Position numbers and translations under genes: made by a program | In this document: positions 1 to 56,821 of the stretch, piece by piece | Layout of the letters: every line of letters starts with the position of its first letter | How positions within the stretch are numbered: position 1 is the first letter of the stretch | The notes under the pieces: generated by a model | What the model was told of the DNA's origin: nothing | Database searches by the model: none | Seen by the model: the letters and a program-made list of their open reading frames with translations, nothing else | Origin: Actinomycetes bacterium | GTDB lineage: Bacteria > Actinomycetota > UBA4738 | Length of the DNA: 56,821 nt | Assembly (NCBI GenBank): GCA_021784765.1 | Contig: JAJYHN010000203.1 | Coordinates: 1-56,821 of the forward strand | Direction: 5' to 3'

Positions 1-425
1 GCGGCTTCGCGCAGTTTCAGCCGGGGACGAACCTGCGCGCCTGGCTGTACCGCATCCTGATGAACACGTTCATCAACAGCTATCGGAAGAAGCAGCGGGA
101 GCCGCAGACGGTCTCCGACGAGGAGATCGAGGACTGGTATCTCTACTCCAAGGTCGTCGAGGGAGGCGCGGAGCGCTCGGCGGAGTCAGCCGTGATCGAG
201 GCGCTGCCGGACGAGGAGGTCCAGGCCGCCCTGCAGTCCCTGCCGGAGCAGTTCCGGGTCGCGGTGCTGCTCGCCGACGTCGAGGGGTTCAGCTACAAGG
301 AGATCGCGGAGATCACCGGGGTCCCGATCGGGACCGTGATGTCCCGCCTGCACCGCGGAAGAAAAGCGCTCGAGAAGGCGTTGTGGGAGGCGGTACGGGA
401 GCGAGGCCTTGTCAGAGACCTTTGA
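1..425 (+). CDS. sigH: ECF sigma factor, SigH/SigR-like (5' end outside window)
   Basis: Frame is open from the window edge. Contains [24 protein letters not shown] (region 2) and [28 protein letters not shown] (region 4 HTH). Followed by an overlapping ZAS anti-sigma gene. Confidence 0.9.
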
Positions 426-663
426 CTGCGACGACGTCCTACACGACCTCGAGCACTTCATCGACGGAGAGCTCGACGCCGAGCGTTCGGCACACCTCGC
501 GACGCACCTCGGGGAGTGCAGCCCCTGCCTGCGTCACGCCGACTTCCAGCGGAAGCTGAAGGAGATCGTCCGCTCGAAGTGTCAGGAGGAGGCGGCTCTG
601 CCGGGGGCCCTGCTGGAGCGCATTCGCCTGCAGATCCGCGGGACGGCCACCGCCGGCGAGTAG
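409..663 (+). CDS. rshA: Zinc-binding anti-sigma factor, RsrA/RshA-like
   Basis: 84 aa with the H-x3-C-x2-C motif (HLGECSPC) plus an N-terminal Cys (FDCDD). TTG start lies 17 nt inside the sigma gene 3' end. Confidence 0.85.
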
Positions 664-786
664 GGGTTCGGGGGCCTGCGCCACGCTTTCTCAACAGCTC
701 CGCCGCATCCCGCGGAATCCGCTCACGGGCCGGGGAGCGAATACCACTCGTGGAGGGGGGCGCGACCGTGGCGCCCCGACGCTCGG

Positions 787-975
787 ATGAAGGGAAGTCG
801 TCCTGGAAGGCTGCCGCCGCCGTCGCCCACGTCCGAGCGCACGGACCGGCGCTGCGCGGCGCCAGGCTGCACCACCCGCCTCTCGATGTACAACCTCGGC
901 TCGGCCTGCTGGCAGCACGCCGACCTGGTGTTTCCCAACTACCGCGGCAAGCGACTGCCTCGGGGTTCGGACTAG
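787..975 (+). CDS. Small Cys/His-rich hypothetical protein (possible zinc ribbon)
   Basis: 62 aa with ATG start. Third-position GC is about 90% from codon 9 onward. Contains C-x4-C ... C-x2-H (CAAPGC...CWQH). No family recognised. Confidence 0.45.
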   Translation: MKGSRPGRLPPPSPTSERTDRRCAAPGCTTRLSMYNLGSACWQHADLVFPNYRGKRLPRGSD

Positions 976-1082
976 CCGCTCAGCTCGTCAGTTGCGACGG
1001 GTTCCCTCCCTTTCGCCGGACCGCCCGGGTGTGGTACACCGTACATGAAGGTTGGGAGTTCCCCGACCATCGGGAGGGGATC

Positions 1083-1283
1083 GTGGTGAGCCCGAGGGGG
1101 GAGCGATATCTGAAGACCGCTGAGGTCGCGCGGATCCTGCACGTTTCGCCCAAGACCATCACGCGGTGGGCGCGCGACGGGAAGTTGCCGCACTCCCGGA
1201 CGCTCGGCGGACACCGGCGGTTCCCCGCCGAAGAGATCGAGCAGTTGGCGCGCGAGCTGATGCGGGAGACCGCGAACACCTGA
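1083..1283 (+). CDS. bldC: BldC-like small MerR/excisionase-type DNA-binding protein
   Basis: LKTAEVARILHVSPKTITRWARDGKLPHSRTLGGHRRFPAEEIEQL closely resembles Streptomyces BldC. In-frame GTG at 1083/1086. The upstream part of the 255-aa track ORF is Arg/Pro-rich noise. Confidence 0.8.
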   Translation: MVSPRGERYLKTAEVARILHVSPKTITRWARDGKLPHSRTLGGHRRFPAEEIEQLARELMRETANT

Positions 1284-1381
1284 GCCTCGACGGTCGAGGA
1301 GCAGCTCGATCGCCGAGAGGAAGCGCTCGCGGCGCTGGTTTTGGTGCCCTCGACCGGGTTGCCGGACCAAACGTGGTCGAG

Positions 1382-2209
1382 ATGCTCGCCCGGGCGGTAC
1401 TGTCGCAGACCGTGGGCGGGTCGGTCGTTCGGACGGAACCGGGCGTGGTCTGGAGGATCGTGCTCGCGCGCCCGGAAGTCCGCAACGCCGTCTCACGGGA
1501 GATGAGCGACGCGCTGCGGGCGTCGCTGACGGCCGCGGCCGACGACCCCGCCTGCCGGGCGGTGGTGCTCGCCGGCGAGGGGCGGGATTTCTGCGCCGGG
1601 GCCGACCTCGGCGAGCTGGCCGAGGCCCGCGAAGGTCGCGTTCCCGTCGACTATGGCTGGCCCCTCGAGGAGGTGCTGGCCGCCGTCGAGGACCAGCCGC
1701 AGCCGGTGGTCGCGGAGGTCCAGGGGGCGGCGCTCGGGGCGGGGTGCCTCCTGGCACTCGCCTGCGACCTGGCCGTGGCGGCCGAGGACGCGCGGTTCGC
1801 GATCCCGTCGGCGCGTCTCGGCGTCGTGGTCGGCTACGAGAGCGTCGAGCGGCTGGTGCTGACCGCGGGCCCGAAGCGGGCCGCCGAGCTGCTGACCGCC
1901 GGCCGGACGATCACGGGCGCTGAGGCCGCGGCGTGGGGGATCGTGAACCATGCGGTGCCGGCCGCGGAGCTCGGCGTTGCCGCCGCCCACCTCGCCGCCG
2001 AGGTCGCCGCGCTCGCGCCACTGTCGGTGCGCGCGCAGAAGCGTGGGGTCCGGGCGGCGCTCGAGCGCCTGCGGCTCCCGCGCGGTGCCGAGCGGCATCG
2101 CGTGGCCGATTTCGACATGATGGCGGCGGCCGCGTTCGCCAGTGAGGACGCGGCGGAGGGCGCGGCGGCGTTCCGGGACCGGCGCCGCCCCGAGTTCAGG
2201 GGACGGTGA
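1382..2209 (+). CDS. Enoyl-CoA hydratase/isomerase (crotonase) family protein
   Basis: VLAGEGRDFCAGADLGEL and RPEVRNA crotonase motifs. ATG at 1382 within the 347-aa ORF. Confidence 0.85.
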   Translation: MLARAVLSQTVGGSVVRTEPGVVWRIVLARPEVRNAVSREMSDALRASLTAAADDPACRAVVLAGEGRDFCAGADLGELAEAREGRVPVDYGWPLEEVLAAVEDQPQPVVAEVQGAALGAGCLLALACDLAVAAEDARFAIPSARLGVVVGYESVERLVLTAGPKRAAELLTAGRTITGAEAAAWGIVNHAVPAAELGVAAAHLAAEVAALAPLSVRAQKRGVRAALERLRLPRGAERHRVADFDMMAAAAFASEDAAEGAAAFRDRRRPEFRGR

Positions 2210-2210
2210 G

Positions 2211-2909
2211 ATGCCGGCGAAGCGGGGGACGGCGGGGGTGTCCAGGACGAGCCCGGCGGCCGAGCGGGCACCGGAGATCGCGCGGCGGCTCCGGAAGATC
2301 TATCCGGGTGCGACGGTCGCGCTGAGGTTCTCGACCCCCCTCGAGTGCCTGGTCGCGACCGTCCTCTCGGCCCAGTGCACGGACGAACGCGTCAACCGGG
2401 TGACGCAGGGCCCGGACGGGCTCTTCGCGAAGTACCGCTTGCCGCAGGACTACCTGCGGGTCTCGGAGGCGGAGCTCGCCACCGACGTCAAGCCGACCGG
2501 CTTCTTCAACCAGAAGACGCGCTCGATCCGCGCCGCCTGCGCGAGGATCGTCGAGGACTTCGGCGGCGAGGTGCCGCGGAGCATGGCTGAGCTGGTCACC
2601 CTGCCAGGGGTGGCGCGAAAGACGGCGAACATCGTCCAGGGCAACTCCTATCCGGAGGAGCACGCGAGGGACCCGGACGCCGGCATGGCGGTCGACACGC
2701 ACGTCCGCCGGCTCGCGCAGCGGCTGGGGCTCTCGGGCGAGACCGACCCCGACAAGATCGAGCGCGACCTGATCGCGGTGCTGCCGCGCCGCGAGTGGTT
2801 CCCGTTCACGTATCTGCTCATCGACCACGGCCGGGCCGTGTGCAAGGCGCCGACGCCGAGGTGCGAGGACTGCGTGGTCGCCGACCTCTGCCCCTCGAGC
2901 AGGGTCTGA
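2211..2909 (+). CDS. nth: Endonuclease III
   Basis: HhH-GPD core (LPGVARKTANIV) and C-terminal C-x6-C-x2-C-x5-C Fe-S loop (CKAPTPRCEDCVVADLC). Confidence 0.9.
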   Translation: MPAKRGTAGVSRTSPAAERAPEIARRLRKIYPGATVALRFSTPLECLVATVLSAQCTDERVNRVTQGPDGLFAKYRLPQDYLRVSEAELATDVKPTGFFNQKTRSIRAACARIVEDFGGEVPRSMAELVTLPGVARKTANIVQGNSYPEEHARDPDAGMAVDTHVRRLAQRLGLSGETDPDKIERDLIAVLPRREWFPFTYLLIDHGRAVCKAPTPRCEDCVVADLCPSSRV

Positions 2910-2971
2910 CCGCCGCCCGCGTGCCCGGGGCGGCTCGCGGGCGGCTCAGGACCGAAGGGAGAGGGTCGACC

Positions 2972-3235
2972 TCAGCCGGTGAGCACCAGGTGGGCGAGCT
3001 GGCTCCGGCGTCGGACCCTGCGGAGGGAGCGCCGCTCGTCCTCGGACAGGCCGCCCCAGACCCCGGCCTCCTGGAGGGTCTCGATCGCCCACTCGAGGCA
3101 GGCGTCGCGGACCTCGCACTGGATGCACACGGCCTTCGCCCGCTGGGTCTGGACGAGGGCGCTCGCGGTCGTCCCGACTGGGAAGAAGAGCTCGGGATCC
3201 TCGTCCCTGCACCGTGCCCGGTGAACCCACTCCAT
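2972..3235 (-). CDS. whiB: WhiB-family Fe-S transcription factor
   Basis: 87 aa. Four Cys (RCRDEDPELFFP...CIQCEVRDAC) and the GVWGG turn typical of WhiB1-like proteins. Confidence 0.9.
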   Translation of the reverse strand: MEWVHRARCRDEDPELFFPVGTTASALVQTQRAKAVCIQCEVRDACLEWAIETLQEAGVWGGLSEDERRSLRRVRRRSQLAHLVLTG

Positions 3236-3367
3236 CGTCGCCCCTCCCCGGCCCGCAGGCCGCTCCCGGCGTTCCCGAATGGATCCGGCCCGCGCTCACG
3301 GGGCTCCCGGGGCCGCGGGCGTGGCACGCAAGGGGCGGATTATACTGACGCCGCTTTCGACGGCACA

Positions 3368-4165
3368 ATGGCCCCGCGACGATTTGGCGACCTTGTTTGG
3401 CCGGCCGTGGTGGCGCACCGCGGCGCTTCGGCCACGCATCCCGAGAACACCCTCGACGCGTTCGAGGCGGCCGTCGCCGCGGGGGCGGATGGGGTGGAGC
3501 TGGATGTCCGCCTCACGGCCGACGGCGTCCCCGTGGTGCTGCACGACGCCGACGTTGCGGCGACCACCGACGGCCGGGGGCCGGTCCACGAGCTGCCGAT
3601 CGAGCTGGTGCGGGAGCTCGACGCCTCGGGCGGGCGCGGCCTCGGCCTGCGGATCCCGACGCTGCGCGAGGCCCTGGAGGTCCTGACGCCCTGGGTCGGC
3701 GTGGACATCGAGGTGAAGAACAGCCCGGGCGAGCCGGGTTTCGATCCCGACGACCGCGCCGTCGTGGAGGTGCTCGCGGCGCTCGACGTGCTCGGGGTCC
3801 GGGACCGGGTCCTGATCTCCTCGTTCAACCCGATGACGGTCGCGCGTGCCCGGGGCCTGGCTCCGGACGTCGCGACGGGGCTGCTCACCCCCGAGGCCCT
3901 CGATCCCCGGTCCGCTGCGGCGGCCGCCCGTGACGGCGGACACGCCTTCGTCCTGCCTGCGGTGGAGGCGGTGCGCGACGGGGGGCCCGCGTTCGTCGGC
4001 GAGGCGCACGCGGCCGGCCTGCGGGTTGGGGTGTGGACGGTCGACGACCCCGAGGAGGTCGAGCGGCTCTTCTCGTGGGGGGTGGACATGGTGGTCGCAA
4101 ACGACCCGGGCGCGCTGGTCGGGGTCCGCGACGCCGCGCGGGCCTCGCGGATCCCGCGCGCCTAG
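3368..4165 (+). CDS. Glycerophosphodiester phosphodiesterase
   Basis: VVAHRGASATHPENTLDAFEAAV...GVELDVRLTADGVPVVLHD is the GDPD signature. ATG at 3368. Confidence 0.85.
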   Translation: MAPRRFGDLVWPAVVAHRGASATHPENTLDAFEAAVAAGADGVELDVRLTADGVPVVLHDADVAATTDGRGPVHELPIELVRELDASGGRGLGLRIPTLREALEVLTPWVGVDIEVKNSPGEPGFDPDDRAVVEVLAALDVLGVRDRVLISSFNPMTVARARGLAPDVATGLLTPEALDPRSAAAAARDGGHAFVLPAVEAVRDGGPAFVGEAHAAGLRVGVWTVDDPEEVERLFSWGVDMVVANDPGALVGVRDAARASRIPRA

Positions 4166-5070
4166 GCCCCGAGCACGGCGAGCGCCCCGGGGACCGCCGA
4201 GATCTCGACGCGTTCGCGCTCGCCGACGAACTCCCCATCGACGTGCACCGGCGCCGGCGCATCGGACTCTACGCAGAGCAGCGTCCGGCCGGCGAGGTGC
4301 AGCGCGTGGGGGCCGCGCGCGCCCCTGCCGAACATTCCGACCACCGTGCGGCCGACGGTGCGGACGGCAAGCGAGTCGAGGGCGATGCAGTCGAGGCCAT
4401 CGCCGCCGGCCTCGGGACACAGGCGGATCGGCCGCTCGCCGAGGTAGGTGTAGGGGTCGATGTTCTGCGCGACGACCAGGAACAGCCCCTCCCGCCGCTC
4501 GTCGCCGCCCTCGCCCCAGCGCAGCGCGAGGTGAGGGGTCCGGCGGTCGTAGCCGGAGGCCAGCACGCGGAGCGCCGACCAGACGAAGAAGCCGTCCCCC
4601 ACGGCGCGCTTTGCGAACTGCCGCTGCTCGACCCGGCGCACGATGGCGGCGTCGAGCCCCACCCCGCAGTTGGCCGCGAACCACCGCCCGTCGATCCGGC
4701 CGAGGGACACGCGGCGGGGGCCCTCGCCGAGCCGCTCGAGCAACGCCACGGCGGCCTCGATGGGATCCCGGGGGATCCCGAGCGATCGGGCGAACACGTT
4801 GGCGCCGCCGCCGGGCAGGATCGCGAGTGGCAGGTCGCCGCCCGCGATGCCGTTCACCACCTCGTTCACCGTGCCGTCCCCGCCGAAGGCGACGACCAGG
4901 TCGAACCCTTCCGCGGTGGCCCCGGCCGCGAGCCGCGTCGCGTGTCCCCGACCCTCCGTCCGGACCTGCTCGACCCGGAACTCCGAGGAGAGCGCGCGCG
5001 TGATGATCCCGAGCGCGGCTGGCGTCACGGTCTGCGCGTTGACGTTGACGACGAGGAGGAGGCGGCGCAC
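4162..5070 (-). CDS. Diacylglycerol kinase-family lipid kinase
   Basis: FDLVVAFGGDGTVNEVVNG catalytic-domain motif. GTG start at 5070. Confidence 0.85.
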   Translation of the reverse strand: MRRLLLVVNVNAQTVTPAALGIITRALSSEFRVEQVRTEGRGHATRLAAGATAEGFDLVVAFGGDGTVNEVVNGIAGGDLPLAILPGGGANVFARSLGIPRDPIEAAVALLERLGEGPRRVSLGRIDGRWFAANCGVGLDAAIVRRVEQRQFAKRAVGDGFFVWSALRVLASGYDRRTPHLALRWGEGGDERREGLFLVVAQNIDPYTYLGERPIRLCPEAGGDGLDCIALDSLAVRTVGRTVVGMFGRGARGPHALHLAGRTLLCVESDAPAPVHVDGEFVGERERVEISAVPGALAVLGA

Positions 5071-5082
5071 CGGCCCCGGATT

Positions 5083-5778
5083 CTAGCTGCCGCTCGCCGC
5101 TCGCCGCCGGTGCGCCTGCTGGGGGCGGAGCCCCTCGAGCAGGGCGTCGACCACGCCGGCGACGAAGGCCTCGTCGGTCTCGGCCTGGCCGGGCCGTCCT
5201 TCACCGAGCCAGACGTCGAGGAACGCCCGCGCGAAGCACGCCCCGAGCAGCGCCGCAGCGGCATGCGAGGGGGAGGCCCCCGGCGCCAGCCGGCCGAGGT
5301 CCCGCTCGGCCCGCAGGTATCGCTCGACCTGCCGGAACGCGTGCAGTGGCCCGCGCTCCTCGTCGGCGAACCGTCGCCGCTGCTGCTCGAGCAGCTCGCG
5401 GTCGACGATCGCCCCGCCGACGAACGGGAGCACGGCCCGGTAGAAGGTGGTGGCCGCGCGGCCGAGCTGGAGCAGGGCGTCCCGCACCTCGGCCCGGCCG
5501 GCCCGCTCCGGGAGCTCGTCGACCAGCGCGACGAACTCCGGAAAGCTGTCGCCGACGAGCTCGAGGAACAGCGCGTGCTTGTCCTCGAAGTGGCGGTAGA
5601 TCGTCCCCTCGGCGCAGCCGGCGAGGGCCGCGATGTGCCGGGTGGTGGCGGCGTGCAGGCCCTGCTCGTCGACGATCCGGCGCGCGGCCTCCAGGATCTG
5701 GCGGCGGAAGCCGGCACGTGGAGGGCGCCCTTCGATCTCGGGCGCGTGGCCGGCGGGGCGCTCAGCCTCAGCCGACAT
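5083..5778 (-). CDS. TetR-family transcriptional regulator
   Basis: HTH ATTRHIAALAGCAEGTIYRHFEDKHALF. ATG at 5778 overlaps the stop of the upstream MFS gene by 11 nt. Confidence 0.85.
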   Translation of the reverse strand: MSAEAERPAGHAPEIEGRPPRAGFRRQILEAARRIVDEQGLHAATTRHIAALAGCAEGTIYRHFEDKHALFLELVGDSFPEFVALVDELPERAGRAEVRDALLQLGRAATTFYRAVLPFVGGAIVDRELLEQQRRRFADEERGPLHAFRQVERYLRAERDLGRLAPGASPSHAAAALLGACFARAFLDVWLGEGRPGQAETDEAFVAGVVDALLEGLRPQQAHRRRAASGS

Positions 5779-7387
5779 GGACGGCCGCGCTCTCTCCGGA
5801 TCCATCGTGGACCGCGACGTGGCTGCGGACGAACAGCAGCGACAGCACCGAGGCGAGCAGGGCGAACGCGATCGAGACGAAGAGTCCCACGTGGATCGCG
5901 TGCACGAACGAATCGTGCACCGCACGGACCACCGTGTCGAGGACGGCCGGCGGCGTCCCCACCGGAGCCGCCGCTCCGGACACGCGCCCGGCGGCTGCCC
6001 CGGCGCCGGCCTTCGCCGTGATCGCCGCCACCGTCCGGGCGGGGAAACCGGCCTCGAGCAGCTGCGCGCGGAACCCGCGGTTGAACGCGGCCGTCACGAC
6101 GGCCCCGAGCAGCGCGATCCCGAACACGCCGCCAACCTGCTGGGACGTGGTCTGGGTGGCCGAGGCGATGCCGGCTCGGCGCGCCTCGACCGAGCCCATG
6201 ACGGCGGCCGACAGCGGCGACATCGTGAGGGCCATGCCGGCGCCCATGACGACCATCGCCGGGAGGATGACGGTCGCGTACGAGGAGTCCACCTCCATGC
6301 GCAGCGACATCGCGAGGCCGGCCGCGAGCACGGCGGTTCCGCCCGTCATGAACCACCGCGACCCGAAGCGGTCGGACAGCCGCCCCGAGACGGGGGCGAT
6401 CAGCAGGATCATCACGGTGAACGGCAGCAGGCGGACGCCGGTGCCGACCGGGTCGTAGCCCTCGACGTTCTGCAGGTACAGCGAGAAGAAGAACGTCATC
6501 CCGAACAGCGCGAAGAAGATGGCCGTCGCCGACGCGATCGCCGCCGAGAACGTCGGGTTGCGGAAGAACGACAGCGGCAGCATCGGCGACTCGCGGCGCG
6601 ACTCGACCCACACGAACACCGCCAGCATGACCGCGGCCAGCCCGAACGAGGAGAGGATCAGCGGGTCGGTCCACCCGCGCGTGTTGCCCTCGATGGTCGC
6701 GTACACGAGGGAGGACAGACCGAGGGTGCCGGTGACGACGCCGGGCGGGTCGAGCCGCCGGGACCCCGAGGTGTCCCGCGACTCCTGCACCACGAACCAG
6801 GTGAGGGCCACGGCCACGACGCCCACGGGGACGTTGATGAAGAAGATGCTCTGCCAGCTCACGTGCTGGACGAGATAGCCGCCGACGAGCGGCCCGAACG
6901 CCACGGCCACGCCCGACATCGCCGACCAGATGCCGATCGCCGCACCCCGCTCGCGTCCGTGGAAGGTCGCCGAGATGATCGAGAGCGACCCCGGCAGCAG
7001 CAGCGTGCCGCCGAGCCCCTGGATCGCGCGGAACGCGATCAGCTCGTGGATGTCGGTCGACACGCCGCAGAGCAGGGAGCCGGTCGTGAACAGGGCGAGC
7101 CCCCCGATGAAGAACCGCTTGCGGCCGAACAGGTCGGCGAGGGTCCCTCCGGTCAGCATGAACGACGCGAACGTCAGCGTGTAGGCGTCGATGATCCACT
7201 GCAGCTCGGAGACGCCGGCCCCGAGCTTGCGCTGGATGGTGGGCAGGGCCACGTTCACGACGAGGTTGTCGAGCATCGGCATGAACAGGCCGAACACCAT
7301 CGCCACGAGGACCCACCACTTGCGGCGGCCCTCCGTCGGGGTCCGCGCCGCGCCCGCGGGCGCGCGCGTGGCCATCTCCGCCACCAT
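5768..7387 (-). CDS. MFS transporter, DHA2 (EmrB/QacA-like, 14-TMS type)
   Basis: LDNLVVNVALPTIQRKLG...LADLFGRKRFF motifs. ATG at 7387 is preceded by GGAAGGGGGG. The track start at 7477 is a GTG inside a palindrome. Confidence 0.85.
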   Translation of the reverse strand: MVAEMATRAPAGAARTPTEGRRKWWVLVAMVFGLFMPMLDNLVVNVALPTIQRKLGAGVSELQWIIDAYTLTFASFMLTGGTLADLFGRKRFFIGGLALFTTGSLLCGVSTDIHELIAFRAIQGLGGTLLLPGSLSIISATFHGRERGAAIGIWSAMSGVAVAFGPLVGGYLVQHVSWQSIFFINVPVGVVAVALTWFVVQESRDTSGSRRLDPPGVVTGTLGLSSLVYATIEGNTRGWTDPLILSSFGLAAVMLAVFVWVESRRESPMLPLSFFRNPTFSAAIASATAIFFALFGMTFFFSLYLQNVEGYDPVGTGVRLLPFTVMILLIAPVSGRLSDRFGSRWFMTGGTAVLAAGLAMSLRMEVDSSYATVILPAMVVMGAGMALTMSPLSAAVMGSVEARRAGIASATQTTSQQVGGVFGIALLGAVVTAAFNRGFRAQLLEAGFPARTVAAITAKAGAGAAAGRVSGAAAPVGTPPAVLDTVVRAVHDSFVHAIHVGLFVSIAFALLASVLSLLFVRSHVAVHDGSGESAAVHVG

Positions 7388-7461
7388 TCCCCCCTTCCGG
7401 GCCGCCGAACGGCCCCGGTCCGTCCCCACCGCCCCGGCGTACGAGCGGGTCTCCGCCGAGT

Positions 7462-7481
7462 ATGAGTGAGCGCTCACTCAT
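7462..7481. promoter_or_regulatory. Perfect 20-bp palindrome ATGAGTGAGCGCTCACTCAT (candidate TetR/MarR operator)
   Basis: Exact inverted repeat in the divergent MFS/TetR <-> MarR/MFS intergenic region. Confidence 0.5.
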
Positions 7482-7527
7482 TCGACAACGAGCGCGGGAA
7501 TTTCCGGCACCGTCCGCTGCGTTACTC

Positions 7528-7542
7528 TTTGCATCATGCAAA
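7528..7542. promoter_or_regulatory. Palindrome TTTGCAT-C-ATGCAAA over the MarR start codon, with a TACTCT -10-like box just upstream
   Basis: Exact 7-bp arms. The ATG at 7536 lies inside it and TACTCT (7523-7528) sits 7 nt upstream, consistent with a leaderless, autoregulated transcript. Confidence 0.4.
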
Positions 7543-8057
7543 CTTCGCTTCGTGCAACCGTTGGCCCGCCCACCGGCCGCCGCCGGCCCGGGCTGGCGGC
7601 GCAGTTCCAGGACGCCTGGGACGAGATGGCCGGGTTCGTCCTGAACCGCAAGCTCCGTGCCGCCGAGTTCCACGGCGAGCGGCTGGACCCGTCGCAGCTG
7701 CGGGCGCTGGCCGTGCTGGACGCCGGCGAGCTCGGTATGCGCGACCTCGCCGACCGGCTCGGTCTCGCCGAGAGCTCGGTGACCCGCCTCGTCGACCGGC
7801 TGGAAGCGGCGGGCCTCGCCGAGCGCCACGCGGCCGGGCCCGGCGAGGACCGGCGCCGCGTCCACGTTCGCCTCACCGGCGACGGGGGGGCGTTCGTCAC
7901 CCGCGTTCGCGCCGCGGAGCGGGAGTTCCTGAAGGAGATCCTCGAGTCGCTCGAGCCCGCGGAGCGGGTCGAGCTCGTCCGACTGTTCGCGAAGGTGGCC
8001 GCCCGGTTGCGGGAGCGCGAGACCGCCGGCTCGACGACCTGGGAGGTGCGCGCGTGA
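7536..8057 (+). CDS. MarR-family transcriptional regulator
   Basis: Winged-helix region [33 protein letters not shown]...[10 protein letters not shown]. Stop overlaps the next start (GTGA). Confidence 0.85.
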
Positions 8058-9736
8058 CCCGCCGGCAGATCATGTTCGTGTTCGTCGGCGTCATGCTCGG
8101 AATGCTGCTGGCGGCGCTCGACCAGACCATCGTCGCCACGGCGCTGCCGACGATCGTGGCCGACCTGCACGGCTTCAGCCACTACTCGTGGGTGGTGACG
8201 TCCTACCTGCTGACCTCGACGGTCACCGTGCCCCTGTACGGGAAGCTCTCGGACATGTGGGGCAGGCGGAAGCTCTTCATCCCCGCGATCGTGATCTTCC
8301 TGGCCGGCTCGGCGCTGTCGGGGCTCTCGCAGAACATGACCCAGCTGATCGTGTTCCGGGGGATCCAGGGGATCGGCGCCGGCGGGATGCTGCCGCTCGC
8401 CATGGCGATCATCGGCGACATCTTCTCGCCGCGCGAGCGGGGGAAGTACCAGGGCTACGTCGGCGCCGTCTTCGCGTCCGCCTCGATCATCGGGCCGCTG
8501 CTCGGAGGCTGGCTCACCGACAGCGTGTCGTGGCGTTGGATCTTCTACATCAACCTGCCGGTCGGAGCGGTGGCGCTGTTCGTCATCGCGACGCGGATGC
8601 ACATGCCGTTCACCCGCAAGCAGCACCGCATCGACTACCTCGGGGCCTCGCTGCTGTCGGCCTCCGTCGTGGCCCTGCTGCTCGTGGCCGAGTGGGGCGG
8701 CACCACCTACCCGTGGCGCTCGTGGCAGGTGATCGGCACGGCGGCCGCCGGGCTCGCGCTCGCCGCCGGGTTCGTGATGGCGGAGCTGCGCGCGGACGAG
8801 CCCGTCCTGCCGCTCCGGCTGTTCCGCAACTCGGTGGTGACGACGTCGTCGATCGCGACCCTGCTCCTCGGCGCCGGGATGTTCGGCGTGACCATCTACA
8901 TCCCGCTGTTCGTGCAGGGCGTGATCGGCGTGTCGGCGACGAATTCCGGCGTCGTGCTGATCCCGCTGATGCTCGGGTGGGTGACGGCCGGCATCGTCGT
9001 CGGGCAGCTCGTGACGAGGACCGGGCGGTACAAGATCTGGACGATCACGGGCTCGCTGACTGCGCTCGCCGGATTCTTTCTGCTGACCCGGCTGTCGGTG
9101 CACGCGACCCGGGCCGAGGCCCTGGTCGCGATGGTCGTCATCGGTGTCGGCATGGGCCAGATGTTCCAGACGTTCGTCGTGGCCCTGCAGAACGCCGTCG
9201 ATCGCACGGAGCTCGGGGTCGCGACGGCCGCGAACCAGTTCTTCCGCTCGATCGGCGCGACGTTCGGGACGGCCGCATTCGGCACCCTGCTGACGACCAG
9301 GCTGACGAGCGAGCTCGCCTCGGGGCTCGCCCGAGTCCCCGGCGGCACGACGCCGTCCGGGTTCAGCCCGTCCCAGCTGCTGGCCGGACCCGCGGCCCTG
9401 AAGGGCCTGCCGCCGCAGGTCGTCGACGTGGTGCGCGGTGCGCTGGCAGGCGGGCTGCACGTGGTGTTCGTCGCCGGCCTGCCGCTGATCGCGCTGGTCA
9501 TCGTGGTCGCGTTCCTGCTGAAGGAGCTGCCGCTGCGCACGACCGCCTCGGTGCACGTCTCGCCCGAGGGTCCGGTGGAGGTGGCCGACGACGAGCCGGC
9601 CCCGGCCGCGGGTGCGCGTCCGGCGAGCGCCGGCGGGGTGTTCGACGCCGCCGAGCTGGAGGCCGAGCTGGAGGCCGAGATCGAGGCCGAGCTCGAGGCC
9701 GAGCTCGCGGCCGAGGCCGAGGCCGACCCGGTCTGA
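8054..9736 (+). CDS. MFS transporter, DHA2 family, with acidic repeat tail
   Basis: [17 protein letters not shown]...[16 protein letters not shown] at 8054. C-terminal (A/E-E-L-E)n tail. Confidence 0.9.
9650..9727 (+). repeat. In-frame 12-nt tandem repeat (GCCGAGCTSGAG-like) encoding [25 protein letters not shown]
   Basis: About six consecutive near-identical 12-mers, read directly at the 3' end of the MFS gene. Confidence 0.7.
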
Positions 9737-9741
9737 AGCCA

Positions 9742-9772
9742 CGGCACGCCGCCCCGCCTGGACGGCGTGCCG
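9742..9772 (+). terminator. Stem-loop CGGCACGCCG-N11-CGGCGTGCCG downstream of the MFS gene
   Basis: Perfect 10-bp GC-rich stem 6 nt after the stop. No U-tract. Confidence 0.45.
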
Positions 9773-9867
9773 ACGTCGGAGGGCGTCGTGTACGCTCGCC
9801 TCGGTGGGGCGCCGGCTGTGCCGCGGGGCGCGGCGCGCCCGCCGTGCGCCAGCAGGAGGTCGCCCTC

Positions 9868-11199
9868 ATGGGTTCGATCAAGCTCGTGACCGAGATCCCC
9901 GGCCCGCGGTCCGCCGAGATCCTCGCCCGCAAGCAGCGGGTCGTCGCCGACCCGCTCGACCTGCACGTCAACGCCGTCATCGACCACGGCGAGGGCGCGA
10001 GGGTCGTCGACGTCGACGGCAACACGTTCCTGGACTTCTCCGCTGGCCTGGGCTGCCAGATGGTCGGCTACTCGCACCCGAAGGTGGTCGAGGCCGTGCA
10101 GCGGCAGGCCGCGCGGTTCTCGCACACCGACTTCTCGGTGGTCCCCTACGAGCCCTACGTGGAGCTCGCCGAGCGGCTCGTCGCCGCGACCGGCGGCGGG
10201 GACCGCAAGGTCGCGCTGTTCAACTCCGGCGCCGAGGCGATCGAGAACGCGGTGAAGTTTGCGAAGGCCGCGACGGGCCGCCCGGCGGTGCTCGCGTTCG
10301 AGGGCGGGTTCCACGGACGGACGCTGCTCACGATGTCCCTGACGTCCCGGCACAAGCCGTACAAGACGGGGTTCGGGCCCTTCGCCGCCGAGGTCTACAG
10401 GCTGCCCTACTGCTACCCGTACCGGGGCGGCGGCCCGGAGCGGGCCACTCGCGAGGCGCTGGAGGCCATCGAGCGGGCCTTCGTCACGGTCGTCGACCCG
10501 AGGAGCGTGGCCTGCGCCGTGATCGAGCCGATCCAGGGCGAGGGTGGGTTCGTGGTGCCGACGCCGGAGTTCCTGCAGGGGGTGCAGGAGCTGCTGCATC
10601 GCCACGGCATCCTGATCGTCGCCGACGAGATCCAGTCCGGCGGCGGCCGAGCCGGGACGTTCCTCGCCTCCGAGCAGTTCGGCTTCGAGCCCGACCTCGT
10701 GACGATGGCGAAGGCGCTCGCGGCCGGCTACCCGCTGTCGGCGGTGATCGGTCGCAAGGAGGTCATGGACGCGCCGGGGCCGTCGGCGATCGGCGGCACC
10801 TACGTCGGCAACCCGGTCGCCTGCGCCGCGGCGAACGCCGTCCTGCAGGTGGTCGAGGAGGAGGGGTTGCTCGCCCGCGCCGAGGAGGTCGGCAAGGCCA
10901 TCCGGGCGCGGTGGGAGCAGATCGCGACCGAGGTGCCGGAGGTCGGCGAGGTCCGCGGCGTCGGCTCGATGATCGGGGTCGAGTTCGTGAAGGATCGAGG
11001 GACGAGGGAGCCCAACGAGGCGTTCCTCGGGGCGTTCATGCGCGAGACGCAGCGCCGCGGCGTGATCACGGTCTCGTGCGGCATGTACCACAACGTGCTG
11101 CGTCACCTGATCCCACTGGTGCTCACCGACGACGAGCTCGAGGAGGGGCTCGAGGCGCTCGCGGCCTCGGCGACCGCCGCGCACGCGTCCACGGCGTAG
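9868..11199 (+). CDS. gabT: Class III aminotransferase, 4-aminobutyrate aminotransferase-like
   Basis: ATG at 9868 is preceded by AGGAGG. Contains FNSGAEAIENAVKFA, ADEIQSG and TMAKAL (PLP Lys region). The upstream 560 aa of the track ORF is out-of-frame noise. Confidence 0.85.
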   Translation: MGSIKLVTEIPGPRSAEILARKQRVVADPLDLHVNAVIDHGEGARVVDVDGNTFLDFSAGLGCQMVGYSHPKVVEAVQRQAARFSHTDFSVVPYEPYVELAERLVAATGGGDRKVALFNSGAEAIENAVKFAKAATGRPAVLAFEGGFHGRTLLTMSLTSRHKPYKTGFGPFAAEVYRLPYCYPYRGGGPERATREALEAIERAFVTVVDPRSVACAVIEPIQGEGGFVVPTPEFLQGVQELLHRHGILIVADEIQSGGGRAGTFLASEQFGFEPDLVTMAKALAAGYPLSAVIGRKEVMDAPGPSAIGGTYVGNPVACAAANAVLQVVEEEGLLARAEEVGKAIRARWEQIATEVPEVGEVRGVGSMIGVEFVKDRGTREPNEAFLGAFMRETQRRGVITVSCGMYHNVLRHLIPLVLTDDELEEGLEALAASATAAHASTA

Positions 11200-11210
11200 C
11201 GAGTCGCCCC

Positions 11211-12146
11211 ATGCAGCGTCCCCGTCGCTCGTGCCTGTCGGTGCCGGCCTCCGCGCCGCGCATGATGGCGAAGGCGCCATCGCTTCCTGCCGACGAGGTG
11301 TTCCTCGACCTGGAGGATTCCGTGGCGCCCTCGCACAAGGAGGAGGCGCGCGCGCTGGCCGTCCAGGCCCTGCTGGAGGGTGACTGGACCGGCAAGCTCG
11401 TCGGCGTCCGCGTGAACGCGGTCTCGACGCGCTGGTGCCACCGCGACGTCATCGAGGTCGTCGGGGCCGCCGGCGGACGCCTGGACTTCCTGATGCTTCC
11501 GAAGGTCGAGCGACCCTCGGACGTCACGTTCGTCGCCGACCTGCTGCGCCAGGTCGAGGAGGAGGCCGGGCTGGACCGGAGGATCGGCATCGAGGCGCAG
11601 GTCGAGAGCGCCGCCGGCCTGGCGAACGCCGAGGCGGTCGCGGCCGCGTCCGACCGCCTGGAGACGCTGGTGCTCGGCCCGGCCGACATGGCGGCGTCGC
11701 TCGGCATGCCGGCCCTGACGGTGGGGCGCCCGATGCCCGGCTACCCGGGCGACCACGAGCACTACGTCCGCATGCGGATCCTCGTCGCGGCCCGGGCGGC
11801 TGGGCTCCAGGCGATCGATGGACCTCACCTCGTCATCGAGGACCTCGATGGGCTGCGCGCGATGGCCCTGCGCGCCCGCGCGCTCGGCTACGACGGCAAG
11901 TGGGCCGTGCACCCGTCCCAGGTCGAGGTGCTGAACGAGGTCTTCTCTCCCGCCCAGGACGAGTTCGACCGAGCCGAGTCGATCCTGGAGACCTACGGCC
12001 GCTCCCTGGCCGAGGGGCGGGGCGCCGCGCGGTTCGGCGACGAGATGATCGACGAGGCGAACCGCAAGATGGCCGAGCGGACCGCGGCCCGGGGCCGCGC
12101 CGCCGGGATGATCCGAACCTCGCCGGCCGCACCCGGCCTCGCCTAG
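11211..12146 (+). CDS. HpcH/HpaI aldolase / citrate lyase beta (CitE)-like lyase
   Basis: RRSCLSVPAS...FLDLEDSVAP and GYDGKWAVHPSQV motifs of CitE/malyl-CoA lyase-like enzymes. Confidence 0.85.
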   Translation: MQRPRRSCLSVPASAPRMMAKAPSLPADEVFLDLEDSVAPSHKEEARALAVQALLEGDWTGKLVGVRVNAVSTRWCHRDVIEVVGAAGGRLDFLMLPKVERPSDVTFVADLLRQVEEEAGLDRRIGIEAQVESAAGLANAEAVAAASDRLETLVLGPADMAASLGMPALTVGRPMPGYPGDHEHYVRMRILVAARAAGLQAIDGPHLVIEDLDGLRAMALRARALGYDGKWAVHPSQVEVLNEVFSPAQDEFDRAESILETYGRSLAEGRGAARFGDEMIDEANRKMAERTAARGRAAGMIRTSPAAPGLA

Positions 12147-12150
12147 GCAT

Positions 12151-13251
12151 CTACCGCGGGCCGACCTCGAAGGAGGCCTCGGCGACGGTGCGGCCGCCCT
12201 CGGCGCGGATCTCCAGCGATCCGCCGAAGGCCTCGCACAGCCGCGAGGCCATGAACAGTCCGAGGCCGAAGCCGCCCTTGGATCGCGTTCCGGACATGTC
12301 CCCCTGGTAGAAGGCGCCGTAGTGCTCGCCGGAGGCCTCCCAGCCGCCGGCATCGCGCACGACGAGGACGCCGCGGCCGTCCGTGAGGCGGGCCGACACC
12401 TCCACGGGGCGCCGCCCGTGGCGCAGGGCGTTCGAGAGGAGCTCGTAGGCCACGCGGTCGACGGCGCGCTGCGGCAGGTTGGGCCACGCCTGTGCCGGCA
12501 CGTCGGTCCCGTCGGGCGCCGCGCCGAGCCGCTCGGCCGCGTTGCGGACGGCGGCCGCCGGGTCGGCGACGCCGGCCAGCACCGGCACCGCCCCCAGGAG
12601 CTCCAGGCCCTCGACCAGGAACTCGAGCTCGGCCGTCCGGCGGGTCGCGCTCTCGAGCAGCGGCTCCTCCTCGGGCCGGACCCCGCTTCGCCGGAGCATG
12701 TGCAGCGCGCCGGAGATCACCGTGAGCGGGGTTCGCAGCTCGTGCGAGAGGACCTGGACGAACTCCTCCTTCGCGCGAGCCAGCCGCTCCGCCTCCTCGC
12801 GGCGGCCGGTCTCCTCCTCGAGCAGGCGGCGGAGGTCGTCCATCGCCGCGGGGAGGACGCGCTCGTCGAGCTCGGGCTCGCCACTGCGCGCGCGACGGAT
12901 GGCCCCGGCGAGCTCGTCGATCGTGCCGCCCTTCACCACGTAGCCGATCGCGCCGGCCGCCAGCATGTCCCGGACCGTCCCGGGATCGTCCGACCAGGTC
13001 AGCGCGACGACCTTCGTGCGCGGGTACTCGGCCACGATCCGCCGGGCCGCGGCGACCCCGTCACCCTCGGGCATGCGGACGTCCATCAGGACCACATCGG
13101 GGTGCAGGGTCAGGGCCTGCTCGACGGCCTCGCGCCCGCCGTTCGCCTCGCCGACGACCTCGATGTCGCCGTCGAGCGCCAGCGCCTCGCGCAGCATCGC
13201 GCGCGTGGTAGGCGAGTCGTCGACGACGAGCACCCGCACCCGTTCGCCCAT
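12151..13251 (-). CDS. Hybrid receiver-histidine kinase (REC-HisKA-HATPase)
   Basis: N-terminal VLVVDDSP...VLMDVRMPEGDG receiver, a coiled linker, an H-box SHELRTPL, then an ATPase domain (GGFGLGL). Confidence 0.85.
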   Translation of the reverse strand: MGERVRVLVVDDSPTTRAMLREALALDGDIEVVGEANGGREAVEQALTLHPDVVLMDVRMPEGDGVAAARRIVAEYPRTKVVALTWSDDPGTVRDMLAAGAIGYVVKGGTIDELAGAIRRARSGEPELDERVLPAAMDDLRRLLEEETGRREEAERLARAKEEFVQVLSHELRTPLTVISGALHMLRRSGVRPEEEPLLESATRRTAELEFLVEGLELLGAVPVLAGVADPAAAVRNAAERLGAAPDGTDVPAQAWPNLPQRAVDRVAYELLSNALRHGRRPVEVSARLTDGRGVLVVRDAGGWEASGEHYGAFYQGDMSGTRSKGGFGLGLFMASRLCEAFGGSLEIRAEGGRTVAEASFEVGPR

Positions 13252-13346
13252 GTGCCCACAGCGTAGCGCCTCGGGCGGGCGGGGGCCGCCAAATCTCCTG
13301 GTCGGGACCCGCGCGAAACGATTGATCCGGACGACCTCGGCCGTCC

Positions 13347-14066
13347 GTGGGCAGCCTGACGTCGCCGTATGATCGCCGGGTGGCCGACCCCCGAGCCCTG
13401 CGCGCGCTCCACGAGGAGGTCGAGGCCTGCCGGCGCTGCCCCCGGCTGGTCGCCTGGCGCGAGCGCGCGGCCCGCGAGCGGCGAGCGGCGTTCCGCGACG
13501 AGGAGTACTGGGGCCGGCCGGTGGCGGGCTTCGGGGACCCCGCTGCCCGGGTCGTGGTGGTGGGCCTCGCGCCGGCCGCGCACGGGGGAAACCGGACCGG
13601 ACGGATCTTCACCGGCGACCGCTCGGGCGACTTCCTGTTCGCCGCGCTGCACCGGGCCGGACTGGCGAACCGCGCCGAGTCGGTGCGGCGGGGGGACGGC
13701 CTCGCGCTGCGCGGCGCCTATGTGACGGCGGCCGTCCGGTGCGCGCCACCGGCGAACCGCCCGACGCCGCAGGAGCGCGAGGCGTGCCTGCCGTTCTTCG
13801 TCCGCGAGCTCGCGCTGCTCGACCGCGCGCGGGTCCTGGTTCCGCTCGGCGCCTTCGCGTGGGAGGCGACCCTGCGGGCGCTGGCGGCGGCCGGCCACAC
13901 GGTCCCGCGCCCGCGCCCGAGGTTCGGCCATGGAGCCGAGGCGCGGGTCGGCCCGTACGCGCTGGTCGGCTCGTTTCACCCGAGCCAGCAGAACACATTC
14001 ACCGGCCGGCTCACCCCCTCGATGCTGGACGCGGCCCTTCGCCGCGCCGTGGACCTGGCTGGGTGA
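13347..14066 (+). CDS. Uracil-DNA glycosylase superfamily, family 5 (UdgB)-like
   Basis: CRRCPRL and VVVGLAPAAHGGNRTGRIFTGD (the GLAPA-type motif instead of GEAPG), plus a C-terminal HPS motif. Confidence 0.8.
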   Translation: MGSLTSPYDRRVADPRALRALHEEVEACRRCPRLVAWRERAARERRAAFRDEEYWGRPVAGFGDPAARVVVVGLAPAAHGGNRTGRIFTGDRSGDFLFAALHRAGLANRAESVRRGDGLALRGAYVTAAVRCAPPANRPTPQEREACLPFFVRELALLDRARVLVPLGAFAWEATLRALAAAGHTVPRPRPRFGHGAEARVGPYALVGSFHPSQQNTFTGRLTPSMLDAALRRAVDLAG

Positions 14067-14105
14067 GCGTTCGCCGCCGCGGCCATAGGCGCCGACCCTC
14101 CGTGG

Positions 14106-14780
14106 ATGGAGGCTGACACGATCGTGCCCCCGACCGCCGATTCCGCCGATGCCGCCGATGCCGCGCCCCCCTCGCCGCGGACCCGCGTGCGCCGCCATCC
14201 CGAGCGCGGCGTCTACGACCGCGCCGCCATCGAGGCCATCCTGGACGAGGCGGCGATCTGCCATGTCGGGTTCGTCCACGACGGCGCCCCGGTGGTGATC
14301 CCGACGATCCACGCGCGGATCGGCGACGCGCTGTACCTGCACGGGTCGGCCGCGAGCCGCATGATGCGGACGCTCGCCGCCGGCGCCGAGGTCTGCGTGA
14401 CGGCGACGATCCTCGACGGGTTGGTGCTGGCCCGGTCGGTCGCGAACCACTCGATGAACTACCGCTCGGTCGTCGTGCTTGGACGCGCGCGCCCGGTCGA
14501 GGGCCGGGAGGAGAAGCTCGCCGCCCTGCGCGCGGTCGTCGAGCACGTCGACCCCGGGCGCTGGGGCGTCGCGCGGCACCCGAACGAGCAGGAGCTCCAC
14601 GAGACGCTGGTCGCCGCCGTCTCCCTGGGCGAGGCCTCGGCCAAGGTCCGGACGGGCCCGCCGAAGGACGATCCGGACGACCTGGCGCTGCCCGTGTGGG
14701 CCGGCGTCGTCCCGCTGCGGATGGCCCGCGGGGAGCCGGTCCCCGACGAGCCGCGCGGGCAGGGCCCCGGCGGGCCGTAG
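14106..14780 (+). CDS. Pyridoxamine 5'-phosphate oxidase-family (FMN split-barrel) protein
   Basis: RRHPERGVYDRAAIEAILDEAAICHVGF...PTIHARIGDALYLHGS matches the typical family N-terminus. Confidence 0.8.
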   Translation: MEADTIVPPTADSADAADAAPPSPRTRVRRHPERGVYDRAAIEAILDEAAICHVGFVHDGAPVVIPTIHARIGDALYLHGSAASRMMRTLAAGAEVCVTATILDGLVLARSVANHSMNYRSVVVLGRARPVEGREEKLAALRAVVEHVDPGRWGVARHPNEQELHETLVAAVSLGEASAKVRTGPPKDDPDDLALPVWAGVVPLRMARGEPVPDEPRGQGPGGP

Positions 14781-14846
14781 CAGCGCGACGCGCGGGGCGG
14801 GTGGCGGGGGAGCATCGCGCCGGGCCCCCCCGGCTATCCTGGCCAC

Positions 14847-16883
14847 ATGGCGAGAAGGGGCGGCGGACACCGGTTCATGGTCGCGGTCCCCGACGGCCCG
14901 GTCGGTCCGGTGAAGCGGGCGACCGTGCGACGGGTGGCGGCGGCGTTCGCCCCCTACCGCAGCAAGGTCACGCTCGTCGGGCTGATCATCGTCGTGACCT
15001 CGACGCTCGGCGTGGTGAACCCGCTCCTGATCGCCGTGGTCTTCGACAAGGCCCTGTTCCCGAAGACCGCCGGGCCGCACCCGCGGATCCTGCCGCCCGA
15101 CATCCACCTGCTCCTGATCTTCGTGGGGCTCATGGTGCTGATCCCGGTCGTGAGCTCGAGCCTCGGCGTCGGCCAGACCTACCTCGCGAACGTGCTCGGC
15201 CAGCGGGTCATGCAGGACTTCCGCAATGGCCTGTACGAGCACCTGCAGGGGATGTCGCTGCGGTTCTTCACCTCCACCCGCACCGGCGAGATCCAGTCGC
15301 GCCTCTCGAACGACGTCGGCGGCGTGCAGGAGGTGGTCACCGACACCGCCTCGAGCATCCTGTCGAACGTCGTCATCGTCGTGTCGACGGTCGCTGCGAT
15401 GCTGCTGCTCTCCTGGCAGCTCACGCTGCTCTCGCTCGGCCTGCTGCCGTTCTTCCTGTGGTTCACCTACCGCGTGGGCAAGGTCCGCCAGCAGGTGGCG
15501 AGGCACACCCAGGAGTCGATGGCCGAGCTGACCGCGATCACCCAGGAGACGCTGTCGGTCTCGGGCGTGCTGCTCTCGAAGGCCTTCGGCCGCCAGCGCG
15601 ACGAGACCCGCAGGTTCCGGACGGAGAACCAGCGCCTGGCCGACCTCGAGATCCGCCAGCAGATGGTCGGCCGCTACTTCTTCGCGGTGATCAACATCTT
15701 CTTCTCGATCACCCCAGCGCTGGTGTACCTGGTCGCCGGCTACGTGATCCGCGGGCAGTGGCCGAACCCGATCATCCAGGCCGGCACGATCGTCGCCTTC
15801 ACCACGCTGCAGAGCCGCCTGTTCTTCCCGATCGGGCAGATGCTGCAGGTGCAGGTCCAGGTGCAGGCGTCGATGGCGCTGTTCGACCGGATCTTCGAGT
15901 ACCTGGACCTGCCCCACGACGTCGTCGACGCGCCGTCGGCCGTCACGCTGCCGAGGGACCGCGTGCAGGGCCGCATCCGGCTGCGCGACGTGTCGTTCCG
16001 CTACGACAGGGTCGCGGTCGGCGTCGGCGGCGACGGGGAGCCGGCCGAGAGGGGGGCCCCGGCGCCCGAGGCGGAGGATCTCGTGTCCGGCCCCTCCCTC
16101 GACGGGGACGCCGGGCCCGCACGCCGCGAGTGGGCGCTCCGGCACGTGGACCTCGAGATCGAGCCCGGACAGCTCGCGGCGCTGGTCGGGCCGTCGGGAG
16201 CCGGCAAGACCACCATCACCTACCTGGTGCCCCGCCTGTACGACGTCGACGAGGGTGCCGTGGAGATCGACGGGCAGGACGTGCGGCGCCTGACGCTCGC
16301 GTCGCTCGCCGAGGCGATCGGGACCGTGACGCAGGAGACGTACCTGTTCCACGCCTCGATCCGGGACAACCTGCTCTACGGCAACCCGCACGCGACGCAG
16401 GAGGAGATCGAGGCGGCCGCGCGCGCCGCCTTCATCCACGACCGGATCGCTGAGATGCCCGACCGCTACGACACGATCGTCGGCGAGCGCGGCTATCGCC
16501 TGTCGGGCGGCGAGAAGCAGCGGCTGGCCATCGCGCGCGTGATCCTGAAGGACCCCCGCATCCTGATCCTGGACGAGGCGACCTCGTCGCTGGACACGAC
16601 CAGCGAGCGGCTGGTGCAGGAGGCGCTGGCCCCGCTGATGCGCGGCCGCACGACGCTCGCGATCGCCCACCGTCTCTCCACGATCCTTTCGGCCGACGTG
16701 ATCTTCGTCGTGGATCGCGGCCGGATCCTCGAGCGCGGCACCCACGAGGAGTTGCTGCGCGCGGGCGGGATCTACGCGGAGCTGTACGAGCAGCAGTTCC
16801 GCGGCGGCACCGTCGAGGCCGAGTGCGAGGATGGGGTGCTGCTGTCCTCGGGCGAGGTCGTCGCTCAGAGGACGAGCCGGTAG
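14847..16883 (+). CDS. ABC exporter, fused permease/ATPase (MsbA-like)
   Basis: Six-TMS domain followed by Walker A GPSGAGKTT, signature LSGGEKQR and Walker B ILILDEATS. Confidence 0.9.
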   Translation: MARRGGGHRFMVAVPDGPVGPVKRATVRRVAAAFAPYRSKVTLVGLIIVVTSTLGVVNPLLIAVVFDKALFPKTAGPHPRILPPDIHLLLIFVGLMVLIPVVSSSLGVGQTYLANVLGQRVMQDFRNGLYEHLQGMSLRFFTSTRTGEIQSRLSNDVGGVQEVVTDTASSILSNVVIVVSTVAAMLLLSWQLTLLSLGLLPFFLWFTYRVGKVRQQVARHTQESMAELTAITQETLSVSGVLLSKAFGRQRDETRRFRTENQRLADLEIRQQMVGRYFFAVINIFFSITPALVYLVAGYVIRGQWPNPIIQAGTIVAFTTLQSRLFFPIGQMLQVQVQVQASMALFDRIFEYLDLPHDVVDAPSAVTLPRDRVQGRIRLRDVSFRYDRVAVGVGGDGEPAERGAPAPEAEDLVSGPSLDGDAGPARREWALRHVDLEIEPGQLAALVGPSGAGKTTITYLVPRLYDVDEGAVEIDGQDVRRLTLASLAEAIGTVTQETYLFHASIRDNLLYGNPHATQEEIEAAARAAFIHDRIAEMPDRYDTIVGERGYRLSGGEKQRLAIARVILKDPRILILDEATSSLDTTSERLVQEALAPLMRGRTTLAIAHRLSTILSADVIFVVDRGRILERGTHEELLRAGGIYAELYEQQFRGGTVEAECEDGVLLSSGEVVAQRTSR

Positions 16884-17362
16884 GCGAGCAGCAGCACGCC
16901 CTCCTCCGGCAGGTCCCAGTCCCGATCGGGGTCGCGCTCGAACCCCATCGAGCGGTAGAGGGACCGTGCCGCCCGCATGGGGCGGGTGGTGTGCAGCAGC
17001 AGCGCCCGCTTGCCGCGGGAACGTGCCAGGTCGGCGCAGGCCTCCATCAGGGCGCGCCCGATGCCCCGGCCACGGGCCTCCGGCAGCACGCCGAGCATCC
17101 GCACGTTGGCGGCGTCCGCCGGGAACTCGGGGTCGTCACCGATCCGCTGCTCGTCGAGCTCGAGGGTCACGCACCCGAGCACCTGCCCGTCCCCGACGGC
17201 GACGAGGACCGGCACCCGTCCTGCCCGGCCCGCGACGTCGGCGACGACGGGCAGGTACCCGCCCCACGCCGGGTTGGAGGGCTCCGCGAACTCAAGGTAG
17301 GCGCGCCGAACGACCTCTCCGGCCTCGGCGCACTCGTCGGGAAGGACCTCCCGGATCTCCAT
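16865..17362 (-). CDS. GNAT-family N-acetyltransferase
   Basis: LPEARGRGIGRALM acetyl-CoA binding motif. 165 aa. Confidence 0.85.
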   Translation of the reverse strand: MEIREVLPDECAEAGEVVRRAYLEFAEPSNPAWGGYLPVVADVAGRAGRVPVLVAVGDGQVLGCVTLELDEQRIGDDPEFPADAANVRMLGVLPEARGRGIGRALMEACADLARSRGKRALLLHTTRPMRAARSLYRSMGFERDPDRDWDLPEEGVLLLAYRLVL

Positions 17363-17855
17363 GGTCCGAGCCTACCGGCTCGGCCTCGTCAGGTTCCTTG
17401 ACGAATCCCGCGGCCCGTCGCACGATGCAGCCGTGGCTGATCCGGGGCTCGCCCGACTGTTGCTCGACGCGTACCGGACCGTCGACGCCGAGGTCGCCGC
17501 CGCCCTGGAGGACCGCGGCGTCCCCGGCCTGACGGCCGGGCACGCCGCGGCGCTGCTGCAGGTCGACCGGTCCGGAACGCGTCTCACCGAGCTCGCCCGC
17601 CGGGCCGGGATCACCAAGCAGGCCATGATGCAGGCCGTCGACGACCTGCAGTCCCGGGGCCTCGTTCGCCGGGTGCCGGATCCGGCCGATGCACGCGCCA
17701 AGATCGTCCGGCTGACGGCGCGGGGCCTTCGGGCGCGCGCCGAGGCGCGGCGCGCGGTGAGCGGCGTGGAGGCGCGCGTCCGCCGCAGGCTCGGCGAGCG
17801 GAGGCACGAGGCGCTGCGCGCGACCCTGGAGGACCTGGTCGCCGACGAGGAGTAG
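17361..17855 (+). CDS. MarR-family transcriptional regulator (start may be GTG 17433)
   Basis: TRLTELARRAGITKQAMMQAVDDLQSRGLVRRVPDPADARAKIVRLT. The ATG at 17361 overlaps the divergent GNAT start (CCATGG). Confidence 0.8.
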   Translation: MVRAYRLGLVRFLDESRGPSHDAAVADPGLARLLLDAYRTVDAEVAAALEDRGVPGLTAGHAAALLQVDRSGTRLTELARRAGITKQAMMQAVDDLQSRGLVRRVPDPADARAKIVRLTARGLRARAEARRAVSGVEARVRRRLGERRHEALRATLEDLVADEE

Positions 17856-17960
17856 GGGTCTGCCTCCCAAACCGCGCCAGCCGGACTACCCTCGGAGGTG
17901 CGTTGGTCGATCACGGCGAGGATTCACGCTCGACTGGATGACGAGAGCGGGGTGGGTGAC

Positions 17961-20600
17961 GTGAACCGTCTGCAGCAGTTGCACGACGCTGGGGTCTCGA
18001 TCTGGCTCGACACGATCCGCCGGAGCCTGCTGTCCTCGGGGCAGCTCCGGCGCCTGATCGAGGAGGACGCCCTCACCGGGGTGACCTCCAACCCGACGAT
18101 CTTCGAGAAGGCCGTCTCGGGCTCGACCGACTACGACGCGGCCGTGACCGAGCTGATCGCCGCCGGGTCGAGCGTCCCCGAGGACCTGTTCGTGGCGCTC
18201 GGCACCGACGACATCCGCGCCGCCGCCGACCTCCTGCGGCCAGCGTTCGATGCGAGCGGCGGGACCGACGGGCTGGCCTCGTTCGAGGTTGCCCCCTCGC
18301 TCGCCCACGACACGGAGGGGACGGTCGCGCAGGCGAAGGACCTGTGGGCGCGTCTCGCCCGTCCCAACGTGCTGATCAAGGTCCCGGCGACGCCGGAGGG
18401 GATCCCCGCGATCGAGGAGCTGATCGCGGCCGGCGTGAACGTGAACGTCACGTTGCTGTTCGCGCTCGAGATGTACGAGCGGTCGGCCGAGGCCTACCTC
18501 CGCGGCCTCGAGCGACGCCTGGCTGCCGGGGAGCCGCTCGGCGTCGCCTCGGTCGCCTCGTTCTTCGTCTCCCGGGTCGACACCGCAGTCGACCGCGAGC
18601 TCCCGGAGGGCTCGCCCCTCCGCGGACGCCTCGCGGTCGCGAACGCCCTGCTCGCCTACCGGCGGTCCCGTGAGCTCTTCGCGGGCGAGCGCTGGGAGCG
18701 GCTGGCCTCGGCCGGCGCCCGGCCGCAGCGCCCGCTCTGGGCGTCGACCAGCACCAAGGACCCCGCCTACTCCGACATCCTCTACGTCGCCTCGCTGGTC
18801 ACGCCCGGCGCGGTGAACACGATGCCGGAGACGACCCTGCAGGCGTTCCGCGACCACGGCGAACCCCGCCCCGTCACCGAGGCCGATCTCGACGAGGCGG
18901 AGCGGACGCTCGCGGCGGCCGCAGCGGCGGGGATCGACTTCGGCGCGGTGACGGCGAGGCTTCTCGACGAGGGGGTCCAGGCCTTCGCCGACTCCTACGA
19001 GCAGCTCATGGCCGTGATCGCCGGGAAGGCCGATGCCGTCGCGGGCGCGCGGCCGGGCCGGCGGGAGGCGAGCCTGCCGGGGACGCTCGGGAAGGCCGTG
19101 GACGAGAGGCTGGCTGCGCTGCAGGGGGCCCGCGTGCCCGAGCGGATCTGGGCGAGGGACGTGACCGTCTGGCGGCAGGACCCCACCGAGATCGCCGACC
19201 GCCTCGGGTGGCTCGGTGTCGAGGAGACCATGCACGAGCGGATCCCCGAGCTGAAGGAGTTCGCCGAGGCCTGCGCGGCCGACGGGCTGACCCACGCGGT
19301 GCTCGCCGGGATGGGCGGGTCCTCGCTGGCCCCCGAGGTGCTGCGAGAGACCTTCGGCGTGGCGCCGGGGATGCTCGACCTCGCCGTCCTTGACACGACG
19401 AGCCCCGACCAGATCCTCGCGGTCGAGCGCGCGCTGCCGCTCGATCGCACGCTCTTCGTGATCGCCTCGAAGTCGGGAACGACCACCGAGACGATCTCGC
19501 ACTTCCGGCACCTCTGGCAGGAGGTGCCCGACGGCTCGCGGTTCGTCGCGATCACCGACCCCGGCACGCCCCTCGCCGACCTCGCCCGCGAGCGCGGGTT
19601 CCGGCGGACGTTCCTGAACCCGCCGGACATCGGGGGCCGCTACTCGGCCCTGTCCTACTTCGGCCTCGTCCACGGCGCGCTCATCGGCGCCGACCTGCAC
19701 GGGCTGCTCGACCGGGCGCTCGGGGCGGCCCACGCGTGCGCCGGATGCGTGCCGGCGCCCGACGACCCCGCGGCGTGGCTCGGCGCGATCATGGGCGAGG
19801 CGGCCCGCGCCGGGCGCGACAAGCTGACGCTCGTGCTCGACCCCGCCGTCCGGGCGTTCGGCTACTGGGTCGAGCAGCTCATCGCCGAGTCGACGGGCAA
19901 GGACGGCACAGGGATCGTCCCGGTCGAGGGCGAGGACCTCGGCGACCCGTCGGTCTACGGCGAGGACCGCCTCTTCGCCGGCGTCGGCGGCGGGGCGGTG
20001 CGGCAGGCGCTGGCGCCGCTGGCCGCCGCCGGCCACCCGACCGCGTGGCTCGGGCTGGAGGACCCGGTCGAGCTCGGCGCGCAGTTCTTCGTCTGGGAGT
20101 TCGCGACGGCCGTGGCCGGGGCGGTGCTCGGGATCCAGCCGTTCGACCAGCCGAACGTGCAGGAGGCGAAGGACAATACTCGGCGGCTGCTGGCGGCGGG
20201 CGAGGTTCCCGACCCCGGCCTCGGTGACCTCGGTGCGCTGCTCGGCGAGGTCCAGCCGGGCGACTACCTGGCGATCCAGGCCTACATGCCGCGGAACGAG
20301 GAGACGCAGCGGCGGCTCCACGCCGTTCGCATGCGTCTCCGCGACCGGCTGCGCGTGGCCACGACGGTCGGGTTCGGGCCGCGGTTCCTGCACTCGACCG
20401 GACAGCTTCACAAGGGCGGACCGAACACGGGCGTCTTCGTGCAGGCCGTGGAGCCGCCGGCGGAAGACCTCGCCATCCCCGGCGAGCCCTTCACGTTCGG
20501 CACGCTGTTCGCCGCGCAGTCGGCCGGTGACCTGCGGTCACTGCGCGACCACGGGCGCCGGGTCGCTCGGGTGCGCCTGGCCGACCTCGAGGCAGTGTGA
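17961..20600 (+). CDS. Bifunctional transaldolase / glucose-6-phosphate isomerase
   Basis: N-terminal half has SIWLDTIRR...VTSNPTIFEKA and NVLIKVPAT (transaldolase). C-terminal half has FVIASKSGTTTET and GGRYSALS (PGI). Possible starts are 17898, 17952 and 17961. Confidence 0.9.
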   Translation: MNRLQQLHDAGVSIWLDTIRRSLLSSGQLRRLIEEDALTGVTSNPTIFEKAVSGSTDYDAAVTELIAAGSSVPEDLFVALGTDDIRAAADLLRPAFDASGGTDGLASFEVAPSLAHDTEGTVAQAKDLWARLARPNVLIKVPATPEGIPAIEELIAAGVNVNVTLLFALEMYERSAEAYLRGLERRLAAGEPLGVASVASFFVSRVDTAVDRELPEGSPLRGRLAVANALLAYRRSRELFAGERWERLASAGARPQRPLWASTSTKDPAYSDILYVASLVTPGAVNTMPETTLQAFRDHGEPRPVTEADLDEAERTLAAAAAAGIDFGAVTARLLDEGVQAFADSYEQLMAVIAGKADAVAGARPGRREASLPGTLGKAVDERLAALQGARVPERIWARDVTVWRQDPTEIADRLGWLGVEETMHERIPELKEFAEACAADGLTHAVLAGMGGSSLAPEVLRETFGVAPGMLDLAVLDTTSPDQILAVERALPLDRTLFVIASKSGTTTETISHFRHLWQEVPDGSRFVAITDPGTPLADLARERGFRRTFLNPPDIGGRYSALSYFGLVHGALIGADLHGLLDRALGAAHACAGCVPAPDDPAAWLGAIMGEAARAGRDKLTLVLDPAVRAFGYWVEQLIAESTGKDGTGIVPVEGEDLGDPSVYGEDRLFAGVGGGAVRQALAPLAAAGHPTAWLGLEDPVELGAQFFVWEFATAVAGAVLGIQPFDQPNVQEAKDNTRRLLAAGEVPDPGLGDLGALLGEVQPGDYLAIQAYMPRNEETQRRLHAVRMRLRDRLRVATTVGFGPRFLHSTGQLHKGGPNTGVFVQAVEPPAEDLAIPGEPFTFGTLFAAQSAGDLRSLRDHGRRVARVRLADLEAV

Positions 20601-21307
20601 GACGGTCCGGGGGGAGCGGGGCGGCCCCGGCCCCGGGACCGAGCCGCGCGCGGCCGGCCCCGGAGGTGCGGGTGGTCGCCGACGCGGCCGGCATGGCGGC
20701 CGAGGCCCTGGCGGTCTTCCTGGCGGCTCGGCCGAGGACGATCCTGCTCACCGGCGGCGGCACGCCGCGGCCGTTCTACGAGCGGCTGGCCGCCCTCGCC
20801 GGCTACGAGTGGAGCGAGGTCGAGTGCTTCTTCTCCGACGAACGGTGCGTGCCGGCCGATGACGAGCGCTGCAACGCGCGGATGGCGGACGTGGCGCTGC
20901 TCCGGAGGGTCCCCGCGCGCTCGTACCCGATCGACGGGACGGCGTGCGACGCCGACGGCTACGAGCGGATGCTGCGGGCGCGGTTCGGGGACGCGCCGCG
21001 GTTCGACCTCGCCGTCTACGGCCTCGGCCCGGACGGCCACACCGCGTCGCTCTTCCCCGGCCGGCCGGAGGTCGAGGAGCGAGCCCGCTGGGCCGTCCGG
21101 GTGCCGGAGGCCGGGTGGGAGCCGTTCGTGCCCCGTGTGTCGCTGACCGTTCCCGCGCTGTCGGCCGCCGCCGTCGGGATGTTCCTGGTGAGCGGGGAAG
21201 GGAAGCGGGAGCCGCTCCGCCGCCTGCTGGCGGGCGAGGACATCCCCGCCGCGAGGTTGGCGCCGGGTCGGCTCGTGGTGATCGCCGATGAGGCCGCCGT
21301 CACCTGA
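20597..21307 (+). CDS. pgl: 6-phosphogluconolactonase
   Basis: LTGGGTPRPFYE...FFSDERCVP...LGPDGHTASLFPG. GTGA overlap with tal-pgi. The true start may lie further downstream. Confidence 0.85.
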   Translation: MRRSGGSGAAPAPGPSRARPAPEVRVVADAAGMAAEALAVFLAARPRTILLTGGGTPRPFYERLAALAGYEWSEVECFFSDERCVPADDERCNARMADVALLRRVPARSYPIDGTACDADGYERMLRARFGDAPRFDLAVYGLGPDGHTASLFPGRPEVEERARWAVRVPEAGWEPFVPRVSLTVPALSAAAVGMFLVSGEGKREPLRRLLAGEDIPAARLAPGRLVVIADEAAVT

Positions 21308-21359
21308 GCGGCCGCCCTCGGGGGTCTCGGGGGTCTCGGACGTCTCGGGGCCCGGATCG

Positions 21360-22172
21360 TCAGCCGGCAGAGACGTGGAAGAGGTGCCCGATGCCGAAGG
21401 TCGCCCCGGCGGCGACGGCACCGACGACGAGCATCCGCAGGCCCGAGAGCCAGGGGTGGCGGCCGGTGACGATCGACATCGCCGAGCCGACGCTGAACAG
21501 GGCGACGGCGCCCGCGCCGATCGCCCAGACCTCGGCCGTCCCGCCGGAGCCGAACACGAACGGCAGCAGCGGGATCGTCGCGCCGACGGCGAACGTCACG
21601 AACGAGGAGATCGCCGCCTTCCACGGCGAGCCGAGCTCGTCGGGGTCGAGGCCGAGCTCCTCGCGGGCGTGGGTGTCGAGCGCGAGCGCCGGGTCGGCGT
21701 GCACGACGCTCGTGACGCGGTGGGCGAGGTCGGCCGGGAAGCCCTTCCGCCGGTAGAGCTCGGAGAGCTCGTCGAACTCCTCGTCGGGCATCGTCGCGAG
21801 CTCGTGGGCCTCGAGCTGGATCAGCCGCTCGAACAGCTCGCGCTGCACGCGCATCGAGACGTACTCCCCAGCTCCCATCGAGCAGGCGCCCGCGAGCAGC
21901 CCGGCGATGCCGGCGAGGACGATCACACCGTGGTGCACGGCGGCGCCGGCGACCCCCATGATCAGCGAGAGGTTCGAGACCAGGCCGTCGTTGATGCCGA
22001 AGATCGCCGCGCGGAGAGCGCCGCTCTTGCCAGCGAGCCCCCGGATCTCGTCGGCGTTCTCGAGGCGCTCGTCGAAGGGCCGCAGGCGCATGCGCCCGCG
22101 CCCGTAGCGCTCGTTCACGATGCGCAACAGGTTCTGCTCGGTGAAGCCCCGCTCGACGGTCCCTTCGCTCAT
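21360..22172 (-). CDS. VIT1/CCC1-family iron/manganese transporter
   Basis: AAIFGINDGLVSNLSLIMGVAG and a C-terminal TMS bundle. ATG at 22172. Confidence 0.85.
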   Translation of the reverse strand: MSEGTVERGFTEQNLLRIVNERYGRGRMRLRPFDERLENADEIRGLAGKSGALRAAIFGINDGLVSNLSLIMGVAGAAVHHGVIVLAGIAGLLAGACSMGAGEYVSMRVQRELFERLIQLEAHELATMPDEEFDELSELYRRKGFPADLAHRVTSVVHADPALALDTHAREELGLDPDELGSPWKAAISSFVTFAVGATIPLLPFVFGSGGTAEVWAIGAGAVALFSVGSAMSIVTGRHPWLSGLRMLVVGAVAAGATFGIGHLFHVSAG

Positions 22173-23068
22173 GCCTCGCCCTCGCCCCCGTTCCGCTGCT
22201 CCCCCCGCTCCCTCAGGTAGCGCTCGACCTCGGCGGCGATCGCCTCGGCCGAGGGGATCTCTTCGACCTCGTGCGGCGCCGGCCCCGCTTGTCCCTCGGT
22301 CAGGGCGGCTCCCTCCAGCCGCTCCACGTACTCGCTGAGCTCGTCGCTCTCCGCCACGAGCGATGCGACCTCGCGGTCCCACTCGGCCGCCGCCTCCTCC
22401 AGCGGGCCGGTCTCGACCGTCACCCCGAGCAGCGCCGTCGTGCGCTCGACGAGCGACAGGGCTGCCTTCGGGTCGGGCGCCGAGGGCAGGTAGTGCGGCA
22501 CGGCCGCCCAGAGGCTGATCGAGGCCATGCCGGCCCGGATCGCCGCGTCGTGCAGCACCCCGGTGATGCCAGTCGGTCCCTCGTACTGCGACCCCGTGAG
22601 CCCCAGGCGGTGCGCCTCGTCCTGCGTCGGGGCCGAGCCGGTCAGCGGCACCGGCCGGGTGTGGGGCACGTCGGCGAGGAAGGCCCCGAGCGTCACCAGG
22701 AGGTCGACCCCGAGGTCGCGGGCCGCTCCGAGGATCGCCGACGTGAAGGTCCGCCATCGGTTGTTCGGCTCGGCCCCCACCAGCACGATGACGTCGCGGC
22801 CGGGCGGCGAGGCCGCACGGAGCTCGAAGGACGGCCACTCGACGACGCGGCTCACCCCGTCCTCGAGGCGAACCGTCGGCCGCGTGACCTGGAAGTCGAG
22901 GAACTCCTCGGGGTCCAGATGCCCGATCGTCCGCGCATCCCACCGCTCCGCGAGATAGCGGGCGGCAACCGACGCGGCCTGCCCGGCGTCGTTCCATCCG
23001 GAGAACGCGCACACAAGGGCGGGCCGGCGGAGCCGGATGCCCTCCTCCAAGGTGACGTGGTCGGTCAT
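22169..23068 (-). CDS. PAC2 (proteasome assembly chaperone 2-like) family protein
   Basis: LVCAFSGWNDAGQAAS...YEGPTGITGVL, typical of actinobacterial PAC2. Stop overlaps the VIT1 start (ATGA). Confidence 0.8.
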   Translation of the reverse strand: MTDHVTLEEGIRLRRPALVCAFSGWNDAGQAASVAARYLAERWDARTIGHLDPEEFLDFQVTRPTVRLEDGVSRVVEWPSFELRAASPPGRDVIVLVGAEPNNRWRTFTSAILGAARDLGVDLLVTLGAFLADVPHTRPVPLTGSAPTQDEAHRLGLTGSQYEGPTGITGVLHDAAIRAGMASISLWAAVPHYLPSAPDPKAALSLVERTTALLGVTVETGPLEEAAAEWDREVASLVAESDELSEYVERLEGAALTEGQAGPAPHEVEEIPSAEAIAAEVERYLRERGEQRNGGEGEA

Positions 23069-23269
23069 GGTGTGTGCGGTGGGGGGCGGCTGCCGCGCCC
23101 GGCGGCGCGCGGCGAGCGGCACGTTCGGCCGTGCCGCCCCGTGACTGCAGCCTACACCAGGCCCGGATCGGAGGGCCGAGATGCTTGAGCCGTGCCCCTC
23201 ACCCGGCTTGAATTGGCGAGCGCCGTCCAGCGGGGCGGCGATGGGCCGGAGACGGGGGGGGAGCGAGGG

Positions 23270-24004
23270 ATGGTGCCGGGTGGATCCGCGGTGGTCTCGC
23301 CTCCGGGGGAGGCTCCCTGGCGCGCTCCCGGCCCTCCGTCCGGTGCCTGGCATCTCGATCTCGGGACCGAGGCCGAGGCGTCGCTCGCTGGCGTCCTCCG
23401 GCTGCTGGAGGCCGATGGGGCCCCCGAGCGGGCCGTCGAGACCCTGGCGCGGGCGCTCGAGGGCAAGGACGTGTGCACCGGCGACCACTCCCGGGCGCTC
23501 GTTGGGATGTCGGCCACCGTCGGGCGTGAGCTCGGCATCGAGGGGGAGGACCTCGGGCGGCTGGAGGTCGGGGCGCTGCTGCACGACGTCGGGAAGATCG
23601 GCGTGCCGCTGCAGGTGATCCGCAAGCCGGGCCCGCTGACGGCCGGGGAGCGGCGCCTCATGAACCTGCACCCGGAGATCGGGGAGGCCATCCTCGAGCG
23701 GGTCCCGTCCCTCGAGCCGCTCCGCCCGGTCGTCCGCGCCTGCCACGAGCGGTGGGACGGTGGCGGCTACCCTGATGGGCTGGCGCGCGAGGCGATCCCG
23801 CTCGCGGCGCGGATCGTGTTCGTCTGCGACGCGTTCCACGCGATGACCACCGACCGGCCCTATCGTGGGGCCCTGCCGGAGCACGAGGCCGTCCGGCGGC
23901 TGAAGGTCGCCGCCGGTACCCAGTTCGACCCGGGCGTCGTCGAGACGTTCGTGCGGGTGCACGCGGGCGGCGGCGTCGGCGTGGCGGCCGGGATCCGCGG
24001 CTGA
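23270..24004 (+). CDS. HD-GYP domain phosphodiesterase (stand-alone)
   Basis: GDHSRA...LLHDVGKIGVP...HPEIG...HERWDGGGYPDGL. Confidence 0.85.
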   Translation: MVPGGSAVVSPPGEAPWRAPGPPSGAWHLDLGTEAEASLAGVLRLLEADGAPERAVETLARALEGKDVCTGDHSRALVGMSATVGRELGIEGEDLGRLEVGALLHDVGKIGVPLQVIRKPGPLTAGERRLMNLHPEIGEAILERVPSLEPLRPVVRACHERWDGGGYPDGLAREAIPLAARIVFVCDAFHAMTTDRPYRGALPEHEAVRRLKVAAGTQFDPGVVETFVRVHAGGGVGVAAGIRG

Positions 24005-24177
24005 GCCCGGGTCCCCGGGCACCTCGTCCCCCTCGTTCGCCCCTGCCCGCCTCCGCCCTCCCGGCCCGGGTCTTCCGGCGCATGGGAGCATGGTCGGCGT
24101 GGGCCGTGCGAACACGGCGCGTTCGACCGCGACGCGACTGGGTCGCGCGACCGCGCGAGCGAGCGAGGGGAACGAGG

Positions 24178-25062
24178 ATGGCGAGGATCGCGTTCTGCGG
24201 ACTGGGCATGATGGGCCGCCCCATGGCCGAGCGGCTGCTCGCGGCCGGACACGAGCTGACCGTCTGGAACCGGACGCCCGAGCGGGCCGCACCGCTCGCC
24301 GAGCGGGGCGCGCGGGCGGCCGCCACCCCCATCGAGGCCGCCGAGGGGGCCGAGGCCGTGGTCACGATGCTGGCGACGCCCGATGCGCTGGAGGCGGTCG
24401 TCCTCGGCGAGCACGGGCTCGCGCCGGCGCTCGGGCACGGGACCGCGTTGATCGAGATGTCCACGGTCGGCCCGTACGCCGTCCGCGACCTGGCGGCGCG
24501 GTTGCCGGCCGGGGTCGAGGTGCTCGACGCGCCGGTGCTCGGCAGCATCCCGCAGGCGACCGACGGGACCCTCGAGATCTTCGTCGGCGGGACCCCGGAG
24601 GCGTTCGCGAGGTGGGAGCCGGTGCTGCGCGCCATGGGGACCCCCGCCCAGCTCGGTCCGCTCGGCGCCGGTGCCGCGATGAAGCTCGTCGTGAACTCGG
24701 CGCTGCTCGCGCTCATGACCACGTTCGCCGAGGCGATGCGCCTGTCCGACGCGCTCGAGCTCGACCCGGCCGCCACCCTCGACGTGTTGGCCGGCTCGGC
24801 CATCGGCGTGACCGTCCGGCGCAAGCGCGACCACGTGGAGCGGGGTGAGTTCCCGCCGAACTTCCGTCTGGCCCTCGCGGCAAAGGACGCCGGGCTGGTC
24901 GACGAGGCGGCCGGGCGCCTCGGGCTCGGCCTGCCGGTCGCGGCAGGCGCGCGGGAATGGATGGAGGCCGCCGTCGCGGCCGGGCTCGGCGACCTCGACT
25001 ACTCGGCGGTGGTCGCGCACGCTCGCGGGACGCGGGCCGCACTCCCGGGAGGTGGGGCGTGA
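24178..25062 (+). CDS. NAD(P)-dependent oxidoreductase, 3-hydroxyisobutyrate/6-phosphogluconate dehydrogenase-like
   Basis: IAFCGLGMMGRPMAERLL Rossmann fold and a MKLVVNS motif. Confidence 0.85.
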   Translation: MARIAFCGLGMMGRPMAERLLAAGHELTVWNRTPERAAPLAERGARAAATPIEAAEGAEAVVTMLATPDALEAVVLGEHGLAPALGHGTALIEMSTVGPYAVRDLAARLPAGVEVLDAPVLGSIPQATDGTLEIFVGGTPEAFARWEPVLRAMGTPAQLGPLGAGAAMKLVVNSALLALMTTFAEAMRLSDALELDPAATLDVLAGSAIGVTVRRKRDHVERGEFPPNFRLALAAKDAGLVDEAAGRLGLGLPVAAGAREWMEAAVAAGLGDLDYSAVVAHARGTRAALPGGGA

Positions 25063-26048
25063 AGGACGTCGGGCTGGTCGGGGTCCCCTTCTCCGGGAAG
25101 TCGACGCTGTTCACGGCCCTGACCCGCATCGGCTCGGCGGGGGGCAGGGCGAATCAGGCCGTGGTGCCGGTGCCCGACCCGCGCCTGGACGTCCTTGCCG
25201 AGATGCACCGCTCGAGGCGGGTGGTCCCGGCACAGGTCCGCTTCGTGGATGTCCCCGGCGGCACCTCGGCGCAGGCGCTGGCCGCCCTGCGCGAGACGGA
25301 CGCCCTCTGCGTCGTCGTCCGCGCGTTCGGCCCCGACCCCGATCCCGCCGGCGAGCTCGCAGAGGTGACGGCCGACCTGCTGCTCGCCGACCTGGCCAAC
25401 GTCGACACGGCCCTGGAGAACGCCCGAAAGCGCACGAAGGGGCGCAGCGCGAAGGAGGGCGCGACCGCGGAGGTCGTGGCCCTCCAGGCCGCGCACGCGG
25501 CGCTCTCCGAGGAGCGGCTCCTTCGTGACGCCGACCTCGACGAGGAGGCACGGCGGCATCTGCGCGGGCTGGCCCCGCTGACGCTGAAGCCGTGGGTGGT
25601 GGTCGCGAACCTGGAGGAGGGCGCCGGGGTGCCGCGCGGACTGCCGGAGGGGACCGTCGGGGTCTCGGCTGAGATCGAGGCCGAGACGGCCGGGATGCCG
25701 GAGGACGAGGCCCGCGCCCTGCTCGCCGAGTTCGGCGTCGTCGAGCCGGGTATCGACCGGGTCGTCGCGGCCTGCTACCGGGCGCTCGACCTGATCACCT
25801 TCCTCACCACCGGAGAGGACGAGACCCGGGCCTGGGAGGTTCGCCACGGCGCCACGGCGCCGGAGGCGGCCGGCGCCATCCACAGCGACCTGCAGCGTGG
25901 GTTCATCCGGGCCGAGGTCGTCGGCTACGACGACCTGGTCGCGGCCGGCGGCTGGGAGCAGGCGAAGCACCACGGCTCGCTGCGCGTCGAGGGCAAGGAC
26001 TACGTCGTGCGGGAGGGCGACGTCCTGCACGTGCGGTTCGCGGTGTAG
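25059..26048 (+). CDS. ychF: Redox-regulated ATPase YchF
   Basis: GLVGVPFSGKSTLFTALT P-loop and the C-terminal TGS-like HSDLQRGFIRAEVV...VREGDVLHVRF. GTGA overlap with the upstream gene. Confidence 0.9.
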   Translation: MKDVGLVGVPFSGKSTLFTALTRIGSAGGRANQAVVPVPDPRLDVLAEMHRSRRVVPAQVRFVDVPGGTSAQALAALRETDALCVVVRAFGPDPDPAGELAEVTADLLLADLANVDTALENARKRTKGRSAKEGATAEVVALQAAHAALSEERLLRDADLDEEARRHLRGLAPLTLKPWVVVANLEEGAGVPRGLPEGTVGVSAEIEAETAGMPEDEARALLAEFGVVEPGIDRVVAACYRALDLITFLTTGEDETRAWEVRHGATAPEAAGAIHSDLQRGFIRAEVVGYDDLVAAGGWEQAKHHGSLRVEGKDYVVREGDVLHVRFAV

Positions 26049-26052
26049 CCGG

Positions 26053-28386
26053 CTACCCCTGCGACCGGCGGGGAAGCCAGAGCGAGAAGGTCGAGCCCTC
26101 GTCGATCCCGCTGCGGACCTCGATCCTGCCTCCCATGGCTCGGGCGCCCCTCGCCGACAGGTAGAGGCCGAGACCGACCCCCCCCACGCGGCGCGTGTTC
26201 GAGGAGTCGAGCTGCTCGAAGCGCTCGAAGATGCGCGCGACGTTCTCCGGAGCGATCCCGATGCCCCAGTCGCGGACGTCGATCCGGACCCACTCGGGCT
26301 CGAGACGCACCGAGAAGCGCACCGGCCCGTCCGAGTACTTCAGCGCGTTGTCGCCGAGGTTGAACAGGACCCGGTACAGCAGCGTCGGGTCGGTCGTGAT
26401 CTGGATCGCTCCGGGGAGCTCGACCTCGACCCTCCGCCGGGGAGCGCGCGACCGCAGCGTGGCGGCGACCTCCTCGACGAACGGGCCGAGGTCCACCGGC
26501 AGCGGGACGATCGCGGGGTCCTCCTCGGCCAGGCGCGAGGTCGCGAGCAGGTTCTCGAGCATCTCGGCCAGCCGCTTCGCCTGCCGCTCGGCGGCCGCGA
26601 GCAGCTCCTCGCGCTCCTCGGCTCCGAGCCCCTCGCCGCCTCGCGCCACCGTGGCGACGTTGCCGATGACCGCCGTCAGCGGCGTCCGCAGCTCGTGAGA
26701 GACATTCGCGACGAACTCGTCCTTCATGCGGTTCAGGGACTCGAGCTGCTCGACCTGGTCGGCCAGCGCGCGCCGGCTCTCGGCCAGCTCCTTGGAGGTC
26801 TGGGCCAGCTCGGTGAGCAGCAGCACCGACAGCAGGTGCTGGCCGAACAGCTCCGCCCGTCGGGCGTCGTCGGGGGTGAACGGCGGCCGATCGCAGGGAC
26901 GATGCAGCGTGAGCACGGCCCGGACGCGCTCGTCGACCATGACCGGGACCGCCATCACGTGCTCGTCCTCGGGGTGGGTTCCCGGGACCTTGATGGCGAC
27001 CGCGTCCGGCTGCCCGGAGTTCGAGATCACCGGCCGCAGGTCCGTCACGGCCCGGCCGGTCGCCCCGACCCCGAACGGCACCTCGAAGCGGAGCATGGCC
27101 TCGGCGATCGGCCCCGCCTCGGAGTGGTAGATGGGTTTGACGGTCTGCGTCGCGTGATCGACCCGGGCGATCGTGAGCGACTGGATCGGGACCACCTCCG
27201 AGAGCCGCTCGAACAGCAGGGGAAAGATCTCCCGTGAGGCGACCGCCGCCGAGGCGAGGCCGAGGCGGTTGCCGATCTCGAGCAGCGAACGATGAAGGGC
27301 GACCTCCTCCTCGAGCTCCCGCCGCAGCTGCTGCATCTCCCGCTCGGCCTCCAGGGACCCGATCTCGCGCAGCAGCAGCAGGTTCTCGGCGGCGTTCGCG
27401 CCGACCACCGCGAACAGGCGCAGCAGGCGGAACGTGTCGCGGTCGGGGATCGCCTGGTCGGTGGGTGAATCGATCGACAGCAACCCGAGGTCGCGTCCCT
27501 CGGAGGTCCGCAGCCTCACGAAGCAGCCGTCCTCGGGATGCCAGTAGCCGGGCCCCCGCCACCCGAACGCCGGCACCATGACGGTGTCGCCCATCCGCTC
27601 CCACGACGGATGGTGAGCGTCGTGAGGGACGAAGAAGACGTCGGGGATGACCTCGAACTCCGGCTGCAGGAGGCTCTCCAGCGTGGAGCGCGGGTTGGCG
27701 GTGCCCACCATCCGGTCCACGCCGCCACCGGACCCGGCCCGGACGAGGTAGACGTCGCCTGTCTCGTCCAGGACGTTGATGACCGTGTCGAGGCCGAACG
27801 CGGCCCGGACGCCCTCGGCGATCGCGAGCAGCACCCCGTCGAGTCCGCCGCCCCGGCTGGGAGAGGCCGCGACCCTCGCGAGCGCTCGCAGGCGCGCGGA
27901 CTCCCGCTCGGTGCGCCCCTGCAAGGCCTGGTTCCTGGCCGAGAGCGTCTCCTCCGCCTGCACCAGCCGAGTGGTGTCGTGCGCCGAGACCACGACGCGG
28001 GCCGGGCCCGGGCCTCGGACCGGGACGATCGCCACGTCCCAGTAGCTGACCTCGCCCCTCGCCGACCGGCGCACGAAGCGGTGCAGCTCCAGCGCCTCCC
28101 CCGAGGACGCCACGTGGTGCATCAACGCCGCGGTCTCGGCCTGGATGACCGGCACCGCCTCCTCGAGGCGCTCTCCGATCAGGTCGGCCCCGGGGCGACC
28201 GACGAACTCGAGGTACCGGTCGTTGGCCGTCACGAGGTACAGATCCCCGTCGGCGCGGCGCTCCCAGCACGCGAGCGCGGCATGCGCGCCGGCGAGCGTG
28301 GCCGCGAGGACCTCGGCTGCCCCCCCGAGGGGCGGGTGGCCGTCGGTCGGCTGCGGTTGCGTCCTCATGGTCTCCGCATACAGCAT
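26053..28386 (-). CDS. Cytoplasmic sensor histidine kinase (PAS-GAF-GAF-HisKA-HATPase)
   Basis: H-box SHELRTPL and GGVGLGLY ATPase motifs. The N-terminal approx. 500 aa look like PAS/GAF sensor modules, an architecture call made from overall appearance rather than specific motifs. No TMS is evident. Start is uncertain (28386 or 28368). Confidence 0.8.
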   Translation of the reverse strand: MLYAETMRTQPQPTDGHPPLGGAAEVLAATLAGAHAALACWERRADGDLYLVTANDRYLEFVGRPGADLIGERLEEAVPVIQAETAALMHHVASSGEALELHRFVRRSARGEVSYWDVAIVPVRGPGPARVVVSAHDTTRLVQAEETLSARNQALQGRTERESARLRALARVAASPSRGGGLDGVLLAIAEGVRAAFGLDTVINVLDETGDVYLVRAGSGGGVDRMVGTANPRSTLESLLQPEFEVIPDVFFVPHDAHHPSWERMGDTVMVPAFGWRGPGYWHPEDGCFVRLRTSEGRDLGLLSIDSPTDQAIPDRDTFRLLRLFAVVGANAAENLLLLREIGSLEAEREMQQLRRELEEEVALHRSLLEIGNRLGLASAAVASREIFPLLFERLSEVVPIQSLTIARVDHATQTVKPIYHSEAGPIAEAMLRFEVPFGVGATGRAVTDLRPVISNSGQPDAVAIKVPGTHPEDEHVMAVPVMVDERVRAVLTLHRPCDRPPFTPDDARRAELFGQHLLSVLLLTELAQTSKELAESRRALADQVEQLESLNRMKDEFVANVSHELRTPLTAVIGNVATVARGGEGLGAEEREELLAAAERQAKRLAEMLENLLATSRLAEEDPAIVPLPVDLGPFVEEVAATLRSRAPRRRVEVELPGAIQITTDPTLLYRVLFNLGDNALKYSDGPVRFSVRLEPEWVRIDVRDWGIGIAPENVARIFERFEQLDSSNTRRVGGVGLGLYLSARGARAMGGRIEVRSGIDEGSTFSLWLPRRSQG

Positions 28387-28456
28387 CGGTGCCCCTCGAT
28401 TGTCGCTGAAGCCGGGCGGTGCCGCGGGTCGGAATCGGGTAGGCTCCGGCCCTGCG

Positions 28457-29221
28457 ATGGGGATCTCGAGGGACGCCGCCAAGAACCGGCGCTACTGGGA
28501 CGAGCGCGCCGACGACTACCAGGCCGAGCACGGCGAGTTCCTTCACGGGGCCCCGATGGCCTGGGGGACGTTCCGCATCCCCGAGGAGGAGGTCGGAGCC
28601 CTCGGCGAGGTCCGGGGGAAGGGCGTCCTGGAGCTCGGCTGCGGGGCGGCGCAATGGTCCATCGCGCTCGCCCGTGCGGGCGCCCGGCCCGTCGGGCTGG
28701 ACAACTCCCGGCGCCAGCTGGCGCACGCCCGGCGGGGAATGCGCCGGGCCGGCGTCGAGTTCCCGCTCGTGCACGCCGCCGCGGAGCGCGTTCCGCTGCC
28801 GGATCGGAGCTTCGACGCGATCCTCTCCGATCACGGCGCCATGTCCTTCGTCGACCCCGAGCGATCGGTCCCGGAGTGCGCCCGGCTCCTGCGGCCGGGC
28901 GGGATCCTGGCGTTCTGCATGTCCACGCCGTTCCGCGACGCGTGCTGGAGCGAGCGGTCCGAGCGAGTGGTCCGGACCCTCCAGGCCCCCTACTTCGAGG
29001 TGGGCCGGTGGGAGGGGGAGGGGCACGTGGAGTTCCAGCTTGCCTACGGCGCGTGGATCCGGCTGTTCCGGCGACACGGCCTCGGGGTCGAGGACCTCGT
29101 CGAGCTGCGGCCGCCGGAGGGCGCCCGCACCACGTACACGGACTACGCCCCGCTGTCCTGGGCCCGCAGGTGGCCGGCCGAGCACGTCTGGGTGGTCCGC
29201 CGGGAATCCGCCGAGCGATAG
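28457..29221 (+). CDS. Class I SAM-dependent methyltransferase
   Basis: VLELGCGAAQWS motif I and YWDERADDY N-terminus. Confidence 0.85.
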   Translation: MGISRDAAKNRRYWDERADDYQAEHGEFLHGAPMAWGTFRIPEEEVGALGEVRGKGVLELGCGAAQWSIALARAGARPVGLDNSRRQLAHARRGMRRAGVEFPLVHAAAERVPLPDRSFDAILSDHGAMSFVDPERSVPECARLLRPGGILAFCMSTPFRDACWSERSERVVRTLQAPYFEVGRWEGEGHVEFQLAYGAWIRLFRRHGLGVEDLVELRPPEGARTTYTDYAPLSWARRWPAEHVWVVRRESAER

Positions 29222-29234
29222 GGCGCCGGGGTCC

Positions 29235-30221
29235 GTGAGCGCCACCGACACCGAGTCGGGCACGGAGGGACCGTCCTCGGCGCCCGCCGTGGCCGGAGCC
29301 GCCCTGGAGATCCCGCTCTCCGGACCCGCGGGGGAGCCGGTCGATCTGAGGCGCCTGGTCGCCTCCCACGGCTTCGTCGAGCTGCCGCCGATGCGCCGCG
29401 ACGCGGTGGCCCACGCGCTGGAGGTGACGCTGCCGGTCCCCGGCGCTCGCCCTCGAACCGTTCGCATCGAGCCCGGACGGCCGGGTCATGCCCGGGTCGT
29501 GGTCCGCGGCCCGCGTCCCGGCGCCGGCGCGCGGGCGCACCTGCTCGTGGCCGTCCGGCACGTCCTCGGGATGGACGAGGACCTCTCCGGGTTCTACGCG
29601 CTCGCGGCCCGCGACCCCGCGCTCGCGTGGGCGGCGGCTGGCGCCGGCCGGATGATCCGCAGCCCCACCGTCTTCGAGGACGTGGTGAAGACGATCTGCA
29701 CGACGAACTGCGCCTGGTCGGCGACCGAGCGAATGGTCGGCGCCATCGTCGCACACCTCGGAGAGCCGGCCGTCGGGGCTCCAGCCGAGGGGCCGGCCGG
29801 CCGAGCCTTCCCGACGCCGCAGGCGATGGCCGCGGTGGGGGAGGACTTCTACCGCCTGCAGGCGCGGGCCGGCTACCGGGGCGCGTATCTCCTGGCCCTG
29901 GCCCGCGGGGCGGCCGAGGGGGCGTTCGACCTCGAGGCCCTCGGCGGCGCGACGCCGGAGGAGCTGCCCGACGACGAGCTCGTGCGGCGGCTGCTGGTCC
30001 TGCCGGGCGTCGGCCCGTACGCCGCCGCGCACGTGATGATGATGCTCGGACGGCACTCGCGGCTGATCCTGGACTCGTGGACGCGCCCGACCTATGCGCG
30101 GATCGCGGGCCGGCGGAGCGTGCCGGACGCGGCCATCCGCCGTCGCTTCCGCCGGTACGGCCGCTGGGCCGGGCTCGCGTTCTGGCTCACCTGCACGCGC
30201 GACTGGGTCGAGGAGGGCTGA
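29235..30221 (+). CDS. HhH-GPD DNA glycosylase, AlkA-like
   Basis: LPGVGPYAAAHVMM helix-hairpin-helix and SPTVFEDVVKTICTTN. GTG start at 29235. Confidence 0.7.
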   Translation: MSATDTESGTEGPSSAPAVAGAALEIPLSGPAGEPVDLRRLVASHGFVELPPMRRDAVAHALEVTLPVPGARPRTVRIEPGRPGHARVVVRGPRPGAGARAHLLVAVRHVLGMDEDLSGFYALAARDPALAWAAAGAGRMIRSPTVFEDVVKTICTTNCAWSATERMVGAIVAHLGEPAVGAPAEGPAGRAFPTPQAMAAVGEDFYRLQARAGYRGAYLLALARGAAEGAFDLEALGGATPEELPDDELVRRLLVLPGVGPYAAAHVMMMLGRHSRLILDSWTRPTYARIAGRRSVPDAAIRRRFRRYGRWAGLAFWLTCTRDWVEEG

Positions 30222-30225
30222 TCGC

Positions 30226-30780
30226 TCACCACCCGGCCCCCGAGGACGGCGAGGGGCTCGCGCCGCCCGAGCCGGACGATGACTTCTTGGCCGCAGCGCC
30301 GGAGGACGTCACCGCGTACCAGGTGCCGCCGAAGGCCTTGATCCCCTCGCCGTTCGCCACCCCGGGTCCCGAGTCGCCGGCGTACAGGTACAGGGGCCAG
30401 TGGTCGTAGGTGACCTGCAGGCGCCCGCCCGGCGTCTTCACCGTCCCGAGCATCGAGGCCGTGACGCCCGAGCGGGCCGTGGCGGACGAAGTGCCGGACG
30501 GAAGGAGCAGCGGCGGCCACACGGCGGTGCACGCGCTCGCGGTGCAGGTGGGCGTCCCGCCCTTGTCGGCGGTGAGCAGGTACAGGACGGCGCCGTTGCT
30601 CGACTCGAGCACCGTGCCGAGCCCGGACACCGAGCCGGCCTTCACCACCGTGCCAGAAGCACCCCCGGTCCCGCCGGAGCCTCCGTAGGTCGCGGCGCCG
30701 CTGCTCGCGCACGCCGAGAGCGTCAGCCCGAGGACCGCGATCCCCGCAACCCAGATCCGACCCGGCCGGCCGTGGACCAT
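30226..30780 (-). CDS. Secreted lipoprotein with COG4315-type repeats
   Basis: Lipobox LTLSAC, then GAVLYLLTADKGG...CTAVWPP and PLYLYAGD repeat motifs. Confidence 0.7.
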   Translation of the reverse strand: MVHGRPGRIWVAGIAVLGLTLSACASSGAATYGGSGGTGGASGTVVKAGSVSGLGTVLESSNGAVLYLLTADKGGTPTCTASACTAVWPPLLLPSGTSSATARSGVTASMLGTVKTPGGRLQVTYDHWPLYLYAGDSGPGVANGEGIKAFGGTWYAVTSSGAAAKKSSSGSGGASPSPSSGAGW

Positions 30781-30912
30781 GTCGCCTCCTCACGTCTCCG
30801 GTTCGACTCGACGGGGGGTCTACGGCCGGGCGAGGGTGAGGGATTGCGGAACGTCCCCAGGATCGGCATCCGGCCGGTTCGGGTGGGCCGACTCGAGCGG
30901 TCCGACCTGAGC

Positions 30913-30941
30913 TTGACATCCGAGCGGTCGTGGCGTTTACT
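30913..30941 (+). promoter_or_regulatory. Sigma-70-like promoter TTGACA-N17-TTTACT
   Basis: Exact TTGACA at 30913, a 17-nt spacer and TTTACT at 30936, in a locally AT-richer patch about 30 nt upstream of a strong SD. Confidence 0.35.
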
Positions 30942-30972
30942 GATTCTTCCGCTCGACGAGGAGGTGAGGACG

Positions 30973-31110
30973 ATGGGTAACTCGGACACCATCTTCGGCC
31001 CGGCCTTCCCCGGCGCCTTCGGCCTCGTCCTCGGCACCTTCGCCCCAGGCGACGTCGAGCGGCTCTGCGGCATGCGCACGCGCCGCACGCGCGCCGGCGC
31101 CTCGTCCTGA
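30973..31110 (+). CDS. Small hydrophobic peptide (45 aa), hypothetical
   Basis: ATG is preceded by GAGGAGGTGAGGA. 43 of 45 sense codons end in G/C. Sequence MGNSDTIFGPAFPGAFGLVLGTFAPGDVERLCGMRTRRTRAGASS. Too short for the ORF track. Confidence 0.4.
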   Translation: MGNSDTIFGPAFPGAFGLVLGTFAPGDVERLCGMRTRRTRAGASS

Positions 31111-31148
31111 CCGAGGCGTCTCCCCGGCTCGAAGCACCGTAGAACCCC

Positions 31149-31185
31149 GCGTTCGCACGCGCGCCCGAAGGCGGCGCGCGAACGC
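31149..31185 (+). promoter_or_regulatory. Long imperfect GC hairpin (GCGTTCGC...GCGAACGC outer stem)
   Basis: Lies 39 nt after the small-ORF stop and about 315 nt upstream of the ABC ATPase gene. Possible terminator or attenuator. Confidence 0.35.
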
Positions 31186-31501
31186 CACCGGTCCCCGCCC
31201 ATACCCGCGCTTGCCCGCGCGCCGGGAGGGCTGCGCCGCGGGTCGTCAAGAGAGAGAGGAGAGAACCGATGCATCCCACGCCTTCCGCATGGATCGCCTT
31301 GGAGCTGCGATTGGAGCGTCAGCGTGACCTGGAGCGGCGGCTGCGACGGCACGCCGCTTCGGGCGGGCCGTCCCGACCCCCACCCGCCCGTGCTCGACAC
31401 AGGCGGGAACCGTGGTGGCTGGTCGTGCCGTGGGGATCGCGCCGGCGCGCGCTGGCGGAGCCGCGGTGACGCATCTCGTGGACGAGGGTAGGTTTGTGGA
31501 C

Positions 31502-32536
31502 ATGCCTGAGGGGACATCGGCCCCGGCGATCCTGGTCGAGGGCCTTCGGAAGTCGTTCGGACCCGTGCACGCCCTGCGTGGCGTGGACTTCACGGTCCCG
31601 TCCGGGACCGTCCTCGGGCTGCTCGGGCCGAACGGCGCGGGCAAGACCACGGTCGTTCGCATCCTCACGACCCTGCTCGAGCCGGATGGCGGCCGAGCCG
31701 TGATCGAGGGGCACGACGTCGTCCATGCCCCGGCGGCGGTTCGCCGGAACATCGGTCTGGCGGGACAGGCCACGGCGATCCAGCCGGAGCTGACCGGCCG
31801 GGAGAACCTCGAGATCGTCGGTCGGCTCCACCATCTGAGCTGGCCGCAGTCCAGACAGCGTGCCGTCGACCTGCTCGAGCGGTTCGACATCGCGGACGCC
31901 GCGGACCGACCGGCCAAGACCTATTCCGGGGGCATGCAGCGGCGCCTCGACCTCGCCGCCAGTCTCATCGGCCACCCGGCGGTGCTGTTCCTCGACGAGC
32001 CGACGACTGGCCTCGACCCGCGGAGTCGCCTCGGCATGTGGGACGTCATCCGCGAGCTCGTCTCGGGCGGCACGACCCTGCTGCTGACCACTCAGTACCT
32101 GGACGAGGCCGACGAGCTCGCCGACCAGATCGTCGTCATCGACCATGGCCTCGTCATCGCCGCGGGATCCGCCGAGCAGCTGAAGGACCGCGTCGGCGGA
32201 GACCTGGTCGAGTTCACGGTTCCCGACCGGACCCGGCTCGCAGACGCGCTCGCGGCGGTGAGCGGGCTGTCCGAGGGCGACCCGCACGTGGACCAGGACG
32301 CCGGGCGCGTGACGATCAGCGTCGGTGTCGGCGGGTCGGAGGCGCTGGTCGACGCGGTGCGACGGCTCGACGGGGCGGGGGTCGCGACCGTCGGCATGTC
32401 GCTGCGCCGCCCGTCGCTCGACGATGTCTTCCTGGCGCTGACGGGCCACGGCGCCGAGGACGAAAGTCGCGGTCGGGGGGGGCGCCGACGCGGTCGGCGC
32501 CGGCGCGGCGCGGAACGGAGGGCTGACACGACATGA
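31502..32536 (+). CDS. ABC transporter ATP-binding protein, DrrA-like
   Basis: GLLGPNGAGKTT, YSGGMQRRLDLA, LFLDEPTTGLD. C-terminal domain typical of the daunorubicin-resistance ATPase family. Confidence 0.9.
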   Translation: MPEGTSAPAILVEGLRKSFGPVHALRGVDFTVPSGTVLGLLGPNGAGKTTVVRILTTLLEPDGGRAVIEGHDVVHAPAAVRRNIGLAGQATAIQPELTGRENLEIVGRLHHLSWPQSRQRAVDLLERFDIADAADRPAKTYSGGMQRRLDLAASLIGHPAVLFLDEPTTGLDPRSRLGMWDVIRELVSGGTTLLLTTQYLDEADELADQIVVIDHGLVIAAGSAEQLKDRVGGDLVEFTVPDRTRLADALAAVSGLSEGDPHVDQDAGRVTISVGVGGSEALVDAVRRLDGAGVATVGMSLRRPSLDDVFLALTGHGAEDESRGRGGRRRGRRRRGAERRADTT

Positions 32537-33342
32537 GCACGGCCGGACTCATCGCTCCCGAGCCGAGGATCGGCCAGCGAATTCGCTGGGCCATCGGCGA
32601 CTCGATCACGCTGACCCGCCGAAGCCTGCTCGTCTGGCTCCGCGTCCCGGCGTTCATCGTTTTCACGGTGGTCCAGCCGGTCATGTTCGTCCTGCTGTTC
32701 CGCTACGTGTTCGGCGGGGCCATCCATGTCGGCATCCCCGGTGGCTACGTCGACTACCTGATGCCGGGGATCATCGGGCAGACCGCCGCGTTCGCCTCGA
32801 TCGGCACCGCGATCGCCCTGGCTCAGGAACTGCAGCGGGGCGTGATCGACCGCTTCCGCTCGATGCCCATGACGCGATCCGCGGTGCTCGCCGGCAGGCT
32901 CACCGCCGACGCCGCCCGGATGCTCGTGACGATCCTCGTGATCCTCGGCGTCGGCTACCTGGTGGGGTTCCGCTTCCGGAACGGCGCGGTGCCGGCCGTG
33001 GGGATGGTGCTGCTCTCGGTGACCTTCGGGCTCACGGTGTGCTGTGTCTCGGCCTTCATCGGCCTCGCGATCAAGGACGAGGAGTCGGTGCAGGCGTTCG
33101 GCCTGATCTGGCTGTTCCCGCTGACGTTCGTGAGCTCTGCCTTCGTCCCGATCGCCTCGATGCCGGGGTGGCTGCAGACCTTCGCCAACAACCAGCCGGT
33201 GACGCTCGTCATCAACGCCATGCGCGCGCTCGCGCTCGGCGGCCCCATCTCTCCGTACCTCTGGAAGAGCCTCGTCTGGCTCGCCGGCATCCTCGTCGTG
33301 TTCGGGCCCCTCGCCGTGCGTGCCTACAAACGGGCCAGCTAG
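32533..33342 (+). CDS. ABC-2 type permease, DrrB-like
   Basis: 269 aa with six TMS. ATGA overlap with the ATPase gene. Confidence 0.9.
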   Translation: MSTAGLIAPEPRIGQRIRWAIGDSITLTRRSLLVWLRVPAFIVFTVVQPVMFVLLFRYVFGGAIHVGIPGGYVDYLMPGIIGQTAAFASIGTAIALAQELQRGVIDRFRSMPMTRSAVLAGRLTADAARMLVTILVILGVGYLVGFRFRNGAVPAVGMVLLSVTFGLTVCCVSAFIGLAIKDEESVQAFGLIWLFPLTFVSSAFVPIASMPGWLQTFANNQPVTLVINAMRALALGGPISPYLWKSLVWLAGILVVFGPLAVRAYKRAS

Positions 33343-33356
33343 CCCGGTCGCGGCGA

Positions 33357-34169
33357 TCAGGTCGCGGACGGGCTCGGCGAGGGCGGGGCCTTGGTGGACA
33401 GGAACCTGATCGTGAGATTCAGGCGACCGCTGTCGTCGCACACGATCGGGCCGAAGCAGAGGCCCGTCACCTGTGTGCCGGAGACCGTGAGGGTCGACCC
33501 CGCCTTGATCGAGCACGGTGCCCCGCCGAGCCTGGGCGGGGGCGGCATCGAGATCCGAGGCACCGGGACCCCGCTCGGAAGCGAGGTGGGGAGGGCGCTC
33601 GGCCCGGCGAAGGGGTTGCCGGGCTTCGCCGGCGGCGGCGGCCTGCACGAGAGCCTGCCCGGCGAGGAGATCGAGTCCGCGATCCAGATCGCTCCGATCC
33701 CCGGATTGGACGGACAGTCGGTGACGCTTCGAAGCACCGTCGGATCGCCGAGGTAGAGCGTGAAGGTGACGGGGGCCCGCGTCCCCCCGCACGTGTTGGC
33801 CACGGCGGCGCCCACCCCGCCCGGGCAGCTCGCGTGGCCCGACGCGACGAGCGGGACGGTGTGTTCCCCGAGCGGCACCGTGCCCGTCGTCTCGTCGAAC
33901 GGGACCACGAGCCCGGAGAAGGAGAACGAGAGCGTGGCCCGGGCCGTGCCCGAGCAGGGTGCGGTGAAGGTGCTCGCCCGCAGGGCGGAGCCGGATCCGC
34001 TGATGCGCACGGCGACCGGAGGCCCCGATCGGGAGCCGCCCGAGCCCGTGGGGCCGACGCTTGCCGGCGGGGAGCTCGGGGGCTGCGGCGTCCCCGAGCA
34101 GGCCGCGGCGAGGAACGCGAGCGCTACCAGCGCGCCCGGCCGTAGCGTTCGAAGGGCTTTGATCGACAT
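33357..34169 (-). CDS. Cys- and Pro-rich secreted lipoprotein, hypothetical
   Basis: Signal peptide with lipobox (LAAACSG) and protein-like composition. No family recognised. Confidence 0.55.
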   Translation of the reverse strand: MSIKALRTLRPGALVALAFLAAACSGTPQPPSSPPASVGPTGSGGSRSGPPVAVRISGSGSALRASTFTAPCSGTARATLSFSFSGLVVPFDETTGTVPLGEHTVPLVASGHASCPGGVGAAVANTCGGTRAPVTFTLYLGDPTVLRSVTDCPSNPGIGAIWIADSISSPGRLSCRPPPPAKPGNPFAGPSALPTSLPSGVPVPRISMPPPPRLGGAPCSIKAGSTLTVSGTQVTGLCFGPIVCDDSGRLNLTIRFLSTKAPPSPSPSAT

Positions 34170-34286
34170 GTCCGGTCCCTCCCGGGCGCATCATGAAGCC
34201 CGCGTGCCCGGGAGTCCAGCGCCGCTGCGGACGACATGGCCCTGCGCGCCCCGGGGCCCGCGCTGCTCGGCGTGAACGTCGCGGCA

Positions 34287-34766
34287 TCACCGTGCCGGTC
34301 CACGACCGGCGAGGAAGTCCGCGGTGCTCTTCTCGAACCATGCGTAGATGTCCCGCATCTCCTCCAGGCGGGGCTCGCGAGGAGGGGCGTGGAGGAGCGC
34401 CTCCTCTGTCACCGAGCGCATCCTGGACATCGCCTCGAGCCGGAGTCGCATGAGCCGCTCCCAGATCCCCGGGCCGATGCGGTAGGCGAGGCGGCGCGTT
34501 CGGGGCAGAGCGACCCGCTCGATGGCACCCATCCGCGCCAGCGTGCTCGTGGCCATGCTGATCGCCCCGCGTGACAGGCCGAGCGCCGCCCGGATCTCCT
34601 CGACGGACTGCTGCGGAGGCTCGCACACGATGAGCCATGCGAGCACCCGGATGTGGCTTGGCGGCAGGCCGACCGTGTCGGCGAGGAGGGCGGTCGACCG
34701 CTCCACGAACTCGAGCCGCCAGTCGGCGGGGCCGGGTCGCGGCTTCGAGGAGGCGGGGGAGCTCAT
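34287..34766 (-). CDS. GbsR/MarR-like transcriptional regulator
   Basis: GLPPSHIRVLAWLIVCEPPQQSVEEIRAALGLSRGAISMATSTLARMGAIERV. ATGA overlap with the upstream permease gene. Confidence 0.75.
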   Translation of the reverse strand: MSSPASSKPRPGPADWRLEFVERSTALLADTVGLPPSHIRVLAWLIVCEPPQQSVEEIRAALGLSRGAISMATSTLARMGAIERVALPRTRRLAYRIGPGIWERLMRLRLEAMSRMRSVTEEALLHAPPREPRLEEMRDIYAWFEKSTADFLAGRGPAR

Positions 34767-36397
34767 GCGCTGACGAGGTCGCGCCGCCGGAACGCGGCGA
34801 CCCCGGCCACCGCCGCCAGCAGGCCCAGGCCCGTCAGCCAGGCCGCGGCCGTCCAGTTGGGGTCGGCGGCGGGGGCGGGCGTGATGTGGTGGAAGACCGA
34901 GGTGTCGAGCAGCCACCGATTGGTGGTGACCGCAGCGGCGACGAGCTCGACGAGGTAGGACCAGACGATCAGCCCGTAGACCACCGGCGTGCTGGTGCGG
35001 GGCCACAGTCCCAACGCGAGAACACCGACGCCGAGGATGAACAGCGCCGGCGGGGCCATGTTGAGGCCCGCCTGCAGGAGCCGGCCGATCCCGATCCCCT
35101 CGTGCTGGCTCGTGGCGCCGACCCAGGCGGCGAGGCCGGCGACGACGCTCGAGACGATCACGAGAGTCGCCCCGATCGCGAGCCTGCCGGCGAGCCACCG
35201 GGCGCGGCCTACGGGGCGCGCGAGCAGGTGGTCGAGGTGCCCCTCGGCTTCCTCTCCTCGCGCCGCGGCGACCTGGCCGGCGGCCGCGAGGCTCACGAGG
35301 AGGCCGACGATCGAGAAGGCGACCCCGAGGTAGGCCGCGGCGCCGCCGTGCTGGCCGCCCAGCCGGCGGATCGCCCGCTCGAGGGTCGCCGAGCCGCTGA
35401 GCGCGTTGCCGGCCGCCTGGGCGACCAGGCCGAGGACCAGTCCGAGGATCGCAAGTCCGGCGACCCAGGCGAGGATGCCGGGGCGGGTGAGGCGGATCGT
35501 GAGCCCGGTGGGGCCGCGGAGCAGGCCCGTGCGCGGTTGCGGCGCCTCCGGGGTCGGCAGGGCGCTTGCCCCGAGGTCCCGGCGCCCCGCGACTGCGACG
35601 GCGGCGCCGACGAGGGCGGCGATGAGGGCGATGATCGGGACGAAGGCGAGGGGCCGCGGGCCGGTGAGGGGGCGCAGCTCCTCGGGCCATCCGAGCGGGC
35701 TCGCCCATCGGAGCCAGGCAAGCCCACGTGCGGAGTCGGCGATCATCCGCAGCAGGAAGGCGGCCCCGAGCACCCCTGCGCCGATGAGGTTGGCCTGCCG
35801 GCGGGAGGCCGCAAGCTGGCCGACGAACGCGCCGACGGCGAGGAACATGCCCGCGCCGGCGACCAGGGCGGCGGCGAGGTACAGCGAGCCGCCGATGGAG
35901 AAGCGGACCTTCGGGGCGAGCCCGATCGCCACGGTGAGCACGGCCGTCACCGCCCAGAGCGCCGCCAGCCCGCCAGCAAGCGCGCAGATCGCCTGCGCCG
36001 CCGCTCCGCGCCGGGTGGTCTGGCCGGAGAGGAACAGCTCCCAGCGGCCGGCGTCCTCCTCGCCCCGAAGCATGCGCGTCGCGGCGAGGAGCCCCCAGAT
36101 GGCCCCGATCACGGTCAGGACGACCCCGATCCGCCACGCCGTGAACCCGGCCACCGTCTCGATGCGGCGGGCAGGTCCGAGCACCGCGGCGATGCCGGCG
36201 TTCCCGGAGAAGGAGGCCGCGAGCTTCGCCCGGGATGCCGCCGTCGGATAGAGCCGGGCGTAGCCGTAGGCGCTGGAGGCGACCGCCGCCCCGAACACGT
36301 ACCCCCACAGGGCTCCCGAGCGCGCCGCCCGCCGGGTGGTCGTCACGGCGACGACCCGCGCGGCCCTGCGGGCGTGGAAGGCGAGCTCAGCCTGCAC
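34763..36397 (-). CDS. Large ABC-2 family permease (12 TMS)
   Basis: 544 aa, hydrophobic throughout, overlapping the upstream ATPase gene by 11 nt. Confidence 0.8.
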   Translation of the reverse strand: MQAELAFHARRAARVVAVTTTRRAARSGALWGYVFGAAVASSAYGYARLYPTAASRAKLAASFSGNAGIAAVLGPARRIETVAGFTAWRIGVVLTVIGAIWGLLAATRMLRGEEDAGRWELFLSGQTTRRGAAAQAICALAGGLAALWAVTAVLTVAIGLAPKVRFSIGGSLYLAAALVAGAGMFLAVGAFVGQLAASRRQANLIGAGVLGAAFLLRMIADSARGLAWLRWASPLGWPEELRPLTGPRPLAFVPIIALIAALVGAAVAVAGRRDLGASALPTPEAPQPRTGLLRGPTGLTIRLTRPGILAWVAGLAILGLVLGLVAQAAGNALSGSATLERAIRRLGGQHGGAAAYLGVAFSIVGLLVSLAAAGQVAAARGEEAEGHLDHLLARPVGRARWLAGRLAIGATLVIVSSVVAGLAAWVGATSQHEGIGIGRLLQAGLNMAPPALFILGVGVLALGLWPRTSTPVVYGLIVWSYLVELVAAAVTTNRWLLDTSVFHHITPAPAADPNWTAAAWLTGLGLLAAVAGVAAFRRRDLVSA

Positions 36398-37298
36398 GGG
36401 TCGCCTCCGAGGAGGGCTCCGCTGCGCCGTAGTGGGCGAGGAACAGCTCCTCCAGCGAGGGCTCCCGACAGGTGAGGTGGCGCACGCCGGCCGCCGCGAG
36501 GACCCGAAGCAGCGGCTCGACCGAGCCGGTCACCTGGCAGCGGACCCGGTTGCCATCCACCGCCACGGCGCTCACCCCCGGCACCGCCGACAGGTCCGGC
36601 ACCGCGGCGTCGAACTCGGCCTCGACCTGCAGCGCCGAGAGATGGCGCATCTGCGCCAGCGTCCCCACCTCCACCAGGTGGCCCTCTCGGAGTATCGCGA
36701 CCCGGTCGCAGAGCGCCTCCACCTCCGAGAGGATGTGCGAGGAGAGGAACACCGTCTGGCCGCGCCCGCGAGCCTCGGCCACGCACTCCCGGAACGCTCG
36801 TTCCATCAGGGGGTCAAGGCCGCTCGTCGGTTCGTCGAGCAGCAGGAGGTCCGCCCGGGTCATGAGGCCCGCGACCAGGATGAGCTTCTGGCGGTTGCCC
36901 TTCGAGTAGGTGCGCACCCTCTTCGAGGGGTCGATCTCGAACCGCTCGATCAGCAGGTCGCGGTAGCCGGGATCGACCTGCCCCTGCACCCGGCCGAGCA
37001 GGTGCAGGGTCTCCGCGCCGGTGAGCGTGGGCCATAGGCTCGCCTCGCCGGGCACGTAGGCCACCCGGCGGTGGGCCTGCACGGGGCTGGCCTGGCAGTC
37101 CACGCCGAAGATCTCCGCCCGACCCGCGCTCGCCCCGATGAGGCCGAGCAGCAGCCGGATCGTGGTGGTCTTGCCGGCGCCGTTCGGGCCGAGGTAGCCG
37201 AGCACCTCGCCCTCGGGGACCTCGAGGTCCAGGGAGACCAGCGCTCTGGTCCTGCCGAAGGTCTTTGAGAGCCCCTCGGTGAGAATGGCTGCCGTCAT
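36387..37298 (-). CDS. ABC transporter ATP-binding protein
   Basis: GYLGPNGAGKTTT, YSKGNRQKL, LLLLDEPTSGLD. ATG at 37298. Confidence 0.9.
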   Translation of the reverse strand: MTAAILTEGLSKTFGRTRALVSLDLEVPEGEVLGYLGPNGAGKTTTIRLLLGLIGASAGRAEIFGVDCQASPVQAHRRVAYVPGEASLWPTLTGAETLHLLGRVQGQVDPGYRDLLIERFEIDPSKRVRTYSKGNRQKLILVAGLMTRADLLLLDEPTSGLDPLMERAFRECVAEARGRGQTVFLSSHILSEVEALCDRVAILREGHLVEVGTLAQMRHLSALQVEAEFDAAVPDLSAVPGVSAVAVDGNRVRCQVTGSVEPLLRVLAAAGVRHLTCREPSLEELFLAHYGAAEPSSEATRAG

Positions 37299-37308
37299 CG
37301 CCTGAGGT

Positions 37309-37324
37309 TTCAGATTGTTCTGAA
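37309..37324. promoter_or_regulatory. Palindrome TTCAGA-TTGT-TCTGAA upstream of the ABC operon
   Basis: Exact 6-bp arms in the only AT-rich patch of the divergent intergenic region, 11 nt upstream of the ATPase start. Confidence 0.4.
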
Positions 37325-37492
37325 TCTCACCGTAGGACGGGCTGACCCGCCCGTCAACGTCCTGCGGCGCCGCGCAGCTCACCTCCCGGGACCTGAGCCC
37401 CGTGCAGACGCGGGCCCGAATGCAGCGGACCGTTCGGTCCTGACGCCGCGCCCGCCGGTCCCCCGTAATGGTGCGAGGAGGGGGAGTCGATC

Positions 37493-38012
37493 ATGAACGA
37501 GAAGCGGGTGCTCGTCGCGTACGCGTCCAAGGGCGGCTCGACCACCGGGATCGCCGAGGCGATCGGGGAGGAGCTGCGGGGCATGGGCCTTCAGGCCGAT
37601 GTCCGGGGCCGTGACTGAGGTTCGCGACGTCCAGCCCTACGGCGCGGTCGTCCTTGGGAGCGCCGTGTACATGTTTCGCTGGCGGCCAGAGGCGGTCCGG
37701 TTTGGCAAGCGTCACGCGGGGGAGCTTCGGGGACGGCCGGTGTGGCTCTTCAGCAGCGGGCCGCTCGATCGGTCGGCTGAGGACAAGGACATCCCTGCCG
37801 TCAAGGGCGCGGCGAGACTGGCAGCGCGCATCGGGTCCCGGGGGCACGTGACGTTCGGCGGCCGCCTGGCGGAGGACGCCGAAGGGTTCTTCGCCCAGAA
37901 GATGGTTCGCGGCGGAAAGGTCGAGGTGGGGGACTTCCGGAACTTCGACCAGATTCGCGCGTGGGCGCACGGCGTGGGGACGGAGATCCTGAGGGCCGCG
38001 AGCGCAGCCTGA
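37493..38012 (+). pseudogene. Flavodoxin-domain protein interrupted by a +1 frameshift (G4 run at 37605-37608)
   Basis: ATG at 37493 (SD GAGGAGGGGGA) gives MNEKRVLVAYASKGGSTTGIAEAIGEELRGMGLQADVR, then TGA at 37616. The frame beginning at 37599 continues AVTEVRDVQPYGAVVLGSAVYMFRW...PVWLFSSGPL. Confidence 0.7.
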
Positions 38013-38078
38013 GCGACCGTTCTCCTCGGGTCCGGCCCTCTCGGCCGTTTGGCCGGGGAGACATGGTTGCGAAGACAC

Positions 38079-38630
38079 TCAGCGAGCGCCGGGTCGCGGG
38101 GCCGCGCCGAGGATCGCGTCGCGTACGGCCCCGGCGGCCTCGCGGACGTGGACGAAGTCGGCCTCCGGCTCGGGCTTCTCGTACCACGTCCCCGGACCCC
38201 AGAGCAGGCCGAAGCGCAGCACGATCGCCTCGAGCCCCGACTCGCGCGCCAGCCGCTCCATCTCGGCGACCGCGGCCGCGCCGCCCCGCGGCACCTCGAA
38301 GGAGATGCTCTCGACGACGACCCTCCGCGCGCCGGCGGCGACCGCCGCGCGGAGGAGGTTCCGCGTTCCCTCACGGCGGATCCGGTTGTTCGCCTGGAAG
38401 TCGCGGTTCGCCAGGTCGGTGAGCAGGTGGACGACGACCTCCGGCCGTGCCGCGCCGACGACCTCGAAGAGCCGCTCGCGGTCGTAGACGTCGACCACCG
38501 CCGGCTCCGCGCCGAGCCCCCGCACGACCTCCGGGCGCGAGCGCGTCATCCCGACGACCTGGTGACCCGCGAGCAATGGCAGCAGCTGCCGCCCGATCGC
38601 GCCGCTCGCCCCTGCCACGAAGATGCGCAT
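38079..38630 (-). CDS. Short NAD(P)-binding SDR/epimerase-family protein
   Basis: MRIFVAGASGAIGRQLL Rossmann motif. 183 aa from the ATG at 38630. Confidence 0.7.
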   Translation of the reverse strand: MRIFVAGASGAIGRQLLPLLAGHQVVGMTRSRPEVVRGLGAEPAVVDVYDRERLFEVVGAARPEVVVHLLTDLANRDFQANNRIRREGTRNLLRAAVAAGARRVVVESISFEVPRGGAAAVAEMERLARESGLEAIVLRFGLLWGPGTWYEKPEPEADFVHVREAAGAVRDAILGAAPRPGAR

Positions 38631-38751
38631 GCGCGGGAGGATACGCGCGCGGCGGGCGGGATCCACCGACGTCGTGGATGTAGGCCTCCTCCGGCCTCGA
38701 GGGCGACATGACCCCGACCAGGAACCTCGAACCTCGACCTCGTGCCCGCCT

Positions 38752-39490
38752 TCAGGCTCCGCTGACATCACCTCCGAGGAGCCGTGCGCGCACGGCAGCG
38801 AGGTCATCGTCGCCGAGGCCGCCCGAGCGGAGGTAGTCCTCGACGTCGAGCGACCCCAGGATGTCCAAGAGGAGCGCGCGAGCAGAGGTGTTCTTGCGCT
38901 TCAGGGCCTCCTCGATGGCGGGACGCTGATCCTCCCATCCGCGCGCGGCCCAGAACGGAGGCAGGCGGGCATTGCTCAGCTCGTAGTCGAGGACGATGTC
39001 CTCTGGCATGACCCCGACGAGCGCCAGCAGCAAGAGGCTGATGAGCCCGGTGCGGTCGCGCCCGCCGCCGCAGTGGAAGAGGACCCCGCCCCGCTCGGCA
39101 CGGGCGATGGCGGCCACGGCGGCGACACACCGCCCGGGCTTGCGGTCGAGGAACGGCCGGTAGTAGAGGGGGGTGCCGTCGAGCTCGTTGCTCCAGCAGT
39201 GCTCCCAGAACGTCGTGTCGTCGAGATCGTCCAGCGGCACGTGCAGGGTCCTGAGGCCGGCTGGCTCGACGGCGGAGCCGCGTTCCGCGTCGTTGCGCAG
39301 GTCGACGATCGTGCGGATCCCGTATGTGTGGAGCGCTCCAGCCCGCCGCGGTCAGGCGATCGAGCTCGTCCGCCCGCACGATCGCGCCCCAGCGCGTCGT
39401 GCGACCGTCGGTCGTGCGGAGGCCGCCGAGGTCGCGAGCGTTGAAGCAGCCGTCCCATTCGAGGTGACGAGGCGGGACAGTCCAGGCCAT
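38752..39490 (-). pseudogene. Protein-tyrosine phosphatase (Y_phosphatase3-like) split by a frameshift near 39331-39340
   Basis: N-terminal frame reads MAWTVPPRHLEWDGCFNARDLGG...LTAAGWSA. A shifted frame continues LHTYGIRTIVDLRND...LHVPLDD... and carries the active site HCGGGRDRTG. Confidence 0.7.
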
Positions 39491-39646
39491 CGGTCAGCAC
39501 CATACGGCCGTGTGGACGAGCTCGTCGCCGACAGGGGTTCGGGCGTACGGGTCGAAGAGCTTGCTCAGCGCTGCGTGGCACACGACGCCCCTGTAGGGGA
39601 TCGTGACGATCCCGGGGAGCCGGAACGTTTCGAAGGTGGTCGAGCC

Positions 39647-42007
39647 TCAGCGAACCAGCCACGGGGTGATCGCCGTCCAGGTGCGCCCGCCGTCGCGGGT
39701 CTCGAACAGCGGAGGCGCCGTCGGGCCCGTGGCGTCGGTCCCCCGCTCCCAGGCGAAGCCCACGGTGGGGGTGACGAAGTCGAGGGCCCCGAACTGCTCC
39801 AGCCTGGACAGATCCGGGAGATTCGTGCGAACGCGCCGCCAGGTCGCGCCGCCGTCGCTCGTTTCGAGCAGGCCCCCGAGACCGTGGGGGGTCGCCCGTC
39901 CGAGCAGGAACCCGTGCTCGGCGTCCGGGAAGCTCACGTCCAGCGCCGTCGGCGAGGATGGCGCGACCTGTGAGGCCGGGAGCCCGGAGACCCTCCAGGT
40001 GCCGCCGGCATTGCGGGTGGCGAGCAGCGCCCAGTTTGGGGAGCCGGAGAGCAGGAGGATCTGCGCATCTCCGAGGCTCGCGACCGGCCACACGCCGCAG
40101 CCCTGCCCGCAGGAGGAGGCCGGAAGGGGCAGGGTGGCGGCCGACGAGGTCCAATGCAGCCCGGCGTCGTGGGTGGCGAACAGGTAGGGACCCCCGCCGT
40201 TGCAGTGGCCGGTCACCCAGCCGGTCGACGCGGTCGCGAACGACATCCCCGTCTTGTCGCACCCCAGGGGAAGTCCCCCGCTACCCCCGCCGGGTCTGCC
40301 GAGCGGCGGGGTGTGCGCGACGGGGGACCAGCGACGGCCGCCGTCGCTGGTCCGAAACACCGCGACCGCGTCCGACCCCATCGCCGCGCCGAGGTCGGCG
40401 AGCAGCCAGCCGTGCGAGGCATCGACGAAGGCCAGGTCGGTGGCCTGCCCGAGGGACCGGAACGGGCGCGAGGCGACCCAGGAGCCCCCGCCGTCGGCGG
40501 TCGAGAAGACCGTGGTCGCGGGCGGCCTCCCGGCATCGCTGCGCGTGACCGCGAGCCAGGCGTGGTCGGAGTCGAGCGCGAACAGCACGGCCCCGGCGTT
40601 CTGGGAGGCGAGCAGGGGACCGGCCGCGGGGGGCGTGAGAACCCTCCAGGTCCGGCCGCCGTCGGTCGTGCGAACGGGCTCGAGAGAGACCGGCGTGCTC
40701 GCGCCGGGATTCCCGCTCCACGCAAGGGCCCACCCGACGTCCGGGGTGACCATCCGCGTCGAGGAGAGCCAGACGGGCCCGATCGCGCCGGCCGGCGCCG
40801 GGCGGGGAGACGGAGCGGGGCACCCGCTCCCGGGGCAGGCGGGCACCGCGATCCGCGTCAGTGTCCGGGCGCCCGGGCTCGTCGCCCAGATCGCCCCGCC
40901 CCCGTAGGCGATCGAGAAGGTGCCGGGTCGGGCGGGCAGGGCCGCGATCACGCGACCCGTCGCCGGGTCGAGACGCAGGATCCGGCGGCCCGCGAGCGCC
41001 CACAGGCTGCCGCCACCGAACGCCAGGTCCTGCACCCTGGCGCCCACGGGCAGGATCGCCCGGACGCCCCCCGAGGAGGCGTCCACCCAAAGGATGCTGT
41101 TCCCCTCGCCGACCCAGACCGAGCCCGCGGCCGCCAGGATCCGGACGGAGCTGACCTCTCTCGGCGCCGCGACAGCCTGAAAGGCTCCGGTGTCGACCGA
41201 GATCCGCAGGAGCAGCGTCTTGGCGGCAGGCGCAGGCCCACCCGCCCGGACCACGACCCACACGGTGCCCGAGGTTTCCCCGAGCAGGCTCGTCGTGGTG
41301 ACCTCCCCGAGCGCCACGTCACCCACCACCCGAGCGCTTCGCGCGTCCAGGCGGGCCAGGGCGGGCCGGGTCCTGGAGACCGCGGTCGTCCACACCCCCG
41401 CCGGCCCGGCCGTCACGGCATCGCAGCAGGGGCGTGCCACGGTCAGGGAGGCAGCGACCCCGTTCGACCGAGGGTCGATGCGCTGGATCAGCTCGCGGGA
41501 GCCGGTCAGCGGGCGGACCACCCACACGCCGCCTGCGCCGACCGATGGCGGGAGCATCGCGACGTCGCTGGTGAGGGAGCCCGGGTCCGCCGGAAGCGGC
41601 GGGAGCGGCTCGCCTCTGATCGCGGCCAGGATGCGACCGGTCGCGAGGTCCACGCGCTCGAGCGTGGCTGCGGAGCCGGTCCGTCCGGAGGAGGTGCCGG
41701 CGGACGGCAGGGGGGTCAGGACCTGCACCCAGGCGCTTCCGTAGCCGGTGGTCACCCCGTAGACGGGGCCGGGCAGATGGATCACCTCGACCGCGGGCGC
41801 CGGCTGGTTCGCCGGCTCTACGCGCGCGTGGAACACCGCCGAGACCCAGGCCATCGCGCCGAGGAACGGCGCGATGGCCAGCACGGCGGCGGCCAGCCGG
41901 CGGTTCCGCCGCCGCCGGCGGACGCGCCGCTCGAGACGTTCCCATCGTTCGGCCGCCGGATGCCACTCGCGGGCGCGTCGCTCGAGCAGGTCGCGCAGCT
42001 CAGCCAT
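39647..42007 (-). CDS. Membrane-anchored protein with two extracytoplasmic beta-propeller-like halves (probable ECF anti-sigma/sensor partner)
   Basis: Short Arg-rich N-terminus and one TMS (LAAAVLAIAPFLGAMAWVSAV). Seven G-x-x-W repeats are followed by seven BNR/Asp-box repeats (e.g. TTDGGRTW, SDGGATW). Start overlaps the sigma gene stop by 8 nt. Confidence 0.75.
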   Translation of the reverse strand: MAELRDLLERRAREWHPAAERWERLERRVRRRRRNRRLAAAVLAIAPFLGAMAWVSAVFHARVEPANQPAPAVEVIHLPGPVYGVTTGYGSAWVQVLTPLPSAGTSSGRTGSAATLERVDLATGRILAAIRGEPLPPLPADPGSLTSDVAMLPPSVGAGGVWVVRPLTGSRELIQRIDPRSNGVAASLTVARPCCDAVTAGPAGVWTTAVSRTRPALARLDARSARVVGDVALGEVTTTSLLGETSGTVWVVVRAGGPAPAAKTLLLRISVDTGAFQAVAAPREVSSVRILAAAGSVWVGEGNSILWVDASSGGVRAILPVGARVQDLAFGGGSLWALAGRRILRLDPATGRVIAALPARPGTFSIAYGGGAIWATSPGARTLTRIAVPACPGSGCPAPSPRPAPAGAIGPVWLSSTRMVTPDVGWALAWSGNPGASTPVSLEPVRTTDGGRTWRVLTPPAAGPLLASQNAGAVLFALDSDHAWLAVTRSDAGRPPATTVFSTADGGGSWVASRPFRSLGQATDLAFVDASHGWLLADLGAAMGSDAVAVFRTSDGGRRWSPVAHTPPLGRPGGGSGGLPLGCDKTGMSFATASTGWVTGHCNGGGPYLFATHDAGLHWTSSAATLPLPASSCGQGCGVWPVASLGDAQILLLSGSPNWALLATRNAGGTWRVSGLPASQVAPSSPTALDVSFPDAEHGFLLGRATPHGLGGLLETSDGGATWRRVRTNLPDLSRLEQFGALDFVTPTVGFAWERGTDATGPTAPPLFETRDGGRTWTAITPWLVR

Positions 42008-42542
42008 CGTCGCCTCCGAACTGGGACCGGAGGCCCGCGCGGGCCCGGGAGATCCGCACCCGGACCGAGACGGGGGCGACCCCGAGGATCCTGCCGGCCT
42101 CCTCGTCGGTCATGCCGAGCCACTCGACCAGCACGAGGGCGGCCCGCTGGCCCGCCGGGAGCGCCCCGAGGGCGCGAGCGATCTGGTCTTTGACCTCGAG
42201 CGTCACCCCGGGATCCTGACCGCCGCCTCCGGGCTCGTCCTCCAGTCGTCGTCGAGCCCAGGCCGCGAGCCGGCGCAGGCGGCTCCGGTGCAGGTTCATC
42301 GCGGTTCGGTACAGGTAGCCGTCGGGGGAGCGCATCGTGCGAACCCGATCCCAGCGCTCGTAGAGTCGAAGGAATGCCTCCTGGGTCAGGTCCTCGGCAT
42401 CGTCGGCGTTGCCGCAGAGCAGGAACATGGCGCGCCCGAGTCGCTCGTACTCGTCCTCGAAGAAGTCGCGAAATTCCGGCGCCCACGCCGCGGCCTCACC
42501 GGTGGATGCTGCGTCCGGACCCAAGGTCATCACGTGCAGCAT
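42000..42542 (-). CDS. ECF-type RNA polymerase sigma factor
   Basis: DAEDLTQEAFLRLYERW (region 2) and LGMTDEEAGRILGVAPVSVRVRISRAR (region 4). Confidence 0.9.
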   Translation of the reverse strand: MLHVMTLGPDAASTGEAAAWAPEFRDFFEDEYERLGRAMFLLCGNADDAEDLTQEAFLRLYERWDRVRTMRSPDGYLYRTAMNLHRSRLRRLAAWARRRLEDEPGGGGQDPGVTLEVKDQIARALGALPAGQRAALVLVEWLGMTDEEAGRILGVAPVSVRVRISRARAGLRSQFGGDDG

Positions 42543-42629
42543 GAACGCTCGTCGGTCTCGTCTGTTTCATCCAGCGGTGGATCGGAGAAGCCGACGGGTC
42601 CCGGCGATCGCCGGAGACGAGGCAGCCGG

Positions 42630-42836
42630 TCAGCCGGGCGTCCGGTGGGCCGGCGAGCGCAGCCCGCGGGCGAGCTGATGGAACCGTCCCACGAGCGATG
42701 GGTTGCCGAGTTCGAAGCCCACCACCTCCCCGTAGCGCTGCCGGCACTCCGGCGACGCGTTCAGCGCGCGGTCCATGGTCCAGCCGGTGGCCGGCAGCGT
42801 GGCCCCGCATCCGGGGCAGACGGACACGTTCGCCAT
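42630..42836 (-). CDS. Small CPGC zinc-ribbon-like hypothetical protein
   Basis: MANVSVCPGCGATLP...SPECRQRYGEV. Lies directly upstream, on the same strand, of the ECF sigma gene. Possibly truncated. Confidence 0.3.
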   Translation of the reverse strand: MANVSVCPGCGATLPATGWTMDRALNASPECRQRYGEVVGFELGNPSLVGRFHQLARGLRSPAHRTPG

Positions 42837-42884
42837 GGAACGACCATCCATTCTTGGACCGGGGCCGCCAGCCGGCCCCAGGGC

Positions 42885-43301
42885 TCATCCGGGCCGGCCC
42901 TCGCGCACGCGGGCCATCTCCGGAGCCCGCGTGTAGTCGGTGAACCCGATCACGTTTCCCCACGGATCGGCGATCTCGACGCAGTCGCCGGTGGGAAGCT
43001 CAGCAGGCGGTCCGAGAGGCTCGATGCCCAGCTCGCGGAGGGCCCCGACGACGGGACCGATGTCGGGGACCTCCAGCCACACCTTCGGCGTCTCCCGAGG
43101 CCCGGCCGAGGCCACCGTCCCCATCTCCCGAACCACGAGCCCGGGCTCTTCCTCGCCGAGACGAAAGCCCAGGATCCCGCGCTGGGCGAAGTCGAACTTG
43201 ACCGGCAGCCCCAGGATCTCGCCGTAGAAGCGCCGAGCCTCCTCCACGTCCCCCACTGCGAGCAGGACGTTGTCGATCCCGAGCACCTCGATCGTGGTCA
43301 T
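42885..43301 (-). CDS. VOC/glyoxalase-family protein
   Basis: IDNVLLAVGDVEEARRFYGEILGL...DPWGNVIGF. ATG at 43301 is preceded by GGAAGGGGGAGGGAGG. Confidence 0.85.
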   Translation of the reverse strand: MTTIEVLGIDNVLLAVGDVEEARRFYGEILGLPVKFDFAQRGILGFRLGEEEPGLVVREMGTVASAGPRETPKVWLEVPDIGPVVGALRELGIEPLGPPAELPTGDCVEIADPWGNVIGFTDYTRAPEMARVREGRPG

Positions 43302-43642
43302 GTGGCCTCCCTCCCCCTTCCGGTTCAGGGATCCGCGACCCAACGGGCGACCTTCGAGTCGCTTCCCGTGACCTCCGGCACCTCGACGATCCGGTCGATG
43401 ACCGCGTCCATCGATGCGAGGCCCTCGCCGTCTCCTCGTCCTGACAAGAGGCTACCGCCCGGCTCCGACAGTCCTTCCTCGAGGGCCCCCCGGTCGAACT
43501 GGCGTGTGCCAGACTCTCGGCGGGTGACCGGTGAGGGGATGGGAGAACCCTCAACTCGGGCCATTGCGCGAGCGATCGTGCGCGGGGCAGACTACGTCCC
43601 CGTGGTTCCCGGTTCTCGGCGGGACGGAGAGGAGGCTGACGG

Positions 43643-44872
43643 ATGAGGTGGCTTCGACTGGCACGGGTCCTCACGGCCGGCACCGCGCTCACGCTCGTGG
43701 TCGGCATCGTCGCGGCTCCGGCCATCGCGACGCCCGCTCGCGCGAGCCGGACCGCGAGCCCTCCCTTCCGCGTGAAGGTGATCGGAACCCTCCCGAACGG
43801 GGGGCCCAAGCTCAGCGCCTCCTCGCCGACGGGGCTTTCGCCGATCGCGGTCCAGTCCGTCTACAACCTGTCGGGGCTCTCGGTGTCCTCGGGCGCCGGC
43901 GCCGGTCAGATCATCGCGATCGTTGACGCCTACCACGACCCGCATGCACTGTCGGACCTCAACACCTTCAACGCCCAGTACGGGTATGCGTCCCTTTCCA
44001 CCTGCACCTCGCTCTCCCAGGCCGGGCCATGCTTCCTGCAGGCCGACCCGCAGGGGACGCCCAAGGTCAACAGCGGGTGGGTCCTGGAGGAGTCGCTCGA
44101 CATCGAGTGGGCCCACGCCGAGGCGCCGGCGGCCAAGATCGTGCTGGTGGAGGCCGCGAGCAGCAGCCTGACGAACCTGTTCAACGCCGTCTCCTACGCG
44201 AACTCCATCGGGGCGACCGAGGTCTCGATGAGCTGGGGCGGCGGGGAGTCCAGCGGCGAGTCGAGCTACGACGCGGTGATGGCCCACGCGGGGACCCTCT
44301 ACACGGCCTCGGCGGGCGACAGCGGCCACGGCGCGGAGTACCCGGCGGCCTCGCCGAACGTGATCGCGGTCGGCGGGACGACGCTGAACGGGTGCAGCGG
44401 GACCTCCTGCGCCGGGTTCACCGGCGAGTCGGCGTGGTCGGGCTCGGGCGGCGGCGCCTCCGCGTACGAGTCGATCCCGGGCTACCAGTCCGGCTACGCC
44501 GGCCCGGTCTTCGGCGCCTCCACGATCTCCGGTCTGACCGGCGGGATGCGCGGCATCCCCGATGTGTCCTTCGAGGCGAACCCGAACACGGGCGTGTCCG
44601 TGTACGACAGCACCCGCTACCAGGGGCAGTCCGGCTGGTTCACGCTCGGTGGCACGAGCGTCGGCGCCCCCAACTGGGCGGGGATCCTCGCGGCAGGCGC
44701 GGCCGCGGGCACCACGGCGCTCCAGGGCGACTCCGCCATCTACGCCGGCGGCTACTCCACCAACCTGCGCGACGTCACCAGCGGGACCAACGGCAGCTGC
44801 GGAACCGACTGCACGGCGGGCACCGGGTACGACCTGGTGACCGGCCTCGGGAGCCCGGTGAACTACCCGTAG
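43643..44872 (+). CDS. Secreted S53 (sedolisin)-family serine peptidase without an obvious pro-domain
   Basis: Signal peptide, then IVDAYH, EESLDIEWAHA, SAGDSG and GGTSVGAP (Ser-Glu-Asp type motifs). Confidence 0.75.
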   Translation: MRWLRLARVLTAGTALTLVVGIVAAPAIATPARASRTASPPFRVKVIGTLPNGGPKLSASSPTGLSPIAVQSVYNLSGLSVSSGAGAGQIIAIVDAYHDPHALSDLNTFNAQYGYASLSTCTSLSQAGPCFLQADPQGTPKVNSGWVLEESLDIEWAHAEAPAAKIVLVEAASSSLTNLFNAVSYANSIGATEVSMSWGGGESSGESSYDAVMAHAGTLYTASAGDSGHGAEYPAASPNVIAVGGTTLNGCSGTSCAGFTGESAWSGSGGGASAYESIPGYQSGYAGPVFGASTISGLTGGMRGIPDVSFEANPNTGVSVYDSTRYQGQSGWFTLGGTSVGAPNWAGILAAGAAAGTTALQGDSAIYAGGYSTNLRDVTSGTNGSCGTDCTAGTGYDLVTGLGSPVNYP

Positions 44873-44899
44873 CGGGGGACGTCACGGACCGTGTGAACC

Positions 44900-44927
44900 G
44901 CGGCCGCGCCCTGGCGGGCGCGGCCGC
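44900..44927 (+). terminator. Perfect 12-bp GC stem (GCGGCCGCGCCC-TGGC-GGGCGCGGCCGC)
   Basis: Lies 28 nt downstream of the peptidase stop. No U-tract. Confidence 0.5.
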
Positions 44928-45011
44928 CGCCTCGGGCAAGCTCGCCGAGAGCCTCTTCCCCGGCCCCGACCTCTTCCCCGGCGTCTCCGACCTCGTCGAG
45001 GAGCGGGCACC

Positions 45012-45734
45012 GTGAGACTGACCGATTTCGAGGCACTCAGCTTCGACTGCTACGGCACCCTCATCGACTGGGAAGCGGGCATCGCTGCGGTTCTCGGACC
45101 GTGGGCTCGCTCCCACGGCCTGACCGTGGACGATGAGACGCTGCTTGCCGCCTACGCCGACCACGAGGCGCGTGAGGAGGCCGACGACCCGCGAGCTCTC
45201 TACCCCGACATCCTGGCCCGCACCATGGTCGCGCTCGGACGGGAGTTCGGCGTCGAGGTCACCCCCGGGGAGGCGCAGCGCCTGGCGACCTCCGTCCCCG
45301 ACTGGCCCGCATTCGCCGACTCTCACGACGCCCTCATCTCGCTCGGCACCCGGTTCGCGCTGATCGTGCTGTCGAACGTCGACCGCGAGTCCTTCGCCGG
45401 AAGCAACCGCCGGCTGGCGGTGACGTTCGATGTCGTCCTCACCGCACAGGACATCGGCTCCTACAAGCCATCGGCGCGCAACTTCGCGGCCCTCCTTCGG
45501 GAGGCGGGCCGCCTCGGCATCGGCGAGGGCAGGCTGCTGCACGTCGCGCAGAGTCTCTTCCACGACCACGTCCCCGCCAAGAACGCCGGGCTGCCGACCG
45601 TCTGGATCAACCGCCGCCACGACCGGCCGGGCTGGGGGGCGACTCCCGCACCGCCCCTCGACGTCAGCCCTGACTGGGAGTTCCCGTCGCTGGCAGCGTT
45701 CGCCGCCGCCGTCGCCGAGGATCTCGATGGTTGA
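45012..45734 (+). CDS. HAD-superfamily hydrolase, haloacid dehalogenase type II-like
   Basis: FDCYGTLIDWE (motif I), VLSNVD and SYKPS motifs. GTG start. Confidence 0.85.
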   Translation: MRLTDFEALSFDCYGTLIDWEAGIAAVLGPWARSHGLTVDDETLLAAYADHEAREEADDPRALYPDILARTMVALGREFGVEVTPGEAQRLATSVPDWPAFADSHDALISLGTRFALIVLSNVDRESFAGSNRRLAVTFDVVLTAQDIGSYKPSARNFAALLREAGRLGIGEGRLLHVAQSLFHDHVPAKNAGLPTVWINRRHDRPGWGATPAPPLDVSPDWEFPSLAAFAAAVAEDLDG

Positions 45735-45776
45735 CGGGCAACGGCGGCCCTGCCGGCCGGCCAACCGGGGGCGCGA

Positions 45777-46139
45777 TCAGCCGGTCCCGGCGGCCTCGAG
45801 GACGGCCGCGACCACGCGAGCCGGATCGGCCATCGGGTTCGCGCTCACCGAGCGCAGCCAGGCCGATCCGCCGTGGTGGGCGAGCGAGACGAAGGCGCCG
45901 CGAATCCGCGATCGCACCTCGGTCGCGTCCAGCCCGCGGGGGCGCCAGAGGTAGATGCCGGTGCGCGGCGGGGCGTGGCGCTCGAGTCCGGGCTCCGCGC
46001 GGACCAGCCGGTCGAGCTCGACCGCGAGCGCGAGCCCCTGCTCGTCGACGTCGAAGTCGGCATCGGTGGAAGCCTGCGGGGCGTCCCTGCTCGCGAGCGC
46101 CCCGGGCCCGTCCGAGCGATCCACGGCCATGCCGGCCAT
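45777..46139 (-). CDS. Hypothetical protein divergent from hdrC
   Basis: About 120 aa with protein-like composition (DADFDVDEQGLALAVELDRLV...IYLWRPRGLD...). Start at 46139 or 46130. No family recognised. Confidence 0.4.
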   Translation of the reverse strand: MAGMAVDRSDGPGALASRDAPQASTDADFDVDEQGLALAVELDRLVRAEPGLERHAPPRTGIYLWRPRGLDATEVRSRIRGAFVSLAHHGGSAWLRSVSANPMADPARVVAAVLEAAGTG

Positions 46140-46274
46140 GGTCGCACGCCTCGGCCGCGGCGACGGACCCCCCCGGGGGGCGACTGCCCACAGGGCCCGG
46201 GTCCAACAGGGCCGATGGGCCTTGCGGGCGTCCCCGTCCCCCTGCAGGCTGCAGGAGGGAAGGGGGCAAGCCCC

Positions 46275-47000
46275 ATGACGCCGGATCCAGCGCATCGAAG
46301 CGAGGTCTCGGCGGACGTGCGCGCGAGGCGAGGGGGCCGCCGCCCTTATGGATTGCGTGGGGTCCTGCAGGAGTCACGGCTCGATCCGGGCTTCGCCGCC
46401 GAGATCGCGACGATCCCGGGCGGGGACAGGTTGCGCGAATGCATCGAGTGCGGCGCCTGCAGCGCGGTCTGTCCCCTGAGCGCCTACATGGACCACACGC
46501 CTCGGCGACTGATGGCGATGACGCAGGCCGGGTTGAGGGACGAGGTGCTGCGCAGCACGTCGATCTGGGTGTGCGCGTCCTGTTACGCGTGCACCGCCGT
46601 GTGCCCGAAGCAGATCCCGATCACCGAGGTCATGTACGCGTTGAAGCGGATGGCCGTCCGGGAGGGGACGTTCCCGAAGCGTTTCGCGACGCCGGTCCTG
46701 GCACGCGAGTTCGTCGGGTCGGTCGACCGCTGGGGTCGCAACACCGAATCGCGGCTCGCGGCGAGCCTCTACCTGAAGACCCACCCGGGGCTGCTGCTGA
46801 AGGACGGCTGGCTCGCGCAGCGTCTCATGCGACGGGGCCGGATGAGTCTCGTGCGCGAGTCCATCCGGCAGCGGGCCAAGCTCGGGCGGATGTTGCGTGC
46901 GGCCGAGACGTCACCTCCTCGCGCCGTCGTGTCGAGCGCCTCGCCGTCGTCCTCCTCGCGGCCGCGGGCTTCGGCAATCAGCGGGGAGGGACCCCGATGA
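46275..47000 (+). CDS. hdrC: Heterodisulfide reductase subunit C-like (2x[4Fe-4S])
   Basis: CIECGACSAVCP and CASCYACTAVCP motifs. Start is uncertain: ATG 46275, or later GTG/TTG, since GC3 is low over the first approx. 27 codons. ATGA overlap with hdrB. Confidence 0.85.
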   Translation: MTPDPAHRSEVSADVRARRGGRRPYGLRGVLQESRLDPGFAAEIATIPGGDRLRECIECGACSAVCPLSAYMDHTPRRLMAMTQAGLRDEVLRSTSIWVCASCYACTAVCPKQIPITEVMYALKRMAVREGTFPKRFATPVLAREFVGSVDRWGRNTESRLAASLYLKTHPGLLLKDGWLAQRLMRRGRMSLVRESIRQRAKLGRMLRAAETSPPRAVVSSASPSSSSRPRASAISGEGPR

Positions 47001-47908
47001 GATACGCGTACTTCCCCGGCTGCTCCCTGAAGGGCAGCTCGAAGGCGTACGAGGAGTCCCTTCTCGCCGTCTTCGACACCCTGGGCGAGGGCCTCGACGA
47101 GCTGGATGACTGGAATTGCTGCGGGGCCACCGCATACTTCGCGATCGACGAGGCCAAGGCGTATGCGCTCGCTGCCCGCAACCTGGCCCTGGCCGAAGAT
47201 CAGGCCGGGAACGACGCGCCCGTGGATCTCGTGGCTCCCTGCGCCGGCTGCTACATGATGCTGCTGAAGGCGGAGCGCCGCCTGAGCGAACAGCAGTCGA
47301 TTCGAGGGAGGATCGACGGCGCGCTGCAGGCCGGGGGACTCAGCTACCGCGGCCGGGCGCGGGCGCGCCACCCCCTCGACGTGCTGGTGAACGACATCGG
47401 GCTCGAGCGCATCGCCGACGCCGTCACTCGGCCGCTCGGCGGTCTCAGGGTTGCCTGCTACTACGGGTGCCTCCTCGTGCGCCCCCACGCCACCTTCGAC
47501 GACCAGTACAGCCCGACCTCGATGGATCGGCTGATGCGCACGATCGGAGCCGAGCCCGTCGACTGGCCCTTGAAGGTGCGGTGCTGCGGGGGCTCCTGCT
47601 GCGGCGGCCCCCTCGTCGGGACGATCCGGGAAGCCGGCCTGCGGCTCATCCACGACCTGCTGAAGGAGGCGAAGTCGCGCGGGGCGGACGTCCTCGCGAC
47701 GGCCTGCCCGCTGTGCCAGTTCAACCTCGAGTGCTTCCAGGAGCGCGTGACCCGGGAGTTCGGGGAGCCGGTCGAGCTCACCGTCGGCTTCTTCACGCAG
47801 CTTCTCGGACTCGCGCTGGGGCTGGACGAGCGGAGGCTCGGGATCCACCGGATGCTGAGATGGCGGCTGCCGGAGCTTGAGCCCGCGGCGGCCGGGGGGG
47901 CACCGTGA
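46997..47908 (+). CDS. hdrB: Heterodisulfide reductase subunit B-like (two CCG domains)
   Basis: YFPGCSL...WNCCGAT...CAGC and YYGCLL...RCCGG...CPLCQ. SD GGGGAGGG. Confidence 0.9.
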   Translation: MRYAYFPGCSLKGSSKAYEESLLAVFDTLGEGLDELDDWNCCGATAYFAIDEAKAYALAARNLALAEDQAGNDAPVDLVAPCAGCYMMLLKAERRLSEQQSIRGRIDGALQAGGLSYRGRARARHPLDVLVNDIGLERIADAVTRPLGGLRVACYYGCLLVRPHATFDDQYSPTSMDRLMRTIGAEPVDWPLKVRCCGGSCCGGPLVGTIREAGLRLIHDLLKEAKSRGADVLATACPLCQFNLECFQERVTREFGEPVELTVGFFTQLLGLALGLDERRLGIHRMLRWRLPELEPAAAGGAP

Positions 47909-50900
47909 GGGCTGACGGCGACGGGTCGGCGACGCAGGAGCAGCCGCCGGATGGGGTGCCGAAGATCGGCGTCTACGTCTGCCACTGCGGCCTGAACATC
48001 GCCGGAAAGGTGGACGTCGAACGCGTCGTCGAGTTCGCCGCCACGCTCCCGGGCGTCACCGTCGCGCGCGACTACACGTTCATGTGCTCGGATCCGGGCC
48101 AGGGCCTGATCGAGCGGGACATCCGCGAGGGCCTGGTGAACCGCGTCGTCGTCGCGTCGTGCTCGCCGCTCATGCACGAGGTGACCTTTCGGCGCGCGAC
48201 GGCGGCCGGCGGGATCAGTCCCTTCTACTTTCAGATGGCCAGCATCCGCGAGCACGTCAGCTGGGTCACGGACGACAGCGAGGATGCGACCGCGAAGGCG
48301 AAGGCGCTCGTCGCCGGGGCGGTGCGCCGCGTTGCGGCCAACGAACTCCTCGACCGGCGCGAGGTTCCGGTGCACCCGGACGTGCTCGTCGTCGGCGGCG
48401 GGATCGCCGGGATCCACGCAGCGCTGACGCTGGCCGGGGCCGGGAAGCGCGTCTACCTGGTGGAGCGGGAGCCTTCCATCGGCGGCCACATGGCGCAGTT
48501 CGACAAGACCTTCCCGACGCTCGACTGCGCCGCCTGCATCCTCACCCCGAAGATGGTGCAGGTCGGCCAGCACCCCTCGATCGAGCTCCTCACCTACAGC
48601 GAGGTCGAGGAGGTTTCGGGGTACGTCGGCAACTTCACGGTCAAGGTACGCAGGAAGCCCCGCTACATCGACGCGGACCTCTGCAACGGCTGCGGCCTCT
48701 GCGTCGAGACGTGCTCCTGGCGGGGGGTCCCTTCGGAGTTCGACGAAGGCTTGGGCACCCGGCCCGTCGTCTACATGTCCTTCCCTCAGGCGGTGCCGCG
48801 CCTGCCGGTCATCGACCGCGCGGGCACCTCGCCGTGCACGTTCAACTGTCCGGCCGGGATCAAGGCCCACGGCTACGTGTCGCTCGTCCGGGGCGGCCGG
48901 TACGAGGAGGCCTTCAACCTCGTGCGGCAGGCGACCCCCCTGGTCGGAAGCCTGGGCTATGCCTGCTACGCGCCCTGCGAGGACGCCTGCTCACGGGGAC
49001 GCCTGGAGGGGGCGCTGCCCATCCGCAGGCTGAAGCGCTTCGTCGCCGACACCCTCTACGGGGTCGGTCCCGCCCCGGCGCCGACACCCGCCGAGCCGAC
49101 CGGCAAGCGGGTCGCCGTGATCGGCTCGGGGCCGGCCGGGCTGACCGCCGCCTGGCAGCTCGCCGTCAGGGGACATCAGGTCACGATCTTCGAGGCCGCG
49201 CCGGAGCCGGGCGGGATGCTGCGCGTGGCGATCCCCGCCTACCGGCTGCCCACCCCGATCGTGGACGCCGACATCGAGAGCGTCACCGCCCTCGGGGTCG
49301 AGATCGTGACCTCCACTCGCGTGGAGGATCTCGAGGAGCTGCGCCGGCTCGGCTACGACGCCATCCTGGTGGCCACGGGCACGCATCGCTCGGTGAGGTT
49401 GGGGGTGGAGGGCGAGGAGCTGCCCGGGGTTCTCACCGCGCTCGATTTCCTGCGGTCGGTCAAGCTCGGAGAGCCGGTCGATCTGCGGGGCAAGGTCGTG
49501 GCGGTCGTCGGCGGGGGCAACGTGGCGATCGACGCCGCGCGCAGCGCGCTCCGACTGGCCGCGACCGGGGTCCACCTGGTGAGCCTGGAGGCCCGGCAGG
49601 AGATGCCGGCCTACTCCTGGGAGGTGGACGAGGCGGTCGCCGAAGGGGTGCTCCTGCACAACTCCTGGGGGGTGCTCCGGTTCGACGGCGAGGGGAGCGT
49701 GCGCCGGGTGGAGCTCAAGCGGTGCACTGCCGTGTTCGACGCGCAGGGCCGGTTCAACCCCCAGTACGACGAGAGCGTCGTGCAGGACCTCGACTGCGGC
49801 GCGGTGATCGCCGCCGTGGGCATGACCGCCGACGCCGGCGGGTTCGCTCCGCCCCTTCTCACCGGTCGGGCCGGGACCATCGAGGCGGACCCCGAGACGC
49901 TGCAGACCCCGCTCGCCCACGTCTTCGTGGCGGGCGACGTGGTCACCGGCCCATCGACCATCGCCCAGGCCGCCGGGCAGGGGCGGCGGGCCGCCTTCAT
50001 GATCGATCGCTACCTCGCGGGGCGCGAGCTGGACGCGGCCGAGTTCGCCAGGGTCCTGCCGGCCGTGGACGCTGCCGAGGTGCTCGCCCGGCCGCGGAGC
50101 CCGGGCCGCCGGGAGCCGCTGGCGCCGGCCAGCCGGGTCGTCGCGGCGCCGAGCGACTTCGCGCCCACCGAGCCGCCGCTCGGCGAGGAGGAGGCGCGCT
50201 CCAGCGCCGAGCGCTGCCTCGACTGCGGCGTCTGCTCGGAGTGCGGGCAGTGCGTCGCCGTCTGCCCGACCCACGCGGTGGACCTCCAGATGCCCGAGCG
50301 GGAGGTGGAGCTGCAGGTGGGCACGATCATCGTGGCCACCGGCTACAAGCCCTTCGATGCCGCCCGCATCCCCGAGTACGGCTACGGCAGGTACCCGAAC
50401 GTCTACACGAGCCTCGAGGTCGAGCGACTCGCCAACGCCTCGGGCCCCACCCAGGGCGAGATCGTCATGCGGGACGGGCGGCGCCCGGGCTCGGTCGGGA
50501 TCATCCACTGCGTCGGATCGCGGGACGCCCGGTTCAACGCCTACTGCTCCCGCGTGTGCTGCATGTACTCCCTGAAGCTCGCCCACCTGATCAAGGAGCG
50601 GTCCGGAGCCGAGGTCTACAACTTCTACATCGACATGCGCACTCCGGGGAAGGGCTACGAGGAGTTCTACACGAGGATCCTGAAGGAGGGGATGCACCTC
50701 ATCCGCGGGCGCGTGGCGGAGGTGACCGACTGGGCGGCGGTGCCGGAGGAAGAGGGCAAGCTCGTCGTCCAGGTGGAGGACACGCTGGTCGGGGCCGTGC
50801 GACGGATCCCACTGGACATGGTGGTGCTCGCGGTGGGCCTGGAGCCGCAGTCCGATGCCGAGAGCGTCCGCCGAACCTTCAACATCAGCTGCGGCACCGA

Positions 50901-51312
50901 GGGATTCTTCACCGAGCGGCACCCGAAGCTCGCCCCGGTGTCCACGTTCACCGACGGGGTGTTCCTGGCGGGCGCGTGCCAGGGCCCGAAGGACATACCC
51001 GACAGCGTGGCGCAGGCGGGCGCCGCCGCCGCGGAGGCGCTGGTCCTGGTCGATCGCGGCGCCGTCGAACTGGAGCCGAGCACCGCCTTCATCGACCCGG
51101 CCGCCTGCTCGGGCTGCCGCACGTGCGTGGGGCTCTGCCCGTTCAACGCGATCACCTTCGACGCCGAGCGGGGCGTGGCGACCGTGAACGAGGTCCTCTG
51201 CAAGGGATGTGGGACCTGTGTCGCGGCCTGCCCGTCAGGGGCCGCGCAGCAGCACCTGTTCACTGACGCGCAGATCCTCGCCGAGATCGAGGGGGTGTTG
51301 GCGCGTGCCTGA
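47905..51312 (+). CDS. hdrA: HdrA-like flavoprotein with nested NfnB/GltD-type NAD(P)H:FAD oxidoreductase module (1135 aa)
   Basis: HdrA N-domain (VYVCHCGLNIAG), FAD site VLVVGGGIAGI...LDCAACILTP, YCSRVCCMYSLK, and a C-terminal 2x CxxCxxCxxxCP. Residues approx. 305-770 match GltD/NfnB (CPAGI...CYAPCEDACSRG, VAVIGSGPAGL, VVGGGNVAIDAAR, VFVAGDVV). Confidence 0.9.
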   Translation: MRADGDGSATQEQPPDGVPKIGVYVCHCGLNIAGKVDVERVVEFAATLPGVTVARDYTFMCSDPGQGLIERDIREGLVNRVVVASCSPLMHEVTFRRATAAGGISPFYFQMASIREHVSWVTDDSEDATAKAKALVAGAVRRVAANELLDRREVPVHPDVLVVGGGIAGIHAALTLAGAGKRVYLVEREPSIGGHMAQFDKTFPTLDCAACILTPKMVQVGQHPSIELLTYSEVEEVSGYVGNFTVKVRRKPRYIDADLCNGCGLCVETCSWRGVPSEFDEGLGTRPVVYMSFPQAVPRLPVIDRAGTSPCTFNCPAGIKAHGYVSLVRGGRYEEAFNLVRQATPLVGSLGYACYAPCEDACSRGRLEGALPIRRLKRFVADTLYGVGPAPAPTPAEPTGKRVAVIGSGPAGLTAAWQLAVRGHQVTIFEAAPEPGGMLRVAIPAYRLPTPIVDADIESVTALGVEIVTSTRVEDLEELRRLGYDAILVATGTHRSVRLGVEGEELPGVLTALDFLRSVKLGEPVDLRGKVVAVVGGGNVAIDAARSALRLAATGVHLVSLEARQEMPAYSWEVDEAVAEGVLLHNSWGVLRFDGEGSVRRVELKRCTAVFDAQGRFNPQYDESVVQDLDCGAVIAAVGMTADAGGFAPPLLTGRAGTIEADPETLQTPLAHVFVAGDVVTGPSTIAQAAGQGRRAAFMIDRYLAGRELDAAEFARVLPAVDAAEVLARPRSPGRREPLAPASRVVAAPSDFAPTEPPLGEEEARSSAERCLDCGVCSECGQCVAVCPTHAVDLQMPEREVELQVGTIIVATGYKPFDAARIPEYGYGRYPNVYTSLEVERLANASGPTQGEIVMRDGRRPGSVGIIHCVGSRDARFNAYCSRVCCMYSLKLAHLIKERSGAEVYNFYIDMRTPGKGYEEFYTRILKEGMHLIRGRVAEVTDWAAVPEEEGKLVVQVEDTLVGAVRRIPLDMVVLAVGLEPQSDAESVRRTFNISCGTEGFFTERHPKLAPVSTFTDGVFLAGACQGPKDIPDSVAQAGAAAAEALVLVDRGAVELEPSTAFIDPAACSGCRTCVGLCPFNAITFDAERGVATVNEVLCKGCGTCVAACPSGAAQQHLFTDAQILAEIEGVLARA

Positions 51313-51829
51313 GGCCGAGCTCGAGCGCCGCTTCGACCCCAGGATCGTGGCCTTCTTCTGCAACTGGTGCACCTACACGGCGGCCGACCTTGCCGGGATC
51401 TCCCGGATGGAGTACCCACCTGGGGTGCGCATCGTCCGCCTGATGTGCTCGGGCCGGGTAGACCCCCAGTTCGTTCTCGCCGCCTTCCGGCACGGCGCCG
51501 ACGGCGTCCTCATCGGCGGATGCCACCCCGGCGACTGTCACTACCAAGAGGGCAACTACAAGGCCCGCCGCCGCTTCGAGCTGCTGCGGATGCTCCTGCG
51601 GGACATGGGCATCGAGGGGGAGCGGCTGCGCCTGGAGTGGATCTCGGCGTCCGAGGGCGACAAGGTGGCGCGCGTGTGCAACGAGATGACCGAGCAGATC
51701 CGAGCGCTCGGGCCGCTCAGGCTCCGTGCGGCGCCGCCGCGCGCCGGGCGTCCGTCGGCGCGCGAGGCGGCCGGAGAGGGCGCGGGGGAGCCGGTGGTGG
51801 AGGAGCCGGTGGGGGAGGCGGCCCGATGA
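51305..51829 (+). CDS. mvhD: MvhD-like [2Fe-2S] hydrogenase delta subunit
   Basis: IVAFFCNWCTYTAADLAG...LMCSGRV...GCHPGDCHY. GTG at 51305 overlaps hdrA by 8 nt. Confidence 0.9.
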   Translation: MPEAELERRFDPRIVAFFCNWCTYTAADLAGISRMEYPPGVRIVRLMCSGRVDPQFVLAAFRHGADGVLIGGCHPGDCHYQEGNYKARRRFELLRMLLRDMGIEGERLRLEWISASEGDKVARVCNEMTEQIRALGPLRLRAAPPRAGRPSAREAAGEGAGEPVVEEPVGEAAR

Positions 51830-52818
51830 GCAAGCCGAAGGTCGCGTTCTACTGGGGGGCCTCGTGCGGGGGCTGCGAGGAGGCCGTGGTCGACCTGGCC
51901 GAGGACCTGCTCTCGGTCGTGGAGCGGGTGGACATCGCCTTCTGGCCGGTGGCCCTCGACTTCAAGCGGGCCGATGTGGAGGCGCTGGCCGACGGCGAGC
52001 TGGCCGCGTCGTTCATCAACGGCTCGGTCCGCACGTCCGAGCAGGCGGAGATGGCCGAGCTCCTGCGCCGCAAGTCGCAGGTGGTCATCGCCTTCGGAAG
52101 CTGCGCCCAGCTCGGCGGAGTCCCCGGGCTCGCGAACCTCCACAGCCGCGAGGCGATCCTGGAGTGCGTCTACCAGGAGGCGCCCAGCCTGGTCAACGAG
52201 GAGCGCACCGTCCCCCAGCTGGCGACCCACGTCCCCGAGGGTCGGGTGACGCTCCCGAGCCTCCTGGACTCGGTGCGCACCCTGGACCAGACCATCGAGG
52301 TCGACTACTACCTGCCCGGCTGTCCCCCGCCCGTGCCCCTCATCGGCGCGGCCGTCACGGCCCTGGTGGAGGGGAAGCTGCCTGCGAGGGGAGCGGTGCT
52401 CGCCCCGGACGTCGCGCTGTGCGCGGAGTGCCCGCGCTCGGCGACCAAGCCGGAGAGGCTGCTCGTGAAGGGCTTCCACCGGACGCACGAGGTGGTGGCC
52501 GACCCCGAAGTGTGCCTGCTCGCCCAGGGCCTGCTGTGCCTCGGCCCGGCGACCCGGGGCGGCTGCGGCGCGAGCTGCATCGGGGGGAACATGCCGTGCA
52601 CCGGCTGCATGGGCCCAACCAGCAGGGTCCTCGACTACGGCGCCAAGGCGCTGTCCGCGATCGGTTCGCTGCTGGACTCCAACGACGAGGAGGAGATCGC
52701 CGCCCTCGCCGGCGAGATCGTCGACCCCGTCGGCACGTTCTACCGCTACAGCCTGCCGGCATCCCTGCTGCACCGCCGCGCGGAGCCGGCCTCGCGGGCG
52801 GGAGGCTCCTCATCATGA
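51826..52818 (+). CDS. mvhG: [NiFe] hydrogenase small subunit, MvhG-like
   Basis: ASCGGCEEAV, GSCAQLGGVPG, LPGCPP and a CIGGNMPCTGCMGP cluster of Cys motifs. ATGA overlap with mvhD. Confidence 0.9.
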   Translation: MSKPKVAFYWGASCGGCEEAVVDLAEDLLSVVERVDIAFWPVALDFKRADVEALADGELAASFINGSVRTSEQAEMAELLRRKSQVVIAFGSCAQLGGVPGLANLHSREAILECVYQEAPSLVNEERTVPQLATHVPEGRVTLPSLLDSVRTLDQTIEVDYYLPGCPPPVPLIGAAVTALVEGKLPARGAVLAPDVALCAECPRSATKPERLLVKGFHRTHEVVADPEVCLLAQGLLCLGPATRGGCGASCIGGNMPCTGCMGPTSRVLDYGAKALSAIGSLLDSNDEEEIAALAGEIVDPVGTFYRYSLPASLLHRRAEPASRAGGSSS

Positions 52819-54278
52819 GCCGCGAGATCGTCATCGACCCAATCACCCGGCTGGAAGGCCACGGCAAGATCCACGTCTTCCTCGACGACGCCGGCGATGT
52901 CGACCGCGCATATCTCCAGATCCCGGAGCTCAGGGGATTCGAGAAGTTCGCCCAGGGACGCCGCGCTGAGGACATGCCGCAGATCACGTCGCGCATCTGC
53001 GGGGTTTGCCCGATGGCACACCACATGGCCGCAACGAAGGCCCTGGACGACCTGTTCAAGGTCGACCCCCCGGCGGCCGCGAAGAAGATCCGGGAGCTCG
53101 TCTACAGCGCGTTCATGTTCGAGGATCATGCGCTCCACTTCTTCTTCCTGGGCGGGCCCGACTTCCTCGTCGGCCCGGCGGCGCCGAAGGCCGAGCGGAA
53201 CATCCTGGGCGTCATCGGCAGGGTCGGGCTGGAAGTCGGCAAGGAGGTCATCGGGGTTCGTCAGCAGCTCCGCGCGCTGATCGGGCAGACCGCGGGCAAG
53301 GTCATCCACCCCGTGTTCGGGCTCCCGGGCGGCCTGTCGCGCCCGCTCGACCCCGAGCTCCAGCAGGAGTTCGCCGCCGCGGCGGCCCGAGCGGTGGAGT
53401 TCGGCAAGTTCGCTCTCGGCGTGTTCCGGGACGTCGTCCTCCGCACGCCCGAGTTCGTCGAGATGGTCACCGCGGAGGCCTACACGCACCGCACGTACTG
53501 CATGGGCCTGGTGGATCAGGCGGACAAGGTGACCTTCTACGAGGGGACGCTCCGGGTGGTGGACCCCGAGGGCCGGGAGTTCCTCCGCTGCGATCCCAGG
53601 GAGTACCTGGCCCACATCGCGGAGCACGTGGAGCCGTGGAGCTACATGAAGTTCACGTTCCTCAAGGAAGTCGGGTGGAAGGGGTTCACCGACGGGATGG
53701 AGAGCGGTGTCTACAGCGTCGCGCCGTTGGCACGGCTGAATGCCTCCGAAGGGATGGCCACCTCCTTCGCGGAGGAGGCCTACGAGGAGTTGGTCTCGAC
53801 CCTGGGCGGCAAGCCCGTGCACCACACCCTCGCCAACCACTGGGCCCGGATCATCGAGCTGGTGTACGCCGCGGAGCGGATGGCCGAGCTCGCGGCCGAT
53901 CCGGAGATCCTGGACTCCCAGGTCCGCACGCTGCCGACGGCCGTGCCGGTGGAGGGGATCGGTGTGGTCGAGGCGCCGCGGGGGACGCTGATCCACCACT
54001 ACTGCACCGACTCCCGAGGGCTCATCACCAGGGCCAACCTCATCGTGGCAACCCAGAACAACGCGGCCCGGATCGCGATGTCGGTGGACAAGGCCGCCCG
54101 CGCCCTGATCAAGGGCGGCGAGGTCGACGACGCTCTCCTGAACCAGGTCGAGATGGCCTTCCGCGCGTACGACCCGTGCCTCGGTTGCGCCACCCACAGC
54201 CTGCCCGGGCAGATGCCGCTCATCATCGCGATCCACGATCCAGGGGGCGGGGTCGTGCGGGAGATCCGTCGGGACTGA
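52815..54278 (+). CDS. mvhA: [NiFe] hydrogenase large subunit, MvhA-like (group 3-type)
   Basis: RLEGHG, the L1 motif RICGVCPMAHH and the L2 motif DPCLGCATH, followed by a 26-aa C-terminal extension. ATGA overlap with mvhG. Confidence 0.92.
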   Translation: MSREIVIDPITRLEGHGKIHVFLDDAGDVDRAYLQIPELRGFEKFAQGRRAEDMPQITSRICGVCPMAHHMAATKALDDLFKVDPPAAAKKIRELVYSAFMFEDHALHFFFLGGPDFLVGPAAPKAERNILGVIGRVGLEVGKEVIGVRQQLRALIGQTAGKVIHPVFGLPGGLSRPLDPELQQEFAAAAARAVEFGKFALGVFRDVVLRTPEFVEMVTAEAYTHRTYCMGLVDQADKVTFYEGTLRVVDPEGREFLRCDPREYLAHIAEHVEPWSYMKFTFLKEVGWKGFTDGMESGVYSVAPLARLNASEGMATSFAEEAYEELVSTLGGKPVHHTLANHWARIIELVYAAERMAELAADPEILDSQVRTLPTAVPVEGIGVVEAPRGTLIHHYCTDSRGLITRANLIVATQNNAARIAMSVDKAARALIKGGEVDDALLNQVEMAFRAYDPCLGCATHSLPGQMPLIIAIHDPGGGVVREIRRD

Positions 54279-54280
54279 CG

Positions 54281-54847
54281 ATGCGCACGCTGATTCTCGG
54301 GCTGGGGAACGAGCTGGCCGGCGACGACGCCGCGGGACTGCTGGTGGCCCGGGCACTGCGGGAGGAGCTGGCCGGTCGGGCCGACGTGGTGGAGAGTTCG
54401 CTGTCGGGCCTCGCTCTACTGGAGATCTTCGTGGGGTACGACCGCGCCGTCGTCGTCGATTCGGTTCGGACCGGCAGAAACCCTCCTGGCACGATCACGG
54501 AGCTGGCGCTGGCCGATGTCGGACGGGTGTCGGCGCCGAGCCTCCATCACACGGGGCTCCCTGAGGTGGCCGCCATGGCCGAGCGGCTCGGGCTGCGGTT
54601 CCCCGCCGAGACTCGGGTTCTCGCCCTCGAGGTCGTGGATCCCTACACCATCGGGGCGGAACTGAGCGAGCCGGTCGCGGCCACGCTCGGCCCGCTCGCT
54701 CGAAGGGTTCGCGACCAGGTCGAGCGCTGGGCGGAGCAGGACGGTGCTCGGGCCCGACGGCGGGCCGACGGCACGCGAAGGATCGGGGCACGCGGGGAAC
54801 GGTCGTGCACGACTACGGCGCCGTCCGAACCCTCGTCGAGCGGCTGA
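54281..54847 (+). CDS. Hydrogenase maturation endopeptidase (HycI/HybD/FrhD family)
   Basis: ILGLGNELAGDDAAG, VVVDSV, SLHHTG. Starts 2 nt after the mvhA stop. Confidence 0.85.
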   Translation: MRTLILGLGNELAGDDAAGLLVARALREELAGRADVVESSLSGLALLEIFVGYDRAVVVDSVRTGRNPPGTITELALADVGRVSAPSLHHTGLPEVAAMAERLGLRFPAETRVLALEVVDPYTIGAELSEPVAATLGPLARRVRDQVERWAEQDGARARRRADGTRRIGARGERSCTTTAPSEPSSSG

Positions 54848-55118
54848 CGGCGCCCGTTCGTGACGGCCCCGGCGCTGCAGCCGGGCCGGGTTCCACCACC
54901 ACACAGGTCATGGTGCGCTCGACCCCGGCCTGCCCCTGGATGTCCCGGAGGACCGATGCGGCGAGGTGATCGAGGTCCGAGGCCTCCACCTGCGCGATGA
55001 CGTCGTAGGGGCCGACCGTCTGTTCGGCCGAGCGCGCTCCCTTGCGCTTGGCAAGCGAGGTGGCGACTTCCGGGGCCCTGCCGACCCCGGTCAGGATGAG
55101 GACGTAGGCGCGAACCAC
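54813..55118 (-). CDS. Stand-alone Lrp/AsnC ligand-binding (RAM) domain protein
   Basis: VVRAYVLILTGVG...VGPYDVIAQVEASDLDHL...IQGQAGVERTMTCVVV. GTG at 55118 is preceded by GGAGGTGGG. No HTH domain. Confidence 0.6.
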   Translation of the reverse strand: MVRAYVLILTGVGRAPEVATSLAKRKGARSAEQTVGPYDVIAQVEASDLDHLAASVLRDIQGQAGVERTMTCVVVEPGPAAAPGPSRTGAVSRSTRVRTAP

Positions 55119-55307
55119 ACTCCCACCTCCGTGCTCGTAGGCTCCACTCGCCACGATGGGCCCATGCGAGCGGGAGGGAAGGTCCGAACGGCCCGGGACC
55201 GCCGGGCATTCGAGCCCAGCGGGGAGATGGTGGCTGCAGTCGGTGTCTCACTTCAGCCCGACAGACAGGGTTGCGACGGGGGAGGCGCATCGAGCCGATC
55301 TCCTGAC

Positions 55308-55325
55308 GAGGGTGGAACCACCCTC
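55308..55325 (-). terminator. Hairpin GAGGGTGG-AA-CCACCCTC
   Basis: Perfect 8-bp stem 15 nt downstream of the BNR-repeat gene stop (minus strand). Confidence 0.4.
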
Positions 55326-55339
55326 ATACAAGGCTCGGC

Positions 55340-56454
55340 CTACTCGGAAGGCGGCTGGTCAGGGCTCCAGGTCTGCCCGCCGTCGGTGGTCTTCAGCACC
55401 CGGGACGCCGAGCCGCAGCCGGTCTTGAAGCCGGTGCACCGGTGGGTCTCGACCAGGGCCCACCCGACCTTGGGCGAGACGAACGCGATGCGAGGGAACC
55501 CCGCGAGGGCCGGGTTGGCGGCCACCGTTGACCAGGTGGCACCACCGTCGGCGGTGAGGTAGACCGTGCCCGTGGGGGCGACCACGAGCCAGTCCACGGG
55601 GGTGGCGAACGCGACCCCCGGCATGCCGGTGTTCTGGAAGCTCGGGTCGTGCAGCGTGCCGGCGACCGCCCAGGTCGCACCACCGTCGGCGGTCGTGTAG
55701 AAGGCGATGTCCTCCAGGGGGGTCCCGTAGGCGGCGAGCCCGGCGGCCATCACGCCGACCTTGGGGCCGAAGAAGGTGGGAAGGGACACCGGAAGGACCA
55801 GGTCCCCACTGTCCGCCGCAGGGACCGGGAGGGTGGAGGGCTGCCAGCTCGCTCCCCCGTCGTGGGTCAGGGCGAGGCGCTCGGGGTAGACGCCCTCGAG
55901 CGCCCAGCCGGTCTGCGGGCCCACGAACTCGATCGGGCCGGCGAAGGGCCCCGAGCCAAGGCTCGTCCAGCTCGCCCCACCGTCGGTGGTCCCGTACAGG
56001 TCCGCCTGCGTCCCGGCCGCTCCGCCCGCCGGGGTCTGGACCGTCATCCAGCCGTGGCGCGGGTCCACGAAGCTGAGGTGCACGCCCCCGAACCCGTTCG
56101 GGTACTGGGTGGGGAGCACGCTCGTCTGCCAGGTCACCCCGCCGTCGGCCGTCCAGGCGATCTCGATCTTGCTGCAGCCGGTTCCCTGGGCCTCGGCCAC
56201 CCAAGCGTGGGCGGGGTCCAGACCCACACCTCACCGGGGGCTGCCGCGCCGAGGGAGGTGATCGTCGCCGTGGGTCCCGGAGGCGCGGAGGGACTCGGCG
56301 TCGCAGAGGCGCTCGGTCCGGCAGCCGGGCCGGCGCTCGGGCTGCGCGACGCGGCGGCCGACCAGAGCCCCGCGACGAGCCCGGCGACCAGGACGAGGCC
56401 CGTGATCCCCGCCCCGACCCGCCGCCTGCGCTCCCTCCTTCGAACGATGTCCAT
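55340..56454 (-). pseudogene. Membrane-anchored BNR/Asp-box repeat protein split by a frameshift near 56225-56240
   Basis: The frame starting at ATG 56454 gives an Arg-rich N-terminus, a TMS (ITGLVLVAGLVAGLW) and a Pro/Ser linker, then degenerates. The adjacent frame opens right after a TGA and carries six Asp-box repeats (TADGGVTW, TTDGGASW ...). Confidence 0.65.
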
Positions 56455-56639
56455 CGTCCGCTGGTACGCATCGGGCGGATGCTGACCCCTCGCCTGACCT
56501 CCTCCCCGAGTCGCTCTCGATCACCCATGATGATCCTCCCCCTGCCGCGGGCCGCGAAGGGCAGCCGTCCCCGGAACGTTGGACATCGCCACGCCACGCC
56601 GCACCGCCGGCGCGTGAGCCGGCGCCGCGTGGAGGGGGC

Positions 56640-56821
56640 TAGAGCTCGACGAGCTGGCCGCTCGCGAAGAAGTAGGCCCAGCCGTCCATCTCGGGTGACT
56701 CGCCACCGAGCTGGGTCAGGATCGTGGCCACCTGCGAGCGGTGCTCGGTGCTGTGGTTGACGGCCTGGAGCAGGAACAGCGACGCGGGCATCCGCAGCCG
56801 CCTGCCCTCCTCATTGCTCCA
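56640..56821 (-). CDS. DinB-family protein (C-terminal part; 5' end outside window)
   Basis: My reverse translation gives ...LFLLQAVNHSTEHRSQVATILTQLGGESPEMDGWAYFFASGQLVEL with a stop at 56640. NH-x2-(E/H)HR-x-Q is DinB-like. Confidence 0.7.

Follow-up and report, generated by a model that had tools for sequence, protein, structure and literature searches.

Counterparts of all six subunits of the methanogen MvhAGD-HdrABC complex are encoded side by side in a 56,821-nt stretch of DNA (the whole stretch analysed, hereafter the window), although synthesis of CoM and CoB would not be expected of its actinobacterial host. What would such a complex oxidise and reduce in a bacterium of this kind? 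The operon in the window is of Hdr/Mvh type, and the genome is of Actinomycetota type (Table 1). Seven same-strand genes at 46275-54847 run in the order hdrC, hdrB, hdrA, mvhD, mvhG, mvhA and maturation protease, and Pfam and NCBIfam models place MvhA, MvhG, MvhD, HdrA, HdrB and HdrC in one overlapping gene string. Stop and start codons overlap as ATGA between hdrC and hdrB (46997-47000), mvhD and mvhG (51826-51829), and mvhG and mvhA (52815-52818), and as GTGA between hdrB and hdrA (47905-47908). The hdrA/mvhD junction is an 8-nt overlap (GTGCCTGA, 51305-51312), and mvhA and the protease gene are separated by 2 nt (TGAcgATG, 54276-54283). The preliminary description of this DNA as a coupled hdrCBA-mvhDGA-endopeptidase operon with intact diagnostic motifs thus agrees exactly at every junction, and all the cofactor motifs examined were intact. 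Independent gene calls on other assemblies used identical starts, including that of the 241-aa hdrC (contigs L086 and L087). The operon genes contain no frameshifts or stops and retain all ligands, and they are probably co-transcribed.

Table 1 Features of the hdr-mvh operon, with positions in the window
Feature	Position	Strand	Evidence
hdrC-like, 241 aa	46275..47000	+	Pfam Fer4_8/9/17 (Fer4 dicluster)
hdrB-like, 303 aa, putative disulfide-reducing site	46997..47908	+	Pfam CCG x2
hdrA, long form ("HdrL"/HdrA-NfnB type), 1135 aa	47905..51312	+	Pfam FAD, Fer4, Fer4_20, Pyr_redox_2
Inserted NfnB/GltD-like module, HdrA residues ~300-770	48802..50214	+	Pfam Fer4_20 at 308-383, Pyr_redox_2 at 402-693
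Nucleotide-binding stretch of the insert, GGGNVAIDAAR...VHLVSLEARQEMPA	49510..49605	+	Alignment of long HdrA
mvhD, 174 aa, [2Fe-2S] electron-transfer subunit linking hydrogenase to HdrA	51305..51829	+	Pfam FlpD
mvhG, 330 aa, [NiFe]-hydrogenase small subunit, Mvh-type C-terminal Fe-S domain	51826..52818	+	Pfam Oxidored_q6
mvhA, 487 aa, [NiFe]-hydrogenase large subunit	52815..54278	+	Pfam NiFeSe_Hases
MvhA C-terminal tail of 26 residues beyond His461, SLPGQMPLIIAIHDPGGGVVREIRRD	54198..54275	+	Expected endopeptidase substrate
Hydrogenase maturation endopeptidase, 188 aa	54281..54847	+	Pfam HycI

Each subunit could be aligned over its full length with the methanogen complex (5ODC, 8RVU, 9SW2), with which the encoded proteins share the L1 and L2 motifs, the CCG motifs, the lysine at FAD N5, the equivalents of Cys194 and Cys197 and a long small subunit. 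In HdrC, CxxCxxCxxxCP [4Fe-4S] motifs are found at residue 56 and at residue 100, and the C-terminal tail is of low complexity. In HdrB, the cysteines C9/C41C42/C82xxC85 and C158/C196C197/C237xxC240 are in register with the CCG cysteines of methanogen HdrB (8rvv_B, 160 bits; 5odc_B, 141 bits). The scores against NCBIfam models were nevertheless all below the methanogen equivalog cut-offs: 79 bits for HdrC (TIGR03290, cut-off 160), 182 for HdrB (TIGR03288, 345), 817 for HdrA (HdrA2, 1100), 147 for MvhD (VhuD, 215), 198 for MvhG (VhuG, 450) and 365 for MvhA (VhuA, 800). Therefore, these proteins are homologues and not functional equivalogs of the Hdr and Vhu subunits, and the identity of the substrate is not transferable. 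The order hdrCBA-mvhDGA in a single operon with its own protease also differs from the methanogen arrangement.

MvhD covers positions 1-123 of the 123 in Pfam FlpD (193 bits), contains six cysteines and ends in a low-complexity tail. MvhG carries 13 cysteines and aligns with MvhG 5odc_E over residues 5-315 (226 bits), whereas A. mobile HydS and 3d HoxY match just its N-terminal 187 aa (80 and 67 bits). It is a full-length Mvh-type small subunit with the C-terminal two-cluster domain. The L1 (RICGVCPMAHH at residue 60) and L2 (AYDPCLGCATH at residues 451-461, with DPCLGCATH from 453) motifs of MvhA fit the published forms ICGxCxxxH and AYDPCxxCATH (PMC6085437); both are also close to 3d reference motifs and discriminate weakly. 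The PDB matches of MvhA were 7t2r_D (375 bits), MvhA 5odc_F (357), 3d HoxH 5xf9_D (321), and 3a and 3b hydrogenases (130 or less).

In a neighbour-joining tree with few references (200 bootstraps; outgroup, five second hydrogenases of low identity, 27-29%, presumed to be 3b-like), MvhA belonged to a bacterial Hdr-linked clade (200/200) separate from methanogen MvhA. The preliminary description had expected group 3c. In keeping with this, MvhA fell outside the presumed 3b-like outgroup and outside the clade of HoxH and A. mobile HydL (199/200); the deep order varied between replicates, in which the archaeal Mvh and Vhu proteins (197/200) joined the bacterial clade in 12/200 and the 3d clade in 162/200. 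The assignment to group 3c is no more than loosely confirmed. A group 3d Hox or NiFe-HydABCSL enzyme was also considered and rejected, given the absence of a NuoE/F-like gene, the long Mvh-type small subunit and the position of MvhA outside the HoxH and HydL clade. The 26-aa tail of MvhA has aligned counterparts at the C termini of 7t2r_D and 9sw2_F and would be cleaved by the maturation endopeptidase, which scored 91.6 bits against TIGR00072 (cut-off 47.45).

The main departure from the methanogen complex lies in HdrA. The preliminary description named FAD and Fe-S sites for HdrA but missed that the protein has 1135 aa instead of about 650 and includes a NAD(P)-flavoprotein module of about 470 aa. 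The NCBIfam HdrA2 match is split into two stretches that skip residues ~300-770, and residues 307-807 match PRK12771. The full protein scored 685-728 bits against methanogen HdrA; without the insert it is collinear with methanogen HdrA at 695-737 bits (5odc_A, 695 bits, residues 19-673 against 4-650). K891 corresponds to Lys409 at FAD N5 and C208/C211 to C194/C197, all conserved. The insert lies between the two cysteine motifs (C260-C270 and C777-C787) of the inserted ferredoxin domain. It has seven cysteines for two [4Fe-4S] clusters (C311, C315, C354, C358, C362, C771 and C774), an FAD site (GSGPAG at 407, with R447 equivalent to NfnB Arg187) and a NAD(P) site. An alignment of 119 long HdrA proteins showed the seven insert cysteines conserved in all, the HdrA Fe-S cysteines invariant or nearly so (at least 116), K891 kept in 117, R447 kept in 118, and GSGPAG and GGGN invariant or nearly invariant. 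In the AF2 model of HdrA (pLDDT 85.7, pTM 0.77), the insert is confidently predicted to fold as an NfnB-like domain, with pLDDT above 90 over most of its length. Foldseek TM scores of the model, normalised to the target, were 0.83-0.89 for HdrA and 0.75-0.80 for NfnB and NfnI-L. No chain uniting HdrA with an NfnB-like insert was found in the PDB by sequence or Foldseek searches.

The best PDB matches of the insert were NfnA of NfnABC (9n5u_A, 305 bits), StnC (8oh5_C, 292 bits) and NfnB (4ylf_B, 210 bits). In its fold, its motifs for FAD and nucleotide, its Fe-S cysteines and its YRLP arginine it resembles NfnB (4YLF, 5JCA) and the GltD-like domains of NfnA (9N5U) and StnC (8OH5). Unlike these proteins, it is not a separate subunit, has no NfnA-type partner and has the two NADP 2'-phosphate arginines replaced; the first CxxC pair of its Fe-S domain (C771, C774) also differs in coming after the module in the sequence. 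The replacement concerns the family signature YRR(G/S/T)R, which reads SLEAR here. Y-R-R occurs in 109 of the 119 aligned long HdrA proteins and (S/C)-(L/I)-E in the other ten, including the window protein and P0002-P0005; the SLE-type variant is also present in L084, L036, L011, L034 and L039. In NfnB, two conserved arginines bind the 2'-phosphate of NADP (PMC6405883), and in our own mapping these correspond to the YRR arginines. The change from YRR to SLE therefore hints that NADH is used by this strain and those closest to it. Because GGGNVAIDAAR is intact, SLE suggests a changed cofactor preference and not a lost site.

The novelty of the operon should not be overrated: the cassette is widespread in bacteria and previously published. 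The same gene order was found in more than 40 compared loci of many phyla, which is more than chance would give, and the seven-gene cassette, with short or long HdrA, occurs in dozens of bacterial MAGs of more than 12 named groups, several Actinomycetota included. HdrA is long in L003, L005, L009, L012, L014, L015, L023, L026, L031, L083 and L084, and short, with no insert, for example in L045-L082, which include the Actinomycetes locus L048. Clusters of bacterial hdr and group 3c hydrogenase genes were reported between 2009 and 2017, with "functions yet unknown" (PMC2702500, PMC5317091), and both hydrogenases of group 3c and mvhD/hdrABC clusters have been reported, as separate findings, from Actinobacteria assemblies (PMC7325909). 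Caldithrix abyssi, Thermoanaerobaculum aquaticum and Ca. Acetothermum autotrophicum have clusters of hdr, mvh and maturation protease genes as here (PMC5317091); among our loci, a Calditrichaceae member (L026) and two of Acetothermia/Bipolaricaulota (L014, L031) have the full cassette with long HdrA. Compared with the published clusters, the window lineage is of high GC (72%) and WhiB-bearing, has the SLE variant and lacks adjacent hyp genes. The operon is therefore a real further member of a large, already described bacterial family. Our literature search found no biochemical characterisation of a bacterial Mvh-Hdr or HdrL-type protein.

The long HdrA also has precedents. HdrL, an HdrA/glutamate-synthase fusion of Desulfobacterium autotrophicum and Syntrophobacter fumaroxidans (PMC2702500, PMC5947623), is likewise a large HdrA with a NAD(P)H-binding GltD-like part; the type was described in 2009, and mvhD lies directly downstream there too (PMC2702500). 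Desulfobacterales/Syntrophobacterales homologues (L008, L013, L018-L024, L041) have the insert at the equal position. However, those loci are without mvhG and mvhA and contain further HdrA paralogues and FdhB-like or Dsr genes, and many of the proteins are selenoproteins, whereas the window HdrA uses cysteine throughout and belongs to a full operon of hydrogenase and HdrBC genes. In HdrA9/10/11 of ANME-1, which we liken to the window HdrA by their description, an NfnB-like insertion of about 500 aa also interrupts the inserted ferredoxin domain; these proteins are from an archaeal methane-oxidising host with CoM/CoB metabolism and are not reported with MvhAG (PMC9012536).

Taken with the domain architecture, these comparisons are consistent with a soluble cytoplasmic Mvh-Hdr of bacterial type, and we hold it reasonably probable that the operon product is such an electron-bifurcating H2:(disulfide)+NAD(P)/ferredoxin oxidoreductase. 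It would combine a [NiFe]-hydrogenase (MvhA, MvhG and MvhD) with a flavin-based electron-bifurcating HdrA and a disulfide-reducing arm of HdrC and HdrB. MvhA would cleave H2 at its Ni-Fe site, and the electrons would travel by way of the three MvhG clusters and the MvhD [2Fe-2S] cluster to the Fe-S clusters and FAD of HdrA (K891 at the flavin N5), where the pair would be bifurcated. The high-potential electron would be transferred through the two [4Fe-4S] clusters of HdrC and the two CCG-bound clusters of HdrB to a low-molecular-weight or protein disulfide. The low-potential electron may leave through the inserted ferredoxin domain, which is fused to the NfnB/GltD-like module with its two predicted [4Fe-4S] clusters, FAD and nucleotide site. 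This module may give the complex NAD(P)+ as an acceptor or donor of its own, with or without ferredoxin as a partner, and because YRR is replaced by SLE, NAD+ is probably used rather than NADP+. At low H2 pressure the cell would in this way obtain NAD(P)H, reduced ferredoxin or both from H2, with disulfide reduction meeting the energy cost; the reaction would be reversible. By our own thermodynamic reasoning, reduction of NAD+ and of a disulfide are both exergonic at high H2 pressure, so that bifurcation onto NAD+ would be sensible only at low H2 or with ferredoxin also reduced. The absence of hyp genes, ferredoxin and a candidate disulfide carrier from the window counts against this explanation. 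A narrower version, in which the NADH-adapted insert is the low-potential outlet of a distinct enzyme class that couples the uphill reduction of NAD+ by low-pressure H2 to the downhill reduction of mycothiol or protein disulfide, seems quite unlikely to us. If true, soil Actinomycetota would be able to use trace H2, without ferredoxin, to form NADH and to maintain their thiol redox state.

The complex might instead work in reverse as a redox valve, with electrons from NAD(P)H at the insert and from another donor, either reduced ferredoxin or a pair of thiols, confurcated to H2 during hypoxia or fermentation, which we regard as unlikely. Group 3 hydrogenases are called bidirectional in the HydDB table, HdrABC/HdrL of S. 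fumaroxidans has been read as confurcating (PMC5947623), and ANME-1 HdrA-NfnB has been proposed to confurcate NADPH with CoM-SH/CoB-SH (PMC9012536); in the relative L083, a gene for a cNMP-binding (Crp/Fnr-type) regulator is located immediately upstream. However, the sequence gives no sign of direction, and production of H2 from high-potential thiols and NAD(P)H would be energetically uphill unless ferredoxin is a co-donor, in which case the HdrBC arm would be without an obvious role.

With an NAD(P)-binding module in HdrA, a pyridine nucleotide is a probable extra substrate, and the canonical methanogen-like scheme, which the preliminary description had cited, is probably incomplete. We consider it clearly improbable that H2 is bifurcated to free ferredoxin and heterodisulfide alone, with the extra HdrA domain tolerated or regulatory. 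The core subunits and ligands do fit the methanogen enzyme, and the sister loci with short HdrA imply that the cassette can work without the insert. Nevertheless, the near-invariance of the insert cysteines, GSGPAG, GGGN and flavin-N5 arginine in the 119 sequences would be unexpected for a passenger domain, the fold prediction for the insert is of high confidence, and the window contains no ferredoxin gene.

The arginine conserved at the flavin N5 of the insert likewise characterises the FAD at which NfnB bifurcates (PMC6405883), so the insert might itself provide a second site of bifurcation, or a point of entry. A four-substrate machine for H2, NAD(P)H, ferredoxin and disulfide, with the NfnB-like FAD (R447 at N5) as second site, would account for the retention of this arginine in all but one of the long HdrA proteins, and the idea was previously raised for ANME-1 (PMC9012536). 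Yet among solved structures the insert is closest to the GltD-like domains of NfnA (NfnABC) and StnC, which retain the YRLP motif although bifurcation there is assigned to a different subunit (PMC12018979). With no NfnA-type small subunit to accept the second electron, we judge two bifurcating flavins to be very improbable.

The sHdr system of sulfur oxidisers lacks a hydrogenase, its HdrA has about 350 aa, and it is typified by LbpA, DsrE and TusA neighbours and by duplicated hdrB/hdrC. It too has an HdrA-like flavoprotein, along with CCG and ferredoxin subunits that resemble HdrB and HdrC. The preliminary description had set the operon apart from this type, correctly in our comparison: the window HdrA is of the long methanogen type, and its match to 6tjr_A, which we take to be sHdrA, reached 160 bits over residues 805-1048 alone. 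None of the window ORFs scanned for domains has an LbpA-like lipoate-binding, DsrE, TusA, Hyp or stand-alone ferredoxin domain, as had been stated earlier, and no CoM/CoB synthesis genes are located within the 56.8-kb window.

The actinobacterial host had been deduced from flanking genes, all of which were located: a zf-HC2 anti-sigma gene (409-663) adjoining a sigma-70 fragment, a BldC-like HTH_17/MerR gene (1083-1283), WhiB (2972-3235, minus strand) and PAC2 (22169-24022, minus strand). The GC content of 72% overall and a housekeeping gene whose best named relatives are Actinomycetota MAGs (70% identity) agree with this host. The upstream junction (genes for 409-aa and 240-aa proteins, a remnant and hdrC) was seen again in ENA and NCBI assemblies. 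Two ENA assemblies repeat the downstream one (protease, AsnC, BNR), and of these L001 has the sigma-70 gene too. The 3' end of the protease gene overlaps the convergent AsnC-type gene (54813-55154, minus strand), a pair also called on L001 and L002. With the same neighbours on both sides in independent assemblies, neither junction of the contig is chimeric. That the contig as a whole is chimeric or mis-binned, or that the operon is decaying and has no function, is hardly credible: the contig is of MAG type, the window is without hyp genes, and strain-level heterogeneity exists within hdrA, where two short contigs end, but GC is uniform along the window (0.70-0.76), both junctions are reproduced, the reading frames and all ligands are preserved, and most substitutions are synonymous. 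Because close relatives have hypA, or hypA with hypEDCCF, beside the operon, the absence of hyp genes is a peculiarity of this locus. In comparison with near-identical strains, synonymous and nonsynonymous changes numbered 7 and 0 in MvhA, and 3 and 0 in HdrC and HdrB, which indicates that the operon is under purifying selection.

ORF calling on the window placed seven plus-strand ORFs in succession, and Pfam and NCBIfam matches assigned their products as listed in the table. A single product, the maturation endopeptidase, passed a curated NCBIfam cut-off. The operon reported in the preliminary description is real. The four-base junctions given there were found exactly in the sequence, as were the hdrA/mvhD overlap and the short gap before the protease gene. 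The reported motifs were also present: two CxxCxxCxxxCP motifs in HdrC, the cysteines C9/C41C42/C82xxC85 and C158/C196C197/C237xxC240 in HdrB, and both RICGVC and DPCLGCATH in the large subunit, which ends in a 26-residue tail. This description of genes and motifs stands, and its interpretation needs an NAD(P) module to be added. The second CCG domain of HdrB contains a doubled CC pair, RCCGGSCCGG, whereas methanogen HdrB has CCGA--GG at this place. A scan for promoters and terminators between 45500 and 55400, uninformative at 72% GC, detected none. Scanning the whole window for Rfam families and tRNAs gave zero matches, and therefore no riboswitch or RNA element is recognized at the operon.

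Features of the operon and of the remainder of the window
Feature	Position (strand)	Description
Operon	46275-54847 (+)	Seven ORFs
hdrC		HdrC-like, dicluster ferredoxin
hdrB		Two CCG domains
hdrA	47905	GTGA start, 1135 aa
mvhD		FlpD match across full length
mvhG, mvhA		[NiFe]-hydrogenase small subunit and large subunit
Protease gene		Hydrogenase maturation endopeptidase; NCBIfam TIGR00072, 91.6 bits vs cut-off 47.45
ATGA junctions	46997, 51826, 52815	
GTGA junction	47905	
hdrA/mvhD junction	51305-51312	GTGCCTGA, 8-nt overlap
mvhA/protease junction	54276-54283	TGAcgATG
Doubled CC pair, HdrB	47582-47611	Residues 196-205
RCLDCG, HdrA	50215-50226	C771, C774
Tal-Pgi fusion	17952-21307 (+)	882 aa
Sparse region	33343-34286	~940 bp
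ORFs in sparse region	33357-33908 (-), 33391-33756 (+)	Overlapping, antisense
Split flavodoxin-like gene	37493-37618, 37599-38012 (+)	Flavodoxin_5
Sigma-70/BNR gene pairs	39647-42542 (-), 55340-56227 (-)	
Decarboxylase remnant	45777-46139 (-)	120 aa
Overlap of window/L086 BLAST segments	46015-46029	15 nt

The NCBIfam HdrA models matched HdrA in two pieces and skipped residues ~300-770. The skipped stretch, hereafter the insert, matched GltD/NfnB-type models (PRK12771, 473 bits; Pfam Fer4_20 and Pyr_redox_2). With residues 301-759 (the insert minus its final few residues) deleted in silico, the remaining protein was collinear with methanogen HdrA (8rvu_a, 737 bits; 5odc_A, 695 bits, residues 19-673 vs 4-650). 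The insertion point is located between FPQAVP and the second Cys motif (C777-C787) of the inserted ferredoxin domain, the first Cys motif of which is C260-C270. The best solved relative of the insert was the GltD-like domain of NfnA from NfnABC (9n5u_A, 305 bits), followed by the corresponding chain of the C. saccharolyticus NfnABC complex (9bov_A, 300 bits), StnC (8oh5_C, 292 bits) and Thermotoga NfnB (4ylf_B, 210 bits). No PDB chain joining the HdrA part and the insert was found. The AlphaFold2 model of HdrA, predicted with 68 homologues, is confident (mean pLDDT 85.7, pTM 0.77, most of the insert above 90), and Foldseek matched it to the HdrA fold with TM(target) of 0.83-0.89 and to the NfnB and NfnI-L fold with TM(target) of 0.75-0.80 and an rmsd of ~3 Å.

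In an alignment of 119 long homologues, each Fe-S cysteine of HdrA was kept in at least 116 sequences, including the seven of the insert (C311, C315, C354, C358, C362, C771 and C774). K891, which corresponds to the Lys409 contacting FAD N5 in 5ODC, was kept in 117 of the 119. R447 (118/119) corresponds to NfnB Arg187, which sits at flavin N5, and two conserved arginines of NfnB bind the extra phosphate of NADP (PMC6405883). C208 and C211 align with C194 and C197 of the solved HdrA, and therefore the window HdrA is equipped for the usual HdrA dimer. The RCLDCG pair at the C-terminal end of the insert was invariant in the long HdrA proteins (119/119) and aligns with RC(L/M)xCG of StnC and NfnA. 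By the DPD/GltD ligand pattern, C771 and C774 would be the first CxxC for the two [4Fe-4S] clusters of the insert. If this pattern applies, the ligand pair would follow the module in sequence order. In a tree of the HdrA core, which was built to ask whether the insert arose a single time and carried no support values, long and short forms were interleaved.

After the nucleotide-binding stretch GGGNxAxDxAR of the insert, Y-R-R-(G/S/T)-R was present in 109 of the 119 long homologues. The window and its four closest relatives (P0002-P0005, 74-77% identical) have S-L-E-(A/S)-R at this place, and an (S/C)-L-E variant was also found at L084, L036, L011, L034 and L039. In Rossmann folds, a general rule links such residues to the choice between NAD and NADP. 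Since the NADP-phosphate arginines are replaced by Leu and Glu, this rule suggests that the insert of the window HdrA would prefer NAD(H). The natural switch from YRR to SLE would then predict H2-dependent, disulfide-coupled reduction of NAD+, not of NADP+. SLE in place of YRR is a minor variant.

Based on full-length homology to the solved Mvh-Hdr complexes and on the intact ligands, we propose that H2 would be oxidised at the Ni-Fe site and that electrons would pass via MvhG and then MvhD to HdrA, bifurcating at the HdrA FAD. The high-potential branch would reach the CCG clusters of HdrB by way of HdrC and reduce a disulfide there. The low-potential branch reportedly exits through the inserted ferredoxin domain, according to the 2017 structure paper, and that of the window complex would leave by the same domain. 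The NfnB-like module is spliced into exactly this domain. With two clusters, an FAD and a nucleotide site, the module may thus act as an integral exit or entry point for NAD(P)(H), in this case probably NAD(H); ferredoxin may be reduced in addition to NAD+. The relevant potentials are about -414 mV for H+/H2, about -320 mV for NAD+ and about -450 to -500 mV for ferredoxin. The reduction of NAD+ requires no coupling when H2 pressure is high. Where it is low, as is typical of soils and sediments, the H2 couple lies above the NAD couple, so coupling to an exergonic disulfide reduction would be useful. The main rivals to this forward, single-flavin scheme are that the complex runs in reverse and evolves H2, and that a second bifurcating flavin is present.

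The preliminary description expected phylogeny to place the large subunit in group 3c. Against solved structures, it scored 375 bits with NiFe-HydL of A. mobile (7t2r_D), 357 with MvhA, 346 with the Vhu type, 321 with the 3d enzyme HoxH and 90-130 with 3a and 3b enzymes; bit scores by themselves (375, 357 and 321) gave an ambiguous class. We built a neighbor-joining tree (55 sequences, 200 bootstraps) from the window protein, 44 Hdr-linked large subunits from the compared loci (two of them equal to the window sequence), four sequences copied from PDB alignments and six second hydrogenases encoded at those loci, five of which formed the outgroup. All the bacterial Hdr-linked large subunits, including that of the window, formed one clade (200/200), within which the Actinomycetes subclade of the window (with L003, L023, L048, L083 and L084) was recovered in 197 of 200 replicates. 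Archaeal Mvh and Vhu grouped together (197/200), as did HoxH and A. mobile HydL (199/200), and the tree fixed neither the branching order among these three groups nor the sister group of the Hdr-linked clade. The small subunit (330 aa) aligns with MvhG over residues 5-315 (226 bits), whereas 3d and A. mobile small subunits match just its first 187 residues. Given the MvhG-like small subunit, with MvhD and HdrABC in the same operon, the window hydrogenase can safely be called Mvh-type and Hdr-linked, and is likely group 3c in the HydDB sense.

A homologue scan with one genome per GTDB species yielded at least 80 loci. By tblastn with the seven window proteins, the order hdrC-hdrB-hdrA-mvhD-mvhG-mvhA was found in more than 40 of the loci listed, and among these the protease gene completes the cassette wherever the contig extends far enough. 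Labels on the source MAGs are Actinomycetes, Chloroflexota, Zixibacteria, Terriglobia/Acidobacteriota, Elusimicrobia, Ignavibacteria, Bacteroidota, Omnitrophota, WOR-3, Bipolaricaulota/Acetothermia, Myxococcales, Calditrichaceae, Sumerlaeia and Firmicutes. The unusualness first attributed to the operon is therefore dropped. A long HdrA is part of the full cassette at L003 and L023 (both Actinomycetes), L005, L009, L012, L014, L015, L026 and L031; L045-L082 have a short HdrA, two of these loci (L047 and L048) being from Actinomycetes. A protein search with HdrA returned 8000 matches below 1e-50. The best 120 of the 8000 were nearly all 1100-1170 aa long, carried the label "heterodisulfide reductase subunit A" or "FAD-dependent oxidoreductase" if they had a name at all, and had named sources including Solirubrobacteraceae and Streptosporangiaceae MAGs (68-69% identity).

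As the preliminary description had it, no Hyp, ferredoxin, LbpA, DsrE or TusA domains were found among the window ORFs scanned. At L084 (HdrA 74% identical, SLE-type), the same seven genes are followed by hypA and a divergent hypE-hypD-hypC-hypC-hypF block, and at L083 (HdrA 72% identical) hypA and hypC follow the protease gene. Therefore, the missing hyp genes beside the window operon are a local peculiarity. No conserved neighbour hinting at the disulfide substrate was found in the window or its relatives, where only hyp genes, regulators and unrelated genes recur. A Pseudonocardiaceae MAG (L036, 10001-14535) encodes a tandem double-HdrA protein of ~1500 aa, with mvh and hdrBC genes absent within 10 kb. 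The insert of this protein shares 65% identity with that of the window and also reads VSLESR. The orthologous insert of L023 is just 54% identical, with an HdrA core that is 77-82% identical. These identities hint that the insert module has moved between HdrA paralogues.

The name HdrL was given in 2009 to a large HdrA of Desulfobacterium autotrophicum fused to a glutamate-synthase-like NADH-binding part, and mvhD lies downstream of its gene (PMC2702500). HdrABC/HdrL is abundantly produced by Syntrophobacter fumaroxidans on sulfate (PMC5947623), and HdrA9-11 of ANME-1 have a 500-aa NfnB-like insertion within the inserted ferredoxin domain (PMC9012536). In Caldithrix abyssi, Thermoanaerobaculum and Ca. 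Acetothermum autotrophicum, hdr genes were described as clustering with those for a group 3c hydrogenase and a maturation protease, for bacterial Hdr-Mvh complexes whose "functions are yet unknown" (PMC5317091). Actinobacteria assemblies were reported to contain group 3c hydrogenases and, separately, mvhD/hdrABC clusters (PMC7325909), and about one quarter of the Mvh-encoding complete genomes in a 2018 survey were bacterial (PMC6085437). Our literature searches found no paper linking Mvh/Hdr complexes to mycothiol, nothing relevant on Actinobacteriota with MvhADG and HdrABC together, and no study on the biochemistry or structure of an HdrL-type (HdrA-NfnB) protein. The window operon belongs to the already known, widespread and biochemically uncharacterised bacterial Hdr-linked hydrogenases with an HdrL-type HdrA. 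The locus provides, from Actinomycetota, a fully intact example with all seven genes that uses cysteine throughout (no selenocysteine). Generic labels in annotation pipelines hide what is probably a link between pyridine nucleotides and the H2 metabolism of bacteria in soils and sediments.

The upstream junction (a 409-aa gene, a 240-aa gene, a remnant ORF and hdrC) recurs in one ENA and one NCBI contig, the latter from a different assembly. The downstream one (protease gene, AsnC-type gene and BNR protein) recurs in two ENA contigs, and at L001 also with the sigma-70 gene. Compared with near-identical strains, differences in hdrC, hdrB, mvhA and the protease gene are mostly synonymous, with a few nonsynonymous changes in mvhD and mvhG. 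The reproduced junctions and mostly synonymous differences rule out a chimeric contig or a decaying operon. Horizontal acquisition, as judged by composition, was rejected because GC is uniform across the window (0.70-0.76 in 2-kb bins).

The remnant ORF runs divergently to hdrC and results from an in-frame deletion that left it ~954 bp shorter than its parent. That parent, a 438-aa PLP-dependent decarboxylase gene (PF00282), is intact on the ENA contig L086 (2503-3819), where its flanks are 99.9% identical to the window. The overlap of the BLAST segments suggests that the deletion arose between short direct repeats. The NCBI contig L087 has the same deletion. L086 ends at window position 48888 and L087 at 49608. 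Between the window and L087, hdrC, hdrB and the first 360 HdrA residues are 98-100% identical; the FAD/NAD part of the insert (49000-49608, residues ~361-567) shows 85% protein identity, with ~12% of nucleotides differing and SLEAR retained in both. This divergence resembles a mosaic or a recombination hotspot at the strain level, or a co-assembly of strains.

The flanking genes named in the preliminary description were all found in the window: WhiB, a zf-HC2 anti-sigma gene beside a sigma-70 fragment, a BldC-like HTH_17/MerR gene and PAC2. The assignment to an Actinomycetota host is based on WhiB, on GC content and on a fused transaldolase/glucose-6-phosphate isomerase (Tal-Pgi), the best named matches of which are Actinomycetota MAGs (70%). 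The next named relatives of this fusion are from Chloroflexi and Dehalococcoidia (~60%), and a 6-phosphogluconolactonase gene follows it. The sparse region contains just two overlapping ORFs; the plus-strand frame, scanned as 33343-33756, was without a Pfam match. The region may be non-coding or harbour an unrecognised gene. The flavodoxin-like gene is apparently split, with its N-terminal MNEKRVLVAYASKGGST... portion in one frame and the remainder in another, the result of either a frameshift that made it a pseudogene or an error in the assembly. The 3′ end of the protease gene overlaps a convergent AsnC-type regulator gene. Two alike gene pairs, each an ECF-type sigma-70 factor gene followed by one for a BNR/Ycf48-like repeat protein, lie ~4 kb upstream and immediately downstream of the operon, and such a pair is also present at L001 (3888-5718).

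Follow-up and report, generated by a model that had tools for sequence, protein, structure and literature searches.

A type III (HdrL-type) HdrA with a nested NAD(P)H-FAD cassette in an Mvh-Hdr operon of an Actinomycetes bacterium

Results and Discussion

Operon organization and integrity of hdrA

The 56,821-nucleotide stretch of an Actinomycetes bacterium genome analyzed here (GCA_021784765.1, JAJYHN010000203.1:1-56821; hereafter, the window) carries an operon of tightly overlapping genes in the order hdrC-hdrB-hdrA-mvhD-mvhG-mvhA-hycI (Table 1). The hdrC stop and hdrB start share 4 nt, as do the end of hdrB and the start of hdrA, and the GTG start of mvhD overlaps the 3' end of hdrA by 8 nt. 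The MvhA motifs RICGVCPMAHH and AYDPCLGCATH match the L1 (ICGxCxxxH) and L2 (AYDPCxxCATH) signatures of Mvh hydrogenases (PMC6085437), and MvhG and MvhD are also present. No gene for DsrC, MetFV, a lipoate-binding protein or a similar thiol/disulfide partner was found among the 30 ORFs of the window that were scanned. A promoter and terminator consensus scan of positions 45500-55400 gave no match; at 72% GC such a scan is uninformative.

Table 1 Features of the hdr-mvh operon and of the nested HdrA (positions are those of the window)
Feature	Position	Strand	Evidence
hdrC, ~241 aa (start uncertain), 2x[4Fe-4S] subunit	46275..47000	+	Pfam Fer4_8/Fer4_9/Fer4_17 at aa 53-114
hdrB, 303 aa, two CCG domains, disulfide-reducing subunit	46997..47908	+	Pfam CCG E 8.3e-26, two stretches
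hdrA, 1135 aa, entire nested protein	47905..51312	+	HdrA2 NF040770 816.7 bits in two stretches; PDB HdrA 8rvu_a E 1.6e-217
Inserted ferredoxin domain, first half, aa 251-299; C260, C263, C266, C270; ends FPQAVP	48655..48801	+	Aligns with methanogen HdrA ~240-290; cysteines invariant
GltD/NfnB-fold cassette, aa 300-776	48802..50232	+	PRK12771, NfnA 9n5u_A and StnC 8oh5_C matches; stretch absent from canonical HdrA
Cassette Fe-S region: C311-x3-C315-P, C354-x3-C358-E-x2-C362, Lys377 ligand position	48826..49053	+	Pfam Fer4_20 aa 308-383
FAD dinucleotide fold VAVIGSGPAGL ... FEAAPEPGGML and Arg447 of IPAYRLP	49111..49251	+	Pfam NAD_binding_8, Pyr_redox_2 from aa 402
NAD(P)H fold: G536-G-G-N-V-A541, V-S560-L-E562-A-R replacing family x-Y-R-R-x-R, then EMPA	49504..49614	+	Sequence comparison
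E-R-C771-L-D-C774, closing the cassette; displaced first two cysteines of NfnB-type RCx2C...Cx3CP	50209..50226	+	In gap of HdrA alignment
Inserted ferredoxin domain, second half, C777, C780, C783, C787-P	50233..50304	+	Aligns with second Cx2Cx2Cx3C of methanogen HdrA; invariant
Rest of HdrA thioredoxin-reductase-like domain (E840, K891, C869/C881/C885/C886) and C-terminal 2x[4Fe-4S] ferredoxin domain (C1068-C1109)	50305..51312	+	PDB HdrA stretch aa 772-1132; Pfam Fer4 aa 1062-1113
mvhD, ~174 aa from GTG 51305, [2Fe-2S] linker subunit	51305..51829	+	Pfam FlpD E 1.6e-57
mvhG, [NiFe]-hydrogenase small subunit	51826..52818	+	Pfam Oxidored_q6 E 5.6e-21
mvhA, group 3c [NiFe]-hydrogenase large subunit	52815..54278	+	Pfam NiFeSe_Hases E 1e-33
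HycI-type hydrogenase maturation protease	54281..54847	+	Pfam HycI E 1.7e-07; position kept in homologous operons

A first-pass annotation of the sequence had described hdrA as a single ORF of 1135 aa where canonical HdrA was given as about 650 aa, and both figures hold: translation gives 1136 codons with a lone stop at the end, and solved HdrA chains in the PDB are 643-671 aa long. That annotation had also raised the concern that a stop or frameshift missed in assembly or annotation might conceal separate hdrA and gltD-like genes, and nothing in favor of such a fusion emerged from the ORF, GC3 and homologue checks. There is no internal stop, and GC3 is 0.93-0.97 in all 150-codon windows, including those across both insert junctions; a 1060-aa ORF overlapping hdrA (48084-51266) has a GC3 of 0.50 and was set aside as a shadow frame. 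Beyond the insert the reading frame continues unchanged into HdrA sequence, and every cluster of the split ferredoxin domain needs cysteines contributed by both halves. Full-length homologues of 1100-1160 aa with the same nested layout, drawn from NCBI, JGI, ENA and Logan, form more than 115 independent protein clusters at 54-77% identity and include complete genomes of cultured Caldithrix abyssi. We reject a fusion artefact, to which we assign a negligible probability; judged by its sequence and conservation, the nested hdrA is a genuine gene under selection.

A conserved HdrA core surrounds the insert

Profile and PDB searches matched HdrA in two stretches, one ending at ~aa 300 and one spanning aa 771-1132, and solved HdrAs align over both. 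Scores fell below the NCBIfam equivalog cut-offs for HdrA (NF040770, 816.7 versus 1100 bits; NF041778, 572 versus 1400), which is expected because the insert splits the match and the models are archaeal. Cysteines C26, C28, C61 and C86 and those of aa 260-270, 777-787 and 1068-1109 are all invariant among 17 homologues, and the AlphaFold model aligns with HdrA 5odh_A at a TM score of 0.72. Residues E840 and K891, also invariant in the 17 diverse homologues, align with E356 and K409 of 5odc_A, the Glu/Lys pair that in M. thermolithotrophicus is regarded as the mark of the bifurcating HdrA FAD (PMC9430772). By this alignment, the FAD of the HdrA core retains the Glu/Lys signature of the bifurcating type.

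The two cysteine motifs between which the insert had originally been placed lie where they were reported, CNGCGLCVETC at nt 48682-48714 (aa 260-270) and CLDCGVCSECGQCVAVCP at nt 50215-50268 (aa 771-788). The second, which had been read as a ferredoxin motif throughout, has two parts: only C777-x2-C780-x2-C783-x3-C787-P, which is ferredoxin, has a counterpart in methanogen HdrA, and R-C771-L-D-C774 lies opposite a gap and belongs to the insert. The limits of the insert, initially given as aa 305-770, were corrected to ~aa 300-776 (nt 48802-50232).

Fold and cofactor sites of the cassette

The ~475 residues that divide the inserted ferredoxin domain had been likened to GltD and NfnB, and independent searches recovered both the N-terminal Fe-S and the pyridine nucleotide folds of this family: Pfam Fer4_20 on aa 308-383 (E 2.7e-10), Pfam Pyr_redox_2 on aa 402-693 (E 2.1e-41) and the NCBIfam 'NAD(P)-binding protein' PRK12771 on aa 307-807 (E 1.4e-141). 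PDB matches to the insert comprised NfnA 9n5u_A (E 1e-89), 9bov_A (E 2.3e-88), StnC 8oh5_C (E 2.4e-85) and Thermotoga maritima NfnB 4ylf_B (E 5.9e-61). The AlphaFold model (pTM 0.51) superposes on 4ylf_B with a TM score of 0.78 and an rmsd of 2.4 A, and its pLDDT is 80-94 over most of aa 400-710. A poorly conserved linker at aa ~705-765, in which pLDDT falls below 50 at aa 719-747, has no NfnB counterpart yet can be aligned to StnC and 9bov_A.

By its sequence, the cassette supplies seven cysteines and a lysine for two further clusters, a second FAD site and an intact NAD(P)H fold. Motifs and folds thus support the original proposal that one polypeptide would hold a bifurcating-type HdrA FAD and a second FAD with an NAD(P)(H) site. 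Seventeen diverse homologues keep the GSGPAG and GGGNVA motifs and every Fe-S cysteine of the insert unchanged, and likewise G407, G409, P410, G412 and R447, the last of which aligns with StnC R239 and with NfnB R201, the flavin-N5 arginine of NfnB. The glycine motif of the NAD(P)H fold, which might have proved degenerate, is intact, although the Arg-Arg pair expected downstream of it is missing.

The cassette is of the StnC/Bfu-NfnA type

The first-pass name for the cassette, NfnB, holds for the fold but not for the type. The NfnB/NfnSL large subunit (4YLF, 5JCA) shares the fold and likewise combines FAD and a nicotinamide site with two [4Fe-4S] clusters. Four of its features were not found here (0/4): the contiguous RCx2Cx4Cx3CP motif (PMC6405883), a glutamate that ligates a cluster, the Arg-Arg pair for NADPH, and a partner of the NfnA type. 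The Cx3CP of the cassette (aa 311-316) and its RCx2C (aa 770-774) are ~455 residues apart, and StnC, 9bov_A and NfnA likewise carry an 'RCLeCG' behind their nucleotide domains. Since C311 and C771/C774 are parts of a single cluster motif, the two ends of the cassette would meet at a cluster abutting the split ferredoxin domain. Lys377 corresponds in alignment to K170 of StnC and to the Glu that NfnB has at this position (4ylf_B, 5jca_L); it is invariant in the 17-sequence alignment, and 2 of ~80 surveyed cassettes differ (Gly in L032, Glu in L055).

StnC (8OH5) and the NfnA of Bfu-type NfnABC (9BOV, 9N5U) likewise combine permuted cysteines (PCx3CP opens the module and RCLxC closes it) with a Lys ligand and insertion into a larger Fe-S protein; they share the limits PCxxxCP ... 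RCLxCG and are the best insert matches (E 1e-85 to 1e-89). On these sequence features the cassette is of the permuted lysine type and not a classical NfnB, an identity that we have downgraded. The StnC module is reported to deliver electrons from NADPH to a chain of Fe-S clusters with no bifurcation, and its FAD was called non-bifurcating from the geometry of R239 relative to the flavin N5 (PMC10482914). Unlike the cassette studied here, whose host is HdrA, StnC and Bfu-NfnA sit in a NuoG/formate-dehydrogenase-like host, keep the sequence YRR, and use NADPH.

These features bear on the idea, floated for ANME-1 (PMC9012536), that such a protein has two bifurcation sites. The cassette FAD would then be a true NfnB-type bifurcating flavin and ferredoxin would still be used, making a four-substrate enzyme for H2, NAD(P)H, ferredoxin and disulfide. 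The invariance of R447 and the completeness of the two Rossmann folds and two clusters of the cassette agree with this idea, as does its appearance in the literature, but the N5 arginine is also kept in the non-bifurcating StnC and so does not discriminate. At the proximal cluster the ligand position holds Lys377, matching StnC, rather than the Glu of NfnB, and the closest solved relatives (45-50% identity) are Bfu-type modules. Neither the operon nor the other scanned ORFs of the window encode an NfnA-type partner ([2Fe-2S] and FAD, with an NADH site) that could accept the high-potential electron. We therefore consider a second bifurcating flavin improbable.

Nucleotide specificity

At the position following the NAD(P)H glycine motif, the Arg-Arg pair (YRR) of relatives is replaced in this HdrA by Ser-Leu-Glu (S560-L-E562). 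YRR occurs in ~90% of nested HdrAs, the five solved relatives, which bind NADPH, all have it (5/5), and two conserved arginines of NfnB are known to bind the 2'-phosphate of NADPH (PMC6405883); from its position, we infer that YRR is this pair. Because the pair is replaced by Ser-Leu-Glu, the nucleotide used in this lineage is probably NADH, and YRR versus S/C-L-E would offer a simple specificity marker. The loss of the family-typical arginines, together with ~45 disordered linker residues in the model, could also be read as decay, that is, as an insert that is merely structural and no longer binds FAD or NAD(P)H. Against this, GxGxxG, GxGxxA, all Fe-S cysteines, K377 and R447 are invariant across phyla and most of aa 400-710 is modeled at high confidence. 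The SLE/CLE variant, moreover, recurs in several lineages of nested HdrA, which resembles a selected change of specificity. Decay seems to us very unlikely.

Distribution and relationship to described systems

A survey for nested HdrA beside mvhDGA, which the original annotation had proposed, showed the same hdrCB-hdrA(nested)-mvhDGA(-hycI) operon at 15 or more loci representing about nine phyla (L001, L002, L006, L007, L013, L018, L023, L027, L031, L033, L034, L035, L054, L081 from Caldithrix abyssi, and L082); in all, 15 of the ~35 Mvh-linked loci sampled carry a nested HdrA. The nearest relatives of the HdrA studied here are from Actinomycetota MAGs (Actinomycetes, Streptosporangiaceae and Solirubrobacteraceae). 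Its core is 74-82% identical to that of close relatives with or without the insert in otherwise identical operons, and the C-terminal core segment is 74% identical to insert-less Actinomycetes HdrAs in like operons (L059, L061). Insert-less Mvh-linked HdrAs are interleaved among the nested ones in the core tree. The conservation of the core with and without the insert and this interleaving suggest that the module comes and goes on a bifurcating core that itself stays conserved. The closest inserts to the present one are found in ~1470-aa 'double' HdrAs (L037-L049, P0103).

The nested design has been published and is common in bacteria, and its implied novelty in the first-pass annotation was overstated, although its mention of HdrA-like proteins with an NfnB-type module ('HdrL') in sulfate reducers was correct. 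HdrL was described in 2009 (PMC2702500), a GltD-like insertion in the HdrA ferredoxin domain was noted for ANME-1 in 2022 (HdrA9-11; PMC9012536), the class 'type III HdrA' was named in 2025 and includes a Bathyarchaeota cluster with mvhADG (PMC12054007), and the identical operon lies in the published genome of C. abyssi. With a GltD/NfnB-like domain inside its inserted ferredoxin domain and mvhD following, the present HdrA is a further example of HdrL/type III HdrA. Our literature searches found no explicit description of nested HdrA in bacterial Mvh-Hdr operons; the Caldithrix genome paper calls its hdr-hydrogenase cluster one of unknown function and does not mention the insert.

By its published description, the archaeal type III HdrA of ANME-1 and Bathyarchaeota resembles ours closely: an otherwise type I HdrA has its inserted ferredoxin domain split by a GltD/NfnB-like domain of ~500 aa, the Bathyarchaeota cluster also contains mvhADG, and NAD(P)H was proposed to replace ferredoxin (PMC12054007). 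Our HdrA is bacterial, and whereas archaeal type III is the least represented type, with only nine sequences (PMC12054007), the bacterial form comprises more than 115 clusters and no fewer than 15 operons with Mvh. In Desulfobacterium autotrophicum HRM2 and Syntrophobacter fumaroxidans, HdrL fuses a heterodisulfide reductase to a glutamate synthase, has an NADH-binding site and is followed by mvhD in every case (PMC2702500; PMC5947623). The Desulfobacterales loci in our set (L008-L036) likewise encode a nested HdrA of equal length and layout followed by mvhD, but they lack MvhGA, continue with more hdrA-like genes and hdrCB, and are only 46-52% identical to the present HdrA.

The only relative with biochemistry, which we likewise compare through published descriptions, is the HdrA of the Moorella thermoacetica MetFV-HdrABC-MvhD complex, in which a GltD domain ([4Fe-4S], FAD, NAD(P)H site) interrupts a thioredoxin-reductase-like domain; it oxidizes NADH at 190 U/mg with benzyl viologen (PMC9430772; PMC5861303). 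It differs in its length of 1487 aa, its two thioredoxin-reductase-like domains, and its partner, methylene-THF reductase rather than a hydrogenase; the ~1470-aa 'double' HdrAs mentioned above are its equivalents in our set. Methanogen MvhAGD-HdrABC (PDB 5ODC; 8RVU) has the same six subunit types, HdrA core fold, E/K flavin signature and Mvh L1/L2 motifs. Its HdrA, however, has ~650 aa, one FAD, six clusters and a free ferredoxin domain that reduces soluble ferredoxin, and its substrate CoM-S-S-CoB is not expected in the present bacterium.

Proposed role of the nested cassette

HdrA-based complexes are one of the four known families of flavin-based electron bifurcation. We propose that the protein is the type III (HdrL-type) HdrA of a bacterial MvhAGD-HdrABC complex, in which a non-bifurcating cassette puts a pyridine nucleotide on the ferredoxin arm and couples NAD(P)H, H2 and disulfide at the bifurcating FAD; we give this reading as a whole a probability of about 0.5. 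The ferredoxin domain would be split open by a self-contained NAD(P)H:FAD:2x[4Fe-4S] cassette that, by analogy with StnC and Bfu-type NfnA, may convert between two-electron NAD(P)H and a one-electron Fe-S wire. This wire would continue through the two ferredoxin-domain clusters to the bifurcating FAD of HdrA, along the arm that serves ferredoxin in methanogens, and the pyridine nucleotide would thus replace ferredoxin. With potentials of -414 mV for H+/H2, ~-320 mV for NAD(P)H and ~-140 mV for the disulfide, NAD(P)H is the middle couple. The predicted reaction is 2 NAD(P)H + RSSR + 2 H+ <-> 2 NAD(P)+ + 2 RSH + H2, with its direction set by H2 pressure, and H2, disulfide and NAD(P)H would be functionally wired together in one complex. 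The same reaction was hypothesized for archaeal type III HdrA with mvhADG, with NADH as the mid-potential donor, and a structure prediction for that protein suggested that ferredoxin access is blocked (PMC12054007). A donor role of NAD(P)H through such a module may claim a precedent in the NADH oxidation by Moorella HdrA.

A tentative alternative, to which we give less credence, keeps the arms as they are in methanogens: H2 would be the donor via MvhD, the high-potential electron would pass to HdrBC and the disulfide, and the low-potential electron would pass through the ferredoxin-domain clusters to the cassette, reducing NAD(P)+ instead of ferredoxin. The reaction would be 2 H2 + NAD(P)+ + RSSR -> NAD(P)H + H+ + 2 RSH, both half-reactions being downhill at standard conditions, and the enzyme would be an obligately coupled H2:NAD(P)+/disulfide reductase of use chiefly at very low H2 pressure. 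The insert occupies precisely the low-potential-acceptor arm of methanogen HdrA, and the core similarity and the interleaved core tree described above fit this scheme. Indeed, because the core is 74% identical to that of the insert-less L059 and L061, unchanged arm roles (H2 as donor, ferredoxin arm as acceptor) are the more parsimonious assumption, which counts against our preferred reading. Bifurcation, however, would be thermodynamically needless with an acceptor (-320 mV) more positive than the donor (-414 mV), the sole studied GltD-bearing HdrA, that of Moorella, takes NADH as donor, and the published archaeal hypothesis also has NADH as mid-potential donor.

Extending the reading with NAD(P)H as donor, we suggest as a possibility, more doubtful than likely, that nested bacterial Mvh-Hdr complexes form a widespread class of ferredoxin-independent bifurcating/confurcating hydrogenases with NAD(P)H at mid-potential (2 NAD(P)H + disulfide <-> H2 + dithiol), and that this lineage obtained its cassette from a Moorella-type 'double' HdrA through exchange, the cassette's nucleotide having changed from NADPH to NADH (YRR to SLE). 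If so, the nucleotide module would be a swappable part that retunes which redox pools a hydrogenase links. By analogy with methanogens, genome annotations routinely label bacterial group 3c hydrogenases 'ferredoxin- and heterodisulfide-linked'; if a large proportion of bacterial Mvh-Hdr operons carry the module on the ferredoxin arm, such annotations, and the metabolic models that depend on them, would be wrong for these operons. The proposal adds no new principle, and the cultured C. abyssi, which has the same operon, is a tractable test system.

Domain architecture of the window HdrA

We analyzed the domain content of the window HdrA with Pfam and NCBIfam, and both the HdrA and the GltD/NfnB folds were recovered (Table), with the HdrA models of NCBIfam matching as two separated stretches. 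Solved HdrA chains (643–671 aa) also matched in two pieces (E 1e-183 to 1e-217), and the middle of the protein matched NfnA of a Bfu-type NfnABC (9n5u_A, E 1e-89), 9bov_A (E 2e-88), StnC (8oh5_C, E 2e-85), and Thermotoga maritima NfnB (4ylf_B, E 6e-61). The AlphaFold prediction (mean pLDDT 71, pTM 0.51; cassette mostly 80–94) superposed on HdrA with a TM score of 0.72 and on NfnB with a TM score of 0.78 (rmsd 2.4 Å), and among the solved structures compared with the model no single chain spanned the HdrA and NfnB parts together. The domain, structure-match, and model results therefore confirm the observation of the first-pass annotation that an NfnB/GltD-type module lies inside HdrA, in the position assigned to it. 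The possibility that the reading frame conceals two genes found no support: it has one terminal stop, near-full-length homologues in many phyla, and a uniform GC3 (0.93–0.97 in each 150-codon segment along the whole ORF; window GC ~72%). A 1060-aa ORF overlapping hdrA, with a GC3 of only 0.50, was rejected as a shadow frame.

Features of the hdr-mvh operon, its HdrA, and other genes of the window
Feature	Position	Strand	Detail
Transaldolase + phosphoglucose isomerase fusion	17898-20600	+	900 aa
6-phosphogluconolactonase family	20597-21307		
BNR/Ycf48-like, upstream	39647-42007	-	786 aa
ECF sigma factor	42000-42542		
ORF	43643-44872	+	GC3 0.95
ORF	45012-45734	+	GC3 0.82
hdrC	about 46275-47000	+	operon gene
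hdrB	46997-47908	+	two CCG domains
hdrA	47905-51312	+	1135 aa
mvhD	51305-51829	+	FlpD, E 2e-57
mvhG	51826-52818	+	operon gene
mvhA	52815-54278	+	group 3c L1 and L2 motifs (PMC6085437)
HycI protease gene	54281-54847	+	last operon gene
BNR/Ycf48-like, downstream	55340-56227	-	
HdrA: 4Fe-4S motifs	aa 253-271, 777-798, 1062-1113		Pfam
HdrA: PRK12771 'NAD(P)-binding protein'	aa 307-807		NCBIfam, E 1.4e-141
HdrA: Fer4_20	aa 308-383		Pfam
HdrA: Pyr_redox_2	aa 402-693		Pfam, E 2e-41
HdrA: S-L-E replacing family Y-R-R	49579-49596 (aa 559-564)		after NAD(P)H glycine loop

Anatomy of the cassette

With the middle of the window HdrA spliced out, the remainder was aligned to methanogen HdrA. Of the ferredoxin motifs proposed in the first-pass annotation, C260–C270 and C777-x2-C780-x2-C783-x3-C787-P aligned with both motifs of the methanogen inserted ferredoxin domain, but R-C771-L-D-C774 fell in the alignment gap. 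Classical NfnB carries a contiguous RCx2Cx4Cx3CP motif plus GRVCPQExQCx3C (PMC6405883). The window cassette starts with Cx3CP (C311, C315) and Cx3CEx2C (C354, C358, C362) and ends with RCx2C, ~455 residues after the opening motifs, and the same cysteine order, with 'RCLeCG' behind the nucleotide domains, is found in StnC, 9bov_A, and NfnA. The GltD-like region of StnC (aa 102–565) is also an insertion in a larger Fe-S protein (PMC10482914). Judged by cysteine order, gap position, and likeness to StnC, the module is a permuted, insertion-ready cassette (~aa 300–776), both ends of which are predicted to supply ligands to one and the same cluster. The NfnB identity proposed for the insert thus stands for the fold, but not for the permuted cysteines or for Lys377, which occupies the fourth-ligand position of the flavin-proximal cluster and corresponds to K170 of StnC, whereas NfnB has Glu there. 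The 15 cysteines that the ferredoxin domain and cassette have between them do not vary among 17 homologues from many phyla, nor do GSGPAG, R447, and GGGN-A, so that the NAD(P)H glycine motif is not degenerate.

Proposed electron route and nucleotide preference

A single chain carries every motif needed to bind two FAD and eight [4Fe-4S] clusters and to form one NAD(P)H site, as expected from the earlier proposal that one polypeptide combines the bifurcating HdrA FAD with a second FAD and an NAD(P)(H) site, and its partner subunits are all encoded in one operon. That interpretation is supported, with refinements. The HdrA core retains E840 and K891, counterparts of E356 and K409, which mark bifurcating HdrA flavins. 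A second bifurcation site in the cassette is unlikely because of Lys377 and because an NfnA partner is lacking.

We propose instead that the cassette would act, like StnC, as a converter from NAD(P)H to one-electron transfer, with its output passing through the ferredoxin-domain clusters to the bifurcating FAD of HdrA, such that pyridine nucleotide would replace ferredoxin on HdrA's ferredoxin arm. Standard potentials increase from H+/H2 through NAD(P)+/NAD(P)H to the disulfide, and given this ranking NAD(P)H would serve as two-electron partner in the energy-coupled reaction, in line with the Moorella precedent and a 2025 hypothesis (both described below). In the main rival reading, the arms would work as in the canonical enzyme: H2 would donate the electrons, and NAD(P)+ would accept them on what was the ferredoxin arm. 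This rival is favored by the 74% identity of insert-less relatives, which have no cassette, over the C-terminal core segment.

For the cassette as NAD(P)H converter, the sequence also bears on which nucleotide is used. The motif x-Y-R-R-x-R between GGGNVA and EMPA is present in ~90% of nested HdrAs (those with the cassette in the ferredoxin domain) and in five of five solved NADPH-binding relatives; in NfnB the 2'-phosphate is bound by two conserved arginines (PMC6405883). The window protein and its nearest relatives (P0002–P0005) have V-S/C-L-E-S/A-R instead, and C-L-E/C-I-E variants are scattered among unrelated nested HdrAs and 'double' HdrAs, the ~1470-aa Moorella type (L027, L037, L038, L050-51, L072, P0062, P0083, P0099, and P0120). 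An acidic residue ending the second strand of the Rossmann fold is the classical marker of NAD(H), and L-E occupies the corresponding position in eukaryotic NADH-dependent glutamate synthases too. From the change of YRR to S/C-L-E, considered with the NfnB arginines, the acidic-residue marker, and the glutamate synthase L-E, we infer that NADH is probably the nucleotide used in the window lineage; the scattered variants look like a repeated NADPH-to-NADH switch among nested and double HdrAs.

Distribution and earlier accounts

A homologue search of 5.8 billion proteins listed at least 120 clusters. Among the matches listed, nearly all were 1100–1160 aa long and 54–77% identical over 97–100% of the query, and named homologues had no annotation beyond 'FAD-dependent oxidoreductase' or 'HdrA'. 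Among the sources with a name were Solirubrobacteraceae, Streptosporangiaceae, Syntrophorhabdaceae, Acidobacteria, Sumerlaeia, Hydrogenedentes, WOR-3, Acetothermia, and the cultured Caldithrix abyssi. In P0011–P0047 (1144–1162 aa), which include homologues named as Solirubrobacteraceae or Streptosporangiaceae MAGs, ~20 residues of the 'MDAARTARRLGA' helix right behind GGGNVA are internally duplicated, the copies being separated by an acidic linker.

We surveyed one genome per species by tblastn with the window operon proteins and sorted 80 loci into five classes. The nested architecture beside mvhDGA, for which the first-pass annotation had suggested a search, makes up class 1 (hdrCB-nested hdrA-mvhDGA(-hycI)) and was found in 13 listed loci (L001, L002, L006, L007, L013, L018, L023, L027, L031, L033, L034, L035, and L054); in L005, noted beside this class, mvhAG lies on the opposite strand. 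Gene calls verified the class 1 operon for C. abyssi and for P0005, a close relative of the window. Class 2 comprises Desulfobacterales with nested hdrA-mvhD followed by more hdrA-like genes and hdrCB, the HdrL arrangement; class 3, a distant [NiFe] hydrogenase followed by hdrCB and nested hdrA; class 4, the cassette-bearing double HdrAs; and class 5, an hdrCBA-mvhDGA operon that differs only in the missing insert of its HdrA. The double HdrA P0103 (1478 aa; L083, 5807-10243) lies in an Mvh-type cluster (hdrC-hdrB-hdrA-mvhD-x-mvhG-mvhA-hycI-hyp), and double HdrA is therefore not confined to methylene-THF reductase contexts. Stand-alone GltD-like genes occur between nested hdrA and mvhD in an Acetothermia MAG (L013, 13297-14538) and beside a second hydrogenase in L068 (1747-3141).

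The first-pass annotation mentioned the HdrL of some sulfate reducers. By its 2009 definition, HdrL fuses heterodisulfide reductase with glutamate synthase, has an NADH site, and is followed by mvhD (PMC2702500), and it is abundant in Syntrophobacter grown on sulfate (PMC5947623). In Moorella HdrA, which oxidises NADH, a GltD domain interrupts the TrxR-like domain (PMC9430772; PMC5861303), and Chadwick et al. are among the earlier accounts of this kind of HdrA. A 2025 survey coined 'type III HdrA' for nine archaeal sequences, of which the Bathyarchaeota gene adjoins mvhADG; the GltD domain was predicted to block ferredoxin access, and the survey proposed that NADH, as the mid-potential donor, reduces both the disulfide and protons (PMC12054007). 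The Caldithrix genome paper listed an hdr-group 3c hydrogenase cluster of unknown function, leaving the insert unremarked (PMC5317091). The nested kind is thus already known and the window protein is an additional bacterial representative; in the literature searched, we found no description of nested HdrA in bacterial Mvh-Hdr operons.

Histories of core and cassette

We built neighbour-joining distance trees for the core (625 columns) and the cassette (403 columns). In the core tree, insert-less Mvh-linked HdrAs (L059-L080) fall within the nested radiation (L001-L036), and an insert-less HdrA from Actinomycetes (L061) is the sister of the group formed by the window and L023, implying on these sequences that the cassette was lost or regained. 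In the cassette tree, the window, P0002, and P0005 join the double-HdrA cassettes of Actinomycetota MAGs (L037, L038, and P0103; 100/100 bootstraps) and the window cassette does not group with those of its closest core relatives. The window core is nearest L023, L035, and L001 (78–82%), whose cassettes are just 57–59% identical; its cassette (48817-50034, aa 305-710) shares 60–66% identity with the double-HdrA cassettes and was apparently swapped from one HdrA type to another. Comparison of the two trees therefore suggests that the cassette has repeatedly been exchanged or lost.

Operon and neighbouring genes

From hdrC to mvhA, neighbouring genes overlap by 4–8 nt (46997-47000, 47905-47908, 51305-51312, 51826-51829, and 52815-52818), which suggests translational coupling; the HycI protease gene alone is set off, by a 2-nt gap. 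Maturation genes (hypA and hypCDEF) lie directly behind hycI in relatives L082 and L083; in the window, the stretch behind hycI (54848-56821) holds an opposite-strand BNR/Ycf48-like gene instead. The remaining window genes scanned were housekeeping or transport genes, with no thiol-carrier candidate among them. Just upstream of the operon are two well-supported ORFs without a Pfam match at E ≤ 1e-4, of which the second resembles HAD-type hydrolases by eye. Further upstream, an ECF sigma factor gene adjoins that of a second BNR/Ycf48-like protein, and a transaldolase/phosphoglucose isomerase domain fusion is followed immediately by a 6-phosphogluconolactonase-family gene.
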